Below are positions 1-64,000 of a stretch of 64,000 nucleotides of DNA, piece after piece (the first letter of the stretch is position 1; every line of letters begins with the position of its first letter). The notes under the pieces were generated by a model. That model had not been told where the DNA came from. It did not search any database and saw only the letters and a program-made list of their open reading frames with translations. The translations under genes and the position numbers were made by a program. The stretch is from a virus, in the IMG/VR virus record IMGVR_UViG_3300034102_002101, positions 32,001-96,000 of that record, one strand, 5' to 3'.

Positions 1-1
1 T

Positions 2-3000
2 TATACAACGGATTCAGCATCATTTACGGGTAGAATAACAGTACTGGAAGAAGCTACGGCTTCTATCGCAGAAACATTGTCTGGTTCGATTAATAATAAA
101 GCAGTTACCCCCGCAGCAATGTTAATCGGTGGAAGTTTTCCGTCTAGTGGTAATGCCGGTAATATACAGATTTTGCGGGAACCAGTCGGATCTATTGTTG
201 GAAATCGAAGGGGAACCGGATCTATTGATTTTCAACAATTCAGAGATATAAACACCCAAGTAGCATCCGGTTTATACTCTACTATCGGTGGTGGTAGTAC
301 CAATACATCTTCTGGAAATTACTCATTCGTTGGTGGTGGTAGTAACAATACAGCTTCTGGTTATCGTTCATCTATTGTTGGTGGTCAGAACAATACAGCT
401 TCTGGTAATCGTTCAATAGTTGGTGGTGGTAGTACCAATATAGCTTCTGGTAATCGTTCATTTGTTGGTGTTGGTCAGGACAATACATCTTCTGGAAATT
501 ATTCGGCTATCGTTGGTGGTCAGAACAATATAGCTTCTAATACATATTCATCTGTTGTTGGTGGTCAGAACAATACAGCTTCTGGTAATCGTTCAATAGT
601 TGGTGGTGGTAGTACCAATATAGCTTCTGGTAATCGTTCAATAGTTGGTGGTGGTAGTACCAATATAGCTTCTGGTGATCGTTCAATAGTTGTTGGTGGT
701 GGTAACAATACAGCTTCTGGATATTATTCATTCGTTGGTAATGGTAGTAACAATACAGCTTCTGGTTATCGTTCATCTATTGTTGGTGGTGTTTTCAATA
801 CAGCTTCTGGTTATCGGTCATTCGTTGGTGGTGGTGGTAACAATACAGCTTCTGGTTATTGGTCAATAGTTGTTGGGGGTCAGGGCCATACAGCTTCTGG
901 ATCAAATTCATTCGTTGGTGGTGGTAGTACCAATACAGCTTCTGGTTATTGGTCAATAGTTGGTGGTGGTAGTTCCAATACATCTTCTGGATCAAATTCA
1001 TTCGTTGGTGGTGGTAGTTCCAATACATCTTCTGGTACATATTCATTCGTTGGTGGTGGATTTGGTGATGTGGCTTCTGGAAATTATTCAGCTATCGTTG
1101 GTGGTCAGAACAATATAGCTTCTGGTAGTCGTTCGTTTATTGGTGGTGGTAGTTCCAATATAGCTTCTACATATTCATCTGTTGTTGGTGGTCAAAGCAA
1201 TATAGCTTCTGGATCAAATTCATTCGTTGGTGGTGGTAGTTCCAGTATAGCTTCTACATATTCATCTGTTGTTGGTGGTCAAAGCAATACAGCTTCTGGA
1301 AATTATTCATCTATTGTTGGTGGTCAAAGCAATACAGCTTCTGGAAATTATTCATCTGTTGTTGGTGGCATCTCCAATACAGCTTCTGGATCAAATTCAT
1401 TCGTTGGTGGTGGACTGTCCAATACAGCTTCTGGTTATCGGTCATTCGTTGGTGGTGGTAGTTCCAATACAGCTTCTGGATCATATTCATCTGTTGGTGG
1501 TGGTAGTTCCAATACAGCTTCTGGATATTATTCAGCTATCGTTGGTGGTCTCTCCAATACATCTTCTAGATCAAATTCATTCGTTGGTGGTGGACTGTCC
1601 AATACAGCTTCTGGATCATATTCATTCGTTGGTGGTGGTAGTTACAATACATCTTCTGGCATAAATTCATTCGTCGGTGGTGGGTGGAGCAATATAGCTT
1701 CTGATGATCGTTCAATAGTTGGTGGTGGTAGTAACAATACAGCTTCTGGAAATTATTCATTCGTTGGTGGTGGGTGGTACAATACAGCTTCTGGTTATCG
1801 TTCATCTATTGTTGGTGGTGGTAGTACCAATACAGCTTCTGGTACATATTCATTCGTTGGTGGTGGTCAGAACAATATAGCTTCTAATACATATTCATCT
1901 GTTGTTGGGGGTCAGGCCAATACATCTTCTGGTTATTGGTCAATAGTTGGTGGTGGTCAGAACAATACAGCTTCTGGTTATCGGTCATTCGTTGGTGGTG
2001 GACTGCGCAATACAGCTTCTGGTTATTATTCATTCGTTGGTGGTGGTCAGGACAATATAGCTTCTACATATTCATCTGTTGTTGGTGGTAGTGCCAATAC
2101 ATCTTCTGGTTATTGGTCAATAGTTGTTGGTGGGTGGTACAATATAGCTTCTGGTTATCGGTCATTCGTTGGTAATGGTAGTTCCAATATAGCTTCTGGA
2201 TCAAATTCATTCGTTGGTGGTGGTAGTTCCAATACATCTTCTGGATATTATTCATTCGTTGGTAATGGTAGTAACAATACAGCTTCTGGTTATCGTTCAT
2301 CTATTGTTGGTGGACTGAACAATACAGCTTCTGGTTATCGGTCATTCGTTGGTAATGGTAGTTCCAATATAGCTTCTGGATCAAATTCATTCGTTGGTGG
2401 TGGTAGTTCCAATACATCTTCTGGTACATATTCATTCGTTGGTGGTGGATTTGGTGATGTGGCTTCTGGAAATTATTCAGCTATCGTTGGTGGTCAGAAC
2501 AATATAGCTTCTGGTAGTCGTTCGTTTATTGGTGGTGGTTCCGGAAGTATTGCTTCCGGCAATTTTTCTACTGTTGGTGGTGGTAGTAACAATATAGCTT
2601 CTGGTACGTATTCGTCTATTGTTGGTGGATATGGTGGTACAGCTACCAGACACGGACAAGAATCGTATTCCAGCGGTGCGTTCGGTCCTCCCGGCGATTC
2701 GCAGAGAGTGTCGTTTATATTAAGAAATAAAACAATTAACACAGCAACACCAACTACTTTATTCCTCGATGGGTCATTCAATAGATTAACCATTCCTACA
2801 GGTAAAGCTATGTCATTCCTAGCAAACATATCCGGTATAAACTCAACCGGAACTTCCGGTTCAATGTTTGTTCGACAGGGAATGATCAAAAATGTTGGTG
2901 GAACAACATCGCTAATAGGATCTGTGTCTGTTGTTGGCGTAGATATTGAAAGTAATGCTGCGACTGACGTAGACATTACCGCAGATGACTCCAACGATGC

Positions 3001-3088
3001 TCTACAAATTAATGTAACCGGTATTGACACCGAAGTTTGGAGATGGACCGCACACGTAAATGCAGTTGAAATAGGTTACGGAACGTAA
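2..3088 (+). CDS. Repeat-rich tail fibre/adhesin (14-aa beta-roll repeats), 5'-truncated by the window edge
   Basis: Frame is open from position 2 (YTTDSASFTGRITVLEE...); about 56 NTASGxxSxVGGGx repeats resembling YadA-head-type 14-residue repeats; N- and C-terminal non-repeat parts are paralogous to 4301..6619. Confidence 0.75.
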   Translation, partial: YTTDSASFTGRITVLEEATASIAETLSGSINNKAVTPAAMLIGGSFPSSGNAGNIQILREPVGSIVGNRRGTGSIDFQQFRDINTQVASGLYSTIGGGSTNTSSGNYSFVGGGSNNTASGYRSSIVGGQNNTASGNRSIVGGGSTNIASGNRSFVGVGQDNTSSGNYSAIVGGQNNIASNTYSSVVGGQNNTASGNRSIVGGGSTNIASGNRSIVGGGSTNIASGDRSIVVGGGNNTASGYYSFVGNGSNNTASGYRSSIVGGVFNTASGYRSFVGGGGNNTASGYWSIVVGGQGHTASGSNSFVGGGSTNTASGYWSIVGGGSSNTSSGSNSFVGGGSSNTSSGTYSFVGGGFGDVASGNYSAIVGGQNNIASGSRSFIGGGSSNIASTYSSVVGGQSNIASGSNSFVGGGSSSIASTYSSVVGGQSNTASGNYSSIVGGQSNTASGNYSSVVGGISNTASGSNSFVGGGLSNTASGYRSFVGGGSSNTASGSYSSVGGGSSNTASGYYSAIVGGLSNTSSRSNSFVGGGLSNTASGSYSFVGGGSYNTSSGINSFVGGGWSNIASDDRSIVGGGSNNTASGNYSFVGGGWYNTASGYRSSIVGGGSTNTASGTYSFVGGGQNNIASNTYSSVVGGQANTSSGYWSIVGGGQNNTASGYRSFVGGGLRNTASGYYSFVGGGQDNIASTYSSVVGGSANTSSGYWSIVVGGWYNIASGYRSFVGNGSSNIASGSNSFVGGGSSNTSSGYYSFVGNGSNNTASGYRSSIVGGLNNTASGYRSFVGNGSSNIASGSNSFVGGGSSNTSSGTYSFVGGGFGDVASGNYSAIVGGQNNIASGSRSFIGGGSGSIASGNFSTVGGGSNNIASGTYSSIVGGYGGTATRHGQESYSSGAFGPPGDSQRVSFILRNKTINTATPTTLFLDGSFNRLTIPTGKAMSFLANISGINSTGTSGSMFVRQGMIKNVGGTTSLIGSVSVVGVDIESNAATDVDITADDSNDALQINVTGIDTEVWRWTAHVNAVEIGYGT
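262..2640 (+). repeat. Coding tandem repeat, 42-nt unit (some 39-nt variants)
   Basis: Recurrent AATACAGCTTCTGG...TCATTCGTTGGTGGTGG; a 167-bp perfect duplication at 984-1150 and 2373-2539; boundaries approximate. Confidence 0.95.
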
Positions 3089-3103
3089 TTCCTTTTTTAT
3101 AAC

Positions 3104-3131
3104 TTGACAGCGATATAAATTTCCGTATTAT
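3104..3131 (+). promoter_or_regulatory. sigma70-like promoter TTGACA-N16-TATTAT
   Basis: Intergenic, 10 nt before the sulfotransferase ATG; same spacing at four other sites. Confidence 0.6.
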
Positions 3132-3141
3132 TACCAAATAT

Positions 3142-3948
3142 ATGTTAAACAAAAAATTATATTGTGTATCTGGCCTACCAAGAGCAGGATCAACTTTACT
3201 AGTTAATATACTAGCACAAAACCCAAATTTCCATTGTTCAAAGAGTACATCTGGCTTACATGATGTACTCTTTGGAGTAAGAAATCAGTGGGATAATCTA
3301 ATTGAACATGCCGCAGAAATTGGTGGTGTGGATTATAACAAGTTACGTAGAGTGTTAAATTCAATCGTAGAATCCTATCACGATACCGATAAACCAGTTA
3401 TAATAGATAAAGGTAGAGGATATTTAAGTTTAGTAGAAATGATTGAGTTTATGGGAATCCAACCAAAAATATTGGTTCCGGTGAGAAATGTTACTGAAAT
3501 ATTGGCATCATTTGAAAAGTTGTGGAGGAAATCAACCGGACAATCCCAATGGAGCATAGAACAGGCTGATTATGTCCTATCCCAAACCGTGGCTGGTCGT
3601 TGTGAATTGTGGAGCAGAGCGGATCAAGTAGTAGGTCTGGCTTACAATAGATTAAAAGATGCTATACAAAGAAAACATGCGAGTAAGATGTTCTTTGTTG
3701 ATTTTGATAACTTAACCAATAATCCAGAGAAGGAAATGAACAGTATTTATGATTTCTTGGGAGAAAAGAAGTTCGCGCATGATTTCAATAATGTGGAACA
3801 ATATACCGCAGAAGATGATGTTGGTGTCCATAAAATTCCGAATTTACATACCATATCAAGAACAGTAAAACCATTACCAAAAGTGGCAAGACAAATTTTA
3901 GGAGAAGAAACTTTCAGAAAATATGAAAATTCTGAATTTTGGCGATAA
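3142..3948 (+). CDS. PAPS-dependent sulfotransferase family protein
   Basis: 5'-PSB loop SGLPRAGSTLL, 3'-PB motif VRNVTEILASF, and DFDNLTNNPEKEM..IYDFLG typical of sulfotransferases. Confidence 0.85.
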   Translation: MLNKKLYCVSGLPRAGSTLLVNILAQNPNFHCSKSTSGLHDVLFGVRNQWDNLIEHAAEIGGVDYNKLRRVLNSIVESYHDTDKPVIIDKGRGYLSLVEMIEFMGIQPKILVPVRNVTEILASFEKLWRKSTGQSQWSIEQADYVLSQTVAGRCELWSRADQVVGLAYNRLKDAIQRKHASKMFFVDFDNLTNNPEKEMNSIYDFLGEKKFAHDFNNVEQYTAEDDVGVHKIPNLHTISRTVKPLPKVARQILGEETFRKYENSEFWR

Positions 3949-3973
3949 TTATATATAAGAAAGAAAATAACAC

Positions 3974-4201
3974 ATGATTACATTAAATAGACCATTGGAA
4001 ACAGTAGTTCAGACAACTCAACAAATCTCGACAGTTACTGTCGATAGATATGTTGACTTACCATCACAGAAAGTTGTGAGAGCATTCATCACCGAACTCA
4101 ATAGACCAATAGAGTTATGGGTTGGTGATGCTTATGATGCGATTGGCGATTGGACTGCCGCGCAAGCGGAAGCCAGAGTAATCGAAGTATTGGAAGTATA
4201 A
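3974..4201 (+). CDS. Small hypothetical phage protein (tail-fibre neighbour)
   Basis: Clean 75-aa ORF between the sulfotransferase and a terminator. Confidence 0.6.
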   Translation: MITLNRPLETVVQTTQQISTVTVDRYVDLPSQKVVRAFITELNRPIELWVGDAYDAIGDWTAAQAEARVIEVLEV

Positions 4202-4225
4202 TATAATAATAATATTATTATCATT

Positions 4226-4257
4226 ACCCAACATCACTAAAAGATGTTGGGTTTTTT
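4226..4257 (+). terminator. Rho-independent terminator
   Basis: Stem ACCCAACATC / loop ACTAAAA / GATGTTGGGT followed by a T-run. Confidence 0.85.
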
Positions 4258-4287
4258 GTTTTTATTGGTTGAAATATGAATAATCAC

Positions 4288-4296
4288 ATATTTATA
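4288..4296 (+). promoter_or_regulatory. Putative phage late promoter ATATTTATA
   Basis: 4 nt before the ATG of a fibre gene; the motif recurs before most structural genes. Confidence 0.55.
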
Positions 4297-4300
4297 GTTC

Positions 4301-6619
4301 ATGGCAAATAAAAAGATTTCAGAATTGACGGAATTATCCTACGCAGGAATACATGATGACGATGTGTTGGTAATTATGGATGTTAACTCAGACGGAACTG
4401 GCTTATCTGAGACAAAGAAATCTAGGATGGTAGAATTGGCTGGATATTTTTTTAGTCACTATTCTTCCGGTTCCGTTTCCATATATGCTTCCATCGATGA
4501 AGTTTTATCCGGTAGCATATCAAACAAAGCAGTTACGCCATCATCCATGTTAATTGGTGGGAGTTTCCCTTCCGATATTAATTCAGGAAATATACAAATT
4601 TTAAGAGAGAAAAGCGGATCGATCACTGGTAATACAAGAGGTATTGGTTCTGTTGACTTCCAGCAACTTAGAACCACCTCCAACCGTGTTGCTTCAGGAA
4701 TTTACTCTTCTATTGTAGGTGGGATGGATAACACATCTTCTGGAAATTATTCAGCTGTTGTTGGTGGTCAGAGCAATACAGCTTCAGGAGCTGCATCATT
4801 CGTTGGTGGTGGATTTGGTAATGTGGCTTCTGGTCTAACTTCATTCGTTGTTGGTGGTCGTCACAATACAGCTTCTGGATATGTTTCATTTATCGGTGGG
4901 GGTCAGGACAATATAGCTGGCGGTTTTTATTCGTTTGTTGGTGGTGGTAGTAACAATACAGCTTCTGGTTATCGTTCATCTATTGTTGGTGGTCGTCACA
5001 ATACAACTTCTGGATATTATTCATTTGTTGTTGGTGGTCTCTCCAATACATCTTCTGGAAATTATTCAGCTATCGTTGGTGGTCAAAGCAATACAGCTTC
5101 TGACTCAAATTCATTCGTTGGTGGTGGGTGGTACAATATAGCTTCTGGTAATCGTTCATTCGTTGGTGGTGGGTGGTACAATACAGCTTCTGGCAATCGT
5201 TCGTTTATTGGTGGCGGAATGAATAATACAGCTTCCGGTACGTATTCAACTGTTCCTGGTGGTAAGAACCATACATCTTCTGGAAATTATTCAAGTATTG
5301 CTGGTGGTCAGAACAATACATCTTCTGGAAATTATTCGGCTGTTGTTGGTGGTCAAAGCAATACAGCTTCTGGAAATTATTCGGCTGTTGTTGGTGGTAA
5401 TGACAATACAGCTTCTGGTATACGTTCATTCGTTGGTGTTGGAATGAATAATACAGCTTCTGGAAATTATTCAAGTATTGCTGGTGGTCAAAGCAATACA
5501 GCTTCTGGTATAACTTCATTCGTTGTTGGTGGTAGTACCAATATAGCTTCTGGTAATCGTTCATTTGTTGGTGTTGGTCAGGACAATACATCTTCTGGAA
5601 ATTATTCGGCTATCGTTGGTGGTCAGAACAATATAGCTTCTGGTATAAATTCATTCGTTGTTGGTGGACTGACCAATGTAGCTTCTGGTAATCGTTCATT
5701 CGTTGGTGTTGGAATGAATAATACAGCTTCTGGAAATTATTCATCTGTTGTTGGTGGTCAGAACAATGTGGCCACTGGATCAAATTCATTCGTTGTTGGT
5801 GGACTGAACAATGTAGCTTCTGGTAATCGTTCATTCGTTGGTGGCGGAATGAATAATACAGCTTCCGGTACGTATTCGTCTATTGTTGGTGGTCAGAACA
5901 ATATAGCTTCTGGTAGTCGTTCGTTTATTGGTGGTGGTAATGTCAATGCGGCTTCTGGTGTGTATTCAGTTATCGTTGGTGGACTGAACAATACGGCTTC
6001 TGGAAATTATTCGATCACTGCTGGTGGTAGGTACAATGTAGCTTCTGGTAGTCGTTCCTCCGTTGGTGGCGGAATGAATAATACAGCTTCCGGTGATCGT
6101 TCGTTTATTGGTGGTGGAATGAATAATACAGCTTCCGGTACGTATTCGTCTATTGTTGGTGGATCTGGTGGTATAGCTGCCAGATATGGGATGAGTGTTA
6201 TATCTAGTGGGTATTTTTCTTCTGTAGGTGACGCTCAGGCGGGTAGTATGATATTGAGGAATATAACTACGAATGCCACACTTACAGAGATGTTCTCGAA
6301 TGGCTCTTCTCAGGTATTTTTCCTGATTGATAATGAAACAATAGGGTTTGATGCTCAAGTAGTTGGTAGAAGGACAGACATAAAAACAGAGAATTGTTAT
6401 TTTACTGTGTCCGGAATGATAACACGAGGAATTGGAAACGCTTCGGTTTCTGTGGTCGGCTCACCAGTTATTACTGTCATTACGAGACCAAACACAAATT
6501 GGTCCGTTTCGGTAGACGCAAATACGTCAAACGGCAGTTTACGTTTTAGGGTCACTGGTGAGACAGGAAAAACTATTAATTGGGTATCGAGTATTAGATT
6601 CACAGAAATCGTCGGGTAA
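4301..6619 (+). CDS. Repeat-rich tail fibre/adhesin, paralog of the first ORF
   Basis: N-terminal MANKKISELTEL fibre-anchor-like motif; about 35 14-aa repeats; C-terminal GDAQAGSMILRNITTNAT domain paralogous to ORF1. Confidence 0.8.
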   Translation: MANKKISELTELSYAGIHDDDVLVIMDVNSDGTGLSETKKSRMVELAGYFFSHYSSGSVSIYASIDEVLSGSISNKAVTPSSMLIGGSFPSDINSGNIQILREKSGSITGNTRGIGSVDFQQLRTTSNRVASGIYSSIVGGMDNTSSGNYSAVVGGQSNTASGAASFVGGGFGNVASGLTSFVVGGRHNTASGYVSFIGGGQDNIAGGFYSFVGGGSNNTASGYRSSIVGGRHNTTSGYYSFVVGGLSNTSSGNYSAIVGGQSNTASDSNSFVGGGWYNIASGNRSFVGGGWYNTASGNRSFIGGGMNNTASGTYSTVPGGKNHTSSGNYSSIAGGQNNTSSGNYSAVVGGQSNTASGNYSAVVGGNDNTASGIRSFVGVGMNNTASGNYSSIAGGQSNTASGITSFVVGGSTNIASGNRSFVGVGQDNTSSGNYSAIVGGQNNIASGINSFVVGGLTNVASGNRSFVGVGMNNTASGNYSSVVGGQNNVATGSNSFVVGGLNNVASGNRSFVGGGMNNTASGTYSSIVGGQNNIASGSRSFIGGGNVNAASGVYSVIVGGLNNTASGNYSITAGGRYNVASGSRSSVGGGMNNTASGDRSFIGGGMNNTASGTYSSIVGGSGGIAARYGMSVISSGYFSSVGDAQAGSMILRNITTNATLTEMFSNGSSQVFFLIDNETIGFDAQVVGRRTDIKTENCYFTVSGMITRGIGNASVSVVGSPVITVITRPNTNWSVSVDANTSNGSLRFRVTGETGKTINWVSSIRFTEIVG
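4690..6180 (+). repeat. Coding tandem repeat, 42-nt unit
   Basis: Same unit as in ORF1; 5527-5641 is identical to 424-538 (115 bp); boundaries approximate. Confidence 0.95.
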
Positions 6620-6621
6620 TA

Positions 6622-6630
6622 ATATTTATA
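6622..6630 (+). promoter_or_regulatory. Putative late promoter ATATTTATA
   Basis: 4 nt before ATG 6635. Confidence 0.55.
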
Positions 6631-6634
6631 CTTT

Positions 6635-7672
6635 ATGGCAAACCAAAAAATAACAGATTTACGTAGCTTAAATTTAGACACGGTATCTAATGAAGACCTA
6701 ATACCTATTGTTGATGTGTCCGAAAATACTTCACCTACGGGAGAATTAAAGAAGATCAGCGTAAACCAATTTACTCTTGCTCTATCCAATAGAGTTGGTG
6801 CTGGTATAGATGATAAGATAAGTTTATACACATCCAATAACTTTATACCAATCGCACAAAAAGGTGTGGCAGAAGGTGTAGCTCCTCTTAACACATTAAA
6901 CAAAATAGATGATATATATATAAATTTTCCAGCTGGTGCGGTTTCTTCGATATTTGGTAGGGGTGGTGTAGTTACAGCAAACGTAAATGATTATTCTGGA
7001 TCTTATTTACTAAAAACAGGTGACACTATATTAGGACCATTAAATGTTCCAATTACTCCAACACAACCTAGCCAATCGGTGTCAAAACAATACCTTGATG
7101 TTATTAGTTCGTCGATAAATAATAGAATTACAAGTGTAAGTTCGTCATTATCAACTAGGGTTGATAATGTAACATTTTCGGTAATTTCTGCTATATACCC
7201 AATTGGATCATTGTATAGTTCAACTATCAGTACTAATCCATCGGTGACACTCGGTGTTGGTACTTGGGTGACATTCGGTGCTGGTAAAGTACAAGTAGGT
7301 TTTAATGCTGCGGAGACCGAATTCAATACAGCAGAAGCAACTGGTGGAGAGAAGGTACATACGTTATTATCCACGGAAATGCCGTCCCATTTCCATCCTA
7401 CACCAACATTTACAGGAACTACTAATGCTGTTGTTGATCATATGCATACAGTACCTGGGCAACTTATTAACGGCGATGCTCCACTTACTGCTGGTGCTGC
7501 CGGTGCTGGTGGTGGAAATTTATCGGTAAATCAACAATATACCGGTCCCGCTGGCGCTCATTCGCATACAGTTACGGTAAATGCGAGTAACACATTGCCT
7601 ACCGGTGGTAGTTTAGCACATAATAATTTGCAACCATATATCGTTGTGTATATGTGGAAAAGAACGGCATAA
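6635..7672 (+). CDS. Short tail fibre/baseplate protein (T4 gp10/gp12-like collar and tip)
   Basis: IYPIGSLY...NPS...GTW..FGAGKVQVG, HxH motifs (SHFH, HMH, HSH), C-terminal HNNLQPYIVVYMWKRTA. Confidence 0.85.
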   Translation: MANQKITDLRSLNLDTVSNEDLIPIVDVSENTSPTGELKKISVNQFTLALSNRVGAGIDDKISLYTSNNFIPIAQKGVAEGVAPLNTLNKIDDIYINFPAGAVSSIFGRGGVVTANVNDYSGSYLLKTGDTILGPLNVPITPTQPSQSVSKQYLDVISSSINNRITSVSSSLSTRVDNVTFSVISAIYPIGSLYSSTISTNPSVTLGVGTWVTFGAGKVQVGFNAAETEFNTAEATGGEKVHTLLSTEMPSHFHPTPTFTGTTNAVVDHMHTVPGQLINGDAPLTAGAAGAGGGNLSVNQQYTGPAGAHSHTVTVNASNTLPTGGSLAHNNLQPYIVVYMWKRTA

Positions 7673-7889
7673 TATGATTAAAAGATTCATATGCTGCGAC
7701 GGTACGATTCCTCCTTCTGGTTTTATAAAATGCTGGATATGGTCATTATTTGGCAATGTTCAGGATGGTTATATTGGCGATTCATCATGGAATCCATCGA
7801 GGACAGATTCTGTTTGGATTAGAATAAAATGGTGACGCAGAAATCCATTACTTTCATACTTTAGACTAACGGTAAATTCTAAAAAGTAA

Positions 7890-7917
7890 TTGACAATCTC
7901 AGACTTTTAACTATTAT
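7890..7917 (+). promoter_or_regulatory. sigma70-like promoter TTGACA-N16-TATTAT
   Basis: Intergenic, 8 nt before ATG 7926. Confidence 0.6.
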
Positions 7918-7925
7918 TGTTGGAT

Positions 7926-8144
7926 ATGAAAATCCACAAAATAGAAATTTTGATAGTTGATACCGATGACGTAGGACAAGAAGAGATAACGGATATTTTA
8001 GAAAATACAAAGTATCCGAATCATTGTATATCTCCACAGGTAAAGAAGTTCACGACCAAAGAAATCGATTGGTCTGATGAGCATCCACTGAATTTACATG
8101 CTACTTCCGAACAAGAATACGAAAGAATGTTCAAATCGGAATAA
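7926..8144 (+). CDS. Hypothetical protein
   Basis: ATG just after the promoter; 72-aa acidic ORF. Confidence 0.6.
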   Translation: MKIHKIEILIVDTDDVGQEEITDILENTKYPNHCISPQVKKFTTKEIDWSDEHPLNLHATSEQEYERMFKSE

Positions 8145-8148
8145 TATT

Positions 8149-8946
8149 ATGCACATCCACGAAAAGATTAAGTCTATAATAGATAGAAGGTTATTGAAGA
8201 ATTCTAAGTTTACAATTAATGACGTAACTATAATATGTCTAAATGCGGATGATTATAATATTTTTATAGAATACGAAAAAGAAAATAATCCAGATTTTAT
8301 AGAAACTAACCCAGAATTTCTTGGTAAGAAAGTTGTACTGTCAAATTCCAATGGAGCTTCCAGAGTATACTTCACAGTAAAAAGTTCAAATAAATCTATT
8401 GGTGTAATAGGGACTGCCGGAAGAAAGGACGACGAATCAAAATTAGGGGTTTTGGAATGGGAATTTATGGTAAAATCTTGTGGGAAGCTAATAGAATCGA
8501 CATGTTCTAACATATTAGTTTCTGGTGGTGCTGCTTGGGCGGACCACGTTGCTGTGCATATGTTCTTAAATAACCCCACCAAACTTAAACTAATTCTACA
8601 TTTACCTGCTGAGTTTGAAGATGGTAAATTTTCAGAATCTACTCCGGACGGAAAAACTGCAAATTTTTACCACAAGCAATTCAGTGAGAAATTAGGGGTC
8701 GATAGTCTAGCACAAATAAAAGAAGCGATACGTTTAGGCTGTGACGTATCATATTATGGTGGATTTAAAATAAGAAACCTATACGTTGCCAGAGATTCCG
8801 AATTAATGCTGGCATTTACATTCGGCGATGATAAGAATCTAAAAGACGGTGGTACTAAGCATACTTTCGAAGAATTTCTAAGAAAAGAAATTAGGGGTTT
8901 GGGTTTTCATGTAAACCTAAATGACCTTTTAGCATACGTGTTTTGA
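8149..8946 (+). CDS. SLOG-superfamily (YspA/DprA-like) nucleotide-binding protein with an unrelated N-terminal domain
   Basis: IGVIGTAGR, LVSGGAAWADHVA, KIRNLYVARDSELMLAF and GGTKHT match SLOG motifs; ATG 8149 preferred as start. Confidence 0.7.
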   Translation: MHIHEKIKSIIDRRLLKNSKFTINDVTIICLNADDYNIFIEYEKENNPDFIETNPEFLGKKVVLSNSNGASRVYFTVKSSNKSIGVIGTAGRKDDESKLGVLEWEFMVKSCGKLIESTCSNILVSGGAAWADHVAVHMFLNNPTKLKLILHLPAEFEDGKFSESTPDGKTANFYHKQFSEKLGVDSLAQIKEAIRLGCDVSYYGGFKIRNLYVARDSELMLAFTFGDDKNLKDGGTKHTFEEFLRKEIRGLGFHVNLNDLLAYVF

Positions 8947-9023
8947 TATACGAAGTAATACTTGAATCACCGGATGTTTATTTTGTTATATTATTAATAA
9001 ATACCGATTTATTATTATTCATT

Positions 9024-9032
9024 ATATTTATA
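9024..9032 (+). promoter_or_regulatory. Putative late promoter ATATTTATA upstream of tnpB
   Basis: 9 nt before ATG 9042. Confidence 0.45.
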
Positions 9033-9041
9033 CGTAGCGTA

Positions 9042-10199
9042 ATGAAATCATACAATGTCAAGATAATATTTAAGACAGAAGAAGATAAACAAAAACTTCT
9101 TAAAACTCTTTCTCTTCAAAGAGATGCGTGGAACATAGCTTCCACGCATCGATTTGGTATGAAGAATGGGGAAATTAAAGTTCTCCATGACTTATCATAT
9201 TACGATATAAAAAATAAGATTCAAACACTTCCTTCTCAATATATTATAAAATCTATACGAGATGTAATTGCTGCCTATACCACGATAAAGAGTAATAGAG
9301 TAAAACTAGATGAAGCTGCTTCTAAGAAGCAGCTTTCTTGTCATTTAGACAAGAGATTGTTTAACTGGAGGAATAAAGAAAGAACCACATTCTCAATAAC
9401 AACATATAACAAAAGAGTAACATGCTCAATCGAATATTACGATAAGTTAAAGGAGTTTAGTCTATCAGATATGATTGATCCATCTATATTTGTAAAAGGT
9501 GGAGAAATTTACTTGACACTAATATTTGACGAAAAACAAAGACCATTGTTTAAAGAATCTACCAATTCTGTAGGAATTGATCTCGGTATCAGAAGAATAT
9601 TTTCAACGAGTAAGGGTGATATATTAAAAGATAAGAAATCGTTGAAGATCAAACGAAAAATTCGTTTCCTAAAACGAATTTTGCAAGCAAAGTCAACTTT
9701 AGGTTCTAAGAGTTCAAGGAAACACTTAATTAAACTTAAAAGAAAAGAGCAAAATTTTAACAAAAATTGGACACATAACGTTGTTAATAAAGCACTTTCG
9801 TTGAACAATGATTGTTCAACATTTGTTATCGAAGATCTAAAAGGGGTTAAGAGAACAAAAGGATACAAGAAACAAGGAAATATGAAATCTCAATGGAATC
9901 CATTTGAGTTTCGTAGAATTTTAACTTACAAGGCACAAGCTCTAAACAAAAGAGTGGTAACGGTTAAACCATACTTAACATCACAACTTGACCACCGTGG
10001 TCAAGTTGGTGGAATAAGAATTGGATGTAGGTACAAAGCAGGTGACGGAGTTATGTTGGATGCGGACGTAAACGCCGCAATCAACATACTCAACAAATAC
10101 CTCAAACACCCCAACTCGTGCCTTACGGCACTTGATGGGCAGGTCCGAGTCAACGGACCATATGAAAGAGATAGTTTATCTTTCAAATCGAACAAGTAA
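9042..10199 (+). CDS. tnpB: TnpB-family RNA-guided endonuclease (IS200/IS605/IS607 OrfB)
   Basis: RuvC-I VGIDLG, RuvC-II FVIEDL, RuvC-III DADVNAAINI; FEFRRILTYKA..VVTVKPYLTSQ; zinc-finger cysteines absent; ATG 9042 preferred as start. Confidence 0.9.
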   Translation: MKSYNVKIIFKTEEDKQKLLKTLSLQRDAWNIASTHRFGMKNGEIKVLHDLSYYDIKNKIQTLPSQYIIKSIRDVIAAYTTIKSNRVKLDEAASKKQLSCHLDKRLFNWRNKERTTFSITTYNKRVTCSIEYYDKLKEFSLSDMIDPSIFVKGGEIYLTLIFDEKQRPLFKESTNSVGIDLGIRRIFSTSKGDILKDKKSLKIKRKIRFLKRILQAKSTLGSKSSRKHLIKLKRKEQNFNKNWTHNVVNKALSLNNDCSTFVIEDLKGVKRTKGYKKQGNMKSQWNPFEFRRILTYKAQALNKRVVTVKPYLTSQLDHRGQVGGIRIGCRYKAGDGVMLDADVNAAINILNKYLKHPNSCLTALDGQVRVNGPYERDSLSFKSNK

Positions 10200-10237
10200 A
10201 AATTGTTGGTAGTTGACAAGTTTACGTTTTTTAACGA
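10105..10237 (+). ncRNA. Putative TnpB omegaRNA (scaffold plus about 20-nt guide)
   Basis: Hairpins at 10118-10131, 10142-10159, 10163-10185 and 10191-10207; GTCAAC (10149-10154) is complementary to terminal GTTGAC (10212-10217), a possible pseudoknot; guide would start at 10218; 5' boundary uncertain. Confidence 0.65.
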
Positions 10238-10246
10238 ATTTATTAT

Positions 10247-10255
10247 ATATTTATA
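10247..10255 (+). promoter_or_regulatory. Putative late promoter ATATTTATA
   Basis: 6 nt before ATG 10262. Confidence 0.5.
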
Positions 10256-10261
10256 TAATAT

Positions 10262-10693
10262 ATGAGAAATACAATGATCGGTTTATTAATTTTTGGAGCT
10301 ATTGGGTTAGTTCTTTTATCTGTATATGATAATAATTATAGCTATAATAGTTTACCGAGGAAAGTAGCTATACATTCAAAATCAGAGATTAAGTCTATGG
10401 ATGGTGTTTTTGCTATATTGGGAACAGGTTCCATGGCACCATACATTAAAGGTGGAAACCCTACTGCTATAGTTGCTTATGCTGCAACGGATAAGAATAT
10501 TAAGTTTATTGGATTACGTAAACAAGATCTGGTAATTTATAGAAATGGTAATAGCTTTATTATTCATCAGTTGGTCGGCAATGACTCTGCTGGATGGATA
10601 GTATCTGGGTATAATAACAAATTTTATGATTCCGGTAGAGTTACCGAAGAAAACTTTGTTGGTAAGGTTGTTCTTGTGTATGAATTGGAATGA
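10262..10693 (+). CDS. Membrane-anchored S26 (signal peptidase I/SipW-like) peptidase
   Basis: N-terminal hydrophobic helix; GTGSMAPYI (catalytic Ser box), DLVIY, IIHQL, SGYNN...D resemble the S26B boxes. Confidence 0.6.
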   Translation: MRNTMIGLLIFGAIGLVLLSVYDNNYSYNSLPRKVAIHSKSEIKSMDGVFAILGTGSMAPYIKGGNPTAIVAYAATDKNIKFIGLRKQDLVIYRNGNSFIIHQLVGNDSAGWIVSGYNNKFYDSGRVTEENFVGKVVLVYELE

Positions 10694-10755
10694 ACACAAA
10701 ATAAACGGATAATAACTAAAATATTACCATATTTATTTGCATAACCTAGACACAA

Positions 10756-11616
10756 ATGATTTATAAAAAAATAGCAGATTTCCCAACAAAGTCAATAGGT
10801 TCATATACTGGAAATGAATTACTACTGATATCCGATACTGTTTACAATGCGAAGATAAAAACATCGGAATTAAAACAATTTTTCTTGGAAAGTGCTAGTT
10901 ATATAGCTAACTCCGGAAATATAAGCATAAAGGCAGGTATTAATGGTACCGAAAGTGTGAATTTTTCATCGAGCGTAAACATCACCGGAGATGTTTCTAT
11001 TTTAGGGGTTTTGAATGTAACTGAGGTAAACCAGATCAATGTCTCGGATTTATACGTTAGAGATAAGCTGATAGTATTAAATTCTAGTGGTAGTAATTTG
11101 ACTGCTACTGGTAGCGGTATTACGGTCAGTGGAAGTTCCGGGACAGTGTCTTCTGTATTGTTTGATCCGGCTTTACCATCTAAATGGAAAATAGATGGGA
11201 AACAAATTGTTACCGTATCTGACGCTCAGACATTAACAAATAAAGTATTAAATTCTACACAAATTACCGGTAGCGTTACTTTATCCGGTTCTTTAGATAC
11301 GTTTGGTATCAGGAATATTAAGTTCACCTCACTATCCGGTGCCAGTCCAGTTGTGCCACTTACTAATGAGTATGTATTGCTAAATTCGTCAAATGGTACC
11401 GCTAGTTTAAGTCCATGCGCAGGAATGACTGGTAGGGTAATAACAATAAAGAATCTAACACCCGGTGATTGTATGATATCGGCTAGTTCTGGTGAGCTTA
11501 TAGATAGAGAAAATTCATACACATTGGAAATGGATGATGCTATACAATTTATAGGTTCGGCAAGTGTTTGGTATACGTTCGCATACTCACCAGCAAGCGA
11601 AGTCATAATCACGTAA
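10756..11616 (+). CDS. Tail fibre-like virion protein
   Basis: KKIADFP anchor-like start; VRDKLIVLN...GSGITV; AQTLTNK motif; ATATTTATT at 10729-10737 upstream. Confidence 0.65.
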   Translation: MIYKKIADFPTKSIGSYTGNELLLISDTVYNAKIKTSELKQFFLESASYIANSGNISIKAGINGTESVNFSSSVNITGDVSILGVLNVTEVNQINVSDLYVRDKLIVLNSSGSNLTATGSGITVSGSSGTVSSVLFDPALPSKWKIDGKQIVTVSDAQTLTNKVLNSTQITGSVTLSGSLDTFGIRNIKFTSLSGASPVVPLTNEYVLLNSSNGTASLSPCAGMTGRVITIKNLTPGDCMISASSGELIDRENSYTLEMDDAIQFIGSASVWYTFAYSPASEVIIT

Positions 11617-11622
11617 TATCTT

Positions 11623-11919
11623 ATGAAGTTGATTGATTTACTATTCGAAAATGTTACCAAGGATCTCTACCAAGATTCTATAAGAAACGCATTACCAAAT
11701 TATAAGGTATCGACGAGTAAAAGCGGAGATAGCGACTTTATAACCATTAAAATATCGGATCTATTAGATAAACCTATCGGTGAATATAAAAGGTTTATAA
11801 CTAACGCAACACTCAACAAAACACACAATTGTAGTGGCGATATAAAGTCAATCGTAGATAAACACGATATCGAATTTTCAAAGAAACACAAATTAAGAAT
11901 AACCGGAGAGAATAATTAA
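11623..11919 (+). CDS. Hypothetical protein (MKLIDLLFE N-terminus)
   Basis: Clean ORF tightly packed between fibre genes. Confidence 0.55.
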   Translation: MKLIDLLFENVTKDLYQDSIRNALPNYKVSTSKSGDSDFITIKISDLLDKPIGEYKRFITNATLNKTHNCSGDIKSIVDKHDIEFSKKHKLRITGENN

Positions 11920-11924
11920 AAACC

Positions 11925-13241
11925 ATGAGTGGAATCCCAATTTATACATTACCAGAAAAGACCGAACTAGATCAGTTAGATTATATTCCGGTTTCTAGTG
12001 ACACACAAACTTCCAAAGTAACTCCGTATAATTTTAGAAAGAACATGGATAAGACAGTATCGTTGCCCACAACAAGCAGCGTATCGGCAGATGATTATAT
12101 AAAGGTTGATAGTTTCACATATGGAACAAGAGCATTGAGAGTAAGAAATTCGGTAATATATAGCGCAATGACAAGTACGACAGCAGCATTTAATGAACTG
12201 GTACTTGGCTCTGACTTGAGGATGACAAACGCAAGAGTTCCGTTACCTCATTCCCATTCGATAACGAATATGACGGATTTTGATCCCGCCAACTACATAA
12301 CGAATTCTAGATTAGGTTTACCGAACGGTATTGCCCCCCTCGATTCAAGTAGCCTAGTACCATCTACATATTTACCACCATTTCCAATAACTAACATACC
12401 AAGCGCAAGTGGGATATTCTCGAACGCAGTTAACTTAATATCCGATAATAATGTTCAGGGAGCAATTGATAAATTATCAAATGCTGCTTATATACTAATA
12501 AATTCAGCATCTGCTGGTGTCACAGGTACCACTAATGTACAGGGAGCACTTGGTCAAAAGTTGAGTTTACTAGGTGGGTCTATGACTGGTTTACTCGTAG
12601 CACAAGCAAACAACTTTAGGATAGGTGCCAATGACTTAATAGCAATATCGAATAATATAGGAATAGGAACATCCACACCAACTACAAAATTAGACGTTGC
12701 TGGTAACATAAAGGGTACCGATTTTATCTATGTCACCTCGAACGGGTTTCCGCAATTTGTATTACAAGACCCGTCTGGTCAAACTAATAGATATGCTATT
12801 TGGAGAGATCCTTCCGATGTTTTATCTATTGGTCCACAAACTACTTCTGGTGCCGGTACCGCAGCGTTATCGATATACAGGGACACACAAGCAACATTTA
12901 GTTCAAATCTGCGGGTTGTTGGTGATATAACGGCTTTTTATTCATCCGACAGAAGACTAAAGGATAACATTAAAAATATAGAAAACCCAATAGACAAGAT
13001 ACGAAAAATTAACGGTGTATCGTTCGACTGGAACGACAAACAGAGTACTCATACTGGTCATGATATCGGGGTGGTTGCACAAGAGATTGAGTCAGTTTTC
13101 CCCGAATTGGTTACGACCAGAGACAATGGGTATAAAGCTGTTAAATACGAAAAGTTGGTCGCGTTATTGATTGAGGGAATCAAGGATCTACAAACGCAGA
13201 TAGATGAACTGAAGCGGGATGATATATCACGTTGTCCGTAA
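11925..13241 (+). CDS. Tail fibre with C-terminal intramolecular chaperone (peptidase S74)
   Basis: NIGIGTSTPTTKLDVAG repeat; S|DRRLKDNI autocleavage motif; GVVAQEIESVFPELV...VKYEKLVALLIEGIKDL. Confidence 0.9.
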   Translation: MSGIPIYTLPEKTELDQLDYIPVSSDTQTSKVTPYNFRKNMDKTVSLPTTSSVSADDYIKVDSFTYGTRALRVRNSVIYSAMTSTTAAFNELVLGSDLRMTNARVPLPHSHSITNMTDFDPANYITNSRLGLPNGIAPLDSSSLVPSTYLPPFPITNIPSASGIFSNAVNLISDNNVQGAIDKLSNAAYILINSASAGVTGTTNVQGALGQKLSLLGGSMTGLLVAQANNFRIGANDLIAISNNIGIGTSTPTTKLDVAGNIKGTDFIYVTSNGFPQFVLQDPSGQTNRYAIWRDPSDVLSIGPQTTSGAGTAALSIYRDTQATFSSNLRVVGDITAFYSSDRRLKDNIKNIENPIDKIRKINGVSFDWNDKQSTHTGHDIGVVAQEIESVFPELVTTRDNGYKAVKYEKLVALLIEGIKDLQTQIDELKRDDISRCP

Positions 13242-13319
13242 ACGCTTCCATACACTAACTAACCACAATCGACTCTAAGCCCAGTAAGCTTTCTTTGTTA
13301 AAAATAGGATATAAATGTA

Positions 13320-13347
13320 TTGACATTATAGATAAATTTATTAATAT
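13320..13347 (+). promoter_or_regulatory. sigma70-like promoter TTGACA-N16-TAATAT
   Basis: Intergenic, upstream of the 13363-20432 gene string. Confidence 0.55.
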
Positions 13348-13362
13348 ACGATCAATAAAATT

Positions 13363-13884
13363 ATGGCAGCCGTACCACCAACAGGACAAATCAGTGTATC
13401 AGATATTATATCTGCCGCGAATGACCAATATGCAACACCGGACTTTTCTACAAATGTTAGTTTATCTGCCTTGAGAGCTAGGCTAAAATTAGGTCAAAGT
13501 AATGTTCCGTCATCAAATTTAAACGTTGGATTCTCATCGACCAGAAATTCGCAGTTTATCACATATAAAATAACAGCATACCCAGAGTCCGTATCAACTT
13601 ATGCTACAAATAATAACGGAATAATTGAGGTGGAGATAGATGAGGAAATGCTTGTTGGATATGGGTTAAGCGTAACAGTGTCATTAAGTACGGGAGAAAC
13701 AGAGACGAAGAATATAATAGGTACAGAATCAAATATATTTTCATTAACAGGTCTGAGTGGGGATTCCGTTACCGCACGTACCGTAACTGTCCGCGACAAT
13801 TTATCTGCACATCAAGTATCGGATAGTATAATCGTTCCATATGGTGGAACAACAAATAACGTAGTTTTTAGAAATCGAGCATGA
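13363..13884 (+). CDS. Tail-fibre-associated small protein
   Basis: N-terminal PPTGQISVSDI resembles starts of genes that follow S74 fibres; beta-rich C-terminus. Confidence 0.5.
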   Translation: MAAVPPTGQISVSDIISAANDQYATPDFSTNVSLSALRARLKLGQSNVPSSNLNVGFSSTRNSQFITYKITAYPESVSTYATNNNGIIEVEIDEEMLVGYGLSVTVSLSTGETETKNIIGTESNIFSLTGLSGDSVTARTVTVRDNLSAHQVSDSIIVPYGGTTNNVVFRNRA

Positions 13885-14576
13885 ATATTGACAACCTAAA
13901 AAAAATATTAAGTACTACAGCAATCACACTGAAAATTAAATCCAGTGGGATTAATGTATTCTGTTTAATGCCCCAAACAATAACTAGCTATTCAAATGGA
14001 ATTGAAATATATGATTATGTTGAGGACAAAAAATATCTAATAACTCAGCACACTGAGCTTGATTTCATATCAACTAAATATTTCTCATACCCGTCCGATA
14101 AGGAATTCATAAATTATGAAGATTTCCATAAAAATAATTCAAGTAATATACAAATTAACAATAATAAAAGCTTATTAACCTTTACTAAAATAAAAGAATT
14201 TTATCAACAATTTAATGATGATGATACATCGATAAACAGACTGAAATTATTGAATCACTTTTGTGATGTTGAAATTTTAAAAAGATTTGGAATACGGAAT
14301 CTGGAAAATTTTTATACCAACCGCAAAGGGTGGATCGATGAAGCCAAATTAAGAGTCACTTCTATGCTAGAAAATTCGATGAATTCTTCGATATCAAAGT
14401 TGAACGACGAAAGAAATTTATATGTGAGTAATAACGACACTTCATCTATCGAGGAAGTTGATTTGGTTATATCATTGATAAAAGAATCTGTCGCGGAGAC
14501 AACTTTCGATGATGTTAATGAACTGAACGACTTTTATAAAGCATGGCCGAGAATTTTATTGCCAACACCATTTTGA
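13881..14576 (+). CDS. Hypothetical protein
   Basis: ATGA overlap with the upstream gene; no motif recognised. Confidence 0.6.
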   Translation: MNIDNLKKILSTTAITLKIKSSGINVFCLMPQTITSYSNGIEIYDYVEDKKYLITQHTELDFISTKYFSYPSDKEFINYEDFHKNNSSNIQINNNKSLLTFTKIKEFYQQFNDDDTSINRLKLLNHFCDVEILKRFGIRNLENFYTNRKGWIDEAKLRVTSMLENSMNSSISKLNDERNLYVSNNDTSSIEEVDLVISLIKESVAETTFDDVNELNDFYKAWPRILLPTPF

Positions 14577-15259
14577 AAAAATGTATAACAATTTCATGTG
14601 ATGTTGATTATGAGACTTATGCGATAAATTGCGTAAAGTCTATAAGAAACGTTTCGTCTGTTGATGTGATGGTAAGAACCATCGATTTTAAGTCCGAAAT
14701 AATTGAATCGATTTACAATACCACGACCATGGTTGACATGGTTAGATTGTCAACAAAAAAACGGATAAAAAGTAAAATAGATAGATTGGATCTAAACAAT
14801 TGGCGACATAATTTATGTTCGGATAGATCTGTGTATGCATGTCATAGTAGATTTGTAAATGTGATGGAACTATTTAAGAATGGATATGATATGGTATATT
14901 CGATTGACTGTGATTTTGTATTTAAAAAAAATTTTGATTCTCTTTGGTCATTGGAAGGTGATATTTCTATGCATGATCCTTTTGATGATAGTGGATTTGA
15001 AGATGCTATTCTGTATAAAAACACGGATAATTCAATAAAATTTTTAAGATCTGTGAATGATATAATTTCAGAAGATCCATTTTTCTGGGAAAAAGATATG
15101 GAAGCCATACAAAAATCGAAGATGGTGTGCGGGTTAAAAATTTCACAACTTCCTATGATATATAGAGATCATTTATGTTCAGACGATAGTTTGATATGGA
15201 GTGGATATGGAAAGTCTAAATTCAATTCTAATTTTATATATGAAAAAAATTGTAAATAG
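14573..15259 (+). CDS. Glycosyltransferase-like protein (GT-A, DxD)
   Basis: HSRF...YSIDCDFV and FFWEKDM; paralogous to 18226..19005; TTG 14573 overlaps the upstream stop (alternative ATG 14543). Confidence 0.55.
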   Translation: MKKCITISCDVDYETYAINCVKSIRNVSSVDVMVRTIDFKSEIIESIYNTTTMVDMVRLSTKKRIKSKIDRLDLNNWRHNLCSDRSVYACHSRFVNVMELFKNGYDMVYSIDCDFVFKKNFDSLWSLEGDISMHDPFDDSGFEDAILYKNTDNSIKFLRSVNDIISEDPFFWEKDMEAIQKSKMVCGLKISQLPMIYRDHLCSDDSLIWSGYGKSKFNSNFIYEKNCK

Positions 15260-16316
15260 TTATAACGAATGGGATAAATTGGAAGAGGTTATTGTTGGGT
15301 GCGGAATACCAACTAATATACCAGCAATCGATTTTACATTTAAAATGTTTTTTCATGATAACCTGATTGGGATAAACGAATTTAGACACGAAATATTAAA
15401 AAAACATATAGATGAGCACAACGAGGATATAGAATCATTCGCAGAGCTATTGAAAAGTCTTGGGGTAATAGTGAAAAGGCCGAAAGTTCCTGATAAGATT
15501 CACAAGGTGAAAACACATTCATGGAATAGTGAGGTTCACCCATCACTAAATGTCAGGGATTTGACTGTCGTCATCGGAGACGAAATAATAGAAACCCCAC
15601 CTTCATGTAGATGGAGATACTATGAGACAGATTTCATGAAACATCTATTTCTCGATTATTTCAATAATGGAGCTAAATGGACACAAGTCCCAAAACCAAT
15701 TATTACGGACATGTCATTTGATATGTCTTATATCGAGAAAACTGGTGGAATTATAAACAGAAAAGAATCTTATATGGATTGTGGATATGAGATAATGTTT
15801 GATGCCGCTAACATGATGAGATTCGGGAAACATATATTGTTCAATTGTTCAAATGAGAATAGTAGAATGGGAATGAAGTGGTTACAAAGACATTTAGGAG
15901 ATAAACATATTGTCTGGGGAGTAGATATATGCGACAATCACATAGATTCATCTATATTACCACTAAAACCAGGCTTATGTATTGTCACCAGAGAGGATTT
16001 TTGGCACAAATTACCTGCACCATTACAGAAATGGGATAAGATATACATTCCACAACTCAATAGAACTACAGAAGAATTTCATATGCAGGGAATTAAGTTG
16101 GCATCTCCAAGGATCGAATTAAATGTATTTTCAGTATCACCGGAGTTGGTCATTTGCCACCCAAACTATGAAAAAATTCTAAATCAGAAATTGAATCCAC
16201 ATGGAATATCGGCAATTGGATCTAGAATGAGACACTGTGAAATCTTTTCTGGGGCACATCATTGCACTACACTAGACATTAGACGAGACGGAATCATGGA
16301 GGATTATTTCACATGA
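15240..16316 (+). CDS. Amidinotransferase (glycine amidinotransferase/StrB1 family)
   Basis: VNSYNEWDKLEEVIVG N-terminus, RD motif, catalytic Asp (FDAA), His (HIDS) and Cys (GAHHCTTLDIRR). Confidence 0.9.
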   Translation: MKKIVNSYNEWDKLEEVIVGCGIPTNIPAIDFTFKMFFHDNLIGINEFRHEILKKHIDEHNEDIESFAELLKSLGVIVKRPKVPDKIHKVKTHSWNSEVHPSLNVRDLTVVIGDEIIETPPSCRWRYYETDFMKHLFLDYFNNGAKWTQVPKPIITDMSFDMSYIEKTGGIINRKESYMDCGYEIMFDAANMMRFGKHILFNCSNENSRMGMKWLQRHLGDKHIVWGVDICDNHIDSSILPLKPGLCIVTREDFWHKLPAPLQKWDKIYIPQLNRTTEEFHMQGIKLASPRIELNVFSVSPELVICHPNYEKILNQKLNPHGISAIGSRMRHCEIFSGAHHCTTLDIRRDGIMEDYFT

Positions 16317-17263
16317 CACCAAATGAAAGTTATGATATTTTATATCGAAATAGGTACGGTAAATCTTATAAATTTCTTAAAAACTTTAAATCTCACACGA
16401 ACGTTGACCAAATATCACGAGAAATTGACCTATATATCTGCGGGTCAGATTTTGATACTGATTTAGAAAAAGTAACTCAATATTTTTACTTAAAATACTT
16501 TGATAATTTCAAAACATATAATTATGCCGATATAATAAAAAATATAATTACTATAAACTCTAAACAATACGAACATATTGTAAAAAATAAATTCTCAATA
16601 CATTACAAGAGAAATGAGGTGGAGACATTATCTGACATATTTTCTAATAAAAATGTCACTTATAGAACTGTACAAGCAAATCTATCAAGTAAAAAGACAC
16701 ATATAAGAGAATTAGTTTTATATTACAAATGTATGAAAAGTATAAAAATTGGAGAATTTGATCAGATCGATACGTTCCATTTTATTTTATTATATAAAGT
16801 AATAAAGAAATTGATTTTGGAAAAAAAGATACAAACGATTAATGCCGTAAGAATCCTTCCTAGATATTATGGTCATCTTCCAGATATAGTAAATCGTGTT
16901 GCGAAAGATGGGGATATATATTATTCTGACGGAGGATCTAATTTTCCGTCGATAACTTCGATTTTTTCAAACACGGTACATCTACAATGTCAGTCAGAAA
17001 TTCCTGATCTTGAATTTGGGACTATTCCGGTATTATCTTCACCGATGGTGTTTTTTTCCAATTTAGATGAATCAATTAATAAATTTGTAAAACTTCCATT
17101 CAGTTATTTTCCAAGTTCAATTTCAAATGGAGATGCTGTTATCGATGATGAATACTTGAGTTTTGGAAAATTTGAAAATGATAATTGTACAATTGAAGGT
17201 ATATTCAATGGAATTAGAAATATGGTTCTAAATTTGGATGAAATGAATATGGAGAGTTTATAA
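16313..17263 (+). CDS. Hypothetical protein
   Basis: 316-aa ORF, ATGA-coupled to the amidinotransferase; no motif recognised. Confidence 0.6.
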   Translation: MTPNESYDILYRNRYGKSYKFLKNFKSHTNVDQISREIDLYICGSDFDTDLEKVTQYFYLKYFDNFKTYNYADIIKNIITINSKQYEHIVKNKFSIHYKRNEVETLSDIFSNKNVTYRTVQANLSSKKTHIRELVLYYKCMKSIKIGEFDQIDTFHFILLYKVIKKLILEKKIQTINAVRILPRYYGHLPDIVNRVAKDGDIYYSDGGSNFPSITSIFSNTVHLQCQSEIPDLEFGTIPVLSSPMVFFSNLDESINKFVKLPFSYFPSSISNGDAVIDDEYLSFGKFENDNCTIEGIFNGIRNMVLNLDEMNMESL

Positions 17264-17269
17264 AATATT

Positions 17270-18223
17270 ATGAAATTATTTGACGACTTAAATAATGTTC
17301 AACTATTGTACAAATATATGAAGTTCGATATATTTGAAAAATCCTCCGGTGGCTCAGTAACCCATGGCAAGTCGATAACTATAATAATAATAGATAAATG
17401 TACATTAAATTGCAATTTCTGTCGAGGTGGGATTGACGCTGATATTATCAATCTCCGAACTTCGAATAAGATTATGGATTTCCCTACGTTCGTAACAATC
17501 GTTGATAAATGCATCGAATTTGGGATATGTAAATTTGATTTATCTCCACCAATAGGGGAGCCGTTTATGGACAAAGGAATTTTCGATAAGTTGGACTACT
17601 TAGAAAAGAATAAATCCGTATCAGATATATTGATAACGACTAATCTGACATTATTATCGGAGGATGATCTAATTAGACTATCGAATTACAAAAAGCTGAT
17701 GATTCATATTTCCGTATATGGATGCTGTCCAAATTCATATAAAGAACAAACTGGGAGAGATTTATTTTTAAAATTTAAAAAGAATCTTAGTATTTTATAT
17801 GAGTTTTGTGAATTGAATCCATCAAATTTTAAAATTAGGTTCAATATTCGATGTTTATTGGATTACGAATCGGAAATTTTTCTTGCGTTAGTTAAATTTC
17901 ATTCAAAATTTGGTTTTTTATTGAGGACAAATGAGGTTTCCAACGTTAATAGAGCAGGAAATATAACAACAAAAACTGATCGTAGTATCAATTCAAAGTG
18001 TGGGATATGTCCATATGGACCAGGAAGCGGAGGTGGGATTGATCAGTATGGAAATCTTCTATTTTGTCCGTTTAACGATATAAAAAAGGTTGGTGTAGTT
18101 GGTAATGTACTTGACATGTCAATCTCAGACATATATGATGGCGAAAAATGGAAGTCTGTAATAGAAAACCACAAAAACAATCGATATGTTGGGATATGTT
18201 CCACATGTGATGAAAATTTCTAA
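17270..18223 (+). CDS. Radical SAM protein with SPASM/twitch domain
   Basis: CTLNCNFC (CxxxCxxC), GEPF, C-terminal CPY...GNLLFC...CSTC. Confidence 0.9.
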   Translation: MKLFDDLNNVQLLYKYMKFDIFEKSSGGSVTHGKSITIIIIDKCTLNCNFCRGGIDADIINLRTSNKIMDFPTFVTIVDKCIEFGICKFDLSPPIGEPFMDKGIFDKLDYLEKNKSVSDILITTNLTLLSEDDLIRLSNYKKLMIHISVYGCCPNSYKEQTGRDLFLKFKKNLSILYEFCELNPSNFKIRFNIRCLLDYESEIFLALVKFHSKFGFLLRTNEVSNVNRAGNITTKTDRSINSKCGICPYGPGSGGGIDQYGNLLFCPFNDIKKVGVVGNVLDMSISDIYDGEKWKSVIENHKNNRYVGICSTCDENF

Positions 18224-18225
18224 CT

Positions 18226-19005
18226 ATGTTAATAGTAACTGCCTGTGACATCAATTATTATGGATACGCAAAACGATTGGTAAAATCAATTAGACATAAA
18301 TCACCTAAATGTAAAATTTTACTAAAGCTGATAGATTTTCATAATAACGAATTGATAGGAGATGATATACAAATCATAGAAGAAACCACGGGACTTTCTG
18401 GTATTCCAAATATGATTGTAGGTGGGATGGGAAATAGACATTTGTTGCGAACAATAGATGATGGCGTGAATAAGTCTATCGGTATAGATGATGTGAAGCA
18501 TTCTAAATGGTTGGTCTCTAAGAGACAGTGTTATTCCAGCAATACTAGGTTTCGATCAATTTTACATTCGTTTGACTTGGATGAAAATGTCATCTATCTC
18601 GATGCTGATACAATAGTCAATAGAGAATTGGCTGAATTAGAAAGTTTATTGGATTGTGATGTAGCTTGCCGTAGAATGGTTGATGAAAGATATCCAGATG
18701 GAATAGCATGGCAGTGTAGTTTTATATACGCCAAATCAACATCAATAAATTTTATTGAATCTACCATGCAATCAACAGAAAAAAATATGTTTTTCTGGGA
18801 CAGTGATCAATATGAATTTGAAAAAAATTATCAAATCCACAAAGACCATATACGATTTAACATAATTTCTTCCGATATAGAGTATGGTGCGGGGATGCGT
18901 GACACAAATTTCATATACAATCCAAGTAGTTATGTTTTTGCTGGTAGTGGTACGAATAAAACTTCTAATCTTGATTTTATAAAAATGTTAAAACTGTATG
19001 AATAA
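18226..19005 (+). CDS. Glycosyltransferase-like protein (GT-A, DxD)
   Basis: IVTACDINY, NTRF, IYLDADTIV, FFWDSDQ. Confidence 0.65.
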   Translation: MLIVTACDINYYGYAKRLVKSIRHKSPKCKILLKLIDFHNNELIGDDIQIIEETTGLSGIPNMIVGGMGNRHLLRTIDDGVNKSIGIDDVKHSKWLVSKRQCYSSNTRFRSILHSFDLDENVIYLDADTIVNRELAELESLLDCDVACRRMVDERYPDGIAWQCSFIYAKSTSINFIESTMQSTEKNMFFWDSDQYEFEKNYQIHKDHIRFNIISSDIEYGAGMRDTNFIYNPSSYVFAGSGTNKTSNLDFIKMLKLYE

Positions 19006-19741
19006 GAATATACATCTGATGTGGAAGGTTAAAGACTTGGATAATTTACATAGATCGTGTTTCAATTCTTGGGTTAAACATCATCCAGATTGGATAGTAA
19101 AATTATACGACGATGTTGAATTGGATACCATTATAAAAATAAAACTTCCTGATTTATACAATCGCTTTGCTGGATGTGACGGTATCAAAAAATCGGACGC
19201 TTTCAGGCTTGGGTTGGTTTATGTTTTTGGTGGATTATATGTTGACATTGACACATTTTGTTTTAAACCAATTGATTCTCTTGTTGTTAATTGTGATAGA
19301 TGTTTTTTCGAGGATGTAAAAATTGAGGGAGGAATATACGATTATAAGCCAAAGTTTGAATATACCAATGCAATATTTTATGCTAATCCCAAAGATAGGA
19401 TGATTGGAAGAATAATAACAGACCTAATAAGATACGGGGACGATGATAAGACAATAGACAAGAATATGAATGTAATATTGCATACCGGGCCAGAATTCTT
19501 GTCAAACTGCATAAAAAAGTATGGAATGATATGGAATATTGACGTAATCGGGAGTGATAAGTTCGAATGGTGTGATAAAATGAATCGACAGTCTATGGTC
19601 AAAAGTGGAAAGCTGATTGTAAATTCTGGTAGTTATGGTCTACATCTAGCAGTTGGTAGTTGGATATACGGGTCAATGAAATTTAAATACTACGAAGATG
19701 TTAAAGACATAAATTTGGAGGCAATGGATGATTATCGATAA
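18998..19741 (+). CDS. GT32/OCH1-like glycosyltransferase
   Basis: IHLMW, SW..HPDW, KSDAFRLGLVYVFGGLYVDID, TGP. Confidence 0.85.
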   Translation: MNKNIHLMWKVKDLDNLHRSCFNSWVKHHPDWIVKLYDDVELDTIIKIKLPDLYNRFAGCDGIKKSDAFRLGLVYVFGGLYVDIDTFCFKPIDSLVVNCDRCFFEDVKIEGGIYDYKPKFEYTNAIFYANPKDRMIGRIITDLIRYGDDDKTIDKNMNVILHTGPEFLSNCIKKYGMIWNIDVIGSDKFEWCDKMNRQSMVKSGKLIVNSGSYGLHLAVGSWIYGSMKFKYYEDVKDINLEAMDDYR

Positions 19742-20432
19742 TAAAAATATACATTTTATATGGTATGGTGGGGATATTCCAGAATTAAATTTGCAATGTA
19801 TCGAATCTTGGCGAGTTTTATTTCCTGACTGGAATGTGATTGTATGGAATCAATCCGATTTGGATAACATAGTCATTAAACATTTCCCACAAGTAACGGA
19901 TTACGTAAATAGATTTGGGGAATTTTCAAAAAATGAACAGCGGATAAAAAATAACATGTATAGATATATTGTTGTGTATTTATATGGTGGATTTTATTGT
20001 GATGTTGATGTCATGTGTTTTAAGCCATTACATATAGATGATTCGGATCTACATTTTTTTATGGAATATCCATTGGACGAGTTTATGTATGATATCTGCG
20101 ACCCTTATAAACAACTAATTTCGAATGCGATATTCTATTCCGTGCGAGGAAATAAATTTCTTAGGAGAATAGTATCTGAAATGATCAATTACCCTTTGAC
20201 AATAAACGTTTTAAAACATAAGAAGGTGGGTGATGGTGATATTTTTATGTTGTTCAATGCGTGTCATTTTCTGACCTCAACAGTTGATAAGTATTCGAGT
20301 TTATACCCATTTAAAATGCACGATAATCAATTATATGAACCTATCCAAAAATCCCTACGTTTGGAATTTATAAAATCCGAAAATAAACCAAATTCTTGTT
20401 TTGGATTACATGTTTCGACTGGATTGTGTTAA
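19728..20432 (+). CDS. GT32/OCH1-like glycosyltransferase
   Basis: IHFIWYGG, CIESW..FPDW, RYIVVYLYGGFYCDVD. Confidence 0.85.
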   Translation: MIIDNKNIHFIWYGGDIPELNLQCIESWRVLFPDWNVIVWNQSDLDNIVIKHFPQVTDYVNRFGEFSKNEQRIKNNMYRYIVVYLYGGFYCDVDVMCFKPLHIDDSDLHFFMEYPLDEFMYDICDPYKQLISNAIFYSVRGNKFLRRIVSEMINYPLTINVLKHKKVGDGDIFMLFNACHFLTSTVDKYSSLYPFKMHDNQLYEPIQKSLRLEFIKSENKPNSCFGLHVSTGLC

Positions 20433-20438
20433 AAAATA

Positions 20439-20466
20439 TTGACTTTTGTAGTTAAACTGCTACCAT
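20439..20466 (+). promoter_or_regulatory. sigma70-like promoter TTGACT-N16-TACCAT with TG extension
   Basis: Intergenic, 8 nt before ATG 20475. Confidence 0.6.
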
Positions 20467-20474
20467 AATACAAT

Positions 20475-21089
20475 ATGAAATCAATTTGGGAAACCGTATC
20501 ATTCTTCGAAGAAGAAATAGCAAATTACTGTGGATCTAAATACGCAGTTGCTACCGACTCATGTACAAATTCTATATTTCTATGTTTAAAATACTTAGAT
20601 AATCCAATCGACGTAATAATCCCAACAAAAACTTATATTTCTGTGCCTATGTCCGTAAAGCACGCAAATTATGGTTTAAAATTCGAAAACATAGAATGGG
20701 AAGGTAGTTATCAACTCGGAAATACACAAATAATCGATTCTGCCTGTAGATTTGAGGAAGGTATGTACTTAGACGGAACATTCTGTTGCCTTTCCTTTCA
20801 TTTTAAGAAGATAATACCGATAGGTAGGGGTGGAATGATATTAACGAATGACAAAGATGCCGCTGACTGGTTACGGATGGCTAGATACGATGGGCGACCA
20901 ACGTACTCATACAATGATATACTAAAAACAGGTATAAGTGTGATGGGATACCATATGTATATGACACCGGAACAAGCTTCCCGTGGAATTGAACAATTTT
21001 ATAGGGCAAAGTCAGAAGGAAAGAAGGTTTGTGGATCATCCTCAGAATTTATGGTTGATCTATCAAAACTAGACATATTTAAAACATGA
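20475..21089 (+). CDS. DegT/DnrJ/EryC1/StrS PLP aminotransferase (short form)
   Basis: FEEEIANYCGSKYAVATDSCT, IIDSA, SFHFKKIIPIGRGGMI (PLP lysine); only 204 aa. Confidence 0.85.
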   Translation: MKSIWETVSFFEEEIANYCGSKYAVATDSCTNSIFLCLKYLDNPIDVIIPTKTYISVPMSVKHANYGLKFENIEWEGSYQLGNTQIIDSACRFEEGMYLDGTFCCLSFHFKKIIPIGRGGMILTNDKDAADWLRMARYDGRPTYSYNDILKTGISVMGYHMYMTPEQASRGIEQFYRAKSEGKKVCGSSSEFMVDLSKLDIFKT

Positions 21090-21907
21090 AAAAAATTTAC
21101 GTTCTCGGTAATGGTTTATTAGGCAACTACGTATACAGTTACCTATCTAAGAGGGGAAAGTCGGTGGAACAAGTAACAAGAAAACAGCTTGATTTTTCTA
21201 TAATAGACCTATCGGAGTTTATCGACAATAATATGTTTGATGAATATTCGGTAATAGTTAATTGTATAGGAGTATTAAAACCTAATATAGATAAAGTTGG
21301 TCTAGATGTAACAGTAAAGATAAATAAGAACCTACCAATAGCATTGAGCAACATAGCATCGTTAAAAAATATTGATGTTATAAATATATCATCGGATTGT
21401 GTGTTCTCCGGTAAAAAAGGAAATTATACCGAGAACGATTTTTGTGACGCTACAGATTATTATGGATTAACAAAGTCACTAGATTCCGTAAATACTACTG
21501 TTATAAGGACAAGTTTTATAGGCCATGAGATAAATAACAAGATGGGGATTCTTGAATTTGCATTACGTAATTCCGGTAATAAGGTCAGTGGATATACGAA
21601 TTGTATCTGGAATGGGATCACAGCATTAGAATTAGCTGATTGGATAAACCATATAATAGATACAGATAGTTATTGGTGTGGGGTGCAGCATATATATTCA
21701 AAATCAAAAATATCGAAATACGATTTATTACATCTAATAAACGAGGTATATGAACTAAATCTGAAAATTATACCAGTTTTGGCTGAAGAGATAGTTGGTA
21801 CTAAAATAGAAGGTATCCTCGACAGAAGCCTGTCGTCTATTTTTCGTGCTCCGGTCAATTCAAGCATAGAAGAACAATTAATATTATTGAAAAGTTATAC
21901 ATTATGA
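21086..21907 (+). CDS. rmlD: dTDP-4-dehydrorhamnose reductase-like SDR
   Basis: GNGLLG, ISSDCVFSGKKGNYTE, YGLTK. Confidence 0.85.
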   Translation: MKKIYVLGNGLLGNYVYSYLSKRGKSVEQVTRKQLDFSIIDLSEFIDNNMFDEYSVIVNCIGVLKPNIDKVGLDVTVKINKNLPIALSNIASLKNIDVINISSDCVFSGKKGNYTENDFCDATDYYGLTKSLDSVNTTVIRTSFIGHEINNKMGILEFALRNSGNKVSGYTNCIWNGITALELADWINHIIDTDSYWCGVQHIYSKSKISKYDLLHLINEVYELNLKIIPVLAEEIVGTKIEGILDRSLSSIFRAPVNSSIEEQLILLKSYTL

Positions 21908-22821
21908 AAACAGCAGTTATTGGTGGAGCGGGATTTATCGGTAAACAGTTAGTATGTGGATTACAGAGGTCTCACATATTTGATGTTACGTCTATAGATA
22001 TACTTGAAAACACAAATTGTAAAAATGTGATATGTGACATAACTAATTCTTACAATATACAACAAGCATTGGTTGGCTTCGATTACGTATACTTACTGGC
22101 TGCTGAGTCGGAGGCATCAAAAAATACAACAGACCCGGTTAATTCTATGGACCTAAACTTAATGGGAACAGTAAATGTACTAAACTCATGTGTAAAAAAT
22201 AAAATAAAGAAGATATTTTTCTGTAGTACTGTTTGGGTATATGATGCATGTGAATCGATTGATGTAAATGAGGATACTCCATTCGATCCAACATATAAAG
22301 GAAATTTATATACAACATCGAAGATTTGCGGAGAAATGTTGATAAAAAGTTATCAACAAACATTTGGTTTAACTTATACTATATTACGATTAGGTACGGC
22401 ATATGGACATGGATGTAACCCACGAACAGCCATGGCTTCATTTGTGCGGAATGCTCACAATGGAGAGACGATAAAAATATTCGGAAATGGTGAAGGATTT
22501 AGATCTTTTATGCATATATCTGATCATGTTAATGCATTGATGTGGGCACTTACCGCTTATGTAGAATCAGATAACCAGATAATAAACTTCGATGGTCCAG
22601 ATAAAGTAACATTGAATGGAATAATAGAAATGTTGAAAGATTATTATCCGGAGTTAAAGGTAGAATACGTAAAAAACAATTTACCTGATTATATGGGTAA
22701 GAATGTTAGTTGCGAAAAAGCTATGCGTTTATTGGGAGGTACAGCAAGAGTAAAATTTAAAGAAGGATTACAAGATTATGTTGAATGGTTCAAAAATACT
22801 AATAGTAGCAACACACGCTGA
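21904..22821 (+). CDS. NAD-dependent sugar epimerase/dehydratase
   Basis: GGAGFIG, YTTSK, G.G..RSFMHISD. Confidence 0.9.
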   Translation: MKTAVIGGAGFIGKQLVCGLQRSHIFDVTSIDILENTNCKNVICDITNSYNIQQALVGFDYVYLLAAESEASKNTTDPVNSMDLNLMGTVNVLNSCVKNKIKKIFFCSTVWVYDACESIDVNEDTPFDPTYKGNLYTTSKICGEMLIKSYQQTFGLTYTILRLGTAYGHGCNPRTAMASFVRNAHNGETIKIFGNGEGFRSFMHISDHVNALMWALTAYVESDNQIINFDGPDKVTLNGIIEMLKDYYPELKVEYVKNNLPDYMGKNVSCEKAMRLLGGTARVKFKEGLQDYVEWFKNTNSSNTR

Positions 22822-23431
22822 TGATGAGGTGCTTGGTTGTGGTGGTATGATATCAAAATGCAATGATACATGTCATGTCCAGATTTTAGTCATTTCCAAT
22901 AGAAGTGACATCAATAACAAGAATTTACGAAATGATCAAATACTGCAATCTAAAAAAATACAAGCCGAACATCATGTTTGTTATAATTTCCTTGATTACT
23001 CGGACGAATTATTGGATACCGTCCCAATCTCGGAAATAATAAAAAAAATAGAATTGCTCAATGCTGCGTTTTTACCTGATTATGTGTTTATACCAAATAT
23101 TGGTGATATAAACAATGACCATAAGGTTACTCATAATGCGTGTTTAATAGCGTTTAGGAAGATACAAAAGAATCAACCTAAGAAGTTAATAGTTTACGAA
23201 GTTCCATCATCAACAACGCAAGGAGAACCATTTCACCCAAATTTATATATCGAATTGTCCAGTAAGAATGTCGATGATAAGATTAAAATGCTATATGTAT
23301 ATTCAGACGAATTAAGGCCAGAACCAAACCCAAGAAACGCACGAGGAATTACGGTACATTCAGAATTTAGGGGTATGGAATGTAATAAACGGTACGCAGA
23401 GGCATTTAAATTATTGTATGAAATCAATTGA
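22778..23431 (+). CDS. PIG-L/LmbE family N-acetyl-sugar deacetylase
   Basis: HADDEVLGCGG and DINNDH metal-binding motifs; YAEAF C-terminus. Confidence 0.9.
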   Translation: MLNGSKILIVATHADDEVLGCGGMISKCNDTCHVQILVISNRSDINNKNLRNDQILQSKKIQAEHHVCYNFLDYSDELLDTVPISEIIKKIELLNAAFLPDYVFIPNIGDINNDHKVTHNACLIAFRKIQKNQPKKLIVYEVPSSTTQGEPFHPNLYIELSSKNVDDKIKMLYVYSDELRPEPNPRNARGITVHSEFRGMECNKRYAEAFKLLYEIN

Positions 23432-24098
23432 TAATAAAATATTTATAGGATACGATTCAAGAGAAATAGACGCATTTAATGCTTGTATGAATTCCATTAT
23501 ATCAAATACCGATAGTTGTCCATTTATATGTGAGCTAAACCAAAACAAACTTAGAAAGAATGGGCATTATTATAGAGAAGTTGATATATTATCATCAACC
23601 GAATTTTCATTTACTCGGTTTCTAATACCACATTTAACTGAATATAAAGGATGGAGCGTATTCTGTGATTGTGATTTTATATTCTTGGAAGATATCCAAG
23701 AGTTGTTTGACTTGTGTGATGATCAATATGCTGTTATGGTTTGTAAGCATGATTATATACCAACAAATAATATTAAGATGGATGGCAAGGTCCAGCACCA
23801 ATATCCCAGAAAAAATTGGTCTTCTCTCGTATTATGGAACAATGCACACCCAAAAAATAAACTACTGACAAAAGATATGGTCAATACACAAACAGGACAA
23901 TTCCTACATAGATTTTCTTGGTTGGATGATAAAGAGATAGGAGAAATTCCTATCCAGTGGAATTGGTTAGTTGGTTGGTATAAAGAACCAAAAGACGGAA
24001 AACCAAAGGCATTACATTTTACTGAGGGTGGACCATGGTTTAAAGAGTATGAGAATTGTGAATATTGTGATGTATATGATATATATAAATTAACATGA
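23418..24098 (+). CDS. GT8-like glycosyltransferase
   Basis: IFIGYDSRE, STEFSFTRFL, FCDCDF, YPRKNWSS, WNWLVG, HFTEGGPW. Confidence 0.8.
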   Translation: MKSIDNKIFIGYDSREIDAFNACMNSIISNTDSCPFICELNQNKLRKNGHYYREVDILSSTEFSFTRFLIPHLTEYKGWSVFCDCDFIFLEDIQELFDLCDDQYAVMVCKHDYIPTNNIKMDGKVQHQYPRKNWSSLVLWNNAHPKNKLLTKDMVNTQTGQFLHRFSWLDDKEIGEIPIQWNWLVGWYKEPKDGKPKALHFTEGGPWFKEYENCEYCDVYDIYKLT

Positions 24099-25009
24099 AT
24101 AAAATAACAGACAGGATTGATAATGTAACTGACTGCTCAAAGTCTTTGATTGTACCTACACCATTCCCGAAATCGGTTAAAATAGAACTTAATTCAAATT
24201 GTAACTATAAATGCTCATTTTGTGCAACCCAATTCAATTTAAGATCAATGGGCAAAATGGATAAACATTTGTTTGAAAAAATAATAGATGAATTATCTAT
24301 TATTGGCATACAAGAAGTTGGTTTATTTTACTTGGGTGAACCGTTTCTCTGTGACTGGCTATCTGACGCAATTAAGTATGTTAAGAGCAAGGGCATACCT
24401 TACGTTTTCTTAACGACTAATGGCTCTGCTATAACGGAAAAGAAGATCTTCGAGTGTATGTTAAATGGACTAGATAGTGTCAAATTCAGTGTTAATTTCG
24501 CAGACAAAAACCAATTTACCGAAATAACGAAGCTTTCTGATAATATATTCAATAGAGTCATAGAAAACATAAAAATCACACATGCGGTTAGGGAAAAGAA
24601 TAATTTCAAGTGTGGAGTATATGTTTCTTGTATCAGATATGACGAAAACCAACCAGAAAGAATGAAACCGTTATTGGATGAACTATCAATATACGTCGAT
24701 GAATTTTACTGGCTTCCACTTTATACGCAAGCTGGATTATTCGATAACTCTACCGTTGTTGGAAATGTAGGTAGACACGACAATCAACGAACTGGTATAC
24801 CTTGCTGGTCAATATTTACTGGAGCACATATCACGCACGAGGGATTATTATCGGCGTGCTGTTTCGATCATAAGAATGAATTTATTATGGGGGATCTAAA
24901 AAGCGACACGTTCGCAAAATCGTGGAATTCTACTGATTTCATCGAATTAAGAAAAGCACATATTAGTGGTGATATACACAATACACAATGTAGAAATTGT
25001 ATATTGTGA
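24095..25009 (+). CDS. Radical SAM protein with SPASM/twitch domain
   Basis: CNYKCSFC, GEPFL, TTNG, PCW...ACCFD...CRNC. Confidence 0.9.
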   Translation: MNKITDRIDNVTDCSKSLIVPTPFPKSVKIELNSNCNYKCSFCATQFNLRSMGKMDKHLFEKIIDELSIIGIQEVGLFYLGEPFLCDWLSDAIKYVKSKGIPYVFLTTNGSAITEKKIFECMLNGLDSVKFSVNFADKNQFTEITKLSDNIFNRVIENIKITHAVREKNNFKCGVYVSCIRYDENQPERMKPLLDELSIYVDEFYWLPLYTQAGLFDNSTVVGNVGRHDNQRTGIPCWSIFTGAHITHEGLLSACCFDHKNEFIMGDLKSDTFAKSWNSTDFIELRKAHISGDIHNTQCRNCIL

Positions 25010-25105
25010 TATACCGATACTCAGTATACAGACCGAGAAATCGGGTTATTATGTAAGAATAACGTTGATATAGTAGAGAAAAATAAAAATTATTAATTAT
25101 TGTTG

Positions 25106-25133
25106 TTGACAATAAGTAGTATTTTCATATTAT
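25106..25133 (+). promoter_or_regulatory. sigma70-like promoter TTGACA-N16-TATTAT
   Basis: 8 nt before ATG 25142; would drive the sigma-factor operon. Confidence 0.6.
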
Positions 25134-25141
25134 ATATTGAT

Positions 25142-25408
25142 ATGAATGTACTACTTATTTTTTGCGTAATCTTACTTCTATCAACATCGATAGTATTATA
25201 TATATTATTGGAAAAGTCTCTAATCAGAGAAAAGAGGTGTATATCATGGATGATAACCACGGAAAATGATATATCAAATACATACGAGAAGCTAAAAGAG
25301 ATTGATGATCGTCAAATATTTGAAAAAGATGATGAAATAGGATTCATGTTCACCGAATTAACAACAACCCTAGAAAAATTAAATGACAAAATTAAAAATA
25401 TCAACTAA
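25142..25408 (+). CDS. Small membrane-anchored hypothetical protein
   Basis: N-terminal hydrophobic stretch then a coiled-coil-like region. Confidence 0.6.
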   Translation: MNVLLIFCVILLLSTSIVLYILLEKSLIREKRCISWMITTENDISNTYEKLKEIDDRQIFEKDDEIGFMFTELTTTLEKLNDKIKNIN

Positions 25409-26357
25409 GAAGAAGGTAAAGAGTAAGAATGTAAAGGGTAAAAAGATTAAGAAGGTAATATCTAAGTTACCGGCTCTAAAGTTATCTACCCCACCCAAAA
25501 TTCCTTTTCAGGATATAGAATCCGATAACTACCAAACTACGAATGTTACGGATGATGAATTTAATAAGATAAGAGACAACTCAAAAAAGAAATCGGATAA
25601 GCCTTGTATATATTGGACAAAGGATACCGAGAGTAGTATAAATGCATATAATGAATCTATATGCGATAAGGAAAAAAACAGAATTTACGAAACCGAATTA
25701 AAATGGTCTTTAAATAAGTTAATAGAAAATATATTCAACACGTTCAAGTTCAGCTACTTTGAAACAAATCAATCGGACGCGAAGAGTGAGTGTTTGTCAC
25801 ATTTAATGGCGAATATATCTAAATTTAAATCAGAATTTGTCGGTAAGTCTTTTGGGTATTTTAGTATTATGGCAAAAAACCATTTCATATTGATAAATAA
25901 TGCGAACTACAAAAAGTGGAAAATTCATGATCAAATTGATCCAACACCAGAACATCCAAAAGAATTTGTTATTGACGATCACGTAAAGTACAAATTAAAA
26001 GAGAAGAATGAATTTATAATATTGATGGTCGAATATTGGGAAGATAATATAGAAAAAATGTTTTCCAAGCAGAGAGATTATGAGATAGCATCCGCGATAA
26101 TTGAACTATTCAGACAAAGTGATAGAATAGACTTCTTCAATAAAAAGGCACTATATCTATATATTAGAGAAATTTCTGGTTGTAGAACTCAACAAATCAC
26201 CAAAGTGATTAATAAAATGAAGAGTGCGCAGAAGTTGATAACAAAAGAATATCTTCGTAGCGGAACCATACTAATGAAGAAGAAAAAGGTAGAAATACAG
26301 GTCGATGAAGAAGATGATTTCGAGAAAATTCTACAAGAACCGTTAAATCTAGTTTAA
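25383..26357 (+). CDS. Phage sigma-factor-like protein (T4 gp55-like late sigma)
   Basis: Region-2-like DAKSECLSHLMANISKF...KSFGYFSIMAKNHFI; C-terminal helix-turn-helix-like LYIREISGCRTQQITKVINKMK. Confidence 0.6.
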   Translation: MTKLKISTKKKVKSKNVKGKKIKKVISKLPALKLSTPPKIPFQDIESDNYQTTNVTDDEFNKIRDNSKKKSDKPCIYWTKDTESSINAYNESICDKEKNRIYETELKWSLNKLIENIFNTFKFSYFETNQSDAKSECLSHLMANISKFKSEFVGKSFGYFSIMAKNHFILINNANYKKWKIHDQIDPTPEHPKEFVIDDHVKYKLKEKNEFIILMVEYWEDNIEKMFSKQRDYEIASAIIELFRQSDRIDFFNKKALYLYIREISGCRTQQITKVINKMKSAQKLITKEYLRSGTILMKKKKVEIQVDEEDDFEKILQEPLNLV

Positions 26358-26361
26358 TTAG

Positions 26362-26370
26362 ATATTTATA
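26362..26370 (+). promoter_or_regulatory. Putative late promoter ATATTTATA
   Basis: 3 nt before ATG 26374. Confidence 0.55.
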
Positions 26371-26373
26371 CCC

Positions 26374-26790
26374 ATGCCATTTGAAGACATCGAATTATAT
26401 AAAGGGAAGAAATTTTCAGACTTAGCGAAAGATATCGTAACTAATTCTGAAAATACTAAGGGTCAGATAGATCTACTGATTAGTGATCTTAGACAATTAA
26501 TAAAGGGGCCGAATGATGCTATAATGATCGTTCCTCTATTACGCGATTACATCGACATAGGGATAAAAAATGACGATGAATTAGTTAAGTTAGCAGCAAT
26601 CGCACAGAGAATAATATCTAATCAACAAAAGGCGGAATCTATGGGTGGAGATGGTCTAGGTATAACACAAGAAGAACGCGATGAGTTAATGGCAGAAATA
26701 AACGGAATAAATAAAGAAAAGGACGTTCTTGACAAGAAAAAGACAAAAGTCTTAAATTTCGGATTATCTGATAAAGAGGAGACTAAGTAA
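26374..26790 (+). CDS. Hypothetical helical phage protein
   Basis: 138-aa ORF at the head of the baseplate module. Confidence 0.6.
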   Translation: MPFEDIELYKGKKFSDLAKDIVTNSENTKGQIDLLISDLRQLIKGPNDAIMIVPLLRDYIDIGIKNDDELVKLAAIAQRIISNQQKAESMGGDGLGITQEERDELMAEINGINKEKDVLDKKKTKVLNFGLSDKEETK

Positions 26791-26791
26791 C

Positions 26792-28213
26792 ATGGCTTAT
26801 TACGATAAATCAACAAAAAGATCGGAGTTACGTCAAAGACAAGAGTCTAGCTTAGTTTCTCGAAGTGAACTATTAAATAGAAAACCAGATCCCGATAAGT
26901 TCTTCGAGTATGAATCTGCTGTCGTAGTGGACATTATATTGGACGAAAATCATCCGATATTCAAATTAAATAATGGTCCGAAAATAGATGTGAGTAATCA
27001 TCCAGGAACTCCAATTAATAATGATATTGACTATTCTTATATAGGAAGGGCACTTGTGCGGATGACAACTAGCGATTCTGGTAAAATAAAAGATACCTTA
27101 TCATGGGCAATACCAATCAACGGTACTGGTGGAGAAGAATATCCATTGAAGAATGAAATAGTATATGTCGTTAAGTATCTGGAACAATTATTCTATGGTA
27201 AGGTTAATATTAGAAATTTCATAAATCACAATGCCGACTTTCGATATGAAAAGAAATATGGGCTTAATGATGGTGTGGAAAAAACAAAAGCCATAAGCTA
27301 TACTAGAAATAAAAATTTAAAAGATACCAATAATGATTATAATGGTAGTCTCGGAGATTACTTCAAGTCGAATGATAATATACGAGCGATTAGGAGGTTC
27401 GAGGGTGATTCCGTGATTGAAAGCAGATTCGGACAAAGTATACGATTCTCGGCGTATGATAACAATAGACTAAATGACGTTGGTAGCATAAACTACAAGA
27501 ATTATATTGATGGTGGTGGAAATCCGATGATACTCATCAGAAATAGACAAGGAGACACTACAGTAAAACCAGATGTCAGTAAAAATGTAGGAGGGACGGT
27601 AGAAGAAGATATAAATAATGATGGGACTTCTGTACAAATAACTAGTGGATTAACTATATCCAAATGGAATAAGGATACGATAACGGTTCAACCGTTCCAA
27701 TCTGGTTTAGGTATAAATAACAAACATTCTTCTGCGTTTTCTCCAGCTGGTTCAAGTGACTTCACATACCCTATACTAGATGGCGATCAATTAATAACAC
27801 AATCGGATAGAGTAATTATTTCGGCGAAGAAAAATGAGATGTTCCTGTGTTCGAAGAAAAGAATGTCACTATGTACCGACTCAGAATTTAACACGATGTC
27901 AGAAAAACAATCGGTGTTCATATCAAATACTTCACATCAGATACTTGCTCCGTTCATACATTTAGGAGATTATAACGTCAAGGAAGAACCAATCGTATTG
28001 GGTGCAACCACAGCGATATGGTTATCTGATCTAATAGATTGGTTAAAGGTTCATACTCACATATATAAACATACGCACCCAAATAGCCCACAAGCATCAC
28101 CGGATAAAACACAAATTACGCCGGAATTAGCCGGATTGATTGGTTTGCAGCAACGTATACCATCGCTTCTGTCAAATCGAGTATTTACTGTTGGTAGACA
28201 ACCATTGAAATGA
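26792..28213 (+). CDS. Baseplate hub/spike protein (gp5/VgrG-like)
   Basis: YPLKNEIV OB-fold-like motif, EGDSVIESRFGQSIRFS, SDRVIISAK, EPIVLG and HTH-type metal-tip histidines; precedes gp25/gp6. Confidence 0.65.
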   Translation: MAYYDKSTKRSELRQRQESSLVSRSELLNRKPDPDKFFEYESAVVVDIILDENHPIFKLNNGPKIDVSNHPGTPINNDIDYSYIGRALVRMTTSDSGKIKDTLSWAIPINGTGGEEYPLKNEIVYVVKYLEQLFYGKVNIRNFINHNADFRYEKKYGLNDGVEKTKAISYTRNKNLKDTNNDYNGSLGDYFKSNDNIRAIRRFEGDSVIESRFGQSIRFSAYDNNRLNDVGSINYKNYIDGGGNPMILIRNRQGDTTVKPDVSKNVGGTVEEDINNDGTSVQITSGLTISKWNKDTITVQPFQSGLGINNKHSSAFSPAGSSDFTYPILDGDQLITQSDRVIISAKKNEMFLCSKKRMSLCTDSEFNTMSEKQSVFISNTSHQILAPFIHLGDYNVKEEPIVLGATTAIWLSDLIDWLKVHTHIYKHTHPNSPQASPDKTQITPELAGLIGLQQRIPSLLSNRVFTVGRQPLK

Positions 28214-28241
28214 TTTAGATTGAAAAAAACCAAAAACAATA

Positions 28242-28250
28242 ATATTTATA
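28242..28250 (+). promoter_or_regulatory. Putative late promoter ATATTTATA
   Basis: 9 nt before ATG 28260. Confidence 0.55.
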
Positions 28251-28259
28251 ATAAATAAT

Positions 28260-28694
28260 ATGACTACGAAAGAATTACGATCAATAATACAGGAAATAGT
28301 TGCTAAGGAAATAAAAGAACAATTTCCAGCACTTATTAGTGAGATATTAGGAAGCAAGAACGCGAAGTTACCATTACAACGCAGAGAATTCGCACCAATA
28401 GCGGAGCAGAAGAGATCAACAGTGACAATAAAAACAGGAAATCCAGCACTCGACAAGATACTATCAGAAACTACTGGTCTCCCTAGGGAAGCATCTTCTC
28501 CAAACGTATCCAGTGAATTTGGTTTGATTGGGGAAGGTACTGTTATTCCACAGACAGATATAAATGGGAATGAGGTCAATATAGATGCCCTACCAGAATC
28601 AATATCAAACATATTTAAGAAAGATTATTCGGCATTACTAAAAAAAGCAGATAGCATAGCAAAGAAGACACATCGTGGCAACTCCCCTCTATAA
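28260..28694 (+). CDS. Hypothetical virion-module protein
   Basis: ORF between the spike and gp25 genes. Confidence 0.6.
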   Translation: MTTKELRSIIQEIVAKEIKEQFPALISEILGSKNAKLPLQRREFAPIAEQKRSTVTIKTGNPALDKILSETTGLPREASSPNVSSEFGLIGEGTVIPQTDINGNEVNIDALPESISNIFKKDYSALLKKADSIAKKTHRGNSPL

Positions 28695-29088
28695 AAAGTC
28701 ACCTGTCGGTATATCATTTCCTATACAACGAGGAAATACTGGGTTTTTTGAACAAACGTTCGATTCTAACGAATCTTCTAAGACAAACATAAAACTATTG
28801 TTATCAACGTATATAGGAGAAAGAAGACTAAATCCATCTTACGGGACAAAGTTATGGACATATCTATTCGAAAACATAGATGACACATCCGAAGAAATAT
28901 TAAAAAACATAATAAGTGAGGATGTCAATAAATGGATACCAGATATTAAAATAATATCTGTTAGTGTAGCAAAAAAAGCAAACTCTGCTGATAATTATAC
29001 ATTTATAATAACCATGACATTTTATTCTTCACAATACGCAAAAGAGTTGCAGGTTTTAAGTGTGGAAAATAGTGTTAGTATCAAATAA
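28675..29088 (+). CDS. Baseplate wedge protein, T4 gp25/GPW-like
   Basis: NIKLLLSTYIGERRLNPSYGTKLWTYLFE. Confidence 0.9.
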   Translation: MATPLYKKSPVGISFPIQRGNTGFFEQTFDSNESSKTNIKLLLSTYIGERRLNPSYGTKLWTYLFENIDDTSEEILKNIISEDVNKWIPDIKIISVSVAKKANSADNYTFIITMTFYSSQYAKELQVLSVENSVSIK

Positions 29089-29093
29089 TAACC

Positions 29094-30944
29094 ATGTCAA
29101 CCAATAAAACATTTACACAGAACAAGAAAAATATTTCTTATCTATCCAAGGATTTTAATCAATTAAAACAATCTCTGGTAGATTTTTCTAAGTATTACTA
29201 CCCAAACACATATAAAGATTTTGGTGAAAGTTCTCCCGGTATGATGTTTATAGAATTGGCATCATATGTCGGTGATGTTATGGCATTTTACGCAGATTCT
29301 CAGGTACAGGAAAGCATATTAACATTGGCGACCGAGAGAAAGAACATAATAAACGAAGCTAATTCTGCCGGATATAAAATAAAAAATACGTCTCCGTCAC
29401 AAGTAGTATTGGATGTTTATCAAGTTATTCCGAGCACAGTAGATAGTAATGGTGATACTGTTCCTAATTATAACTATGTACAAACAATAAAAGAAGGAAT
29501 GTCAACGTCAACATCGGACGGTATTTCCTTTATAACTAGCGAAATCATAGATTTTAATGTGGATACATCAATTTCTCCTCGCGAATTATCGGTATTCCAA
29601 AGAGATCAAAATGGTATACCGCAAAATTACATATTAAAGAAAAGCGCGAAAGCTTTTTCCGCGAATAGGAGAGCGATTGACGTTATCATCAATGCAGCGT
29701 CAAAATATTATACAATAAATTTAGAAGAATCTAACGTTATATGTGTAGAAAGTATGGTGGATAGTGATGGGCAGAAATGGTATGAAGTTGATTGTTTGGC
29801 GCAAGAATTGGTACCAATCACCGTAAAAAATAGTTACACAAATAATCAAAATTTATACTTGGAAAAGTCAACAGTCCCATACATATTAAAATACATAAGG
29901 ACATCGAACAGATTCATAACTAGGATAGATACCAACAATTTAACATCGATAGAGTTTGGTGCGGGGACAGATGAGTTATACGATGAGGAGTTCTTGATGT
30001 CTCCAAATAATCTGGCACTTAGTAGCGCAAGAATTAATTCAGCAACAGATCCATCAAATGTACTAAACACAAGAAGCTATGGAAGGGCACCAGCAAATAC
30101 CACATTAACTGTTACGTATCTATATGGTGGTGGAGTAAATACAAATGTATCTGCAAATTCAATAATAAACGTAAATTCTATCGAGTTTGATGGTGATGAT
30201 AGGGATTTAACTGCCGACGAAATTAACACAATAAAAGCAGCGAGAGCGTCTATACGGGTAACTAATCCGTCACCAGCTTCGGGTGGTGGTGACGCAGAAA
30301 CGGATGAGGAGATTAGGAATAACGCAATATCGCATATCAATTCACAGAAGAGAGCAGTGACTGCCGAAGATTATGTACTACGTTGCTATTCATTACCAAC
30401 CAAATATGGTTCAGTTGCCAAGGCTTTTTCAAGAAAATCAGAATTTGGTGTTAATTCTATAGACATATATGTGTTATCATACGACGAGAATAAAAAATTA
30501 ACATCGATAAACTCATCCCTTAGTGAAAATCTAAAGACATATTTAGGTACATATAAGCTAATGACTGATTCCATATCTATTGTAGACGGTAATATTATCA
30601 ACGTAGGAATAGATTTTAAAATATCCGTACAAACAGGTTACTTAAAAAAGGAAGTATTATCCAATTGCATAAAAGTTGTTCAAGGCTTCATGAATATAGA
30701 TAATTGGCAATTCAATCAGCCAATAGACATAAGTAGAATACAGATGGAGATAGGTAATGTTGATGGTGTACAATCCGTTATGTTCGTAAAGGTAAAGAAC
30801 TTAACCAAAGCCGATGGTAACTATTCATTAAACGTATACGATATCGCGTTCGCAACACAGGATAATATAGTATATCCATCTATCGACCCTTGTATATTCG
30901 AATTAAAATATCCAAGTAAAGACGTTCGTGGAGAATACTTATAA
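29094..30944 (+). CDS. Baseplate wedge protein, T4 gp6/baseplate J-like
   Basis: YLSKDF, SPGMMFIELASYVGDVMAFY, FGAG, GGGDAETDEEIR...QKRAVTAEDY. Confidence 0.9.
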   Translation: MSTNKTFTQNKKNISYLSKDFNQLKQSLVDFSKYYYPNTYKDFGESSPGMMFIELASYVGDVMAFYADSQVQESILTLATERKNIINEANSAGYKIKNTSPSQVVLDVYQVIPSTVDSNGDTVPNYNYVQTIKEGMSTSTSDGISFITSEIIDFNVDTSISPRELSVFQRDQNGIPQNYILKKSAKAFSANRRAIDVIINAASKYYTINLEESNVICVESMVDSDGQKWYEVDCLAQELVPITVKNSYTNNQNLYLEKSTVPYILKYIRTSNRFITRIDTNNLTSIEFGAGTDELYDEEFLMSPNNLALSSARINSATDPSNVLNTRSYGRAPANTTLTVTYLYGGGVNTNVSANSIINVNSIEFDGDDRDLTADEINTIKAARASIRVTNPSPASGGGDAETDEEIRNNAISHINSQKRAVTAEDYVLRCYSLPTKYGSVAKAFSRKSEFGVNSIDIYVLSYDENKKLTSINSSLSENLKTYLGTYKLMTDSISIVDGNIINVGIDFKISVQTGYLKKEVLSNCIKVVQGFMNIDNWQFNQPIDISRIQMEIGNVDGVQSVMFVKVKNLTKADGNYSLNVYDIAFATQDNIVYPSIDPCIFELKYPSKDVRGEYL

Positions 30945-30946
30945 TT

Positions 30947-32044
30947 ATGCATACGTTTTTATACCCAACAGCTACTACATTTATAAACTCCCAGCCAAGT
31001 TTGATGGATCAAAACATGGGCAAGGATGAAATATTGGAAATAGAAAAGATAGTTACTGATGGTGCTGTTATTATAAGCGGGTCAATCACTAACTTTTCCG
31101 CTTCGGTCTATATATCCAGAACGCTACTAAAATTTGATACTTCTGATATATCTAGGAGTGTTTCTGTCGGTGATATTCCCTTCCCGACGATGCAATTAAA
31201 ATTGTACTCCATCGAGTCTAAAAACATCCGCGATACTTACAAAATAGAATGCTTTCCGATAAGCGGGTCGTGGAGAAATGGTATCGGAAAAAAGTATGAT
31301 GCTTATAATAGCAACTATGGAGTATCGTGGGTAAGCAGGGGAGATAATTCTCTCGGTGATTGGAGTAATGTTGGTGGAGACTTTTATAGTGGGTCACATT
31401 CCTCGGTAATTATAACACAAAAACAGGACATTTCAATCGATGTATCGAACTTGATTTCTGATTTTTTCTCTGGGTCTATTGTGGATGATGGATTTTTGTT
31501 AAAGCTATCGGACGAAACATCGTCGGTAGATTATGGAACAATAAGACATTTCTCCATGAATACCAACACTATATATTCACCATTCCTTGATATTGGTTGG
31601 GATGATTCGGAATATAATATTGTAAGTTCTAGTGTATTAGATTCAAATAAACAAGAATATTTAGTTATACCGAAAAATATAAAAAAAATATATAATGTTG
31701 ATGAAATAGTTAGAATAAATTTAGCCGTTCGCCCGAAGTACGTTAATAAAACTTTCCAGAAATGGCCAAATCAAACATACCCTTATAACGATTATGTTGC
31801 TTCTTACGTGTTACCATCAAGTTCGTATTATGCTATAGTCGATGCCGTAACTAATGAACACATATTAAATTATGATCAATTTACAAAAGTTAGTTCAACA
31901 GATTCCGGCAGTTACTTCTTCGTTGATTTTAGTTGCTTCCCTAGAGAGAGATATTATAAAATTCATATAAAGGTTATAGAAGAAAACCAAACGGTCAATA
32001 TTTATGATACGGGTATTCCTTTCAGGATAACCGGTACATCATAA
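30947..32044 (+). CDS. Virion structural protein (DNRLRE-like domain)
   Basis: SRTLLKFD...W..G.G...W...GGDF...GFLLK pattern; ATACTTATA at 30935-30943 upstream. Confidence 0.55.
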   Translation: MHTFLYPTATTFINSQPSLMDQNMGKDEILEIEKIVTDGAVIISGSITNFSASVYISRTLLKFDTSDISRSVSVGDIPFPTMQLKLYSIESKNIRDTYKIECFPISGSWRNGIGKKYDAYNSNYGVSWVSRGDNSLGDWSNVGGDFYSGSHSSVIITQKQDISIDVSNLISDFFSGSIVDDGFLLKLSDETSSVDYGTIRHFSMNTNTIYSPFLDIGWDDSEYNIVSSSVLDSNKQEYLVIPKNIKKIYNVDEIVRINLAVRPKYVNKTFQKWPNQTYPYNDYVASYVLPSSSYYAIVDAVTNEHILNYDQFTKVSSTDSGSYFFVDFSCFPRERYYKIHIKVIEENQTVNIYDTGIPFRITGTS

Positions 32045-32045
32045 A

Positions 32046-32462
32046 ATGAAAATAACATATAGTAACCCAAATCTATCAGAGCATAGTGTAAAGAATATAG
32101 AATCGTCATATGTCTTTGATAGTAATTCGAACTTAAAGCTATTCGTTAATTCGTCTTCTGTTGGTAACAACATAGCTATGGATTTTATTGGTTATAACCC
32201 AAACCAATCGGTAATATCTGAATTTTATGATGTTGAATTTACCGAATTAAAACCTGTTAATGTGTTAGTTGTTACTCCATCTACTTCGATACCGACCGAA
32301 ACATCAACACAAGTAAGTTCAACGATAATCATCGATAATCCATCGACTATATCCGATAGTATGATGACAAGAGATGTGATAGTGAAATTAAGAATTGGTC
32401 TAGGTGAAGGGCGTAATTCGGATGATTTTTCGACTACCTTCCCATATGGAAAGATAACATAA
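32046..32462 (+). CDS. Hypothetical virion-module protein
   Basis: Coupled ORF with a Thr/Ser-rich linker. Confidence 0.6.
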   Translation: MKITYSNPNLSEHSVKNIESSYVFDSNSNLKLFVNSSSVGNNIAMDFIGYNPNQSVISEFYDVEFTELKPVNVLVVTPSTSIPTETSTQVSSTIIIDNPSTISDSMMTRDVIVKLRIGLGEGRNSDDFSTTFPYGKIT

Positions 32463-32463
32463 A

Positions 32464-35400
32464 ATGCAAACATACATCACTTCACAATCGGCAGCGATAA
32501 ACTACTCGACGTTTATAACCCAAGAGGATATAAATAAATTATCACTGTCCACCATTTCACCAATGTACAGCGATTTTGGTGAATTTGCGGATGATGTCAT
32601 TGAGTTTTCTATATACAATAACTACGGGGAGTTAGTTTCGTGGGAGACGATATATCCGGAAGTTAGTAGTACAAAGTATACTGGTTTCTATATCGATCAG
32701 AACAATATAAAGAACACTTTTGATGCGTACAACACATACACAAATTATTCAATAGTAACTACTAACGGAATAAGAAGAATAGTATTTCCTGTCCTTTCTG
32801 ATATACAGAAATTAGGATTATCTACCGGTGAGTATAATATCCAATACTTCCCCGCAAAAAACGTCATAGGCAACAACGAAAATGGAATAAAGGTGTCCGA
32901 GATATCGTCATCCGGCACAGAAATATCTGTTATCTGTAATGATGTAAACCTATCTCAGTCGTTTACTTCTTTCTGTAAGAACCTGATACCGGCTTCTGAG
33001 TGGACAAGTTATTTGATTGATGGAATGGATTCGGTTAACATATATTCTAAGTTCATAACAGAAAAGGACAGTATCGGTCTAGACTTCAACGCAATAAAGT
33101 TCTTTTTCAATTTCAAGACAGATAATGAGGTACTGTTCTTCGTCTATGATATATTTAATGGTGTATATTCGGGAAAAAAGAAGTCTAATGGTGATGTATC
33201 TAGGACAGACATAGCATCAATAAAAACGCAAGTAGAAAATTATTGTTACTCCCTATACAATACTCCGTCCAGCTTAGATTCTGTTTTTTTGACCTCTCTA
33301 GACATTATAAAAAATATTATAGAAATAGAACTAAAAAAGATATCGAGCAGCGCAACGAACGAAAAAACGGTATCGTTTTTCTACAATATATTTACCTCTG
33401 TGCTATTAGAGGTGTTCGGTGAAATAAAGAAAAAGGTAATATCTAAATTGTTTTCTCCGATGAAAACATGTATAAACTTAGGCAATGGAAAAATATTTCC
33501 AGTATTAAATAGATACTATGTAGTGTTGGATGATGGTAGTCTCAAGTTATATTTGAAATTGAAGGATAGCATATCTAACATAATTTCGTCGGGTGATATA
33601 GTATACGTTACAAATTTTAATACATTAACCGGAATATACCAAAATATTTCTTTAATCAATAAAAATTTAATAAATTTTAATTATTTAGGTGGTCCAAACT
33701 TCAATGATAGAATCAAGCACGTACAGACCGGAAATTCCGGTAGATCGTATAATTCAGATGAATTAAATAGTTCCATATCATCAGTAACAACGATAAATGC
33801 GAGCGATAAGATCAACGTCGATTACAGATACTTCGAGAATTTCATAAAGTTCTCATCGGTATCATCCAGATTGGAAGTATATACAGGTAAAATAAACTTG
33901 GTGGAGAATATCGACTCCAGTATAGAGCTACTAAGTAATGTAGAAAATTCAGAAACCGATATTTCGTTACTTACGGAGAATAAGAATGAGATAATAAAAT
34001 CGTTTGATGGATATGAAAACTTTCTATACACTAATCCATATTGGTTCGGTGTACATACTACACAATACGGCACGTATTCCATAAGTGGGGATGCACCAGA
34101 AACGTCTGGAAGTTTATATGATAGGGATAATACCGAATCGTTATTCAACAATACTCCGGAAACAATAAGAGAATCTACTGAGAGTTCCGACTATGTTAAA
34201 TTTGTTAACATGGTCGGTCACATGTTTGACAATATCTGGATTTATATCGATAATTTTCCACGAACAAAAACTATAAAAAATAACCCATCTGGTTCCCTGT
34301 CTCCATCTATAATAGGTGACATCATAGAATCGTATGGGTGGGAGTGTAATAATGGGAATCATAACCTAGAACTCCTACAGGGTCTATATAATAATAGTAA
34401 TGGGAATTCGAACCAAACTCTTTCCGGTAATGAAAGAACTAATGAGATATGGTCAAGAATAATAAATACACTACCAGAAATATTAAAAACCAAAGGAACA
34501 TTAAAATGTGTCGAGTTAATATTGGCTTGCTACGGTATTCCCAAAAACATAATAAAAATAAAAGAAACATCAACATCGAATAGTGACGGTGAACTATATC
34601 ATAATGATATAATAAAATATTCTCCTAAGTTCACAAAGTATAACGAATACGTTGAGTGTGCATGGTTAAATGGTTGTAGATCATTAGAATTAACAATAAA
34701 ATATCAGTCGTCCGATTACACAAAAAATTCAACTAATAGATTAGTTCAGTGTGGGGATAAATGGTCAATAGGGACGATAAAAGGAAGCAAAGATAATGGA
34801 AATGTATTTTTTACCATAAGGGATGTATCCGGTTCTGTTAATTCACTAATCGTCCAAAATGTACCTATTTTTAGTGGAGATAATTATGATGTACTATTAA
34901 GAAAATATGACACTGAATTAATAACCGTACCTACTCGATTTGAACTTACGGTGTTAAAAATGGAAAATGGTTCACCATCTTTTGTAGCCTCAGAAGATAT
35001 ATACCTAAGTGGTAGTTTCTTAGACACATTTAATTCCGGTTCAGAGTTAATCAGATTTGGTAATTATAATGCCGACCAAAACAACTACTTCATCGGTAAT
35101 ATCGACGAGATAAAAATATGGAATAGCTTTATCGCCGATGTTGAGTTTATAGATCATTCTACGATGTATGACAACTTTTCTACAGATGATCTATCCAAGG
35201 CTCGGGATAATTTAATATGTAGAATGGCATTTGACACACCAGTTGATTTATATAATCCAACCGGTTCGTTCTATCTACACGCGAATAACGGATTACAAAA
35301 TAATGGTGTAGAATATATCAAGATGTATAACTTTAGAGAAGCAGATATTTCTACTAAAGTTGTTAATGTATGTGATGTAGTAGAATCGTACAAATACCCA

Positions 35401-36819
35401 TATCAGTTTGATCGATACGAAGTAACGCAGGATATTTCCAGTAACAATTTATACACATCAGACTTATCATCACAGAACATAAAGAAGGAATCTCGCTCGT
35501 TAAGTGCGTATCTTAGTCCATTAAGAAGCTCGGAAGAAATTACTGATCAGGCTATATCGAAAAACAAAATAGGAGTATACTTTTCACCAACCGATTTGTA
35601 TACAAAAGATAAGATAAAATTTACATCACTAATAAAAATCGATAATCTAATAGGAGATCCAGCAAAATCAAAATTGGTAAGGTATAAAGATCTAGAATCT
35701 TTTAAGAGAACGTTTAATAGTTATTTATATTATAATATAGACAAGAATCAATATATAAACAATATAAAAAACTTTATAGATAAGTCTCTATTCAAACAAT
35801 TGAGTAAGGTTTTCCCGGAAAACGCGAATGTGACTACTGGGATCTTAATAGAATCTACGCCACTCGAAAGGACAAGAATAGAGCAACCAAATCAAGGGAT
35901 CGAAAGTATACATAGATTAAAACAAGAGCTATCTATAAAACCAACGTTGGTGTCTACCCCGAACTTAAGTAAGCCGTCCGAAATCATACCAAATATAAAG
36001 GGAAAATTAACGAATAAAAACTTTTTCGAAAATGGGTTTTATGAAACTAACGACGGGCTGATAAATCCATATGGGATCGCTACCGATTTCTCTCCGAGCG
36101 GTGGATATTTCATGATAGATGGCGATGATTACTATGTTAGTAAAGTTGATTATAAATTGAACCAAGTTCGCAAAAATAATGATGGCACAACAGGAATATC
36201 GGAGTCATTTATAACTAGACAAAAATTATCGTTTATTAAATTCCCAACATTAAGTTCGGTATTGTTTGGTGGTACGGTATCCGGTAGTTTTATTGGGTCT
36301 TCATCGGTAATTGGAATAAATACTTATCATATAAATGGGAAATTTAATGGGACTGTTTCGATTGATAGTTCGATGCATAATTCAACAATAACTGATCAAA
36401 TTATATTGTCTGGTTCGTATGTAGGAATAGATCCGGTTTCATCTTCCTTAATTTCGGACTTGGATGGGTTTAATGGTTTATTTATTACTACAGATGGTTC
36501 CGATATATATAAATGGTGCGTAAATAATTTAAGTGGTGCTTGCTTGAACGAAATGATGTATTACGAAAAACAGGCAAGATATAATAGTATATTAGCAGAA
36601 TCTCCATTGACGACTAGATGGAAAAGCAAGGAAGAATTCTCCGTTTTACGAAAAAACGTCACGAAAGCAAAAGAATACAATAAACAAACAACATCAACGA
36701 CGATAGAACCAACCAATGGGTTGTTAGATGGATCTTTACCATTCTATTCAGTCGGAGTAGATAGTGGTAGAGTTAAAGTATTCAATCAGAGCAGTGGTAA
36801 TATTTTAAATTCGAACTAA
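32464..36819 (+). CDS. Large baseplate/tail structural protein with a LamG-like domain
   Basis: FVNMVGHMFDNIW and ILKTKGT..CVELILACYGIP (baseplate gp7/P2 I-like); FIGNIDEIKIWN (LamG-like). Confidence 0.65.
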   Translation: MQTYITSQSAAINYSTFITQEDINKLSLSTISPMYSDFGEFADDVIEFSIYNNYGELVSWETIYPEVSSTKYTGFYIDQNNIKNTFDAYNTYTNYSIVTTNGIRRIVFPVLSDIQKLGLSTGEYNIQYFPAKNVIGNNENGIKVSEISSSGTEISVICNDVNLSQSFTSFCKNLIPASEWTSYLIDGMDSVNIYSKFITEKDSIGLDFNAIKFFFNFKTDNEVLFFVYDIFNGVYSGKKKSNGDVSRTDIASIKTQVENYCYSLYNTPSSLDSVFLTSLDIIKNIIEIELKKISSSATNEKTVSFFYNIFTSVLLEVFGEIKKKVISKLFSPMKTCINLGNGKIFPVLNRYYVVLDDGSLKLYLKLKDSISNIISSGDIVYVTNFNTLTGIYQNISLINKNLINFNYLGGPNFNDRIKHVQTGNSGRSYNSDELNSSISSVTTINASDKINVDYRYFENFIKFSSVSSRLEVYTGKINLVENIDSSIELLSNVENSETDISLLTENKNEIIKSFDGYENFLYTNPYWFGVHTTQYGTYSISGDAPETSGSLYDRDNTESLFNNTPETIRESTESSDYVKFVNMVGHMFDNIWIYIDNFPRTKTIKNNPSGSLSPSIIGDIIESYGWECNNGNHNLELLQGLYNNSNGNSNQTLSGNERTNEIWSRIINTLPEILKTKGTLKCVELILACYGIPKNIIKIKETSTSNSDGELYHNDIIKYSPKFTKYNEYVECAWLNGCRSLELTIKYQSSDYTKNSTNRLVQCGDKWSIGTIKGSKDNGNVFFTIRDVSGSVNSLIVQNVPIFSGDNYDVLLRKYDTELITVPTRFELTVLKMENGSPSFVASEDIYLSGSFLDTFNSGSELIRFGNYNADQNNYFIGNIDEIKIWNSFIADVEFIDHSTMYDNFSTDDLSKARDNLICRMAFDTPVDLYNPTGSFYLHANNGLQNNGVEYIKMYNFREADISTKVVNVCDVVESYKYPYQFDRYEVTQDISSNNLYTSDLSSQNIKKESRSLSAYLSPLRSSEEITDQAISKNKIGVYFSPTDLYTKDKIKFTSLIKIDNLIGDPAKSKLVRYKDLESFKRTFNSYLYYNIDKNQYINNIKNFIDKSLFKQLSKVFPENANVTTGILIESTPLERTRIEQPNQGIESIHRLKQELSIKPTLVSTPNLSKPSEIIPNIKGKLTNKNFFENGFYETNDGLINPYGIATDFSPSGGYFMIDGDDYYVSKVDYKLNQVRKNNDGTTGISESFITRQKLSFIKFPTLSSVLFGGTVSGSFIGSSSVIGINTYHINGKFNGTVSIDSSMHNSTITDQIILSGSYVGIDPVSSSLISDLDGFNGLFITTDGSDIYKWCVNNLSGACLNEMMYYEKQARYNSILAESPLTTRWKSKEEFSVLRKNVTKAKEYNKQTTSTTIEPTNGLLDGSLPFYSVGVDSGRVKVFNQSSGNILNSN

Positions 36820-36861
36820 TTATAAATAAAGATTTTTAATATTCTTCCATATTTATTGCAT

Positions 36862-37491
36862 ATGGCACAAATAGATAATAGAACAGTAACGGTAACAGCT
36901 ACATTAACAAAACGAGGAAGAGAACTCCTAGCTCAAAACGGATCATTAAACATAACATCGTTCGCGCTATCCGATGATGAAATAGATTATGATATGTATC
37001 AACCTACACACCCACAGGGGTCTGCCTTTTACGATGCTGCTATAATAAATACACCAGTTCTTGAACCATTTAGCGACGAGACACAAAACTTAAAGTACAA
37101 ATTGGTTACTTTAAATTCGGGCATTACATCTATTCCTACAATAACATTAGGACAAACAGAGATCCGTGTATCTAAGACATACACCGGAGAAGTAGTTATA
37201 ACCCCGTCAACCAATCCGTCATATAATACAGTTTCTGGCTATACCGCTATTTTGGCAAATAAGAGTGCTGGAACCATAATTGGTGAACTATTAAATGGTT
37301 CCAATTCATCAACAATTCCTAGCTTTTTTGGTGATACTTCATCATCTACAGCACAAACAGCAATAGGATTAAGATTTAGATTCGTTCCTAACGGATCTCT
37401 CACAACAACAACAACAACGACATTAACAATTATTGGAAATGAATCTGGTGGTAGCGTATCTATCCCTGTTACTGTTCAAATAGAAAACTAA
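36862..37491 (+). CDS. Baseplate/tail structural protein
   Basis: LTKRGRELLA...ITSFALSDDEIDY; ATATTTATT at 36849-36857 upstream. Confidence 0.6.
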   Translation: MAQIDNRTVTVTATLTKRGRELLAQNGSLNITSFALSDDEIDYDMYQPTHPQGSAFYDAAIINTPVLEPFSDETQNLKYKLVTLNSGITSIPTITLGQTEIRVSKTYTGEVVITPSTNPSYNTVSGYTAILANKSAGTIIGELLNGSNSSTIPSFFGDTSSSTAQTAIGLRFRFVPNGSLTTTTTTTLTIIGNESGGSVSIPVTVQIEN

Positions 37492-37495
37492 TCTC

Positions 37496-38620
37496 ATGGC
37501 ATCAGGATCATCAATTTTTAAACCTTTCGATTCCGGTGACATAGTTTCCGGAAGAGTTCAATCGTTATCGTATGGGACATGGGCAGATGGTGCTATCTCT
37601 CAATCGAACTTCTATACCTCACCATCACAAGTAGCAAACAGTGGTAGCAGCCAATTAGAAATTGGTAACGGGGCGTACTATTGGGATGTATATAACTTAG
37701 CAAACCCAGACACAACGGTGGAATCAGAAAAGTATTTCTCTATCGCTTATGGTCACATAAATGGAAGTGGGTCTGGTACTTACGATGAAACCGTAACTAA
37801 ATACTACCCGACAAAGGCTGTTTATAAACAATACAAAAACATATTGTTATCACCAGGCGATGAATATTTTAGTTTTGCTACTGGTAGCAGTGGAGCTACA
37901 CAGACCGACGACGTTTACATAATAAACTTTTCTACCGACAAAGCTAAAGATAGACTTGATTCTGGACAATTTGAGATAACGATAGCCGGTCCTAATGGAA
38001 TAATATCATTGATCGACGATAGTTCTTATCAGTTATCTACTACCGGCGTAAGAAATAAAGGAATATATAATTTAGTTTCTGGTTCGTTGGCTAATGGAAT
38101 TTATTACGGTGGTGGACAACTTTACGAGGGGATTGGATTGATGTATCCTACTGTTGGTATATTAATACTAAACCCAGCAATGATCGCGACAAAAACTGGA
38201 TTGCCTGTACCTATTATAAATTCGACAACAATAACGTCCGGTGGTAGTTCTGTTGGTAATCGATTTTCGTCCAATCAAGCAATATTGTTATATGGATCGC
38301 CATCTACCGCGACTACGTTCACTAATTACGGTATAGTAAAATTAGTATCCAGAACAACTGAATATGTCCCTACCAGACATTATTTCGTAAGAGTTAAGAA
38401 TCAGGAGTTTAATTATTCCAATAACCCAAGTTTCGTTCAGACTGGTTCTAATGCTGGTCAATTAAAGATTGACTCTTTTATTGATGACCCAAAGGTTTAT
38501 ATAACCACTATTGGTTTATATGATGATCAAAACGATTTGTTAGCTGTTGCAAAATTAAGTCAACCGTTACTGAAAAGCTTCGACAGTGAAGCACTAATAA
38601 AGATCATGCTTTCGTGGTAA
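37496..38620 (+). CDS. Tail/baseplate structural protein
   Basis: C-terminal YITTIGLYDDQNDLLAVAKLSQP (tail-collar-like); paralogous to the core of the next gene. Confidence 0.65.
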   Translation: MASGSSIFKPFDSGDIVSGRVQSLSYGTWADGAISQSNFYTSPSQVANSGSSQLEIGNGAYYWDVYNLANPDTTVESEKYFSIAYGHINGSGSGTYDETVTKYYPTKAVYKQYKNILLSPGDEYFSFATGSSGATQTDDVYIINFSTDKAKDRLDSGQFEITIAGPNGIISLIDDSSYQLSTTGVRNKGIYNLVSGSLANGIYYGGGQLYEGIGLMYPTVGILILNPAMIATKTGLPVPIINSTTITSGGSSVGNRFSSNQAILLYGSPSTATTFTNYGIVKLVSRTTEYVPTRHYFVRVKNQEFNYSNNPSFVQTGSNAGQLKIDSFIDDPKVYITTIGLYDDQNDLLAVAKLSQPLLKSFDSEALIKIMLSW

Positions 38621-38638
38621 TTATCATGGGTACAGGAA

Positions 38639-41600
38639 ATGATAAAACAACTAAAAAAACAACAGAAATCAATAGTAGATGTCGTCACGAAAAAGGATTG
38701 GGTAGTTGACACCACAGTAAACCCAGACATTTACGTATCCAATTCTATTTTCCCAGTATTAAAAGGGAAGAAATTAAATGGGTATTTTTATCCAACATCT
38801 AGCGCATATTACGATGGTAATATCAATGGTCTTAATTGGGACGGTAGTTACGAATCGTTAATATACAATCGGGATTATTCGATGTTCTATAAAAATGTAG
38901 GAAATCCTGCATTAAATTTTGGTGTTCTAAATTATCCGAAAGAAGTCAGGAAAATAAATGGAGAAATAACATCTGTCCATATTCCAAAAAATAGGTACGG
39001 CGAAAGAATTATCCCGAACTCATTATATATAAAAGACTATTCCAATCCAGAATTGGTGATCGAGGTGATAGATGACGGAAATTCAAATATAATAGCAAGT
39101 GGATCGATATTAAAGACCGTAGGCAATATTACTGGATCAATAGAGATCGATGAGCTAGTCTATAACAATCTGGTTGTATATAAAGATTCTTCTGGAAACA
39201 TAATAACTAAAGCAGCCTCGATTGAATTATATAAAGCTGGACAGGAAGTTTTTATAGAAACTTCTAGCGAATCGTTCACGGCGAGAAGTAAGAGGAAGGA
39301 ATATTACGATCCAACGTTCGAGAGATTCGGTGAGTCTATCGATACGTACGGAAACTACATTTTGGTATCTAGTACGATGGACAAAGAATCATTCTCTGCT
39401 GCAAAAAATGGTACAGTTTGTTTATACACAAAAGAGAATACCACGTATAAACAAATAAAAACGTTTAAGTCTCCATTTTCACAGAAATCACTATCGTTAG
39501 AGAGTTCTGAGTATGATATTATTACTACAGAGTACGGTGACTTTATACTCTACGATGATATTGGCGAACTTTGTGGATTTTCTATCCCCACAGGATCGTC
39601 CAGACTAGATAATTATGGTATCGCTATATCTATAAACAAAAAAAATTGCGCTATTTCTAGCACTGGTTATGATAAGTGTTCAAATTCTACTTGTGAAAGT
39701 GGGTCCGGTTTAGTTTTTTGTTATAGAGAAGATAAAGGTGGTCCGGATAATTGGGGTATCATAAACGTGCTAGAGGGAGAGAACTATACCGACAAGTTCG
39801 GACATTCCGTGTCAATTGGTGGAGATGTAATGGCCATAGGGGCACCTGGATATGGCGGAACCGGTTCCGTTTATGTATATAGACTAAAAAGATATATGTC
39901 GAGTGGGTGTGACTATATACCAACATCATCAATAATAAATTCAGCAAGCTTGTCCGATTGGTCCGGATCATTGTTATATGGAACCGGCTCGATTGGTGGA
40001 TTTGAACTAGACATCATCGATTTAAAACAAAACTTCTGGTCCCCAATAAATAGCAAATGTTTGACAATGATATCGTCAGACTTATACGAACCAATAATAT
40101 CAAATTTTTCCTTCGAATCTCTAGTCGCTGATAGCTACGATACCTCCGGATTCAATGATTTCTCGGTGGTTCCTAGTTTCGTAAGTGGTAGTTTCAGCTG
40201 GCAACTGGAAGCAATGATCGTTGGTCCACATCGTGGTAGTGGATTTGGTGGATGTGTAGAAGTAGACGATGGAAAAATATTAATAGGGAATAACATATTA
40301 TCACCATCATCAAGTGCTTGGTTATACGTTTCTAGCGCTAGTTATTCCGGTAGTTGTCCAACATATGGTTGGAAATTATCTTCTACATTAGAACGAACTG
40401 ATGGCGACATATTTGAGGATCTCCCAGTCGGATTAGACGGAAAAAATAATTATAGTGGATTTGGTAATTCTGTATCCATTCGTGGAGAATATATGTGCGT
40501 TGGTTGTCCATATGATAGATTAGTATCTGGTTATACTTTAGGAACATCAACAATATATAGATATTCAAACTTCGATAATGTGTGTGGGACGGCATCAATA
40601 TACGTGAAGCCTATCCAAAAAATCATACCGATGTTGTTGGAAAGTGAGCAATCTAACTTTGGTTACTCGTGTAATATATCGGAGAAGTACTTGGTAATAG
40701 GAGCACCAGCATCGAGGGATAAAACATTAAATACGGTAGCAATTAGTTCAGCATCAACGTTTGTTGTGCATGATTATTATTCAACTGGTTCCATCGATAG
40801 TTCGATAGGAAAGGCTTACGTATATGAATTAAAGGATAACATATTCTCTGAAGTATTACCTATGAAGTTAAACAAAGAATATGGAAACGTTAAAAAGACT
40901 TTCGGGAATAGTGTATCTATATCCAACATGAACATATTTGTTGGTGCTCCGGTAATTTCAGTACAAGATACTTCTTCCATATATTACAATAGTGGGTCAT
41001 ATTACGACCAACACATATTAACCAGATCATCTAGTTGGGAAAATAATAGCGGAGGGAAAATGTTTGGAGGAGTATATAATTTTGAACTAAATACAGACGA
41101 ATTAATATATATTGGTAATGTATTTTACAACACAGGTACAATAATAATAACAAATACATCATCGATATATAAAAATATGTTGAGTGGAGTAAATGAACGT
41201 GGGTTCTACGTATCGTACAAAGGACAACATACATTACAGGAATGTGAATATATCGTAAATATAGATGTTGGCGAATTTAACGTAAGTACTAACCCAACAT
41301 CTATACGTGGAAGATATCCTGTTATAGACGTAAATTCGGATAATGCGATTGACATCAATGATATCAATATAATAATGAAATATATAAATGGTGATGTTGC
41401 TGTTGGTGATACCGAATCTATACCATCATTACTAGAGAGTGAAAACAATAAATCGTGGTGGAAAAATGACTTAATCATTTCTGAAGCGGAAGATGCTATA
41501 ATCGCGAATAGCTTACTGATAAATTTAAATAGTGATAAATCTATACTAACAGCAACCAGATACGATTATATTACCAATAACCTAATAAAAACTGGCGTAT

Positions 41601-42046
41601 TGGATATAAATGGTGATGGTTTTGTTGATGCGTCGGATGCGAAACTACTATGGAACTATTGGTTAGGAAAATTAAGCGTAGATATTGTTGATTCATGTGT
41701 AACAGATGGATCTACACGTATATACTTGAATGATATATTAGAATATATAAAACGTATAATGGGCAGAGTTCCACCATATCCTACAAAGCAACAATCGAAA
41801 TTATTATACCCAGATTCTTCCGGTTCGATTTATTCCGAGAATAATGGTGGGCTTTCAAACGAGTACTTTAAAAATTACTCAGTAAGTTCTTCATACGATC
41901 CAACCGGTTCATATTTAAGTACGTATATAACTGGCATCGGGTTGTATGTAGGTGGTGACCTAGTGATGGTGGGTAAATTGGGAACTCCCATAAAAAATAT
42001 AATCGACTACCCTCTTAATTTTTCTATTAAGTTCGACGCTTTCTAA
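38639..42046 (+). CDS. Tail structural protein with an FG-GAP beta-propeller and a dockerin-like Ca-binding pair
   Basis: Seven FG-GAP-like repeats (e.g. DKFGHSVSIGGDVMAIGAPG..GSVYVY); DVNSDNAIDIND and DINGDGFVDASD loops; C-terminal YITGIGLY...VGKLGTP. Confidence 0.75.
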   Translation: MIKQLKKQQKSIVDVVTKKDWVVDTTVNPDIYVSNSIFPVLKGKKLNGYFYPTSSAYYDGNINGLNWDGSYESLIYNRDYSMFYKNVGNPALNFGVLNYPKEVRKINGEITSVHIPKNRYGERIIPNSLYIKDYSNPELVIEVIDDGNSNIIASGSILKTVGNITGSIEIDELVYNNLVVYKDSSGNIITKAASIELYKAGQEVFIETSSESFTARSKRKEYYDPTFERFGESIDTYGNYILVSSTMDKESFSAAKNGTVCLYTKENTTYKQIKTFKSPFSQKSLSLESSEYDIITTEYGDFILYDDIGELCGFSIPTGSSRLDNYGIAISINKKNCAISSTGYDKCSNSTCESGSGLVFCYREDKGGPDNWGIINVLEGENYTDKFGHSVSIGGDVMAIGAPGYGGTGSVYVYRLKRYMSSGCDYIPTSSIINSASLSDWSGSLLYGTGSIGGFELDIIDLKQNFWSPINSKCLTMISSDLYEPIISNFSFESLVADSYDTSGFNDFSVVPSFVSGSFSWQLEAMIVGPHRGSGFGGCVEVDDGKILIGNNILSPSSSAWLYVSSASYSGSCPTYGWKLSSTLERTDGDIFEDLPVGLDGKNNYSGFGNSVSIRGEYMCVGCPYDRLVSGYTLGTSTIYRYSNFDNVCGTASIYVKPIQKIIPMLLESEQSNFGYSCNISEKYLVIGAPASRDKTLNTVAISSASTFVVHDYYSTGSIDSSIGKAYVYELKDNIFSEVLPMKLNKEYGNVKKTFGNSVSISNMNIFVGAPVISVQDTSSIYYNSGSYYDQHILTRSSSWENNSGGKMFGGVYNFELNTDELIYIGNVFYNTGTIIITNTSSIYKNMLSGVNERGFYVSYKGQHTLQECEYIVNIDVGEFNVSTNPTSIRGRYPVIDVNSDNAIDINDINIIMKYINGDVAVGDTESIPSLLESENNKSWWKNDLIISEAEDAIIANSLLINLNSDKSILTATRYDYITNNLIKTGVLDINGDGFVDASDAKLLWNYWLGKLSVDIVDSCVTDGSTRIYLNDILEYIKRIMGRVPPYPTKQQSKLLYPDSSGSIYSENNGGLSNEYFKNYSVSSSYDPTGSYLSTYITGIGLYVGGDLVMVGKLGTPIKNIIDYPLNFSIKFDAF

Positions 42047-42055
42047 TATTATTTA

Positions 42056-42064
42056 ATATTTATA
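42056..42064 (+). promoter_or_regulatory. Putative late promoter ATATTTATA
   Basis: 5 nt before ATG 42070. Confidence 0.55.
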
Positions 42065-42069
42065 CCATT

Positions 42070-42264
42070 ATGGCATCATTAAATCCAATTGTAACAGGAA
42101 CATCAAAGAGACTAGAAGACCTATACACCAGTAAGAAAAAGGGAAAAATCAGAAAGCCTGCTCGTGTAAATGGTAGAGAATCATCCGTTGGAACTTTCGA
42201 TGATAAGAGCCTAAACCACTCCTCTCAGGTTCTAAAGGTAGACCCAAAGAAAAGATATTCTTAA
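42070..42264 (+). CDS. Small basic hypothetical protein
   Basis: 64-aa Lys/Arg-rich ORF after the late motif. Confidence 0.55.
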   Translation: MASLNPIVTGTSKRLEDLYTSKKKGKIRKPARVNGRESSVGTFDDKSLNHSSQVLKVDPKKRYS

Positions 42265-42266
42265 AA

Positions 42267-42773
42267 ATGATCTCATTTGGTCTGGATGCCAGTACACGAA
42301 CCGCTGGTTTTGCTATTGTCGAAGATGGAAATATATTGGAAATAGGTTGGATAGATTTATCAAAAAAAGAAACTACTAGAGATAAAATTTCTTTGGTTGT
42401 GGAATTTATTAAAAACAACAAACATTTCGACAAAATAGAGAATATTATTCTAGAAAGCGCATTATCTGGTTTTGCTGGTGGATTTACGTCGCAACAAGTG
42501 CTGATGGCGTTGGCTCGGTTTAACGGCATTTTAGAATATGTTCTAGAAGAGACATTTACAACAAAAAAGATAAAATTAATCGGTGCAATGACTGCGAGAA
42601 AAAAGATATTTGGGATGGCTCGCAAAAAAGGAATAAAGTCTAAAGTATTCGTTCGGACACAATTAGATTTGCGATTTGACCTTTCTCTATTTTTAAAGAA
42701 AAATAAGCTCGGGAACGAGGATAAGAAGAACGAAGATGCGTTAGATGCGTTGGTTCTGGCTTTGGGACACTAA
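42267..42773 (+). CDS. ruvC: RuvC-like Holliday junction resolvase
   Basis: FGLDAS..AG.A, IILE, C-terminal EDALDAL acidic residues. Confidence 0.85.
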   Translation: MISFGLDASTRTAGFAIVEDGNILEIGWIDLSKKETTRDKISLVVEFIKNNKHFDKIENIILESALSGFAGGFTSQQVLMALARFNGILEYVLEETFTTKKIKLIGAMTARKKIFGMARKKGIKSKVFVRTQLDLRFDLSLFLKKNKLGNEDKKNEDALDALVLALGH

Positions 42774-42814
42774 AAGGTCTTGACAATTCTTGTTTTGTGT
42801 GAAATCATTTATGA

Positions 42815-43777
42815 GTGATTCATATTCAGAATTTAAAATCTATTCTAGATAAAGCCTTCGGGGAAGTTGGTACAGAACGAAATACGGATGACGTAAAGTA
42901 TCATTGCAAGGCGCATGGTTGTAACCATTCCAAACAAAAACTAGAGGTAAATCTAGTATCGGGCCAATATCACTGTTGGGTATGTGGTTTTAAAGGTGGT
43001 GGAATCCCAAATCTAATACGTAAAGTGGGTGGAAGTGATGTATTGGTAAAATCTGCACAAGCGATAGTTGGGGAGTCGGAAAAGCGAATAAAAGTAGAAA
43101 ATGCACCGGACTTCTTCGGTAACGTAACCAATAAAGATAAAACGGAACAATTGGAATTGCCGATTGATTTTAATTACCTACGCAATAAGAGGGACAACAG
43201 AGCATGGAGAGCTTGTTATAACTACGCGAAGAGGAGAAAGTTTACGGATATCCAGATTTATAGATATAACATGGGATATGTCGATGACAGTGAACTAAAA
43301 GATAGATTAATTGTTCCTAGTTACGATAGCGAAGGCAAATTAAATTATTATAGCGCACGCAGTTTTTTCGATGATTCATTTTTAAAATATATTAACGCGA
43401 CGGTGAAATCTAGAGACTTGATCGGGTTTGAGCATCTTATTGATTTTAAACAGCCGATTAACCTAGTAGAAGGCGCATTAGACGCAATTACTTTAGGAAT
43501 GAATACTATTCCACTGTTTGGCAAAAGTATACCGAATAAATTGAAACAACGGATTATCCAAGAAGATACACCGGAAATAAGAATCATATTGGATGATGAT
43601 GCTTTCGCTGATGCTATTAGACTATCGGAACGAATGATAAAATTGGGGAAAAATGTTAAGTTAGTAAAATTAGACGGAAAAGATCCGAACGTGTTGGGGA
43701 AATTTAAAACTATGGAAATTATAGACAATACAAAGAAACTTGACTTTTTTGATCTTATATCATATAAGATTAAATAA
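42815..43777 (+). CDS. dnaG: DNA primase (zinc finger plus TOPRIM)
   Basis: C..C.H...HCWVC zinc-binding domain; LVEGALDA, ILDDDA, KDPN. Confidence 0.9.
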   Translation: MIHIQNLKSILDKAFGEVGTERNTDDVKYHCKAHGCNHSKQKLEVNLVSGQYHCWVCGFKGGGIPNLIRKVGGSDVLVKSAQAIVGESEKRIKVENAPDFFGNVTNKDKTEQLELPIDFNYLRNKRDNRAWRACYNYAKRRKFTDIQIYRYNMGYVDDSELKDRLIVPSYDSEGKLNYYSARSFFDDSFLKYINATVKSRDLIGFEHLIDFKQPINLVEGALDAITLGMNTIPLFGKSIPNKLKQRIIQEDTPEIRIILDDDAFADAIRLSERMIKLGKNVKLVKLDGKDPNVLGKFKTMEIIDNTKKLDFFDLISYKIK

Positions 43778-43784
43778 ATAATTT

Positions 43785-44486
43785 ATGAAAGTAACTAAAC
43801 TAAAGCTACCGTTCACTAAGGTAGAAAAGATTCTACAATTTGCTGACGTACATATCAGATTAAACTCTAGACATGACGAGTACAGAAAAGTATTCGAATC
43901 ATTATATACAGCATGTGAATCATTACCAGAGAATTCACTGATAGTTTGTTGTGGTGACGTACTTCACCAAAAAGTAAACTTGTCACCGGAAGCAATTTCG
44001 TTGGTTTCTGAACTATTTGGTAAGCTATCCGCAATTAGACCATTAATAGTAATACCCGGTAATCATGACGCACTTATAAACAATAAGTCGAGGATGGATA
44101 GTTTATCTCCTATTATACAGAATCTAAATAACGAAAATATTCATTATCTAAAGGATAGTGGACTTTATGCTGCTGGTGATATACTATTTAATCATTTTAG
44201 CGTATTCGATGATAAGGAATCTTATATCTTGGATAAAGATATTTCCCACCAAATTAGGGTTCAGTATAAGAAGATAGTGGGACTCTATCACGGTCCTGTA
44301 TGTGGGATGACCACTGCTCTCGGTCACATAATAAATGACATAAAGGTTACACCGGATATGTTTATTGGTCAACAATTTGCGCTACTTGGAGATATACATT
44401 CTCAACAAAATGTTTATATTGAAAAGGACATATTAGACGGTGAGATAGAAGATTATAAAAAACAAGGATGGGAAGAGAAACTATGA
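43785..44486 (+). CDS. sbcD: SbcD/Mre11 (gp47-like) nuclease, N-terminal fragment
   Basis: Phosphoesterase motifs ADVH, GDVLH, PGNHD, LYHG, LGDIH; the following AGS motif is missing here and lies in 45645..48209. Confidence 0.85.
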   Translation: MKVTKLKLPFTKVEKILQFADVHIRLNSRHDEYRKVFESLYTACESLPENSLIVCCGDVLHQKVNLSPEAISLVSELFGKLSAIRPLIVIPGNHDALINNKSRMDSLSPIIQNLNNENIHYLKDSGLYAAGDILFNHFSVFDDKESYILDKDISHQIRVQYKKIVGLYHGPVCGMTTALGHIINDIKVTPDMFIGQQFALLGDIHSQQNVYIEKDILDGEIEDYKKQGWEEKL

Positions 44487-45232
44487 ACCTAATTGGTATG
44501 ATAAATGAAAATTTGATATCATTGGAAGAAGTAAATTCTGGTATGTTGAGTAGCAATGGGTTTAAGAAGATACTCGATGAGATTTACAATTCTATTACCG
44601 AAAAAGTAAAAAGATTTCCAAATAACAAGAAATTTTCAGAACTTCCTACTAACTTACTGGACTTTTCAATTTTTATTAATTATTACAAGAAAAACGATCT
44701 AGATTTTCCTGTGTCAGAAACTCTCGAAATATTTCTAAAACCTACGGATAACCCCCCGAACGAATCTAGAAAAATAATATTCCCATCCGCATTTGCGGTC
44801 ACGGAAGAAAAACCATATAAAATAATAATTGGTGTAAATAAAGAAGCAACAAAAAATGAAGTATTGGATAGATCAGATATACTATCATTACAAATTTCAC
44901 ATGAATTGACTCATGTGATGAAGGCGTTATATGGAGAATACCAAAAAACATTACCATCTATACCAAAAACGTTATATGGTTGGAAAAGGTATCTTTCTAC
45001 ACCAAGCGAAATTGAAGCTTTTATATCTCAAATAGGAACCGAGTTAGAAAAAATCAAAGAAGCCGACCCAACATTGACATTCAATTCTGCGCTAGAAAAA
45101 TCAAAAACATATGAAATCTTCTTCGTTAATTTTTCCAAAGTATATAAAGAAAAACCACACGTCGTTAGTAAGTTACGAAAATATATGATATCTAAGTTAT
45201 TCAACTATTGGAACACAGATTTTAAAAAATAA
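44483..45232 (+). CDS. Putative zincin-like metallopeptidase (HExxH)
   Basis: SHELTHV followed by YLSTPSEIEAF; ATGA overlap with the sbcD-N stop. Confidence 0.55.
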   Translation: MNLIGMINENLISLEEVNSGMLSSNGFKKILDEIYNSITEKVKRFPNNKKFSELPTNLLDFSIFINYYKKNDLDFPVSETLEIFLKPTDNPPNESRKIIFPSAFAVTEEKPYKIIIGVNKEATKNEVLDRSDILSLQISHELTHVMKALYGEYQKTLPSIPKTLYGWKRYLSTPSEIEAFISQIGTELEKIKEADPTLTFNSALEKSKTYEIFFVNFSKVYKEKPHVVSKLRKYMISKLFNYWNTDFKK

Positions 45233-45234
45233 TT

Positions 45235-45648
45235 ATGAACGAAACAAAAACAGCAGAGTTGTATTACTTATACAAAATAGATCCAAATAAACCTATTTCT
45301 GTGTGTATGGGTATGCATAGTTGTGACAGGACTTATTTTTCTTCTGTGTTAGAAGCAAGAGAATCAAATTACCAAGGAACGTACAAAAACAGAGCAAAGT
45401 ATAAAATAGGAAAAGTAGAAATAGTAACATCAACACATATTATTGATGCGGACGTTGATCCAGCTTCATTGGAAGAGATAATAAAAAATAAAATCGAGGA
45501 AGATGAAAATACATACATTCAGAGTAAAGTTGAAGAATACGCTAAAACTATTAATACCACTAACGTAGAAGATTATATGGGCAAATTAATGAGCTATGAG
45601 ATCGATTTAAGATTTATAAGAACAATAGAGAAATTTCTAACAAAATGA
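45235..45648 (+). CDS. Hypothetical protein
   Basis: 137-aa ORF whose stop overlaps the ATG of the next gene. Confidence 0.6.
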   Translation: MNETKTAELYYLYKIDPNKPISVCMGMHSCDRTYFSSVLEARESNYQGTYKNRAKYKIGKVEIVTSTHIIDADVDPASLEEIIKNKIEEDENTYIQSKVEEYAKTINTTNVEDYMGKLMSYEIDLRFIRTIEKFLTK

Positions 45649-48209
45649 AAATATATAAAAAACTACCAGTTATCCGACAAGCAGGCTCAATCGTCGCTCA
45701 AAACCATTCTGAACCTATTCATGGTCATGGATATACCGTCTGGGATGTTGCTACAAACACACCAACACATCACGATATAAAAAATGAGATGTCTCACTTT
45801 ACGATAAACGTAAAGAGTAATAAGATAGTAACTGATTTATCTATATTACCAAAAACTCCACGAATTCGCCTATTCTACGAGAATACTTCACCGACCGAAT
45901 TAAAGGAAGTTATCGTAGAAATAAAAAAATTGTGTGAACCAATCGAGCTTATACCATTCAAGAAACAAAATTCGGAAGAAATTGACCACACATTGGGAAC
46001 AGGTGGAGAAAAGAAAGAATTAAAGGATCTAAATGATGTTGATTACCAGAATTCGTTAATCAGAGATTATTACAAAGAAGATCCTAATATTAGTGAGGAG
46101 ATTCTTGATGAAATAATAAGTATCAACAAAAAAACCAATTCCAAATTGGAAAATTATGTTGCTACCCAAGAAGTAAATTGGGTTCCACATAAATTGACGT
46201 TCTCAAATATGTTTTCGTATGGGGAAAACAATATAGTTAACTTTGATAAGATGGATGGTATTATTGGATTGTTTGCCAAAAATACGTACGGAAAATCATC
46301 TATACCATACGTAACATCATTTTGTTTGTTTGATAAGTGCCCGACAACGAATCTCGCTGGTAATATATTAAATTCAGAAAAAGATAATATGTCCGCTCGG
46401 TTGGATTTTTCTGTCGGTGATAATAAGTATTTCATCGAAAAGACTTCAACAAAAGACAAGAAGGGTAACGTTCCTGTTAAGGTGTTATTTAAGCGTGATT
46501 CCGGCGATAATAAGAAGTTTATAGACCTTGAAGGGGAAAGTAGGGCTGGTACCAATGATATCATCAGAAAATACGTAGGAACGTACGATGACTTCATCTT
46601 AACTACTCTATCTATCCAAGGATCGAAAGGTAAGAATCTAGTTGAAATGGGACAATCGGAAAGAAAGGAATTACTATCTAGATTTACTGGACTGGATATC
46701 TACGATAAGCTTAATAAATTAGGGGTCGAGGATAGTAAGGAAATTCTCACAAAGTTAAAACTATTTAAACGGGATGAATTCGAAACAGAATTAGTTAACT
46801 TAAAGGCGGAAGTAGAAAACAGGAAAATAAAATCTACTGAACTGTCAATAGAATTGAGGGATATCGATGAAATTATCACCAAATTGACGGATAATATAGA
46901 GGACGTTACTCGCAAACTAAAACCTATAAATATAGAAATTTTAGATGTTAAGACATTAAGTAGTCAATTGTTACAATTAGAAGCTACGAAAGAAACGTGT
47001 AAGAAAAAGGTCGCCGAATTAACTGCTAAAAAAGCCACAATTGAGGAAGAAAAGAAAAACATAGAAGATACGGTAAAGAACCTAAATATAGAAAAAATAA
47101 AACAAGATAAGATCAATAATGATATATTAAAGACAGAATTGGTCGGTATCGAAAAAAAGTTAACTGCTATAAAGGTAACGGTAAAAAATAAATTAGAGAA
47201 ATTAAAGCATCTAGATAATCACAAATACGATCCTAATTGTAGTTTCTGTGTGGACAACGATTTTGTGAAGGATGCTATGAAAGCTAAATCTGAACTAGAA
47301 TCTGATAAGGGAATCGTTCGTGAGTTATTAGATTCGGAATCTTCTATAAAAATTAAAATAAACGATAATATAGATACCGAATATAGCGATTATCTCAATT
47401 TGAGGGAGGCTTTTTCTAATGTTGTCACTAGATTAAATGATGTTAATTCTCAATTATCTAAATTATCACCTACAGAAAACGACACAAAGATAGAAAAAAT
47501 CAAAACTTCTATTGAAAATATAAAAAATAATGAAGATATCATCAATTGGAACCAGAATGTTGAACTTGAGATAACTAAATTAAAACAACGAAGATCAAGT
47601 GTCCAACAGTCGGATAAGAAGTTAGTAGAAAAAGATATAAAAGATAATTCTGATAGACTTTCTATTATTTCCAATAAGATTGTAGAAATTGACAATAAGA
47701 TCATATCGATTAAAAAAATAGAAATTGAAGCCGCTGCGTATCAAGCATATGTAAAAGCTACAGGAAAAAATGGAATACCGTTTAAACTTCTCGGAAATAT
47801 TCTTCCGGAAATCGAAGATGCTACTAATGAAATACTATCAAAGATTGTGGATTTTACCATATCTATTACTACAGAAGAAGGTGATATCTCGATTAGAATC
47901 CTATATGGCAATAGAAGTTGGCCAATAGAAATGACTAGTGGAATGGAAAGATTCGTATCTTCCGTTGCTTTACGAGTAGCGTTAATAAATGTAAGTCGTA
48001 TACCAAAACCATCATTTATAACTATAGATGAAGGTTTTGGAGCACTAGACCCAGATAATCTATCTGCACTACCAGTCCTTTTCTCGTACCTTAGAAACGA
48101 ATTTAAGTTCGTTATTATCATCAGTCATTTAGATGGTATCAAGGATTATGTCGATGATACTATCGAAATAACAAAGAACGGGACATTTTCGCATGTCGAA
48201 TATCTCTAA
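45645..48209 (+). CDS. sbcC: SbcD C-terminal fragment fused to SbcC/Rad50 (gp46-like) SMC ATPase
   Basis: N-terminal QAGSIVAQNHSEPIHGHGYTVWD (SbcD C-part); Walker A AKNTYGKSS, Q-loop, coiled coil with CSFC zinc hook, signature SGMERF, Walker B ITIDEGFG, IISH. Confidence 0.9.
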   Translation: MKIYKKLPVIRQAGSIVAQNHSEPIHGHGYTVWDVATNTPTHHDIKNEMSHFTINVKSNKIVTDLSILPKTPRIRLFYENTSPTELKEVIVEIKKLCEPIELIPFKKQNSEEIDHTLGTGGEKKELKDLNDVDYQNSLIRDYYKEDPNISEEILDEIISINKKTNSKLENYVATQEVNWVPHKLTFSNMFSYGENNIVNFDKMDGIIGLFAKNTYGKSSIPYVTSFCLFDKCPTTNLAGNILNSEKDNMSARLDFSVGDNKYFIEKTSTKDKKGNVPVKVLFKRDSGDNKKFIDLEGESRAGTNDIIRKYVGTYDDFILTTLSIQGSKGKNLVEMGQSERKELLSRFTGLDIYDKLNKLGVEDSKEILTKLKLFKRDEFETELVNLKAEVENRKIKSTELSIELRDIDEIITKLTDNIEDVTRKLKPINIEILDVKTLSSQLLQLEATKETCKKKVAELTAKKATIEEEKKNIEDTVKNLNIEKIKQDKINNDILKTELVGIEKKLTAIKVTVKNKLEKLKHLDNHKYDPNCSFCVDNDFVKDAMKAKSELESDKGIVRELLDSESSIKIKINDNIDTEYSDYLNLREAFSNVVTRLNDVNSQLSKLSPTENDTKIEKIKTSIENIKNNEDIINWNQNVELEITKLKQRRSSVQQSDKKLVEKDIKDNSDRLSIISNKIVEIDNKIISIKKIEIEAAAYQAYVKATGKNGIPFKLLGNILPEIEDATNEILSKIVDFTISITTEEGDISIRILYGNRSWPIEMTSGMERFVSSVALRVALINVSRIPKPSFITIDEGFGALDPDNLSALPVLFSYLRNEFKFVIIISHLDGIKDYVDDTIEITKNGTFSHVEYL

Positions 48210-48214
48210 GCCAG

Positions 48215-48223
48215 ATATTTATA
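48215..48223 (+). promoter_or_regulatory. Putative late promoter ATATTTATA
   Basis: 4 nt before ATG 48228. Confidence 0.55.
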
Positions 48224-48227
48224 GTGA

Positions 48228-50252
48228 ATGAATAAATATGGGAAGACACTAAATTTAAAGAATGTAAAAGCGGATATAATAGATACCGACCCGTTTTCCT
48301 CATATTTTGTCGTTTCGGAATTACCTAATATATTAACGTCAGGAAAAAATGGATTTTCGATAAACGGATCGAATTTACTGAAAGTTGGTTCTGAGGTGTA
48401 TATAGAGGTATTGAACGTAAATGGTTCAAACATATACGTTGAAGTGGCAAAAAATTCATCCAAGGTATCGTATAAGGAAGGTTCTAGTATAGTATACTCA
48501 ATACAAATATACGCCGATACCCCAGTTGGTGTCGGTATTATATATCTAGTTGGTACGGATACTTATGGGAAATTAGTAAAGTGGAAGAAAAATATAGAGA
48601 TAAATCCATCTATACAAAACAAGTCGAAGGTTAGATTTTATAATAAACCATCGATACAAGTTACTCCGTTCATAAATGTAACATCAGAAACAGATGTTAT
48701 TGAGACAAATATAAATGGAACATTTAAAGGAATACCAGTTAAGCCTATGGCTGGATATCCTATTAGCTACATAGACCAAGGTAGGGAAGAGTATGAATAT
48801 ATCATAGATATTACTTCTGGTGGGAGTCTCACCAGTGATATGGTCGGAAGAACAATAACGTTGAATGGGAATGATTACATAATACAAGAGGTAATAAACT
48901 CATCTAAATTAAAAATTGCTTACCCAATAACAAAAAATGGAAAAATATCTAGTGATTCTGGTGACTTAAGTATCGAGTATTACCCATATAATAATCCAAC
49001 AACGATATCTAGCAACGCATTTAAAAAGATAGGTACTGCCGAAATATTATTCAGAAACATAGAAACATTTACTGGTAAAATTTATAGATATAAAATATAT
49101 AGATCCAGTATAAATGCACCATACGATTCTGAATGTATATCTACAGGAATTTTTTATGCTACCGAGCATATATATGATTCAGAGACGCCGTATAGACACC
49201 AAAGCGTTCTTGGTAAAATATTAAACTCCGAGTTTTTAGATCAACATTGGTTTGTCAGTAATCCGTCTACTGATCTATCACACTCACCAGACAAGATGAT
49301 AGATTCATTCGAGACTAATGGATTCGAAAACTCGACAAGAAAATCCGACTACATTATTGTAAAGTCCGGTGTAAGTGGTAGTGTTGATTATGTTCCATAT
49401 GATAATGTTACTTATATGGATAGATCTAGTGATGTATACAATTCAAATTTTATTAGGTTATATAAAAATATCGAATATATATTTTCCGCCGACGTAATAA
49501 AAACTAGTAACACGCACGATACTTCTGGTATAGAATTCTATCTAAAGAGTTCTTTCAGTAACGCAATGAACAATAAAATTTGCGATTCTACTGGTTTGAA
49601 ATTATTCGAATTAAGTGATAATAAAACTGGTACGATATACTATGGAAAAGTTAATGGATCATTTATATTAGAGGAGGATTGTTATGGTACGTTAGTTATA
49701 TATCCATACAGGTCCAATTACGTATTATCTAATATTAGCATAAAACCATATACCGATTATTCATATGGACCGGACATATTTTCTATCCGAGTTCCATTTG
49801 ACGTTAGAGCTAAGAACGAAGGAAATAAAATAACCTGTGAGTTACTGGATGTTGATAATAAGTTAGTAATCGGTGAATTATCTACGATACAATATTTTGA
49901 TCCATATGGAGTAACGTATCCGTTTAACGTAATCAAAGATAACGCCGAATTAATACTAGACTTAGCCGATATAGAAATGGAGATGGGCGTGTTATCTGGC
50001 AGTTTATATAGTACCAGCCAATCGTTAATATCGTTGTCCTCCGAATTTTATTCTACTTCAGAAAGCTTCGAAAGTAGATTCATACAATTAAGCGAGTCTG
50101 TTTCCCGTATTAGTGGATCTACTGTCAGTGGGTCTTTTGCTATAGCAACTACGACAACCCTCGGATCGGTGTCAGTAGGAAATGGATTGAAAATAAACGT
50201 GAATGGTTCACTTTCACTCGACTATGCCGCGATTACTTGGGGAGGAGTTTAA
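48228..50252 (+). CDS. Putative virion structural protein
   Basis: Late motif upstream; C-terminal IATTTTLGSVSVGNGLKINVNGSL fibre-like repeat. Confidence 0.55.
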   Translation: MNKYGKTLNLKNVKADIIDTDPFSSYFVVSELPNILTSGKNGFSINGSNLLKVGSEVYIEVLNVNGSNIYVEVAKNSSKVSYKEGSSIVYSIQIYADTPVGVGIIYLVGTDTYGKLVKWKKNIEINPSIQNKSKVRFYNKPSIQVTPFINVTSETDVIETNINGTFKGIPVKPMAGYPISYIDQGREEYEYIIDITSGGSLTSDMVGRTITLNGNDYIIQEVINSSKLKIAYPITKNGKISSDSGDLSIEYYPYNNPTTISSNAFKKIGTAEILFRNIETFTGKIYRYKIYRSSINAPYDSECISTGIFYATEHIYDSETPYRHQSVLGKILNSEFLDQHWFVSNPSTDLSHSPDKMIDSFETNGFENSTRKSDYIIVKSGVSGSVDYVPYDNVTYMDRSSDVYNSNFIRLYKNIEYIFSADVIKTSNTHDTSGIEFYLKSSFSNAMNNKICDSTGLKLFELSDNKTGTIYYGKVNGSFILEEDCYGTLVIYPYRSNYVLSNISIKPYTDYSYGPDIFSIRVPFDVRAKNEGNKITCELLDVDNKLVIGELSTIQYFDPYGVTYPFNVIKDNAELILDLADIEMEMGVLSGSLYSTSQSLISLSSEFYSTSESFESRFIQLSESVSRISGSTVSGSFAIATTTTLGSVSVGNGLKINVNGSLSLDYAAITWGGV

Positions 50253-51508
50253 ATCCTCTTCCAATTATAGAAATCATCGTTATTTATTAACTTATTTCTA
50301 TAATCTTCTAATTTACTTATGTGTATCTTGAATATATCGTATTCAAAATCACCAACTTCTCCGGAATCAGATAATATCTGAGATAAGTTTCTGATGAAAT
50401 CAAATTGATCGTGTCTGGTTAATTGTCTCGCATCGAAACTGATAATTATATCGGTCGTCAATAGACCGAGCGTTTCTTCCATAATCTTGTCTGATAGATT
50501 GAATATAGTATTTGGTTGTTCGTTCTTGATGTACTCTTTTGATATCTTGGAATTAGTTAAGTGCATTTGGTCACACCATGGCTCCAGAAGTGCCAATAGT
50601 TGAGCGTTACAATGATTTATATTCAAACCTATGTCGTAGCGTGGATGTGTGATTGGTTTCATTAAATCATCATGTAGAACGTCAGTATGCCATTTTCTCC
50701 ACCAATCTCTGAATTTAATATTTCTTAGTTTCGTGTATTCTTCTGAATCCTTTGGTTTGTACCATTTAGATCCATCCGGTAAATCAACCACTCTTTCTAT
50801 TTCGAGTCTACCTTTGAACCTAGAACCTCTGCAAGTCATATGATAGACAAAAGAATCTCTCGATTGAATTATTCGTAAGTTGTTCAATACGAACCGATTA
50901 AAAATATCCGAATCCTCCAATTCCATTGGCGCGAACAATTTTTTATCATGTCCTCCTATTTTTTTGAAGTCTGATACGTGCATTCCCCATGGAGCGAATA
51001 TACCTTCTGTCGTCTTGTTTTTATACTCGATTTCACTTATCTCAACAAACTGATCGAATTCTTTCTTTTTAAATTCTTCTGGCTCTAATCCGAGATTTTT
51101 TGTCATTTTTTCGATTCCTGATGGGTGGAGATTTGGTTCTATCCTCGTCGCAGACACCACAATTCCAACTTCCATATATTTCAACATATTCCTAATATAA
51201 TTTGGTGATGCTATCATGTCAGCATGAAATATACTAAACACTTCCTTCGTTGCTAATTCGGCTCCTACATCGTATAAAACAGTATGTCCCTTCCTTTCCG
51301 GTCCCTCGTTTCTATAAATTATAACATTCTCGTCTAACTTCTTTGTCTCATTCATCCATTCCCAAGTTCCATCGGTAGATGCATCATCCAGCAGAATTAT
51401 CTCATGTTTCTCTGCTACATTATCACGTATACTGTTATACGCCGATTTTAAATATTTTAGATTATTCCTACTAGGGATGACGATTGAAATTATTGTGTGT
51501 TTATCCAT
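50249..51508 (-). CDS. GT2 glycosyltransferase
   Basis: ISIVIPSRN, LLDDASTDGT, FHADM, GGHD...EDSD. Confidence 0.9.
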   Translation of the reverse strand: MDKHTIISIVIPSRNNLKYLKSAYNSIRDNVAEKHEIILLDDASTDGTWEWMNETKKLDENVIIYRNEGPERKGHTVLYDVGAELATKEVFSIFHADMIASPNYIRNMLKYMEVGIVVSATRIEPNLHPSGIEKMTKNLGLEPEEFKKKEFDQFVEISEIEYKNKTTEGIFAPWGMHVSDFKKIGGHDKKLFAPMELEDSDIFNRFVLNNLRIIQSRDSFVYHMTCRGSRFKGRLEIERVVDLPDGSKWYKPKDSEEYTKLRNIKFRDWWRKWHTDVLHDDLMKPITHPRYDIGLNINHCNAQLLALLEPWCDQMHLTNSKISKEYIKNEQPNTIFNLSDKIMEETLGLLTTDIIISFDARQLTRHDQFDFIRNLSQILSDSGEVGDFEYDIFKIHISKLEDYRNKLINNDDFYNWKRI

Positions 51509-51591
51509 GTTATACCAACAATATACCGATAAATTAAAAAGTCAATCATTTTTGTTGACATCCACCTTAGATTGTGCTTTCTTTTAGAAAG

Positions 51592-52827
51592 ATGAAACAA
51601 ATTAAAACTATTTTCAAATTAATAAAAGTTGATTCCAAGGAAAATTCAAATAAATTCTGGAATGGGATTATTTATGACGATGGTTCTGCTCGCACGGAAT
51701 GGGGGCGGGTCGGATATTCTTCACAGTCAAAAGATTTCTCGTGTTCATTGGTAATAGAAAAAAAGAAAAATGAGAAGTTAAAGGATGGTTATGAAGAACT
51801 AAAAATTGTATTAGAAGGAGTTTCTAATCTATTACCAGCATTGGATCAAAAGAAATCACTACTAGAAATCGCAAAGAAGCAAATAAAAACATCGTCTTCC
51901 AAGTTGGACGACCTGATTCAGAGACTGGTGAAGAGTAATATCCATAATATTACGAGTTCCACCCAATTGAAGTTTGATTCGTCAACTGGATTGTTCCAGA
52001 CCCCACTAGGAGTCGTTTTACCGGAAGCAATAACAGATGCACGCGACTTGTTGGTAGAGATTAAACAAAATTACCAAAGTCCAGCTAAATTAGAAAAACT
52101 TGTCGTGAAATACCTAAGACTTATTCCACATGATATCGGAATGAAGTTTAATGTTAGAAACATTTTCCCAGACGAGAAACAAATCGAAAAGGAAAATGAT
52201 ATTCTTGACTCATTGAATGCCTCTTATGATGCTATTCAAAATAACTCAAATTCTAAGTTATTTAAGAAGTTAGAAGAAAAAATATTTGACATTGAAATTG
52301 ACATATTACAGGACAAAGCAGAATTCGATAGAATCTCTAAGTGGTTTTATCGTAGCAACCACGCGACTCATGGATACAAGAATGTAAAAATTGCTAATTG
52401 CTATAAATTGAATACGGGATTTGACTTCGATGGTAAGCTAGGAAACATAACCGAAGTATTCCATTCAACTGGAGAAGCAAATCTATTGAGCATTTTAAAG
52501 TCCGGTCTTCGTGTATCTCCACCAGCTACTGCTTATATTAGTGGATTATTGTATAGTTCTGGTGTGTATGGTGCTGTCGATAGCTCAAAATCCCTACAAT
52601 ATACATTCGGTAGATTCGGTGGGAGTGTTGGTAGTTCTGGTTGGTGCTTTATTGCCGAATTTGCGATGGGAAGACAATATAATATAACTACGTATGGGGG
52701 TAAATTACCGATTGGATATGATTCGATTTATGCAAAAAAAGAATTGACGGGGCTTAGATTTGATGAATTGATCGTCCCACAGTCAACTCAAGTAAAATTA
52801 AAATATTTGCTAGAAGTAACAAAATAA
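51592..52827 (+). CDS. WGR-domain PARP-like ADP-ribosyltransferase
   Basis: NKFW...EWGRVG (WGR); YLRLIPH (PARP helical domain); catalytic H (VFHST), Y (GVYGA..SSKSLQY) and E (FDELIV); ATG 51592 preferred as start; TTGACA at 51555. Confidence 0.85.
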   Translation: MKQIKTIFKLIKVDSKENSNKFWNGIIYDDGSARTEWGRVGYSSQSKDFSCSLVIEKKKNEKLKDGYEELKIVLEGVSNLLPALDQKKSLLEIAKKQIKTSSSKLDDLIQRLVKSNIHNITSSTQLKFDSSTGLFQTPLGVVLPEAITDARDLLVEIKQNYQSPAKLEKLVVKYLRLIPHDIGMKFNVRNIFPDEKQIEKENDILDSLNASYDAIQNNSNSKLFKKLEEKIFDIEIDILQDKAEFDRISKWFYRSNHATHGYKNVKIANCYKLNTGFDFDGKLGNITEVFHSTGEANLLSILKSGLRVSPPATAYISGLLYSSGVYGAVDSSKSLQYTFGRFGGSVGSSGWCFIAEFAMGRQYNITTYGGKLPIGYDSIYAKKELTGLRFDELIVPQSTQVKLKYLLEVTK

Positions 52828-52838
52828 ATAAAAATAAA

Positions 52839-53372
52839 ATGAAAACATTAAAAGATGTAGTGGAAATGATCGTAAATAGCATGAATATGCCGAATTTTTC
52901 AGCATATGACATTACCGGATTGATTAGGCATCATGTTGAATGGGCTAAGTCCAGAGAGAAGTTTGACATTGCACTATCCCCACCAAATTCACAACATTGG
53001 TACAATATCAAACACGAAGATGTCCGTGCTATTATTGTTGATATGTATAAGTCAGGTAAATTGACTAGAAAGCCAAATGGTGATTATTATACATATAATA
53101 TTGCAACTCCATTGGTTTCCACACATAAGATTGCCTCCGTACCAACAAAGCAAGTTAAGGTTGTGGCAAACAAAAGTACAAGTAACGATCTTGCTGATTT
53201 AGTTTATAACTTTTTGCTCAGAAGAAAGTCTCCAGCAATTGTTTCACTGAAACAGATCCAGAGCGCATTGAAGCGTCGTGGGAATTTCACATGCAAAGAA
53301 ATTAGTGAGATTAAGCACCCACTATTGCGGCTGGTTGTTAATCCAAGTCTATCGAAGTCATACTTCCAATAA
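52839..53372 (+). CDS. Hypothetical basic protein, possibly DNA-binding
   Basis: Directly follows the PARP; winged-helix-like segments suspected but not confirmed. Confidence 0.55.
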   Translation: MKTLKDVVEMIVNSMNMPNFSAYDITGLIRHHVEWAKSREKFDIALSPPNSQHWYNIKHEDVRAIIVDMYKSGKLTRKPNGDYYTYNIATPLVSTHKIASVPTKQVKVVANKSTSNDLADLVYNFLLRRKSPAIVSLKQIQSALKRRGNFTCKEISEIKHPLLRLVVNPSLSKSYFQ

Positions 53373-53375
53373 AAG

Positions 53376-53405
53376 AAAAACCCCCGATTTAAATCGGGGG
53401 TTTTT
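53376..53405. terminator. Bidirectional Rho-independent terminator
   Basis: Perfect 30-bp palindrome AAAAACCCCCGATTTAAATCGGGGGTTTTT between convergent genes. Confidence 0.9.
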
Positions 53406-53407
53406 TG

Positions 53408-53920
53408 TTACTTAATTTCGGCGATCAATATATCGTCTTCTTCTATTCCACGCTCATATGAAATAGAATACTCAGGATTAATTTCCAATACTTTGGATAT
53501 CAATTGTTCCAATGTAGTTGTAAAGTGACCGTTCTTATATAGTCGAATATCATCAATATAAATTATATGATTTTTTATATGGTGATTTTTTATAGCTTCC
53601 AATTCAAAAATAATCGGATCTTCGACCACACCATTTCCAGTATCTCCACCGGAAAAATGACCATCCAACCAAAACGTTATGGGTTCGTTTATTTCTTCTA
53701 TTGCCCCATATAGGCAATTAGCAGCATCACCTTTTAGAATTGATACTCTGATATCTCCACGAAACCTATCAACACAGATATCAGAAAACTTATCCGTCAA
53801 TTCTATGGATATGACGTTATTAAATCCAGAATCCAATGCTTGTTGGATTCCGTCACCCATAAAGCATCCGGTTTCAACGAACACGTTGTTAACCTTCTTA
53901 AAAGGCGTTGGTTTAGGCAT
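53408..53920 (-). CDS. Class I SAM methyltransferase-like protein
   Basis: FVETGCFMGDG, SIE, FWLDGH, IDD. Confidence 0.65.
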   Translation of the reverse strand: MPKPTPFKKVNNVFVETGCFMGDGIQQALDSGFNNVISIELTDKFSDICVDRFRGDIRVSILKGDAANCLYGAIEEINEPITFWLDGHFSGGDTGNGVVEDPIIFELEAIKNHHIKNHIIYIDDIRLYKNGHFTTTLEQLISKVLEINPEYSISYERGIEEDDILIAEIK

Positions 53921-53921
53921 A

Positions 53922-54560
53922 TTAGTTTATCTTTCTTGCCATTATATCACCTTCACCGAATGGATGTCCATCAGCAGCATAAAATTCAAATTCAAATCCA
54001 TTATCAGTCAAGAACTTCTCGATTGATTCTTTGGATGAATGTCCTTTATAATATGCAACTTGTGCGGCTTCTAGGTGAATATATTTTACATTCTTGATGA
54101 TCTGTTCAAAACCTTCAAGTACAGCTAGTTCATGTCCCTGTACATCCATCCATACAACTAATGATGTTGTGTCTAATTGTGGATTTTCTGACATAAATGC
54201 ATTTACTGTAGTCGCATCAACTTCTATTTTGCTCTTATCTTGACTACCAAACGGAACATGGATTGGTTCCAGTATTGATGAGCATCCAATATTCCCATCA
54301 GTTACCCAAAAATCAACTTTTCCTACATAATTGCTAAGTGCTAAATTATGGACTTTTATATTTGTATATCTGCGGCTCTTGTCTTCACAGATATTATACT
54401 GATTTGGTGTTGGTTCAAATGCTGCAATTTCACATCCACGCCAAATAGCGTCAAATTCTTCTGACTGGTCTAAGTCTCTGGAACCAATATCCAATATTAG
54501 CGATGGGACGAATGCTGGTTCGTATTTTTGTATGTAATTTATAAATTTTGATATAAGCAT
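53922..54560 (-). CDS. FkbM-family methyltransferase
   Basis: ILDIGS, AFEP, NLALSN, WMDVQGHELAVLEG. Confidence 0.9.
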   Translation of the reverse strand: MLISKFINYIQKYEPAFVPSLILDIGSRDLDQSEEFDAIWRGCEIAAFEPTPNQYNICEDKSRRYTNIKVHNLALSNYVGKVDFWVTDGNIGCSSILEPIHVPFGSQDKSKIEVDATTVNAFMSENPQLDTTSLVVWMDVQGHELAVLEGFEQIIKNVKYIHLEAAQVAYYKGHSSKESIEKFLTDNGFEFEFYAADGHPFGEGDIMARKIN

Positions 54561-54565
54561 ATTTG

Positions 54566-55180
54566 TTATCCTAAGTATGTTGATTTGTGATATTCGTAAT
54601 GTTCGTTTGTTAAATTATACTTTTGCCAATAAAAGTCAATATTATTTTCTGGTAATTTATTAATACAATAATCGAAGTATTCTTTCGATTCTTCGAAAGA
54701 CACTATATTCGTTCCGTGTTTCTTATTATAATTATTTAGTAGTATTCGCTCGGCAAATTCTCCATTATGTTCATCTATTGTCCAGAAATCTATTAGATCG
54801 TCTGTTTTTCCATACATCAGATAGTCAACCATATAACCATCTACGTGCCATGTGTAAAATATTATCTTACCCGTATACATTTCTTCAAGTATACTTGCGA
54901 ATTCCTCTATTTTAGGTATAGAAAAATCAGTTCTGATCTTTAATGAAAATTCATATCCCATTAATTTAGCAAGAGCCAATCCACATAAAGTAGTATTAGC
55001 TTGTCTATTTATATTTCCTACTCCACCGTCAGCGACATCTTGACATTGGTATATATTAATTATATTATCGTAGTTATAATCATTGGTAAATATTATATGG
55101 TGTGCCTTTGTATAATTTGTTACTAAATTATACAAATTTCCTTTCACTGGTCCTTGTATGACTACTGCGGATTTATTCAA
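54566..55180 (-). CDS. WavE-like polysaccharide biosynthesis protein
   Basis: AVVIQGP, NINRQ..TT..GL, LKIRTD. Confidence 0.65.
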   Translation of the reverse strand: MNKSAVVIQGPVKGNLYNLVTNYTKAHHIIFTNDYNYDNIINIYQCQDVADGGVGNINRQANTTLCGLALAKLMGYEFSLKIRTDFSIPKIEEFASILEEMYTGKIIFYTWHVDGYMVDYLMYGKTDDLIDFWTIDEHNGEFAERILLNNYNKKHGTNIVSFEESKEYFDYCINKLPENNIDFYWQKYNLTNEHYEYHKSTYLG

Positions 55181-56384
55181 CTTTTAATCCCCACTTTTTA
55201 ATAGCCGCTTGATATTCGATCCCATAATCCTTATCTATAGATTGGCGCATTGCCTTGGTTCCAGCCAAAGTGCCGAGTGGATGGGAGCTTAATGCGCCAC
55301 CAACATTCGCCATCCAGTCAGAGTGTCCAACTGTTTTTATTATGTATTCAATCAAACCAGGATGCATTCCGCAACTCAAAGCAGCAACGCTATTCTGTTT
55401 AGTTAGTGTATCTATTGACTTTAATGTATTTTCCGCATCATCCAAATAACCACCGATCATACCTGCATGTAGAGTATCGCAACCAGACATAGATACAATT
55501 TTAAATAGTAGATTTTGTGATATGTGATAATCGTGAGTCGGGTGAGTCAGTAGACGATCACCGCTCTTCTGATAATGTAATAAAATCGGTAAGTCTAATT
55601 GGCGTATTGATTTGTATATACCAAACCCACAGTGGAAATTAGTATGTACTCCATTTATACCGTTCTGTTCATGTAGCTTTACTATTCTGTCTAGAAGGAA
55701 CGGGGAGTCCGCATTAATAGATACACAATAAAATACATTAGATTTCTGGCTTCTGATATAATTCATCACCAAGTCAGTTCTCTTGTATACATCACAATGT
55801 TTCGGATTGCTCAATATTTCGTCTTCTTTTATGAAGTTACACCCACCATCAATTAATTGCTTAACTAAATCTAAATGACGTTCTGGGGATAGTCCTATCT
55901 TTGGTTTAACTATCCCACCGAACAATGGTTTTCTGCTATCTACGTTACATATCTTACGCATACCAGATAGACCAATCTTTGGTCCGAGCAATACCTTTTC
56001 CATGTTAGTGGTGAATGTTATATCATTCAAATAGCATTTCTTAATTATATCTATATCCATCTGCCCACCCATACATTGAACCAATAATTGAGAAATTCCA
56101 TCGGTAGCGAAATCTATATTATTCTCCGGAAATGCGATAAACACTATTCCTTCTGTTTTTCCCTTTAATTCATCTTCATCAGCAAGAATTAAACAACTAT
56201 GATCGTCTATTAGTTCCTGCGTTTCAAATTCAGATCTAGCGGATGGATTACCTATCGATTGACCGATTGCCAAATTCCATGCCGCTTCTCTTAAAGTTGA
56301 TGATGACTTTAAGTAGTACTCACAAATGTAATGTGTATCTTTTAATGTTCCGGTATTTATGTTTTTAAAAATATTGTAATTCAT
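55173..56384 (-). CDS. RuBisCO-like protein (form IV, RLP)
   Basis: GGIVKPKIGL, FIKEDE (carbamylation-site motif), LHYQKSG, DTLHAG, SCGMHPG, NVGGALSSHP.G..AG.KAMRQ; carboxylase residues E60, N123, R295 and K334 appear substituted. Confidence 0.9.
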   Translation of the reverse strand: MNYNIFKNINTGTLKDTHYICEYYLKSSSTLREAAWNLAIGQSIGNPSARSEFETQELIDDHSCLILADEDELKGKTEGIVFIAFPENNIDFATDGISQLLVQCMGGQMDIDIIKKCYLNDITFTTNMEKVLLGPKIGLSGMRKICNVDSRKPLFGGIVKPKIGLSPERHLDLVKQLIDGGCNFIKEDEILSNPKHCDVYKRTDLVMNYIRSQKSNVFYCVSINADSPFLLDRIVKLHEQNGINGVHTNFHCGFGIYKSIRQLDLPILLHYQKSGDRLLTHPTHDYHISQNLLFKIVSMSGCDTLHAGMIGGYLDDAENTLKSIDTLTKQNSVAALSCGMHPGLIEYIIKTVGHSDWMANVGGALSSHPLGTLAGTKAMRQSIDKDYGIEYQAAIKKWGLKVE

Positions 56385-56385
56385 A

Positions 56386-56706
56386 TTATACTTCGTATTT
56401 ATCTCCGACGATTGATGGGATCTTTACTACTATTAATTTAGAGTCTTCTACTGGAGTCGCAAATACTACCTCATTTGGGTGAAGAATAAATACTTGACCA
56501 GCCAAAATCGTTTCACTGTTTATTATCATTTTCCCCTCGACTAGTAAATTTATTTCTGTTGCTATCTTGTGATAATGTGGGGTTATTACCTCGTCCTTAT
56601 GGTGGATTTTATAGCAAACTTCCGCTTTATCGGTTTTGAATGCTGTTGGTAAAAAATCACCAACAAACCAATTTCCCTTCATTTCATTTAAATTAAGTAT
56701 TGTCAT
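56386..56706 (-). CDS. Small cupin-domain protein
   Basis: WFVGDF.P, HYHKIATEINLLVEG. Confidence 0.8.
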   Translation of the reverse strand: MTILNLNEMKGNWFVGDFLPTAFKTDKAEVCYKIHHKDEVITPHYHKIATEINLLVEGKMIINSETILAGQVFILHPNEVVFATPVEDSKLIVVKIPSIVGDKYEV

Positions 56707-56708
56707 TT

Positions 56709-57419
56709 TTATAGATTTCTTAGAGCTTTATATGATTCGTAATCCTCGGGAGTTCCTATTGGATAATGGAGGTTAAATTGAAACGGCATTAACTTCTTAC
56801 CACATGCTATCAAATTATTGAACGTTTCTGACAAGTAATATTCCCCATTAACTGTTTTTCCACTGGCAATCAATTCTTCTGTTGATTTTACGAATAAAAT
56901 GCCAGACTTCCAGTAATGAAAACCGTTGGTTGCTGTGTTGCTTATTACTTGCTTCTCTCGCAACTCAATTATTTCGTTCTTTTCGTTTACTTTTACGTAG
57001 CTATTTTTTGGACTAGTGGAATGGAATGTTCCTAAGCATCCATCTAAATTATTGGTTTCACAATAACTTAAAAATAGTTCCATGTTTAGATCTTCTATTA
57101 TCTGGTCACAGTTCGTTACTATTAATGGAACATCGTTATTTACATATTCGCGTGCAAGCAACGCTGAACATGCTGGTCCAGATGGAACATAATCAATCTC
57201 GATAACATTTACGCCCAATAGACACAGTTGATCTTTGGTAATTTGATTCTTATTAATTATAATTGTATAATCAGCATTTTCATATCTCAAATTCCATAAT
57301 ACTGCATGTATCATTGATGTGCGCCCTATCGGAAGAAGAGCCTTTGGTACTGTATATCCAGCATCAAAAAACCTTTGACTTTTTCCTGCCATTGGTATCA
57401 CTATGTTTATTTTACTCAT
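56709..57419 (-). CDS. Sugar-phosphate nucleotidyltransferase
   Basis: IVIPMAGKSQRF...PKALL, NCDQ, VNGEYY, IGTPED. Confidence 0.85.
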   Translation of the reverse strand: MSKINIVIPMAGKSQRFFDAGYTVPKALLPIGRTSMIHAVLWNLRYENADYTIIINKNQITKDQLCLLGVNVIEIDYVPSGPACSALLAREYVNNDVPLIVTNCDQIIEDLNMELFLSYCETNNLDGCLGTFHSTSPKNSYVKVNEKNEIIELREKQVISNTATNGFHYWKSGILFVKSTEELIASGKTVNGEYYLSETFNNLIACGKKLMPFQFNLHYPIGTPEDYESYKALRNL

Positions 57420-57850
57420 TTTTTAAATTTTTCTATGTAATCTGAACATATACCTATACTTCCAGTTGGTATATTAAACCCATGAAGCTCCGGTAATACA
57501 CATATTCCCCCACTCGAATCTAATCCGGTATAATACCAAGAATGTCCATAACTAGTAATAACTACTGGTTCTGTTGTATGATAAAATACGTGGTATCGTT
57601 GTTCTGATAGTATCTTAAATGCTTCTAAATTTTTCGCATGAATCCATATGTTTTCTCCCCAACCATCTAGCGTAGATTGACTTATTCCGTAGTCTGGTTT
57701 GTCATGACCTAACCAGAAAGTTCTGTTTTTATACCACACATCGATCTCGACAATATATCCTTTGGATATCGCCGAGCTTATGTATATTGGCTCGTTCTCC
57801 CAATTTTCGAGTCTACCGTTAATGTTTCCTCTATGTGAAATTAAGATCAT
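57416..57850 (-). CDS. Glycerophosphodiester phosphodiesterase-like (short) protein
   Basis: ISHRGN, EN.P, VEIDVW, LGHD, GICSD; ATG 57850 preferred as start. Confidence 0.7.
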   Translation of the reverse strand: MILISHRGNINGRLENWENEPIYISSAISKGYIVEIDVWYKNRTFWLGHDKPDYGISQSTLDGWGENIWIHAKNLEAFKILSEQRYHVFYHTTEPVVITSYGHSWYYTGLDSSGGICVLPELHGFNIPTGSIGICSDYIEKFKK

Positions 57851-58461
57851 TTTACTTTCTGGTAGAACGCATCTCCCCAACCATGGTTGGTGTCGTGCAT
57901 ATGTGTGCGTTTAAATCCGAATTGACTCAAATATTTATCGATACCATCCACAGTGACGCACCCCTCATATAATTCCTCGTAATTGACCTCGGTATATACA
58001 TAATCAATATCGTTAGTCAGTAGTTTTTCCGCCCCACACAAAACTTTATATTCTGCTCCTTGAACGTCTATAAAAAGAGCGTTAAAGTTTCCTTCTTCGT
58101 TTACATAAAATTCATCGAGGGTAACGCAGTCTACTTCTATCTGTTTCTCATAATTTATGTGTGGATAATAATTTTTGTGATTCTTGAGATTTAAGATAGA
58201 CGAAGATGAACCATCATTATTTGATACGTTAAATTTTATCTTACCATTAAAGTCAGAAACAGCATGGTTATAACCATCTTGATTAGGATACTGCGATAAT
58301 CTATCCATCAATCTTTTATATATCTCTGGGTTAGCTTCATGCCAAATAACAAATTCGGCACCCATCTGCTGGTAAAAGTCACGCTCCTGTCCTTCATGCG
58401 CTCCGACATGAATGACTCCACGCAGTTTTCCATGTAATTCCTTTACTAGATTTATTTCCAT
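57847..58461 (-). CDS. FkbM-family methyltransferase
   Basis: VIHVGAHEGQE, EAN, IDVQGAEYKVL.G, YTEVN. Confidence 0.9.
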   Translation of the reverse strand: MEINLVKELHGKLRGVIHVGAHEGQERDFYQQMGAEFVIWHEANPEIYKRLMDRLSQYPNQDGYNHAVSDFNGKIKFNVSNNDGSSSSILNLKNHKNYYPHINYEKQIEVDCVTLDEFYVNEEGNFNALFIDVQGAEYKVLCGAEKLLTNDIDYVYTEVNYEELYEGCVTVDGIDKYLSQFGFKRTHMHDTNHGWGDAFYQKVK

Positions 58462-58464
58462 AAT

Positions 58465-59133
58465 TTATAATGTTCCACGATCACTAAAATCAATATTATA
58501 TTCTTGTTGTAGTAAAGTCAACTCTTTTCCATATTCACTCACGTTCCATTTGCCTTTATTTATTGCGGTGGCTATATAGGGCCAAACATTGGAATCGTAA
58601 TGGAATAATCCGCGTTTATCCCCTACCCATTCTTTTGGTAAAAATTTACTTTCATATTCTCCTATAGAACATTGGGATAAGAAACCTTCTTGCCTAATCG
58701 AGTCTATTTGATATTTTTCGTAAAATGATATGAACTTATCTATGCTATGTACCGCAGCTTGCATACAATATTCCGTTCCTCCGCTTTTTATCAATTTAAC
58801 GAAACCAGTCTTATTAGAATTTATTTCTTCTATCGCCGTATGAATTGCGTTTATATCAATGTCGGAGTATAAAATAAAATCTTCTTGTGAGTATATGAAA
58901 TATTCATATCCATTCGCTTTAAGAAATTCAAGTACATGCAACCATTGGTTTGAATATGGTTCGTTGTTATCATACTTGAAACAGTAATGTCTACCAAAAT
59001 CATTGATATCTTCATTGCATAACCAGAATGATGGTAATTGATTAGCATGTTTATCGAGTCTATCGAAATACGGTTTCCACAAATCTTTGCAATTTGTGTG
59101 TGAATATGTAATTATACAAAGTTTATTATCCAT
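58465..59133 (-). CDS. Putative glycosyltransferase-like protein
   Basis: YSQEDF motif and cluster context. Confidence 0.45.
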   Translation of the reverse strand: MDNKLCIITYSHTNCKDLWKPYFDRLDKHANQLPSFWLCNEDINDFGRHYCFKYDNNEPYSNQWLHVLEFLKANGYEYFIYSQEDFILYSDIDINAIHTAIEEINSNKTGFVKLIKSGGTEYCMQAAVHSIDKFISFYEKYQIDSIRQEGFLSQCSIGEYESKFLPKEWVGDKRGLFHYDSNVWPYIATAINKGKWNVSEYGKELTLLQQEYNIDFSDRGTL

Positions 59134-59865
59134 TTAATTTATCTCCATTTCGCAGATTTGTTTATTGTAAAAACTTCCTTCTATCATGTATGGTCTAGTT
59201 TTTCTCCCATGCACAAATTCATCTAGCGCACTACCTACGTCAATGTATTGATTTCGTGGGTTGAGTTTCCATAATAAGTATATTATGGCTTCACTTAGTG
59301 GTCCGACTGATATGAAAAAGGTTTGTCCTGATGTATTATTAAAGGACTCTCCTAAAATTTGCATTATTTGTCCCTTATTTTCTTCCCACACGTTAACACA
59401 ATCATTTCCGAATGACATATAATCACTTACATTAAACGGATATTTTTTATTTTCTCCGTTTTCATTAGCGATTATAGTAATGTCTTTCTTTAGCGTTGTC
59501 AGTCTATCGATAAATCTATTGTAGTTTCCATTTATCCATAGATTCGCAAACGTTACATATTCTCTATCTTGCTTTATGTTATTCAATAGCCATTGTTTAT
59601 CTTCGGTATTGGATGAGTCACATGATATTGCATAATAATAATATGGATCAACACAACTTAAAGATTCACGTAGATCTTTTCCCAATTTTGTAATTCCTGT
59701 TGGTGCAGACCATCTATCAACATCTGTTGCTTGGCTTCCTCCACCAATTGGGATTCCTTTCATTAAACATATTTCACCATCCGCATATCTAGCATGTGCG
59801 AATGGCAAATTAGATTCTATTCTATTCCACGCATTATCGAAATCCTCTTTAAATAACTTTTTCAT
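59134..59865 (-). CDS. Putative GT-D-fold-like glycosyltransferase
   Basis: ARYADGE near the N-terminus and IDVGSALD near the C-terminus. Confidence 0.5.
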   Translation of the reverse strand: MKKLFKEDFDNAWNRIESNLPFAHARYADGEICLMKGIPIGGGSQATDVDRWSAPTGITKLGKDLRESLSCVDPYYYYAISCDSSNTEDKQWLLNNIKQDREYVTFANLWINGNYNRFIDRLTTLKKDITIIANENGENKKYPFNVSDYMSFGNDCVNVWEENKGQIMQILGESFNNTSGQTFFISVGPLSEAIIYLLWKLNPRNQYIDVGSALDEFVHGRKTRPYMIEGSFYNKQICEMEIN

Positions 59866-60847
59866 TCTTTAATATTTCTAGTATTTTCTGTGCGCTATTA
59901 CCATCACCATAAGGACAATGATTCATCATTGGTGTAGGATTCTTTATGTGCTCATAAAACAAATCCTTTAGGTTTTCTATGGTTGTTAGAAAGCTGGTAT
60001 TTCCAACCGATTCTGGTCTTTCTGTTGCATCTCTACACACTAATATCTTCTTATTTAGAAATGAACATTCCTCCTGCAATCCACCACTATCAGAAATAAC
60101 CAGCGAACAAGACAACAATTCGTTTATCATTTCGTCATATGGTAACGGTTCAATAACATTTACATTACAAAGTATTTCTCTGTGTTTTCTTACATTTGGG
60201 TTTGGGTGGATAGGAAATACAAAATTATAATCCAAAAATTCTGTTGCTAGTTCATTTATTTTCTTGAACCACTCGTCGATCTTATCATGATTTTCTCTTC
60301 TGTGTAAGGTAATTAAAATCTTTTTCGCCAATGTTGTTCTTTCCCGCATATTGACCAATCCATCTAATCCAGTATTACCAACAACATATATAGATTCATA
60401 TTTTATATTTTCTCTTAGTAAATTTATTATATTATCCGTTGTTGGGCATAGATGTATATCTGCTAATTTTGTTATTAAGCATCGGTTCATTTCTTCTGGA
60501 TACGGATTGTTGAAATCTCCGCTTCTGAGCCCAGCTTCTAAATGTATTACTTTTATTTTTCTGTGATATGCCGTCAATGCCATACCAAATGCGGAAGAAG
60601 TATCTCCCTGAACTAATACGTGGGTTATGCCATCAAATATATAACCACGATTTAAGCACGATTGTATCACTGAATCTAACCTATTATCACCGTCAGATAT
60701 CTCCAACTTATAATCAAAATCTACACCGAATAGTAGAGTCGTATGCTGTCCCGTAAAAACTGTTTTATATGACTCTCTAGGTAAAATCTTCAATAGTGAA
60801 GACACCTTTATCATCTCGGGGCGTGTGCCTATTGCTATAAGTATCAT
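59849..60847 (-). CDS. wecB: UDP-N-acetylglucosamine 2-epimerase (non-hydrolysing)
   Basis: GTRPEMIK, TGQH, VQGDT, HLEAGLRS, PEEMNR, TLHRREN, SDSGGLQEE, TERPE, YGDG. Confidence 0.95.
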   Translation of the reverse strand: MILIAIGTRPEMIKVSSLLKILPRESYKTVFTGQHTTLLFGVDFDYKLEISDGDNRLDSVIQSCLNRGYIFDGITHVLVQGDTSSAFGMALTAYHRKIKVIHLEAGLRSGDFNNPYPEEMNRCLITKLADIHLCPTTDNIINLLRENIKYESIYVVGNTGLDGLVNMRERTTLAKKILITLHRRENHDKIDEWFKKINELATEFLDYNFVFPIHPNPNVRKHREILCNVNVIEPLPYDEMINELLSCSLVISDSGGLQEECSFLNKKILVCRDATERPESVGNTSFLTTIENLKDLFYEHIKNPTPMMNHCPYGDGNSAQKILEILKNEKVI

Positions 60848-61623
60848 ACGTTTTCCTTTATCAACTTCCAACCAGCAATTCTCTGATCTACGAATGCTTG
60901 GTTCATCAAATGTTTAAATGGTACCCCTTCCGGTGATCTTTGGTTGGTTTCCCACATTGAATTATTATCGCACGCATACTTGATATGTGCTATATTGCAC
61001 CACATGTCTTTATTATCAATTGGGTGTGGAGGAACGTATGTTTTTATGTTACCATATTTTTGTAACATATGACTAAAATGCATATCCTCTTTACATATAA
61101 AATATTTTGGATCTGGTAATTCTCTCCAATACATACTTAACCAATCTCGCCTAAAAAACCAGGAATGTCCTACGAAATCTACCTCGGTAATTTCATTGGA
61201 TTGTCCACCATCTACCCAACCGAAACGTGTATAATGCTCGTAATATGAACTTCGTTCTGGTGGGTTTGGTTGTGAGTATAATAGACCTACTCCACCCATT
61301 AAACCATTCTTAATGTTTATAGAATTTATACAGTTTTCCAACCACAGTGGACCTGGAACCATATCATCGTCAAATACACAGACATATTCGGTTCTAGAAT
61401 TTAGTGCATATGCAAATCTCGCCCATACTCCGAGATTTTCATTTGATATGGCGCTGCTTACTTTTTCTGTGATACCGTAGTTAACATCACCTTTATCCGG
61501 ATAATTGTACCACAACATTATTTTTTTTGGTACTATACTTCCATTGTTCAATGCGTTAACTTGTTCATCTAGACATTCCCCGCGACGGAACCCATTCAAA
61601 ATTACGGTTACTTCTTTGTTCAT
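60844..61623 (-). CDS. GT-A glycosyltransferase
   Basis: VTVILN, WARF, VFDDD, EDMHFS. Confidence 0.7.
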   Translation of the reverse strand: MNKEVTVILNGFRRGECLDEQVNALNNGSIVPKKIMLWYNYPDKGDVNYGITEKVSSAISNENLGVWARFAYALNSRTEYVCVFDDDMVPGPLWLENCINSINIKNGLMGGVGLLYSQPNPPERSSYYEHYTRFGWVDGGQSNEITEVDFVGHSWFFRRDWLSMYWRELPDPKYFICKEDMHFSHMLQKYGNIKTYVPPHPIDNKDMWCNIAHIKYACDNNSMWETNQRSPEGVPFKHLMNQAFVDQRIAGWKLIKENV

Positions 61624-62639
61624 AAATTATTTAATATAGTAAACATCTTTTCCTTCCAAATGTCAATACTAAAATAATTTTTATAATTTGTTTTTGCGTT
61701 TGTGCTGCATTCCTCGTAGAATCCAACATCATCCACTAACCTCTTGGCCAATTTCCTCGCAGTTTTTATATCTTCAACATCAACAGATAACTCCGGAAAT
61801 ATTAATTTTTGAGTATCCATCTTATAATTTCCTATACATGGTATTCCAAAGTATCCACAATTCTTCGAAAAAGTGCCAGCAGCCACCGTTGGCATCAAAT
61901 GTATCGCATATCTATATGTTGATAATTCTCTCATCCATTCTAACCACGACATTCTTGGTAAGTGATTTAAATCATCTATAAGACCTTCATCTTCTCTTTT
62001 TGAGTGAGAATCCATTACATGCTTAGAACTCTCGTAAAACTCGTCGGAAACCATATAGGAATTGAAACCACCATAAAACTTACTAAAATTTCCACCGATC
62101 ATTACTTTATTATAAGTTCTTGAGTCAGGTATAATATCTGTTAACAGATCTTCTATCATCAAACTCGATATCACATTTACCGGTTTATTTGGAAACATTC
62201 CTTCGTAATATGGTTTATCTGATTCATTGTGGCAAAATATGGAATCAAACGAATGAACGGTGTTATACCAATTAAATTGATCTCTCACAGTATAATCCAT
62301 TGGCCATGAACTTGGTCCTTCCTGTATAAAATGTATTTTTTTGTTATTTTGTTTTCTTAATTGTCCAACAAAATCGAATTCCAATAATTTAGATACTGGA
62401 TTAATTCCATCAATTACCTTACATCCTTCTGCACTAAGAAATACCCGCCCTTTCGGTATTATTACGAAAACATGATCGTAATTGATTATATTAATCAACT
62501 GGTTAAATTGGTAATGTGTTGAGTCTAACGCTTGCTGCCATGCAATTTCCGTTCGTGCGTTATTGAATTTTTCTGGATATTTTCCACTAAATGGCGACTC
62601 GGTAATAAATGCAACTTTTCCAAAGTTATAGGATTTCAT
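61620..62639 (-). CDS. Putative GT-B glycosyltransferase
   Basis: C-terminal AAGTF..CGYFGIPCIG pattern of GT-B donor-binding domains; cluster context. Confidence 0.5.
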   Translation of the reverse strand: MKSYNFGKVAFITESPFSGKYPEKFNNARTEIAWQQALDSTHYQFNQLINIINYDHVFVIIPKGRVFLSAEGCKVIDGINPVSKLLEFDFVGQLRKQNNKKIHFIQEGPSSWPMDYTVRDQFNWYNTVHSFDSIFCHNESDKPYYEGMFPNKPVNVISSLMIEDLLTDIIPDSRTYNKVMIGGNFSKFYGGFNSYMVSDEFYESSKHVMDSHSKREDEGLIDDLNHLPRMSWLEWMRELSTYRYAIHLMPTVAAGTFSKNCGYFGIPCIGNYKMDTQKLIFPELSVDVEDIKTARKLAKRLVDDVGFYEECSTNAKTNYKNYFSIDIWKEKMFTILNNL

Positions 62640-62675
62640 ATATATACATATATATAGAAATCGAAATAACGCAAT

Positions 62676-62701
62676 AAAAAACCACCTTTTACGGTGGTTT
62701 T
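62676..62701 (-). terminator. Rho-independent terminator
   Basis: On the minus strand AACCACC-GTAAAA-GGTGGTT followed by a T-run, just after the 62711 stop. Confidence 0.75.
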
Positions 62702-62710
62702 GTTTTTGTA

Positions 62711-63280
62711 TTATTTTCTAACTATGTGTAGCCTATTACCAGCAGTTACTGAGTATATAGGTGGTTCTCCAATAATAGCGTCGAGTGAATGTCCCTCTAT
62801 CACGAAAGTAATGTCTCCGTTTTTATTTGTTTCCCTGCTCAATATTGCATATCCTTGTTTATGCAACCAAGTAAAGAATGTAGGTGTGGATCTGATAAAC
62901 GTATCAGATACTATCAATTTTCCTATTCTTGATGGTTGTATTGTTGGAATAGATGGAACTACTGGTTCTGGTGAGATTTCAATAATCTGTTCGGCTATAG
63001 TTTTCTCGACCACATTTTCAATTATCGGTTCTATCGCTGGAATTATCGCCGGTATTTGTTGTTCAATAATATCGTCTACCTTAACATCTAATAATGGTTC
63101 TTCTATAATAACCGGAATCGGCTCTGTCACTTCTTCAACCACGGATTCTTGTAATACCTGTGCTTCTACTTGCACTTCTTGTATTGCTTCCGTAACTGTT
63201 TCGGTTGATACGATGGGATCAATAGTTGGTTCAATTTCCTGTTCAGTTGTATTCTTTTTATATTTTGATGCTTTTGCCAT
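62711..63280 (-). CDS. Glu/Pro/Val/Ile-rich low-complexity protein
   Basis: Acidic EPV/I-rich N-terminal two thirds plus a small globular C-terminus; ATACTTATA motif on the minus strand at 63287-63295. Confidence 0.65.
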   Translation of the reverse strand: MAKASKYKKNTTEQEIEPTIDPIVSTETVTEAIQEVQVEAQVLQESVVEEVTEPIPVIIEEPLLDVKVDDIIEQQIPAIIPAIEPIIENVVEKTIAEQIIEISPEPVVPSIPTIQPSRIGKLIVSDTFIRSTPTFFTWLHKQGYAILSRETNKNGDITFVIEGHSLDAIIGEPPIYSVTAGNRLHIVRK

Positions 63281-63304
63281 AATGTTTATAAGTATTGCTA
63301 ACCT

Positions 63305-63982
63305 TTAATTGTGACCCATATTTTCTTTGTTGGAGAAATTCGTATTGTAGAACATGTTTTGGTTTTTTTGTCTATCTATAGTTTTTACATGTATCAATGA
63401 TAAATCTGGTTCTGGTGGTATTTCTGCTATTACCTTTGCCCCAACTATTACTTCATGTAATCTATTTTGCCAGAAGATTTCTAATTTGTTGCGGTAGATG
63501 CGACATTGAAAATCCGGGAAATTTATATAATTCTTCCCAAGTATATCACTCACTCGCCACCCCCATTGCTTCACATCGGAATCAGTCATTCCATCGATAT
63601 AATTTAATCTAGGCACTCGCATTAATTCTACTTCCGGATTTAATTCTATAAAGTCATGAATATTTTCTAGTAGAGTTTCCGATAGTATTTCATCTCCGTC
63701 TATTAGAAATATCCAATCTCCGGAGCACGCACGCGATCCTATCGTTTTGTGTCTACCAAAATGATACTCTCTACCATCATATAATTGATGATTTACTACT
63801 TTTGCTTGGTACTTATCTTTTGCCAAGCTTATGCTTGATATAGTTGAATCATCGGTTGACATATCATCCAGTATAACAAATTGATCATTCGTTTTTTTAC
63901 AGAATTCACCGATTTGATCGAACAGCGGTAATAGATATTTTTCACCTTCGTTGTGTGTACAAATTAGGAATGATATTTTCAT
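63305..63982 (-). CDS. GT2 glycosyltransferase
   Basis: ISFLICTHNE, LDDMSTD, WIFLIDGDE, PDFQCRIYRN, LHE. Confidence 0.9.
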   Translation of the reverse strand: MKISFLICTHNEGEKYLLPLFDQIGEFCKKTNDQFVILDDMSTDDSTISSISLAKDKYQAKVVNHQLYDGREYHFGRHKTIGSRACSGDWIFLIDGDEILSETLLENIHDFIELNPEVELMRVPRLNYIDGMTDSDVKQWGWRVSDILGKNYINFPDFQCRIYRNKLEIFWQNRLHEVIVGAKVIAEIPPEPDLSLIHVKTIDRQKNQNMFYNTNFSNKENMGHN

Positions 63983-64000
63983 CTTAATAATCCACCAGAC

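Follow-up and report, generated by a model that had tools for sequence, protein, structure and literature searches.

A tail-module gene cassette of a large freshwater myovirus that may build an amino sugar chain with guanidino groups

A cluster of 13 genes in the tail region of a large, uncultured lake myovirus most likely builds a sugar chain with amino groups, and this chain probably also carries guanidino groups, which are positively charged. The cluster lies in a window of 64,000 nucleotides, which is the whole stretch of DNA analysed here and comes from a 120,666-bp virus contig of IMG/VR that CheckV rates as 47% complete. All 13 ORFs are on the + strand at positions 14543-25009; a gap of 43 nt divides them into one string at 14543-20432 and another at 20475-25009 (Table 1). 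They encode five GT-A glycosyltransferases, an amidinotransferase, two radical SAM enzymes, a half-size DegT protein, an RmlD-like reductase, a PIG-L protein, an epimerase-like SDR, and one protein without a family. An initial annotation had described such a set of enzymes in a phage, directly downstream of tail fibre genes, and every family that it named is present in what is a phage tail module; its starting point (14573) falls 30 nt inside the first ORF, in frame.

Table 1. Genes of the cluster and of its upstream border, with positions in the window
Feature	Position	Strand	Evidence or placement
Tail-fibre ORF	6635-7672		Gp10_C; upstream of cluster
Tail-fibre protein, C-terminal endosialidase-chaperone (S74) domain	11925..13241	+	PHROG tail-fibre families; Pfam Peptidase_S74 1.9e-18
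231-aa protein without family	13881..14576	+	Between fibre gene and cluster
GT8a, GT8-family glycosyltransferase (GT-A, DXD)	14543..15259	+	PF01501 1.5e-7, 31.7 bits (cut-off 24.3)
L-arginine-dependent amidinotransferase, AGAT/StrB1/SxtG family	15207..16316	+	Solved-structure matches
316-aa protein without family	16313..17263	+	No Pfam match
rSAM1, BtrN-like radical SAM enzyme	17270..18223	+	Pfam Radical_SAM and SPASM; CX3CX2C and four auxiliary-domain cysteines
GT8b, GT8-like glycosyltransferase	18226..19005	+	PF01501 5.7e-5, 23.3 bits, just below cut-off 24.3
DXD glycosyltransferase (Gly_transf_sug)	18998..19741	+	PF04488 1.1e-10
DXD glycosyltransferase (Gly_transf_sug), paralogue of 18998..19741	19728..20432	+	PF04488 1.3e-11
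Half-size DegT-family sugar aminotransferase, 204 aa	20475..21089	+	PF01041 4.2e-19, 69.4 bits
RmlD-like NAD(P)H keto-sugar reductase	21086..21907	+	RmlD_sub_bind 7.5e-13; PDB 2ggs 6.1e-10
Extended SDR, NDP-sugar 4-epimerase-like	21904..22821	+	Pfam Epimerase 2e-47
PIG-L/LmbE-family de-N-acetylase	22778..23431	+	PF02585 6.2e-13, 49.8 bits (cut-off 28.2); phrog_11796 2.8e-26
Distant GT8-like GT-A glycosyltransferase	23418..24098	+	phrog_28018 1e-57; Pfam GT8 20.2 bits only
rSAM2, BtrN-like radical SAM enzyme	24095..25009	+	Pfam Radical_SAM and SPASM; BtrN 4m7t 2.5e-11

The cluster is embedded in a block of myovirus tail genes, with tail-fibre genes upstream and gp25-like and gp6-like baseplate genes downstream. 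The baseplate protein is closest to those of Microcystis phage Mel-JY01 (41%) and Flavobacterium phage immuto (37%). The S74 fibre gene forms the upstream border, and its C-terminus was found again beside the cluster in related loci (46-69% identity over C-terminal segments in L001, L003-L005, and L031-L035). The 231-aa protein that follows it matched no family in Pfam or PHROG; ORFs of 26-32% identity occupy the same position in the closest relatives (L001-L005). A TnpB gene at 8943-10199 is unrelated cargo in the same island, and a GtrB-like GT2 gene is located at 50249-51508, in or next to a second sugar cluster of the record. Six genes of the tail module and its surroundings, mostly fibre genes or genes on the baseplate side, have a ATATTTATA motif 4-6 nt ahead of their start codons; none of the cluster genes does. 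This distribution is a weak sign, and the motif does not indicate co-expression of the cluster with virion genes.

Evidence that the amidinotransferase belongs with the sugar genes comes from related phages. Custom HMMs were run over 30 IMG/VR loci that were picked by an amidinotransferase relative alone and that include duplicates (their 29 amidinotransferase ORFs comprise 22 distinct sequences). A glycosyltransferase was present in 29 of the 30 loci, PIG-L in 28, a BtrN-like radical SAM enzyme in 25, an SDR in 21, the short DegT in 20, and an RmlD-like gene in 17. Gene order is shuffled between groups of related loci, and fibre, tail-collar, or portal genes border the cassette. In a group of 54-59% identity, SDR, PIG-L, DegT, RmlD, amidinotransferase, and GT8 genes form an overlapping or abutting run, in which a GT8a homologue lies directly 3' of the amidinotransferase gene. 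The linkage to sugar genes is not chance. The initial annotation had listed a lack of linkage as counting against its proposal; such linkage was seen in all but one of the 30 related loci and also in two further phage lineages. The full trio is not universal, because the custom HMM scan detected no short DegT in a group of 50% identity (L027-L035) and no glycosyltransferase inside the scanned stretch of L038. Behind a tail assembly chaperone, L038 has a DegT, the amidinotransferase, and 10 ORFs with a radical SAM domain. Protein-type hydroxylases also occur inside related clusters, namely an Asp/Asn beta-hydroxylase in L004 (9.9e-33) and 2OG oxygenases in Synechococcus phage S-SCSM2R.

What does the amidinotransferase act on? 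Pfam and NCBIfam searches gave no match for the protein, which begins at an ATG at 15207 or 15240 (the database gene call, P0001, has 369 aa). Solved structures matched it over its full length: SxtG (2.5e-48), StrB1 (3.1e-48), HsvA (2.4e-41), and AGAT (3.9e-41). Residues aligned to D179, H227, D229, and C332 of StrB1 are kept, and the catalytic Asp, His-x-Asp, and Cys are invariant across 16 relatives, in line with the intact Cys-His-Asp triad noticed earlier. SxtG and StrB1 score alike (168.3 and 168.0 bits) but differ in their acceptors, so that the acceptor of the phage enzyme is not readable from its sequence; we infer that it is a sugar amine. In cellular relatives, the amidinotransferase is joined to NRPS A-T domains, TauD, DAO, or a domain like that of aminoacyl-tRNA synthetases, and among these domain fusions none is to a glycosyltransferase. 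The fusion partners belong to small-molecule metabolism, which counts against a glycan reading.

The two radical SAM enzymes had been described as SPASM proteins with an analogy to BtrN. The analogy held, as BtrN is the top solved match for both (4.2e-13 for the rSAM1 family profile, in a match that covers the auxiliary-cluster region). The SPASM label did not. A full SPASM domain has a seven-Cys pattern. Each enzyme has only four auxiliary-domain cysteines, with BtrN-like spacing, and both therefore look twitch-type. In rSAM1, C44, C48, C51, C247, C266, C310, and C313 are invariant in an 18-sequence alignment. Along its entire length, the rSAM2 protein shows homology to the rSAM1 family (hhalign 97.4%), and the same C...C...CxxC pattern can be read in its sequence.

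The DegT assignment stands as to family; the protein is of half size. In an alignment to GDP-perosamine synthase 3bn1, it retains the PLP lysine and aspartate and lacks ~42 internal residues and the ~100-aa C-terminal domain. D88 and K111/K112 are invariant in 17 sequences, and an AF2 model has a pLDDT of 81.3. All 38 Foldseek matches listed have the DegT-family fold and almost all are sugar aminotransferases (best 7.8e-8), with BtrR among them. Missing a domain of the full-length enzymes, the protein could be inactive or otherwise employed. The RmlD-like reductase is not an equivalog, because it scores 48 bits to NCBIfam rmlD against a cut-off of 224. The SDR matched UDP-glucose 4-epimerase 4zrm best (2.5e-24), and also MoeE5, RmlB, Pal, and UXS. 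TDE is the motif of 4,6-dehydratases. The SDR reads STVWVYD at this position, and it looks epimerase-like rather than like a 4,6-dehydratase. As a result, the DegT has no classical 4-keto source, and this role would fall to the radical SAM enzymes.

Support for the more distant glycosyltransferases comes from homologues and structure comparison. A homologue of GT8b (L004:14994-15788) scores 31.2 bits to PF01501, and the second DXD enzyme has a marginal match to the TcdA_TcdB glycosyltransferase domain (24.2 bits against a cut-off of 23.6). The phrog_28018 protein scored 0.99 to glycosyltransferase clusters in Atlas and a TM of 0.97 to a GT8 part. For the 316-aa protein, modelled by AF2 with a pLDDT of 73.8, Foldseek gave no match at E<=1e-3. 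Its best VIA Z score was 7.3 to Gap1, followed by GT-B C-domains, with only 0.78 in Atlas. The modelled C-terminal domain may be Rossmann or GT-B-like, and ORFs of 24-30% identity are present in 8 related loci. This ORF (16313-17263) and the epimerase-like SDR are two cluster genes that the initial annotation omitted.

How might these enzymes work together? In the cytoplasm, the five GT-A transferases would use NDP-sugars of the host, adjusted by the SDR and the RmlD-like reductase, to build an oligosaccharide. PIG-L would strip an N-acetyl group to leave a free sugar amine. The radical SAM pair could convert secondary sugar alcohols to ketones, which the half-size DegT could transaminate. Finally, the amidinotransferase would move the amidino group of L-arginine to its active-site cysteine and on to a sugar amine, yielding a cationic guanidino sugar. 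The biosynthesis of 2-deoxystreptamine and streptidine follows the logic oxidise, transaminate, amidinate, which speaks for the proposed order.

Comparison with known systems places the cluster among several partial likenesses. In aminoglycoside tailoring, BtrN is a radical SAM dehydrogenase, BtrR/BtrS and StsC are DegT aminotransferases, BtrD is a PIG-L deacetylase, StrB1 is an amidinotransferase, and StrL is RmlD-like. These five enzyme families are common to the phage cluster, and StrB1 is co-best for its amidinotransferase, which is about as near to SxtG. The phage differs in having five GT-A enzymes, a half-size DegT, and a tail-module context. In neither the cluster nor the 47% complete record did Pfam reveal a cyclitol synthase, an exporter, or a resistance gene. 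The aminoglycoside-like kit proposed earlier is thus right as to families and tailoring logic, but, as no cyclitol synthase was found there, the cluster is not an aminoglycoside cluster. Virion glycosylation in mycobacteriophages is the topic of Freeman et al. 2023 (cited in PMC12619734), and Mimivirus has fibril glycosylation clusters. We know of no amidinotransferase or radical SAM enzyme in Mimivirus or mycobacteriophage glycosylation. In these viruses, soluble viral glycosyltransferases and amino-sugar enzymes decorate the virus's own structural proteins; in the present phage, glycosylation of the virion is a prediction.

Looser versions of the cluster occur in Campylobacter and Synechococcus phages. 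In Campylobacter phages CP220, CPt10, and F379 (Firehammerviruses), a module of radical SAM enzymes and a 'glycine amidinotransferase' is described as interchangeable and without known function in the available text of Timms et al. 2010 (PMC2853527). The amidinotransferase of this module shares 32% identity across 96% of the query, and F379 has radical SAM enzymes, the amidinotransferase, a further radical SAM enzyme, and an NDP-sugar transferase. The radical SAM enzyme adjoining the amidinotransferase shares 34% identity with the N-half of rSAM1. This module differs in having five or more radical SAM enzymes and one annotated glycosyltransferase; PIG-L, short DegT, SDR, and RmlD were not detected in it. 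S-SCSM2R has a row of short DegT (45% identical), radical SAM enzyme, glycosyltransferase, 2OG oxygenase, amidinotransferase (32% identical), and GT2, with the differences that 2OG oxygenases are interspersed and the radical SAM enzyme has only a weak relationship to the rSAM1 family (hhalign 46%). The accessible portion of PMC12801897 labels an AHBA-synthase-like protein, a radical SAM maturase, and an inosamine amidinotransferase of this phage 'antibiotic synthesis genes', and reports that the virion proteome contains another amidinotransferase of the phage, ORF266; ORF266 adjoins KdsA/KdsB. Likewise, the hypervariable host recognition cluster of pelagimyophages and cyanomyophages contains tail fibres, many GT8 genes, and radical SAM cassettes, with an Asp/Asn beta-hydroxylase near, but the available text of PMC7029224 has no occurrence of 'amidino' and proposes host O-chain modification.

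Where, then, would the glycan go? An unlikely alternative is that the cluster alters the host surface polysaccharide (O-chain or capsule) during infection and so blocks superinfection. PMC7029224, in its available part, argues for such a change for GT8-rich clusters beside pelagimyophage tail fibres and notes that GT8 enzymes are frequent in LPS synthesis, and the record holds the GtrB-like GT2. However, none of the 13 cluster proteins has a membrane-like segment (maximum KD19 1.47), and the same is true of 16 proteins encoded in and next to the second sugar cluster, among them the GtrB-like GT2. Pfam gave no match to a flippase, polymerase, ligase, or polyprenyl-phosphate transferase for the cluster or record, and lasting serotype conversion seems unlikely for a large, apparently lytic phage.

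Less probable again is a free aminoglycoside-like or other guanidino small molecule instead of a glycoconjugate, which could serve as an antibiotic, inhibit rival phages, or act as a metabolite in host takeover. The mirrored tailoring enzymes, the fusions of cellular relatives to secondary-metabolism domains, and the published label of the S-SCSM2R trio speak for it. The lack of Pfam matches to a cyclitol synthase, exporter, or self-resistance gene in the cluster and the 47% complete record speaks against it, as does the consistent placement of the cassette in the tail module; five to six glycosyltransferases would also exceed the usual need of a pseudo-oligosaccharide antibiotic.

It is about equally improbable that the amidinotransferase is hypervariable-island cargo unrelated to the sugar genes, making guanidinoacetate, homoarginine, or an amidinated polyamine for use by the infected cell. 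Co-location with PIG-L, glycosyltransferase, radical SAM, and DegT genes across shuffled orders in at least three phage lineages, and the overlapping run described above, oppose an independent role, even though relatives, wherever named, are all called 'glycine amidinotransferase', the acceptors of HsvA and AGAT are non-sugar, and the island holds other cargo such as TnpB.

The least probable reading is that the glycan sits on the phage DNA, where a cationic sugar would hypermodify a hydroxymethylated base and so evade restriction: phage GT-A/GT-B enzymes, with epimerases as helpers, act sequentially to hypermodify DNA with diverse glycans, a cationic group could aid packaging, and the cluster genes lack the motif seen before tail-module genes, but the DNA glycosyltransferases of Pyle et al. 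(available text of bioRxiv 10.1101/2023.12.21.572611) adjoin 5mYOX/C5-MT or thymidylate-synthase-like genes, and Pfam found neither these nor any other hydroxymethyl-pyrimidine gene in or near the cluster. Among three related records rated 100% complete, PF00303 was present in one, ~64 kb from the cassette, and PF12851 in none, a weak blank as it was found in no control genome either; the window's own record, 47% complete, holds only a weak ThyX-like ORF.

The results weigh, though not decisively, against the host surface and the DNA as targets. For the glycan acceptor, position and the exclusion of alternatives suggest, as a tentative best guess, the fibre or other proteins of the phage's own virion. 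Similar gene content appeared in print in 2010, 2020, and 2025 without an assigned function. The reading favoured here, held with roughly even confidence, is that of a virus-specific cassette of soluble enzymes which lies in the tail (host-recognition) module of this freshwater myovirus and would make and tailor a glycan, probably one containing a guanidino sugar.

The parent IMG/VR record is 120,666 bp long, is rated 47% complete and has a GC content of ~0.33. The sugar cluster of this large lake myovirus consists of 13 co-oriented ORFs arranged in two strings with a 43-nt gap between them, and it is flanked upstream by fibre or fibre-like genes and downstream by baseplate genes. The gp6-like baseplate protein has its nearest relatives in Microcystis phage Mel-JY01 (41%), an uncultured 484-kb phage (38%) and Flavobacterium phage immuto (37%). 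Every enzyme family named in the initial annotation of the cluster was recovered by Pfam, NCBIfam and PHROGs. Two genes were found beyond that list: an extended SDR, and a 316-aa ORF without an assigned family, for which fold searches pointed weakly to a C-terminal domain of GT-B or Rossmann type. The upstream region also contains a TnpB-like ORF inserted among the tail-fibre genes, and a sulfotransferase gene, whose possible targets could be a glycan or the fibres.

Coordinates of the cluster, its surroundings and features of related loci (window positions unless a locus is named)
Feature	Position	Strand	Remarks
Two large beta-roll proteins	2-3088 and 4301-6619		'LbR_Ice_bind', fibre-like; upstream of cluster
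Sulfotransferase	3142-3948	+	Sulfotransfer_3 1.1e-15; phrog_27463; between the two beta-roll genes
Gp10_C fibre	6635-7672		upstream of cluster
Unknown 282-aa ORF	8098-8946		precedes the TnpB-like ORF
TnpB-like ORF	8943-10199	+	OrfB_IS605 and Cas12f1-like TNB domain; phrog_506 transposase
Fibre with S74 chaperone domain	11925-13241		upstream of cluster
Cluster	14543-25009	+	13 ORFs
Amidinotransferase	15207 (or 15240)-16316	+
316-aa ORF	16313-17263	+
rSAM1	17270-18223	+
Short DegT	20475-21089	+
RmlD-like	21086-21907	+
SDR	21904-22821	+
PIG-L	22778-23431	+
Glycosyltransferase	23418-24098	+
rSAM2	24095-25009	+
gp25-like and gp6/J-like baseplate genes	28675-30944		downstream of cluster
FG-GAP repeat protein, 1135 aa	38639-42046	+	also dockerin-type matches; baseplate/tail region
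GtrB-like GT2, 419 aa	50249-51508	-
PARP-like protein	51574-52827	+	Pfam 3.3e-15
Second sugar cluster	53408-63982	-
RuBisCO-large-like protein	55173-56384		in second sugar cluster; Pfam 1.6e-30
GT2s of second sugar cluster	60844-61623 and 63305-63982
Tandem amidinotransferases	L001 8884-11110
Asp/Asn beta-hydroxylase	L004 14481-14963		PF05118 9.9e-33
Half-size DegT of phage immuto	L013 8989-9633
Amidinotransferase locus rich in radical SAM ORFs	L038 5416-17696
TROVE/Ro60-like, deoxyribosyltransferase-like and NADAR ORFs; split Sir2 domain; EF-Ts-domain ORF	L009 14119-16445; L011 2740-3439, 19441-19890		G000, outside window

The amidinotransferase gave no Pfam or NCBIfam match. It is homologous over its full length to pentein-fold enzymes of the AGAT/StrB1/SxtG type, as alignments to solved structures of SxtG (6u1r, 2.5e-48, residues 9-370 of 371), StrB1 (1bwd, 3.1e-48), HsvA (2.4e-41) and AGAT (3.9e-41) indicate. 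The initial annotation had claimed an intact Cys-His-Asp triad, and the alignments bear this out. FDAAN, HxD and HC are all aligned with 1bwd, and the positions of StrB1 D179, H227, D229 and C332 are conserved; C332, H227 and D179 form the catalytic triad of StrB1. D187, H233, D235 and C341 of the phage enzyme do not vary across 16 aligned sequences. Which acceptor does it use? This is not readable from similarity, because the enzyme lies no nearer to SxtG (168.3 bits) than to StrB1 (168.0 bits). An inosamine-phosphate-specific orthologue of StrB1 was considered and rejected, since StrB1 is no closer than SxtG and no cyclitol synthase family was found in the cluster or in the 47%-complete record. 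Genomic linkage is the evidence that points to amidino transfer from L-Arg to a sugar amine.

The amidinotransferase family is large: of 1246 candidate proteins, 540 pass E<=1e-10, and a separate search at E<=1e-3 gave 1959 cluster representatives. The best 120 of the 540 are all metagenomic and 49-69% identical, many of them on contigs of 100-240 kb; one representative (the database protein P0122) lies on a 1.27-Mb contig. Distant members are fused to NRPS A-T, DAO, TauD or tRNA-synthetase-like domains, and these partners are uninformative for the phage clade. Two pattern-based scans, sensitive to close relatives only, found no close relative in 185,579 species genomes. One related locus (L001) encodes two tandem paralogues, 48% and 65% identical to the enzyme of the window.

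Co-occurrence of the amidinotransferase with sugar genes across phages had been proposed as a check, and its outcome was positive. Thirty IMG/VR loci, picked solely by amidinotransferase similarity (35-67% identity), were scanned with HMMs built from our own alignments. A glycosyltransferase of any kind was present in 29 of the 30 loci, PIG-L in 28, a BtrN-like radical SAM enzyme in 25, the SDR in 21, the short DegT in 20 and the RmlD-like protein in 17, counts that include near-duplicate loci (29 amidinotransferase ORFs represent 22 distinct sequences) and in which misses come partly from locus ends (L002 stops right after DegT, and L018, L019 and L037 are short). The short DegT is absent from L027-L035, and L038 is without any sugar enzyme by these HMMs. 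Around the amidinotransferase of L038 lie a longer DegT (323 aa) and 10 radical-SAM-domain ORFs (three of 528-565 aa), all behind a tail assembly chaperone.

Gene order varies by group. The closest group has the order of the window, and the group at 54-59% identity shows a tight run of SDR, PIG-L, DegT, RmlD, amidinotransferase and GT8. In the group at 50% identity, the amidinotransferase occurs with PIG-L, SPASM-type radical SAM enzymes, GT8, GT32-like and GT31-like glycosyltransferases, an AsnB-like amidotransferase and a UDP-glucose dehydrogenase, adjoining tail-collar or S74 fibre genes or a T4 portal. Among 50,697 cultured-phage records, 13 contain relatives of the amidinotransferase, namely 12 Campylobacter phages and Synechococcus phage S-SCSM2R, and in both the gene stands among radical SAM and glycosyltransferase genes.

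Pfam assigns a Radical_SAM and a SPASM domain to each of the two radical SAM enzymes, rSAM1 and rSAM2. The cysteines do not follow the seven-Cys SPASM pattern. C44, C48 and C51 of the CX3CX2C motif are invariant in 18 rSAM1-family sequences (rSAM2 has CNYKCSFC), and the family has exactly four further invariant cysteines, C247, C266, C310 and C313. The best solved match of rSAM2 is BtrN (2.5e-11), the butirosin 2-deoxy-scyllo-inosamine dehydrogenase. BtrN is also the best solved match of a profile of the 18 sequences (4.2e-13), with the auxiliary-cluster region included. The auxiliary-cluster ligands of BtrN are C169, C188, C232 and C235; in the profile alignment to 4m7s, the last three auxiliary cysteines pair with those of BtrN and the first is offset by one residue. 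Furthermore, rSAM2 is homologous to the rSAM1 family over its full length (hhalign 97.4%) and has the same auxiliary cysteine pattern. Because of the four BtrN-spaced cysteines and the homology of rSAM2, both enzymes are read as twitch-type and BtrN-like. They score 28.9 and 40.3 bits against the NCBIfam N_Twi_rSAM model, which has a cut-off of 170. By their best solved match, rSAM1 and rSAM2 would oxidize a secondary alcohol group on a sugar or a cyclitol. SPASM peptide maturases carry a seven-Cys motif for two auxiliary clusters. A role as SPASM/RiPP maturases was set aside on account of four rather than seven auxiliary cysteines, the best match to BtrN, and scores far under the cut-offs of the NCBIfam maturase models.

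The DegT protein is 204 aa long and lacks the two-domain architecture of DegT/DnrJ/EryC1 enzymes (~360-400 aa). Compared with GDP-perosamine synthase (3bn1), ~42 internal residues and the C-terminal domain (~100 residues) are missing. The PLP lysine and the cofactor aspartate are kept: SFHFKK aligns with SFFGNK of perosamine synthase, and D88 and K111/K112 do not vary among 17 sequences. The predicted structure (pLDDT 81.3) has a TM by target of ~0.35, and the 38 listed fold matches are all from the DegT family, nearly all of them sugar aminotransferases. An equally short DegT is found in 16 related loci, in S-SCSM2R and in Flavobacterium phage immuto. Because the short length is conserved across these phages and loci, the protein is regarded as a real form and not a fragment. 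The half-size DegT of immuto, a cultured phage, is 36% identical and adjoins a 'pilin glycosylation protein' gene, an epimerase and glycosyltransferases; no amidinotransferase is annotated nearby.

Which enzyme could supply a keto-sugar to DegT? The best solved match of the SDR is UDP-glucose 4-epimerase. The catalytic motif of 4,6-dehydratases is TDE. Assignment of the SDR as a dTDP-glucose 4,6-dehydratase (RmlB) was rejected, as it scores 111.5 bits against a TIGR01181 cut-off of 365.1 and reads STVWVYD, without TDE. Since the SDR lacks this motif, the cluster is without a classical keto-sugar source, which fits the radical SAM enzymes in that role. The RmlD-like protein and PIG-L are both above their Pfam cut-offs (49.8 bits versus 28.2 for PIG-L). 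The N-terminal metal motif of PIG-L/LmbE proteins is (A/P)H(P/A)DDE, and residues 11-16 of PIG-L read THADDE. No solved sequence relatives were found for PIG-L or the glycosyltransferase preceding rSAM2.

Where would the product of these enzymes go? One candidate is the phage DNA. Phage glycosyltransferases that modify DNA adjoin 5mYOX/C5-MT or ThyS genes, according to the available text of a preprint (bioRxiv 10.1101/2023.12.21.572611). However, no 5mYOX/C5-MT or ThyS-like gene was found in the cluster or the 47%-complete record. Of three complete related records, one carries PF00303 (ThyA family), a long way from the cassette, and none has PF12851 (TET/JBP), for which the search had no positive control. 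These results weigh somewhat against a DNA target. Another candidate is the host O-chain, the destination proposed in the available text on pelagimyophages (PMC7029224), which describes host-recognition clusters rich in glycosyltransferase and radical SAM genes and has no mention of an amidinotransferase. However, no membrane-like segment (hydrophobic 19-mer at or above 1.8) was detected in 29 proteins, comprising the 13 of the cluster and 16 encoded on the minus strand in or beside the second sugar cluster, and searches of the cluster and the record found no polyprenyl-phosphate machinery. The O-chain idea is weakened by both results. Gtr-type Und-P O-antigen modification and Wzx/Wzy assembly were likewise rejected, as none of these 29 proteins looks like an integral membrane transferase, flippase or polymerase. 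A free aminoglycoside-like small molecule is argued against by the lack of any cyclitol synthase, exporter or resistance gene in the cluster or the 47%-complete record.

Virion proteins are the candidate target that remains after these alternatives, and the position in the tail module together with soluble enzymes points to them. Protein-type hydroxylases in related clusters (L004 and S-SCSM2R) and the sulfotransferase between the fibre genes fit such a target. The Asp/Asn beta-hydroxylase of L004 is encoded inside the cluster version found in the closest relatives and suggests that the substrate could be a protein or a lipid. It is conceivable, if rather unlikely, that many large aquatic myoviruses, and Campylobacter Firehammerviruses with a variant of the system, coat their tail fibres or other virion proteins with a guanidino-sugar glycan. 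The coat would be made by a virus-specific route of BtrN-like radical SAM oxidation, a minimal DegT transaminase and a StrB1-like amidinotransferase, and this route would follow aminoglycoside chemistry. A fixed positive charge may aid adsorption to anionic host envelopes or may mask the fibres. The guanidino-hexose oxonium ion (calculated m/z 204.098) almost coincides in mass with HexNAc (204.087), so guanidino sugars might have escaped notice. The aminoglycoside-like reading of the initial annotation has gained from an enzyme logic stronger than it knew and from the co-occurrence, whereas the guanidino sugar and its target are still presumptive.

Promoter motifs say little about when the cluster is expressed. 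The T4 late promoter TATAAATA has 18 matches (16.8 expected) and sigma-70-like sites number 116 (105 expected); neither count gives information on the timing of transcription. TTGAC(A/T) boxes seen by eye before 13363, 20475, 42815, 43785 and 51574 are without statistical support. The motif ATATTTATA (at 4288, 6622, 10247, 26362, 28242 and 48215) occurs 4-6 nt before six plus-strand start codons, mostly of fibre or baseplate-side genes, and may be a late promoter or leader element. It has 11 copies against 6.2 expected, a number reached in 4 of 100 shuffles. None was found before the sugar-cluster genes, an absence that bears weakly, and on timing only.

No near-identical DNA was found in cultured phages. 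The DNA of the cluster recurs in near-identical short contigs from four further lake-water metagenome runs of four studies, which cover it in short pieces only; two joints were disregarded, each resting on one contig whose shorter side had 21-23 letters. No RNA data set was listed among those that contain the cluster. Elsewhere in the window, a second cluster of soluble sugar genes encodes two FkbM methyltransferases, a nucleotidyltransferase, a UDP-GlcNAc 2-epimerase, GT2s and a RuBisCO-large-like protein that, among solved structures, best matches form III RuBisCO and RLPs (~1e-26). A separate GtrB-like GT2 has no membrane segment. The PARP-like protein has WGR, PARP regulatory and PARP catalytic domains; PHROGs names it merely 'polymerase'. 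Outside the window, in G000, a TROVE/Ro60-like ORF adjoins a nucleoside deoxyribosyltransferase-like ORF and a NADAR ORF; two neighbouring ORFs share a split Sir2 domain, and one further ORF has an EF-Ts domain.

Aquatic T4-like phages commonly have glycan gene clusters beside their tail fibres, and we know of none with a known product. The present cluster is a variant of such virus-encoded glycan clusters with a sharp chemical prediction, the conversion of a sugar amine to a guanidine. The available text on Campylobacter phages CP220 and CPt10 describes interchangeable modules of five radical SAM genes and a putative glycine amidinotransferase and gives no function (Timms et al. 2010, PMC2853527), and that on S-SCSM2R calls a trio of genes antibiotic synthesis genes (PMC12801897). 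Full-text searches found nothing on guanidino sugars or glycans beyond unrelated chemistry, and the literature they returned gives no function for the association of amidinotransferase, phage and glycosyltransferase. As far as we know and could find, guanidino sugars in a glycoconjugate would be a first. Should the amidinotransferase turn out to use glycine or polyamines, the cluster would be a common type of phage sugar island that carries a single unrelated passenger. The enzyme belongs to a widespread cassette (540 relatives, 30 IMG/VR loci, four further lake metagenome runs). Confirmation of the prediction would extend the known kinds of glycan modification by one, would supply a function for radical SAM and amidinotransferase modules that have been unexplained in Campylobacter phages since 2010, and would correct the antibiotic-gene reading in the cyanophage.

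What the first reader, a model, noticed from the sequence alone, without database searches (positions are those of the whole stretch)
54566..57850. RuBisCO-like protein embedded in a phage nucleotide-sugar module (phosphodiesterase-like, nucleotidyltransferase, cupin, RLP, WavE-like)
Seen: five tightly coupled genes (gaps of 2 nt or less, or overlaps) inside a glycosyltransferase/methyltransferase cluster. The RLP keeps KPK, the KEDE Mg/carbamate motif, H294 and the phosphate-binding loops. By eye it has E60>Q (AIGQSIG), N123>Q (MGGQ), R295>K (HYQKSG) and K334>Y (HAGMIGGYL). Established: form IV RLPs do not fix CO2. Characterised ones act as enolases/isomerases in methionine salvage or as decarboxylase/transcarboxylases in catabolism of sugar acids, including branched ones. 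Inference: this RLP works biosynthetically, using enediolate chemistry on a sugar phosphate to make an unusual (possibly branched) monomer. The adjacent nucleotidyltransferase would activate it for a phage-made glycan. I know of no characterised RLP with this role.
Basis: partly seen in the sequence, partly recalled or inferred. Interest (0 to 1): 0.82.

Follow-up and report, generated by a model that had tools for sequence, protein, structure and literature searches.

The report
Phage RuBisCO-like sugar-activation cassette
A large lake-water phage carries a RuBisCO relative that cannot fix CO2 and travels with, or is fused to, a sugar-activating enzyme, a small metal-binding cupin and a miniature phosphodiesterase, so it probably reshapes a sugar phosphate for a surface glycan, a job never tested for this enzyme family.

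Summary
The five genes are real, on the minus strand, and overlap or lie at most 2 nt apart. They encode a mini-GDPD (144 aa), a nucleotidyltransferase, a 106-aa cupin, a 403-aa RuBisCO-like protein (RLP) and a GT-A-fold WavE-like protein, flanked by FkbM methyltransferases.

One residue claim is wrong. H294 is replaced by Gln; the retained His aligns with H292.

The RLP belongs to a separate clade, which is probably the published but uncharacterised phage "form IV-like" group. Among 116 related loci, the nucleotidyltransferase lies beside it in 111, the cupin in 83 and the mini-GDPD in 88. Single polypeptides exist that join RLP+NTP, RLP+NTP+cupin and PDE+RLP.

In 44 cyanophage-type loci the same NTP, cupin and PDE occur with an RpiB sugar-phosphate isomerase fused to the NTP and with no RLP. 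No RLP locus has RpiB. This points to enediolate isomerase-type chemistry that feeds nucleotide activation.

In Legionella the RLP-NTP pair lies beside a LicD phosphotransferase.

The substrate and product are unknown, and "branched" is unsupported. This scan has met the same cassette before on other DNA. I found no paper that describes it.

The parts
57416..57850 (-). Miniature glycerophosphodiester-phosphodiesterase-like enzyme (144 aa from ATG 57850; the TTG ORF runs to 57880)
   Evidence: There is no Pfam hit. It matches phrog_34507 at 3e-28. In 32 sequences H6, R7, G8, E18, N19, E35, D37, H49, H71, K73 and H91 are invariant. The profile hits GDPD 7e0v at E 7e-5 over the HRG..EN..ExD..H part. 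The AlphaFold model has pLDDT 97.4. VIA-align ranks 22 GDPD/PLD-type barrels on top, with Z 10.4 to 7.7, rmsd about 3.1 to 3.9 A and 132 to 139 of 144 residues aligned over the whole barrel.
56709..57419 (-). Nucleotidyltransferase (236 aa), the hub of the cassette
   Evidence: PF00483 scores 36.4 bits against a cut-off of 21.2. It matches phrog_3980 at 2.2e-51. The profile hits PDB 4evw 'nucleoside-diphosphate-sugar pyrophosphorylase' at 8e-35 over its full length, followed by GDP-Man PPase and RmlA near 1e-10. It is 37% identical to the NTP half of the cyanophage B23 HAD_2-NTP fusion (E 5e-52).
56386..56706 (-). Small metal-type cupin (106 aa)
   Evidence: Pfam gives only a weak AraC_binding hit at 0.081. 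It matches phrog_24762 at 1.9e-29. In 27 sequences H44, H46, E51 (cupin motif 1, HxHx4E) and E79 are invariant. The profile hits the cupins YxaG at 1.9e-6 and 7zvm, a 113-aa 'mannose-6-phosphate isomerase', at 1.6e-4.
55173..56384 (-). RuBisCO-like protein (403 aa) of the cassette clade
   Evidence: PF00016 scores 106.8 bits. The best NCBIfam model is type III RuBisCO at 141 bits against a cut-off of 497. The signature is G41 Q42 N46 G107 Q108 K160 K162 K186 D188 E189 H270 Q272 K273 D276 H306 Y313 S337 C338 G339 G362 G363. It sits in a separate clade with SH-aLRT 99 to 100.
54566..55180 (-). WavE-like protein with a GT-A fold (204 aa), the probable transferase
   Evidence: PF07507 scores 18.8 bits, below the cut-off of 27. 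The model has pLDDT 80.5. VIA-align gives Z 11.0 to 9.2 to many GT-A glycosyltransferases and nucleotidyltransferases, and Foldseek gives E about 1e-4. Homologues occur in 13 of 80 viral loci.
53922..54560 (-). FkbM-family methyltransferase
   Evidence: PF05050 at 4.7e-17 and TIGR01444 at 1.7e-19.
57847..58461 (-). FkbM-family methyltransferase
   Evidence: PF05050 at 3.1e-20 and TIGR01444 at 5.8e-23.
58465..61623 (-). Glycan genes that travel with the cassette: two unknowns (222 and 243 aa), a UDP-GlcNAc 2-epimerase (59849-60871) and a GT2-like gene (60844-61623)
   Evidence: Epimerase_2 at 5.6e-69 and Glycos_transf_2 at 3.6e-5. Homologues of these genes lie in 9 to 12 of the 80 viral RLP loci.

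Best explanation
The five genes are a biosynthetic cassette that makes and uses a nucleotide-activated sugar, or sugar-phosphate-like, unit for a glycan.

Proposed steps, all inferred. The RLP binds a phosphorylated keto-sugar on its Mg2+-carbamate centre and forms an enediolate. It re-protonates this intermediate, so it acts as an isomerase, epimerase or enolase and not as a carboxylase. The metal cupin carries out a second isomerisation or tautomerisation. The nucleotidyltransferase couples the product to an NMP. A GT-A-fold transferase (WavE-like here, DUF7796-like or LicD elsewhere) installs the unit. The miniature GDPD barrel acts on a phosphodiester made along the way. The FkbM enzymes methylate the unit.

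What is shown: gene identities, folds, conserved residues, linkage, fusions and the RpiB swap. What is inferred: every chemical step, the substrate and the product.
For: 1. Linkage. In tblastn of the window's genes against 80 viral and 36 genome loci that encode an RLP relative, the NTP is found in 79 and 32, the cupin in 72 and 11, and the PDE in 71 and 17. All four genes are present in 62 and 9 loci, and they lie on one strand in 68 of those 71. The 80 viral loci are the best of 384 matches.

2. Fusions. P0121 is RLP+NTP. P0270 and P0271 are RLP+NTP+cupin. P0155 is PDE+RLP. L078 has NTP+cupin and L014 has PDE+DUF7796.

3. Swap. In 44 viral loci found with a cyanophage NTP-RpiB fusion, the NTP is present in 43, the cupin in 42, the PDE in 37 and the RLP in 0. 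The RpiB domain is in 0 of the 116 RLP loci. The cupin and the PDE keep their invariant residues in that variant.

4. Active site. The Mg-carbamate and enolisation residues are kept. E60, N123, H294 and K334 are lost.

5. Context. Across 114 loci, the neighbours include DUF7796-like proteins (47 loci), GDP-mannose dehydratase or epimerase (44), CmcI-like methyltransferases (33) and FkbM (24). WavE precedes the cassette in L084. LicD (1e-42) lies beside the RLP-NTP pair in L114, and its cluster is present in four Legionellaceae loci.

6. No curated RLP function fits. MtnW models score 109 and 90 bits against cut-offs of 409 and 514, and OiaX scores 95 against 700.
Against: - No enzyme activity, product or phenotype is known for any member.
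- The 44 RpiB loci are 79 to 92% identical to the query, so they are one lineage. The swap is therefore essentially one evolutionary event.
This weighs against simple equivalence of the two.
- Some RLP loci also carry a HAD_2-NTP fusion (L016, L062, L074, L086), so the number and order of steps are unclear.
- The NTP's closest characterised relatives take sugar 1-phosphates. LicD and a GDPD fold suggest transfer of an alcohol phosphate instead. These two readings are not reconciled.
- Only 80 of the 384 viral matches were examined.
- Some 'genome' loci are MAG contigs that could be misbinned phage.
Confidence: 0.6

Rival explanations
1. The RLP and cupin are a methionine-salvage or 5'-deoxynucleoside-salvage auxiliary module. 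The RLP would be a DK-MTP-1-P enolase or an MTRu-1-P isomerase. The cupin would be an acireductone-dioxygenase-like or sulfurylase-like enzyme. The phage would use them to recycle MTA.
For: The enzyme kinds (RLP, cupin, HAD and, in cyanophage loci, a class II aldolase) are those of the Bacillus MtnW/MtnD/MtnX/MtnB set and of the Rhodospirillum RLP-cupin shunt. That parallel is recalled and comes from no call. MtnW structures are among the PDB matches (2oej, 3e-36).
Against: MtnW equivalog models score 109.4 and 89.7 bits against cut-offs of 409 and 513.6. In the tree the clade lies apart from an MtnW-like representative, P0230, which scores 391 bits. The conserved partner is a nucleotidyltransferase, sometimes fused to the RLP. 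The surrounding genes are glycan genes. None of the annotated neighbours in the window's cluster or in the ten most frequent neighbour clusters is an MtnA- or MtnK-type gene, although I ran no dedicated search for them.
Confidence: 0.07
2. The cassette supplies an activated sugar for hypermodification of the phage's own DNA and not for a surface glycan.
For: The window is a myovirus-like large phage, with baseplate wedge and tail fibre PHROG matches. Phages of that kind are known to glycosylate DNA (recalled, from no call).
Against: The cassette also lies in cellular genomes of cultured isolates: a complete Pelagibacter chromosome, Legionella type strains, Nonomuraea and Azospirillum. It sits next to LicD or WavE. 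In the window it is embedded among GT2, GtrB-like, UDP-GlcNAc 2-epimerase and FkbM genes.
Confidence: 0.07
3. The RLP is a catabolic decarboxylase or transcarboxylase of the OiaX/OiaC type, or an inactive remnant, and its linkage to the NTP is incidental.
For: OiaX is among the weak NCBIfam matches, at 95 bits.
Against: The OiaX cut-off is 700 bits. About 60 residues are invariant across 16 sequences that are 52 to 78% identical to the window's protein, and the reading frame is intact, so the protein is not decaying. The linkage holds in 111 of 116 loci and in fusions. The neighbour clusters that I annotated with Pfam, which include the ten found in most loci, contain no kinase, dehydrogenase or transporter.
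Confidence: 0.04

Closest known systems
'Form IV-like' RuBisCO-related proteins of phages and Beckwithbacteria (Jaffe, Castelle, Dupont, Banfield 2019, PMC6389311; passages read)
   Same: Both are divergent RLPs on large Myoviridae-type phage contigs from IMG/VR and on CPR bacteria. Both lack carboxylation residues, and both branch outside the other RLPs. My tree gives the same picture.
   Different: In the passages I read, the paper leaves the function 'unclear' and gives no account of the NTP/cupin/PDE neighbours. I could not compare sequences directly, so identity of the two clades is likely but not shown.
Characterised form IV RLPs: MtnW/YkrW DK-MTP-1-P enolase and the OiaX/OiaC apiose-pathway enzymes (NCBIfam models)
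   Same: The RuBisCO fold, the carbamylated-Lys/Mg centre and the expected enolisation chemistry on a keto-sugar phosphate.
   Different: The scores are far below every equivalog cut-off. The active-site signature differs (Q272, K273, Y313, C338). The context is glycan biosynthesis, not salvage or catabolism.
RpiB/LacAB sugar-phosphate isomerase fused to the same nucleotidyltransferase in cyanomyoviruses (SynMITS9220M01, Bellamy; L119, L120)
   Same: It sits in the same cassette, with orthologous NTP, cupin and mini-GDPD. Its chemistry also goes through an enediol.
   Different: The fold is unrelated. It is fused to the NTP. So far it is seen in one cyanophage lineage only.
Nucleotide-activated precursor pathways that use an isomerase or reductase plus a nucleotidyltransferase (GDP/ADP-heptose GmhA-kinase-GmhB-NT; CDP-ribitol TarJ/TarI with LicD-family transfer); recalled, from no call
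   Same: The logic is the same: reshape a pentose-phosphate-pathway sugar phosphate, activate it with an NTP, then transfer it. HAD, GHMP or PfkB kinases and LicD appear beside some cassettes.
   Different: None of those pathways uses a RuBisCO-fold enzyme, this cupin or a 144-aa GDPD barrel.

Membership tests
RuBisCO large-subunit superfamily (PF00016) | Catalytic TIM-barrel domain above the Pfam gathering score | tested here: met
   106.8 bits against a cut-off of 30.1, over residues 140-384. The N-terminal domain PF02788 scores 19.4, just under its cut-off of 20.7.
RuBisCO large-subunit superfamily (PF00016) | K175/K177, the carbamate Lys K201, and the Mg ligands D203 and E204 | tested here: met
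   K160, K162, K186, D188 and E189 align to them. They are invariant in 16 sequences and in all 38 clade members shown.
Bona fide RuBisCO (forms I to III) | Carboxylation and hydration residues E60, N123, H294 and K334, with T65 and R295 | tested here: not met
   The aligned residues are G41 (Q42 beside it), G107 (Q108 beside it), Q272, Y313, N46 and K273. TIGR03326 scores 141 bits against 497, and NF003252 scores 137 against 438.
MtnW/YkrW DK-MTP-1-P enolase | Score above the NCBIfam equivalog cut-off | tested here: not met
   NF007095 scores 109.4 against 409, and TIGR03332 scores 89.7 against 513.6.
OiaX 3-oxo-isoapionate-4-phosphate decarboxylase | Score above the NCBIfam equivalog cut-off | tested here: not met
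   NF042437 scores 95.2 against 700.
'Form IV-like' phage/Beckwithbacteria clade (Jaffe 2019) | Groups with the published phage and Beckwithbacteria sequences, outside all other RLPs | tested here: inconclusive
   In my own tree the 38 signature rows form one side of a branch with SH-aLRT 99, apart from the 79 other RuBisCO/RLP representatives.
Glycerophosphodiester phosphodiesterase (GDPD) family, for the 144-aa protein | Catalytic HRG ... EN ... ExD ... H residues and the PLC-like phosphodiesterase barrel | tested here: met
   The residues are invariant. They align to GDPD 7e0v. The top 22 fold matches are GDPD/PLD-type, with Z 10.4 to 7.7.
Glycerophosphodiester phosphodiesterase (GDPD) family, for the 144-aa protein | Pfam GDPD model match | tested here: not met
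   There is no Pfam hit even at E 5. The protein is also short: 144 aa against 217 to 328 residues for the matched GDPD chains. So it works like a GDPD, but I file it as a miniature relative and not as a member.
Cupin superfamily, for the 106-aa protein | Cupin motif 1 with metal ligands, HxH(x)4E(x)6G | tested here: met
   H44, H46, E51 and G58 are invariant in 27 sequences. The profile hits solved cupins at 1.9e-6. The window protein has no Pfam cupin hit. The cyanophage orthologue hits Cupin_2 at 3.7e-5, below the cut-off.
Sugar-phosphate nucleotidyltransferase (PF00483) | Score above the Pfam gathering score | tested here: met
   36.4 bits against 21.2. The closest solved chain is 4evw at 8e-35. 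Specificity for NTP and substrate is not testable with these tools.
WavE (PF07507), for the 204-aa protein | Score above the Pfam gathering score | tested here: not met
   18.8 bits against 27. The fold is GT-A. True WavE proteins (1.4e-52 and 7e-22) lie beside other copies of the cassette.

The most novel reading that the evidence does not exclude
This clade would be the first RuBisCO-superfamily enzyme that works in anabolism of a glycan precursor. It would do the job of a sugar-phosphate isomerase and be interchangeable with RpiB. Together with a metal cupin and a minimal GDPD barrel, it would define an undescribed nucleotide-activated (possibly phosphodiester-transferred) sugar donor pathway. 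Abundant aquatic phages, SAR11, CPR/DPANN organisms and some Legionella would use this pathway to alter cell-surface glycans. Because the clade branches outside all other RLPs, its chemistry could also bear on what the RuBisCO fold did before carboxylation.
Probability: 0.4. Interest if true: 0.82.

Novelty: new variant of a known kind. Interest (0 to 1): 0.7.

Why it matters
Every characterised RuBisCO-like protein works in salvage or catabolism. A whole clade that is wired, and sometimes fused, to a nucleotidyltransferase inside glycan clusters would give the fold a biosynthetic role.

The clade has 384 viral matches in IMG/VR, and it also occurs in SAR11, Legionella, and CPR and DPANN genomes. 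Surface glycans decide phage adsorption, so the cassette may affect phage-host recognition in very abundant aquatic bacteria.

The question is directly testable. The proteins are small, and culturable carriers exist, namely Legionella type strains and cyanophages that carry the RpiB variant.

Tried and rejected
- **Cultured phages.** blastn of the 3.3-kb region and tblastn of the RLP against 50,697 deposited phage records found nothing. The RLP has no PHROG. Records near the window may have been left out of that collection.
- **Carbon fixation.** Rejected on the active-site residues.
- **WavE-like against cyanophage DUF7796.** BLASTP shows no similarity, so I do not call them the same family.
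- **L112 'fusion'.** The 706-aa ORF had no Pfam hit and is a spurious frame in GC-rich DNA. I dropped it.
- **P0163.** This is an IF-2B plus bona fide RuBisCO fusion and is unrelated to this clade.
- **Own virus record (47% complete).** It has no RpiB, no HAD_2 and only one NTP_transferase.
- **Foldseek on the mini-GDPD.** No match at E <= 0.001; the best is GDPD 1v8e at 2.6e-3. VIA-align was needed.
- **Papers.** Searches found no paper on an RLP with a nucleotidyltransferase, cupin or LicD. The 'WavE' search returned only noise. bioRxiv 2025.11.05.686826 (passages read) does not treat phage RLPs. Supplementary files of Jaffe 2019 were closed and may show gene context.
- **RNA.** No RNA holder was listed for this stretch. 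Four lake-water DNA runs from four studies hold short, mostly letter-identical contig pieces of the stretch, which shows presence only.
- **Rows dropped.** 5 of 86 PDE ORFs had a frame error. P0151 and P0178 were left out of the tree as truncated.
- **Not run.** No complex-prediction job was run, and I make no claim that these proteins bind one another.

Full report
**What is there.** The window is bases 32001-96000 of a 120,666-bp IMG/VR virus record that CheckV rates 47% complete. PHROG matches to baseplate wedge and tail fibre proteins, an SbcC-like nuclease and a polymerase show a large myovirus-like phage.

From about 50 kb onward, a run of minus-strand genes forms a glycan cluster. The reported stretch holds five genes.
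- 57416-57850: PDE-like, 144 aa. The ORF lister begins it at TTG 57880, but the homologues begin at MILISHRGN, which corresponds to ATG 57850.
- 56709-57419: NTP_transferase.
- 56386-56706: cupin.
- 55173-56384: RLP.
- 54566-55180: WavE-like.

The junctions are a 4-nt overlap, a 2-nt gap, a 1-nt gap and an 8-nt overlap. FkbM methyltransferases flank the five genes. A UDP-GlcNAc 2-epimerase, GT2-like genes and a GtrB-like gene lie nearby.

**The RLP.** PF00016 matches at 106.8 bits. Every curated NCBIfam model is far below its cut-off: type III 141 against 497, MtnW 109 against 409 and 90 against 514, OiaX 95 against 700.

I aligned the family profile to PDB 8dht and made a 120-sequence MAFFT alignment. 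Both give one signature.
- Kept: K175, K177, K201, D203, E204, H327, S379, G381, G403 and G404.
- Changed: E60 aligns with G41 (Q42 next to it). N123 aligns with G107 (Q108 next to it). H294 becomes Q272, R295 becomes K273, H298 becomes D276, K334 becomes Y313, G380 becomes C338 and T65 becomes N46.

The retained His is H292, and it varies between His and Phe in the family. The enolisation machinery survives, and the residues for CO2 addition, hydration and cleavage do not. This functional reading rests on established RuBisCO mechanism and not on a call.

In a quick IQ-TREE of 118 rows, the 38 signature-bearing sequences form one side of a branch with SH-aLRT 99. The other side holds 79 RuBisCO and RLP representatives. 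These include an MtnW-like row (P0230, 391 bits) and an OiaX-like row (P0215, 330 bits).

**Relatives and neighbours.** The protein has 2362 homologues at E <= 1e-3 in the word-indexed search. It matches 384 viral contigs, of which the best 80 were fetched. It also matches 36 loci in species-representative genomes. These include a complete Pelagibacter chromosome, Legionella type strains, Nonomuraea, Azospirillum, Patescibacteria and Woesearchaeota.

tblastn of the window's genes gives these counts:

| Gene | Viral loci (of 80) | Genome loci (of 36) |
|---|---|---|
| NTP | 79 | 32 |
| Cupin | 72 | 11 |
| PDE | 71 | 17 |
| WavE-like | 13 | 0 |

All four core genes occur together in 62 viral and 9 genome loci, and on one strand in 68 of those 71. 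The order varies. NTP-cupin-RLP-PDE occurs 49 times, and the window's order, PDE-NTP-cupin-RLP, occurs 6 times.

De novo clustering of neighbours within 6 kb in 114 loci adds these families:
- a DUF7796-like protein of about 258 aa (47 loci);
- GDP-mannose dehydratase or epimerase (44);
- CmcI-like methyltransferases (33);
- FkbM (24);
- true WavE (8).

The window's wider module (epimerase, two unknowns, WavE-like, FkbM) recurs in about a dozen viral loci.

**Fusions.** P0121 (667 aa) is RLP+NTP. P0270 and P0271 (813 and 817 aa) are RLP+NTP+cupin. P0155 is PDE+RLP, cut at a contig end. L078 has NTP+cupin and L014 has PDE+DUF7796. Each cassette partner is thus found on one polypeptide with the RLP or with another partner.

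**The other proteins.**
- The 144-aa protein has no Pfam hit. It keeps the GDPD catalytic residues and folds with pLDDT 97.4. The model is a compact barrel whose 22 best structural matches are all GDPD/PLD-type, with Z 10.4 to 7.7 and about 137 of 144 residues aligned across the whole target barrel.
- The cupin keeps HxHx4E and E79 and matches solved cupins.
- The NTP is nearest to the uncharacterised 4evw (8e-35), and after that to sugar-1-phosphate enzymes.
- The WavE-like protein has a GT-A fold.

**A parallel cassette without the RLP.** Cultured cyanomyoviruses carry the cupin (3 records) and the mini-GDPD (17 records), but not the RLP.

In SynMITS9220M01 the gene before the cupin is a 385-aa fusion of this NTP family (30% identity, 3e-33) with a LacAB_rpiB sugar-phosphate isomerase (4.1e-33). 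A DUF7796 protein, the mini-GDPD and a GHMP kinase follow the cupin. In B23 and S-PRM1 the NTP is fused to a HAD_2 domain and is followed by the mini-GDPD.

A scan with the NTP-RpiB fusion returned 44 viral loci. The NTP is in 43, the cupin in 42, the PDE in 37 and the RLP in 0. The RpiB domain is in none of the 116 RLP loci. The cupin and the PDE keep their invariant residues in these loci.

I read this as non-orthologous displacement. The RLP and RpiB fill the same slot, and that slot is an enediol(ate)-type rearrangement of a sugar phosphate.

There are three caveats.
- The 44 loci are one lineage, 79 to 92% identical to the query.
- HAD_2-NTP fusions also occur together with the RLP (L016, L062, L074, L086).
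- An earlier, untested note of this scan (e1-3323877) reports an operon that holds both an RLP and an RpiB-like gene.

**Cellular context.** In four Legionellaceae loci the RLP and NTP stand alone as a pair. Their divergent neighbour in L114 is a LicD-family phosphotransferase (1e-42), and its cluster is present in all four loci. In L084 a true WavE protein (1.4e-52) precedes PDE-NTP-cupin-RLP. LicD and a GDPD fold hint that the activated unit may be transferred as a phosphodiester. The NTP's relatives hint instead at a sugar 1-phosphate. I cannot decide between the two.

**Literature and earlier scan notes.** Jaffe et al. 2019 (PMC6389311, passages read) reported about 80 phage 'form IV-like' sequences plus Beckwithbacteria. 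They described them as an outgroup to the RLPs with function unclear. The GOS paper (PMC1821046, passages read) noted novel RuBisCO-homologue groups. Five searches found no paper on the cassette. This scan has met the same cassette on other DNA many times. Those notes agree with my reading, but they are not independent evidence.

**Occurrence.** Four lake-water DNA runs from four studies hold short, mostly letter-identical pieces of the stretch.

**Verdict.** The biosynthetic reading is well supported by linkage, fusions and the RpiB swap. The chemistry, the substrate and the 'branched' idea remain inference.

Noticed in passing
L119:5835-6992, L120, and L124-L167: Cyanomyoviruses (SynMITS9220M01, Bellamy and 44 IMG/VR contigs) carry an NTP_transferase-RpiB fusion next to the same cupin and mini-GDPD. 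It lies beside what looks like a GDP-heptose-type set: GHMP kinase, HAD, a second cupin and a second NTP.
   Followed up: partly
L122:4634-6007, L123:3299-4684, L016:4771-6135, L086:731-2101: HAD_2 (beta-phosphoglucomutase-like) domains are fused N-terminally to this nucleotidyltransferase family. This occurs in cyanophages B23 and S-PRM1, and also in some RLP loci, including a complete Pelagibacter chromosome.
   Followed up: partly
L114:6663-7514 (minus strand), and L115-L117: A LicD-family phosphotransferase is the divergent neighbour of the RLP-NTP pair in L114 (Pfam 1e-42), and its homology cluster is present in all four Legionellaceae loci.
   Followed up: partly
P0163 (726 aa): One protein combines an IF-2B/e2b2-type domain (ribose-1,5-bisphosphate isomerase family) with a full RuBisCO large subunit (RuBisCO_large, 263 bits).
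   Followed up: no
window 62694-63308 (+) and 62711-63280 (-): Two long ORFs overlap on opposite strands inside the glycan cluster. The minus-strand one (189 aa) has an acidic, Val/Glu/Ile/Pro-rich first half and no family match.
   Followed up: no
window 50249-51508 (-) and about 50000: A 419-aa protein has a GtrB-like (O-antigen conversion) N-terminus (phrog_841, 7.9e-11). It marks the point where gene orientation, GC skew and AT skew all switch sign.
   Followed up: no
window 58465-59133, 59134-59865, 61620-62639, 53408-53920 (all minus strand): Four glycan-cluster proteins have no Pfam or PHROG match. The first two travel with the cassette in 11 of the 80 viral loci each, the third in 3 and the fourth in 1. 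The 243-aa one has an 'ARYADGE' stretch.
   Followed up: no
L007:2017-3480: In one viral locus the cupin is fused to a methyltransferase with a C-methyltransferase C-terminal domain (Methyltransf_14, 7e-4, weak).
   Followed up: no
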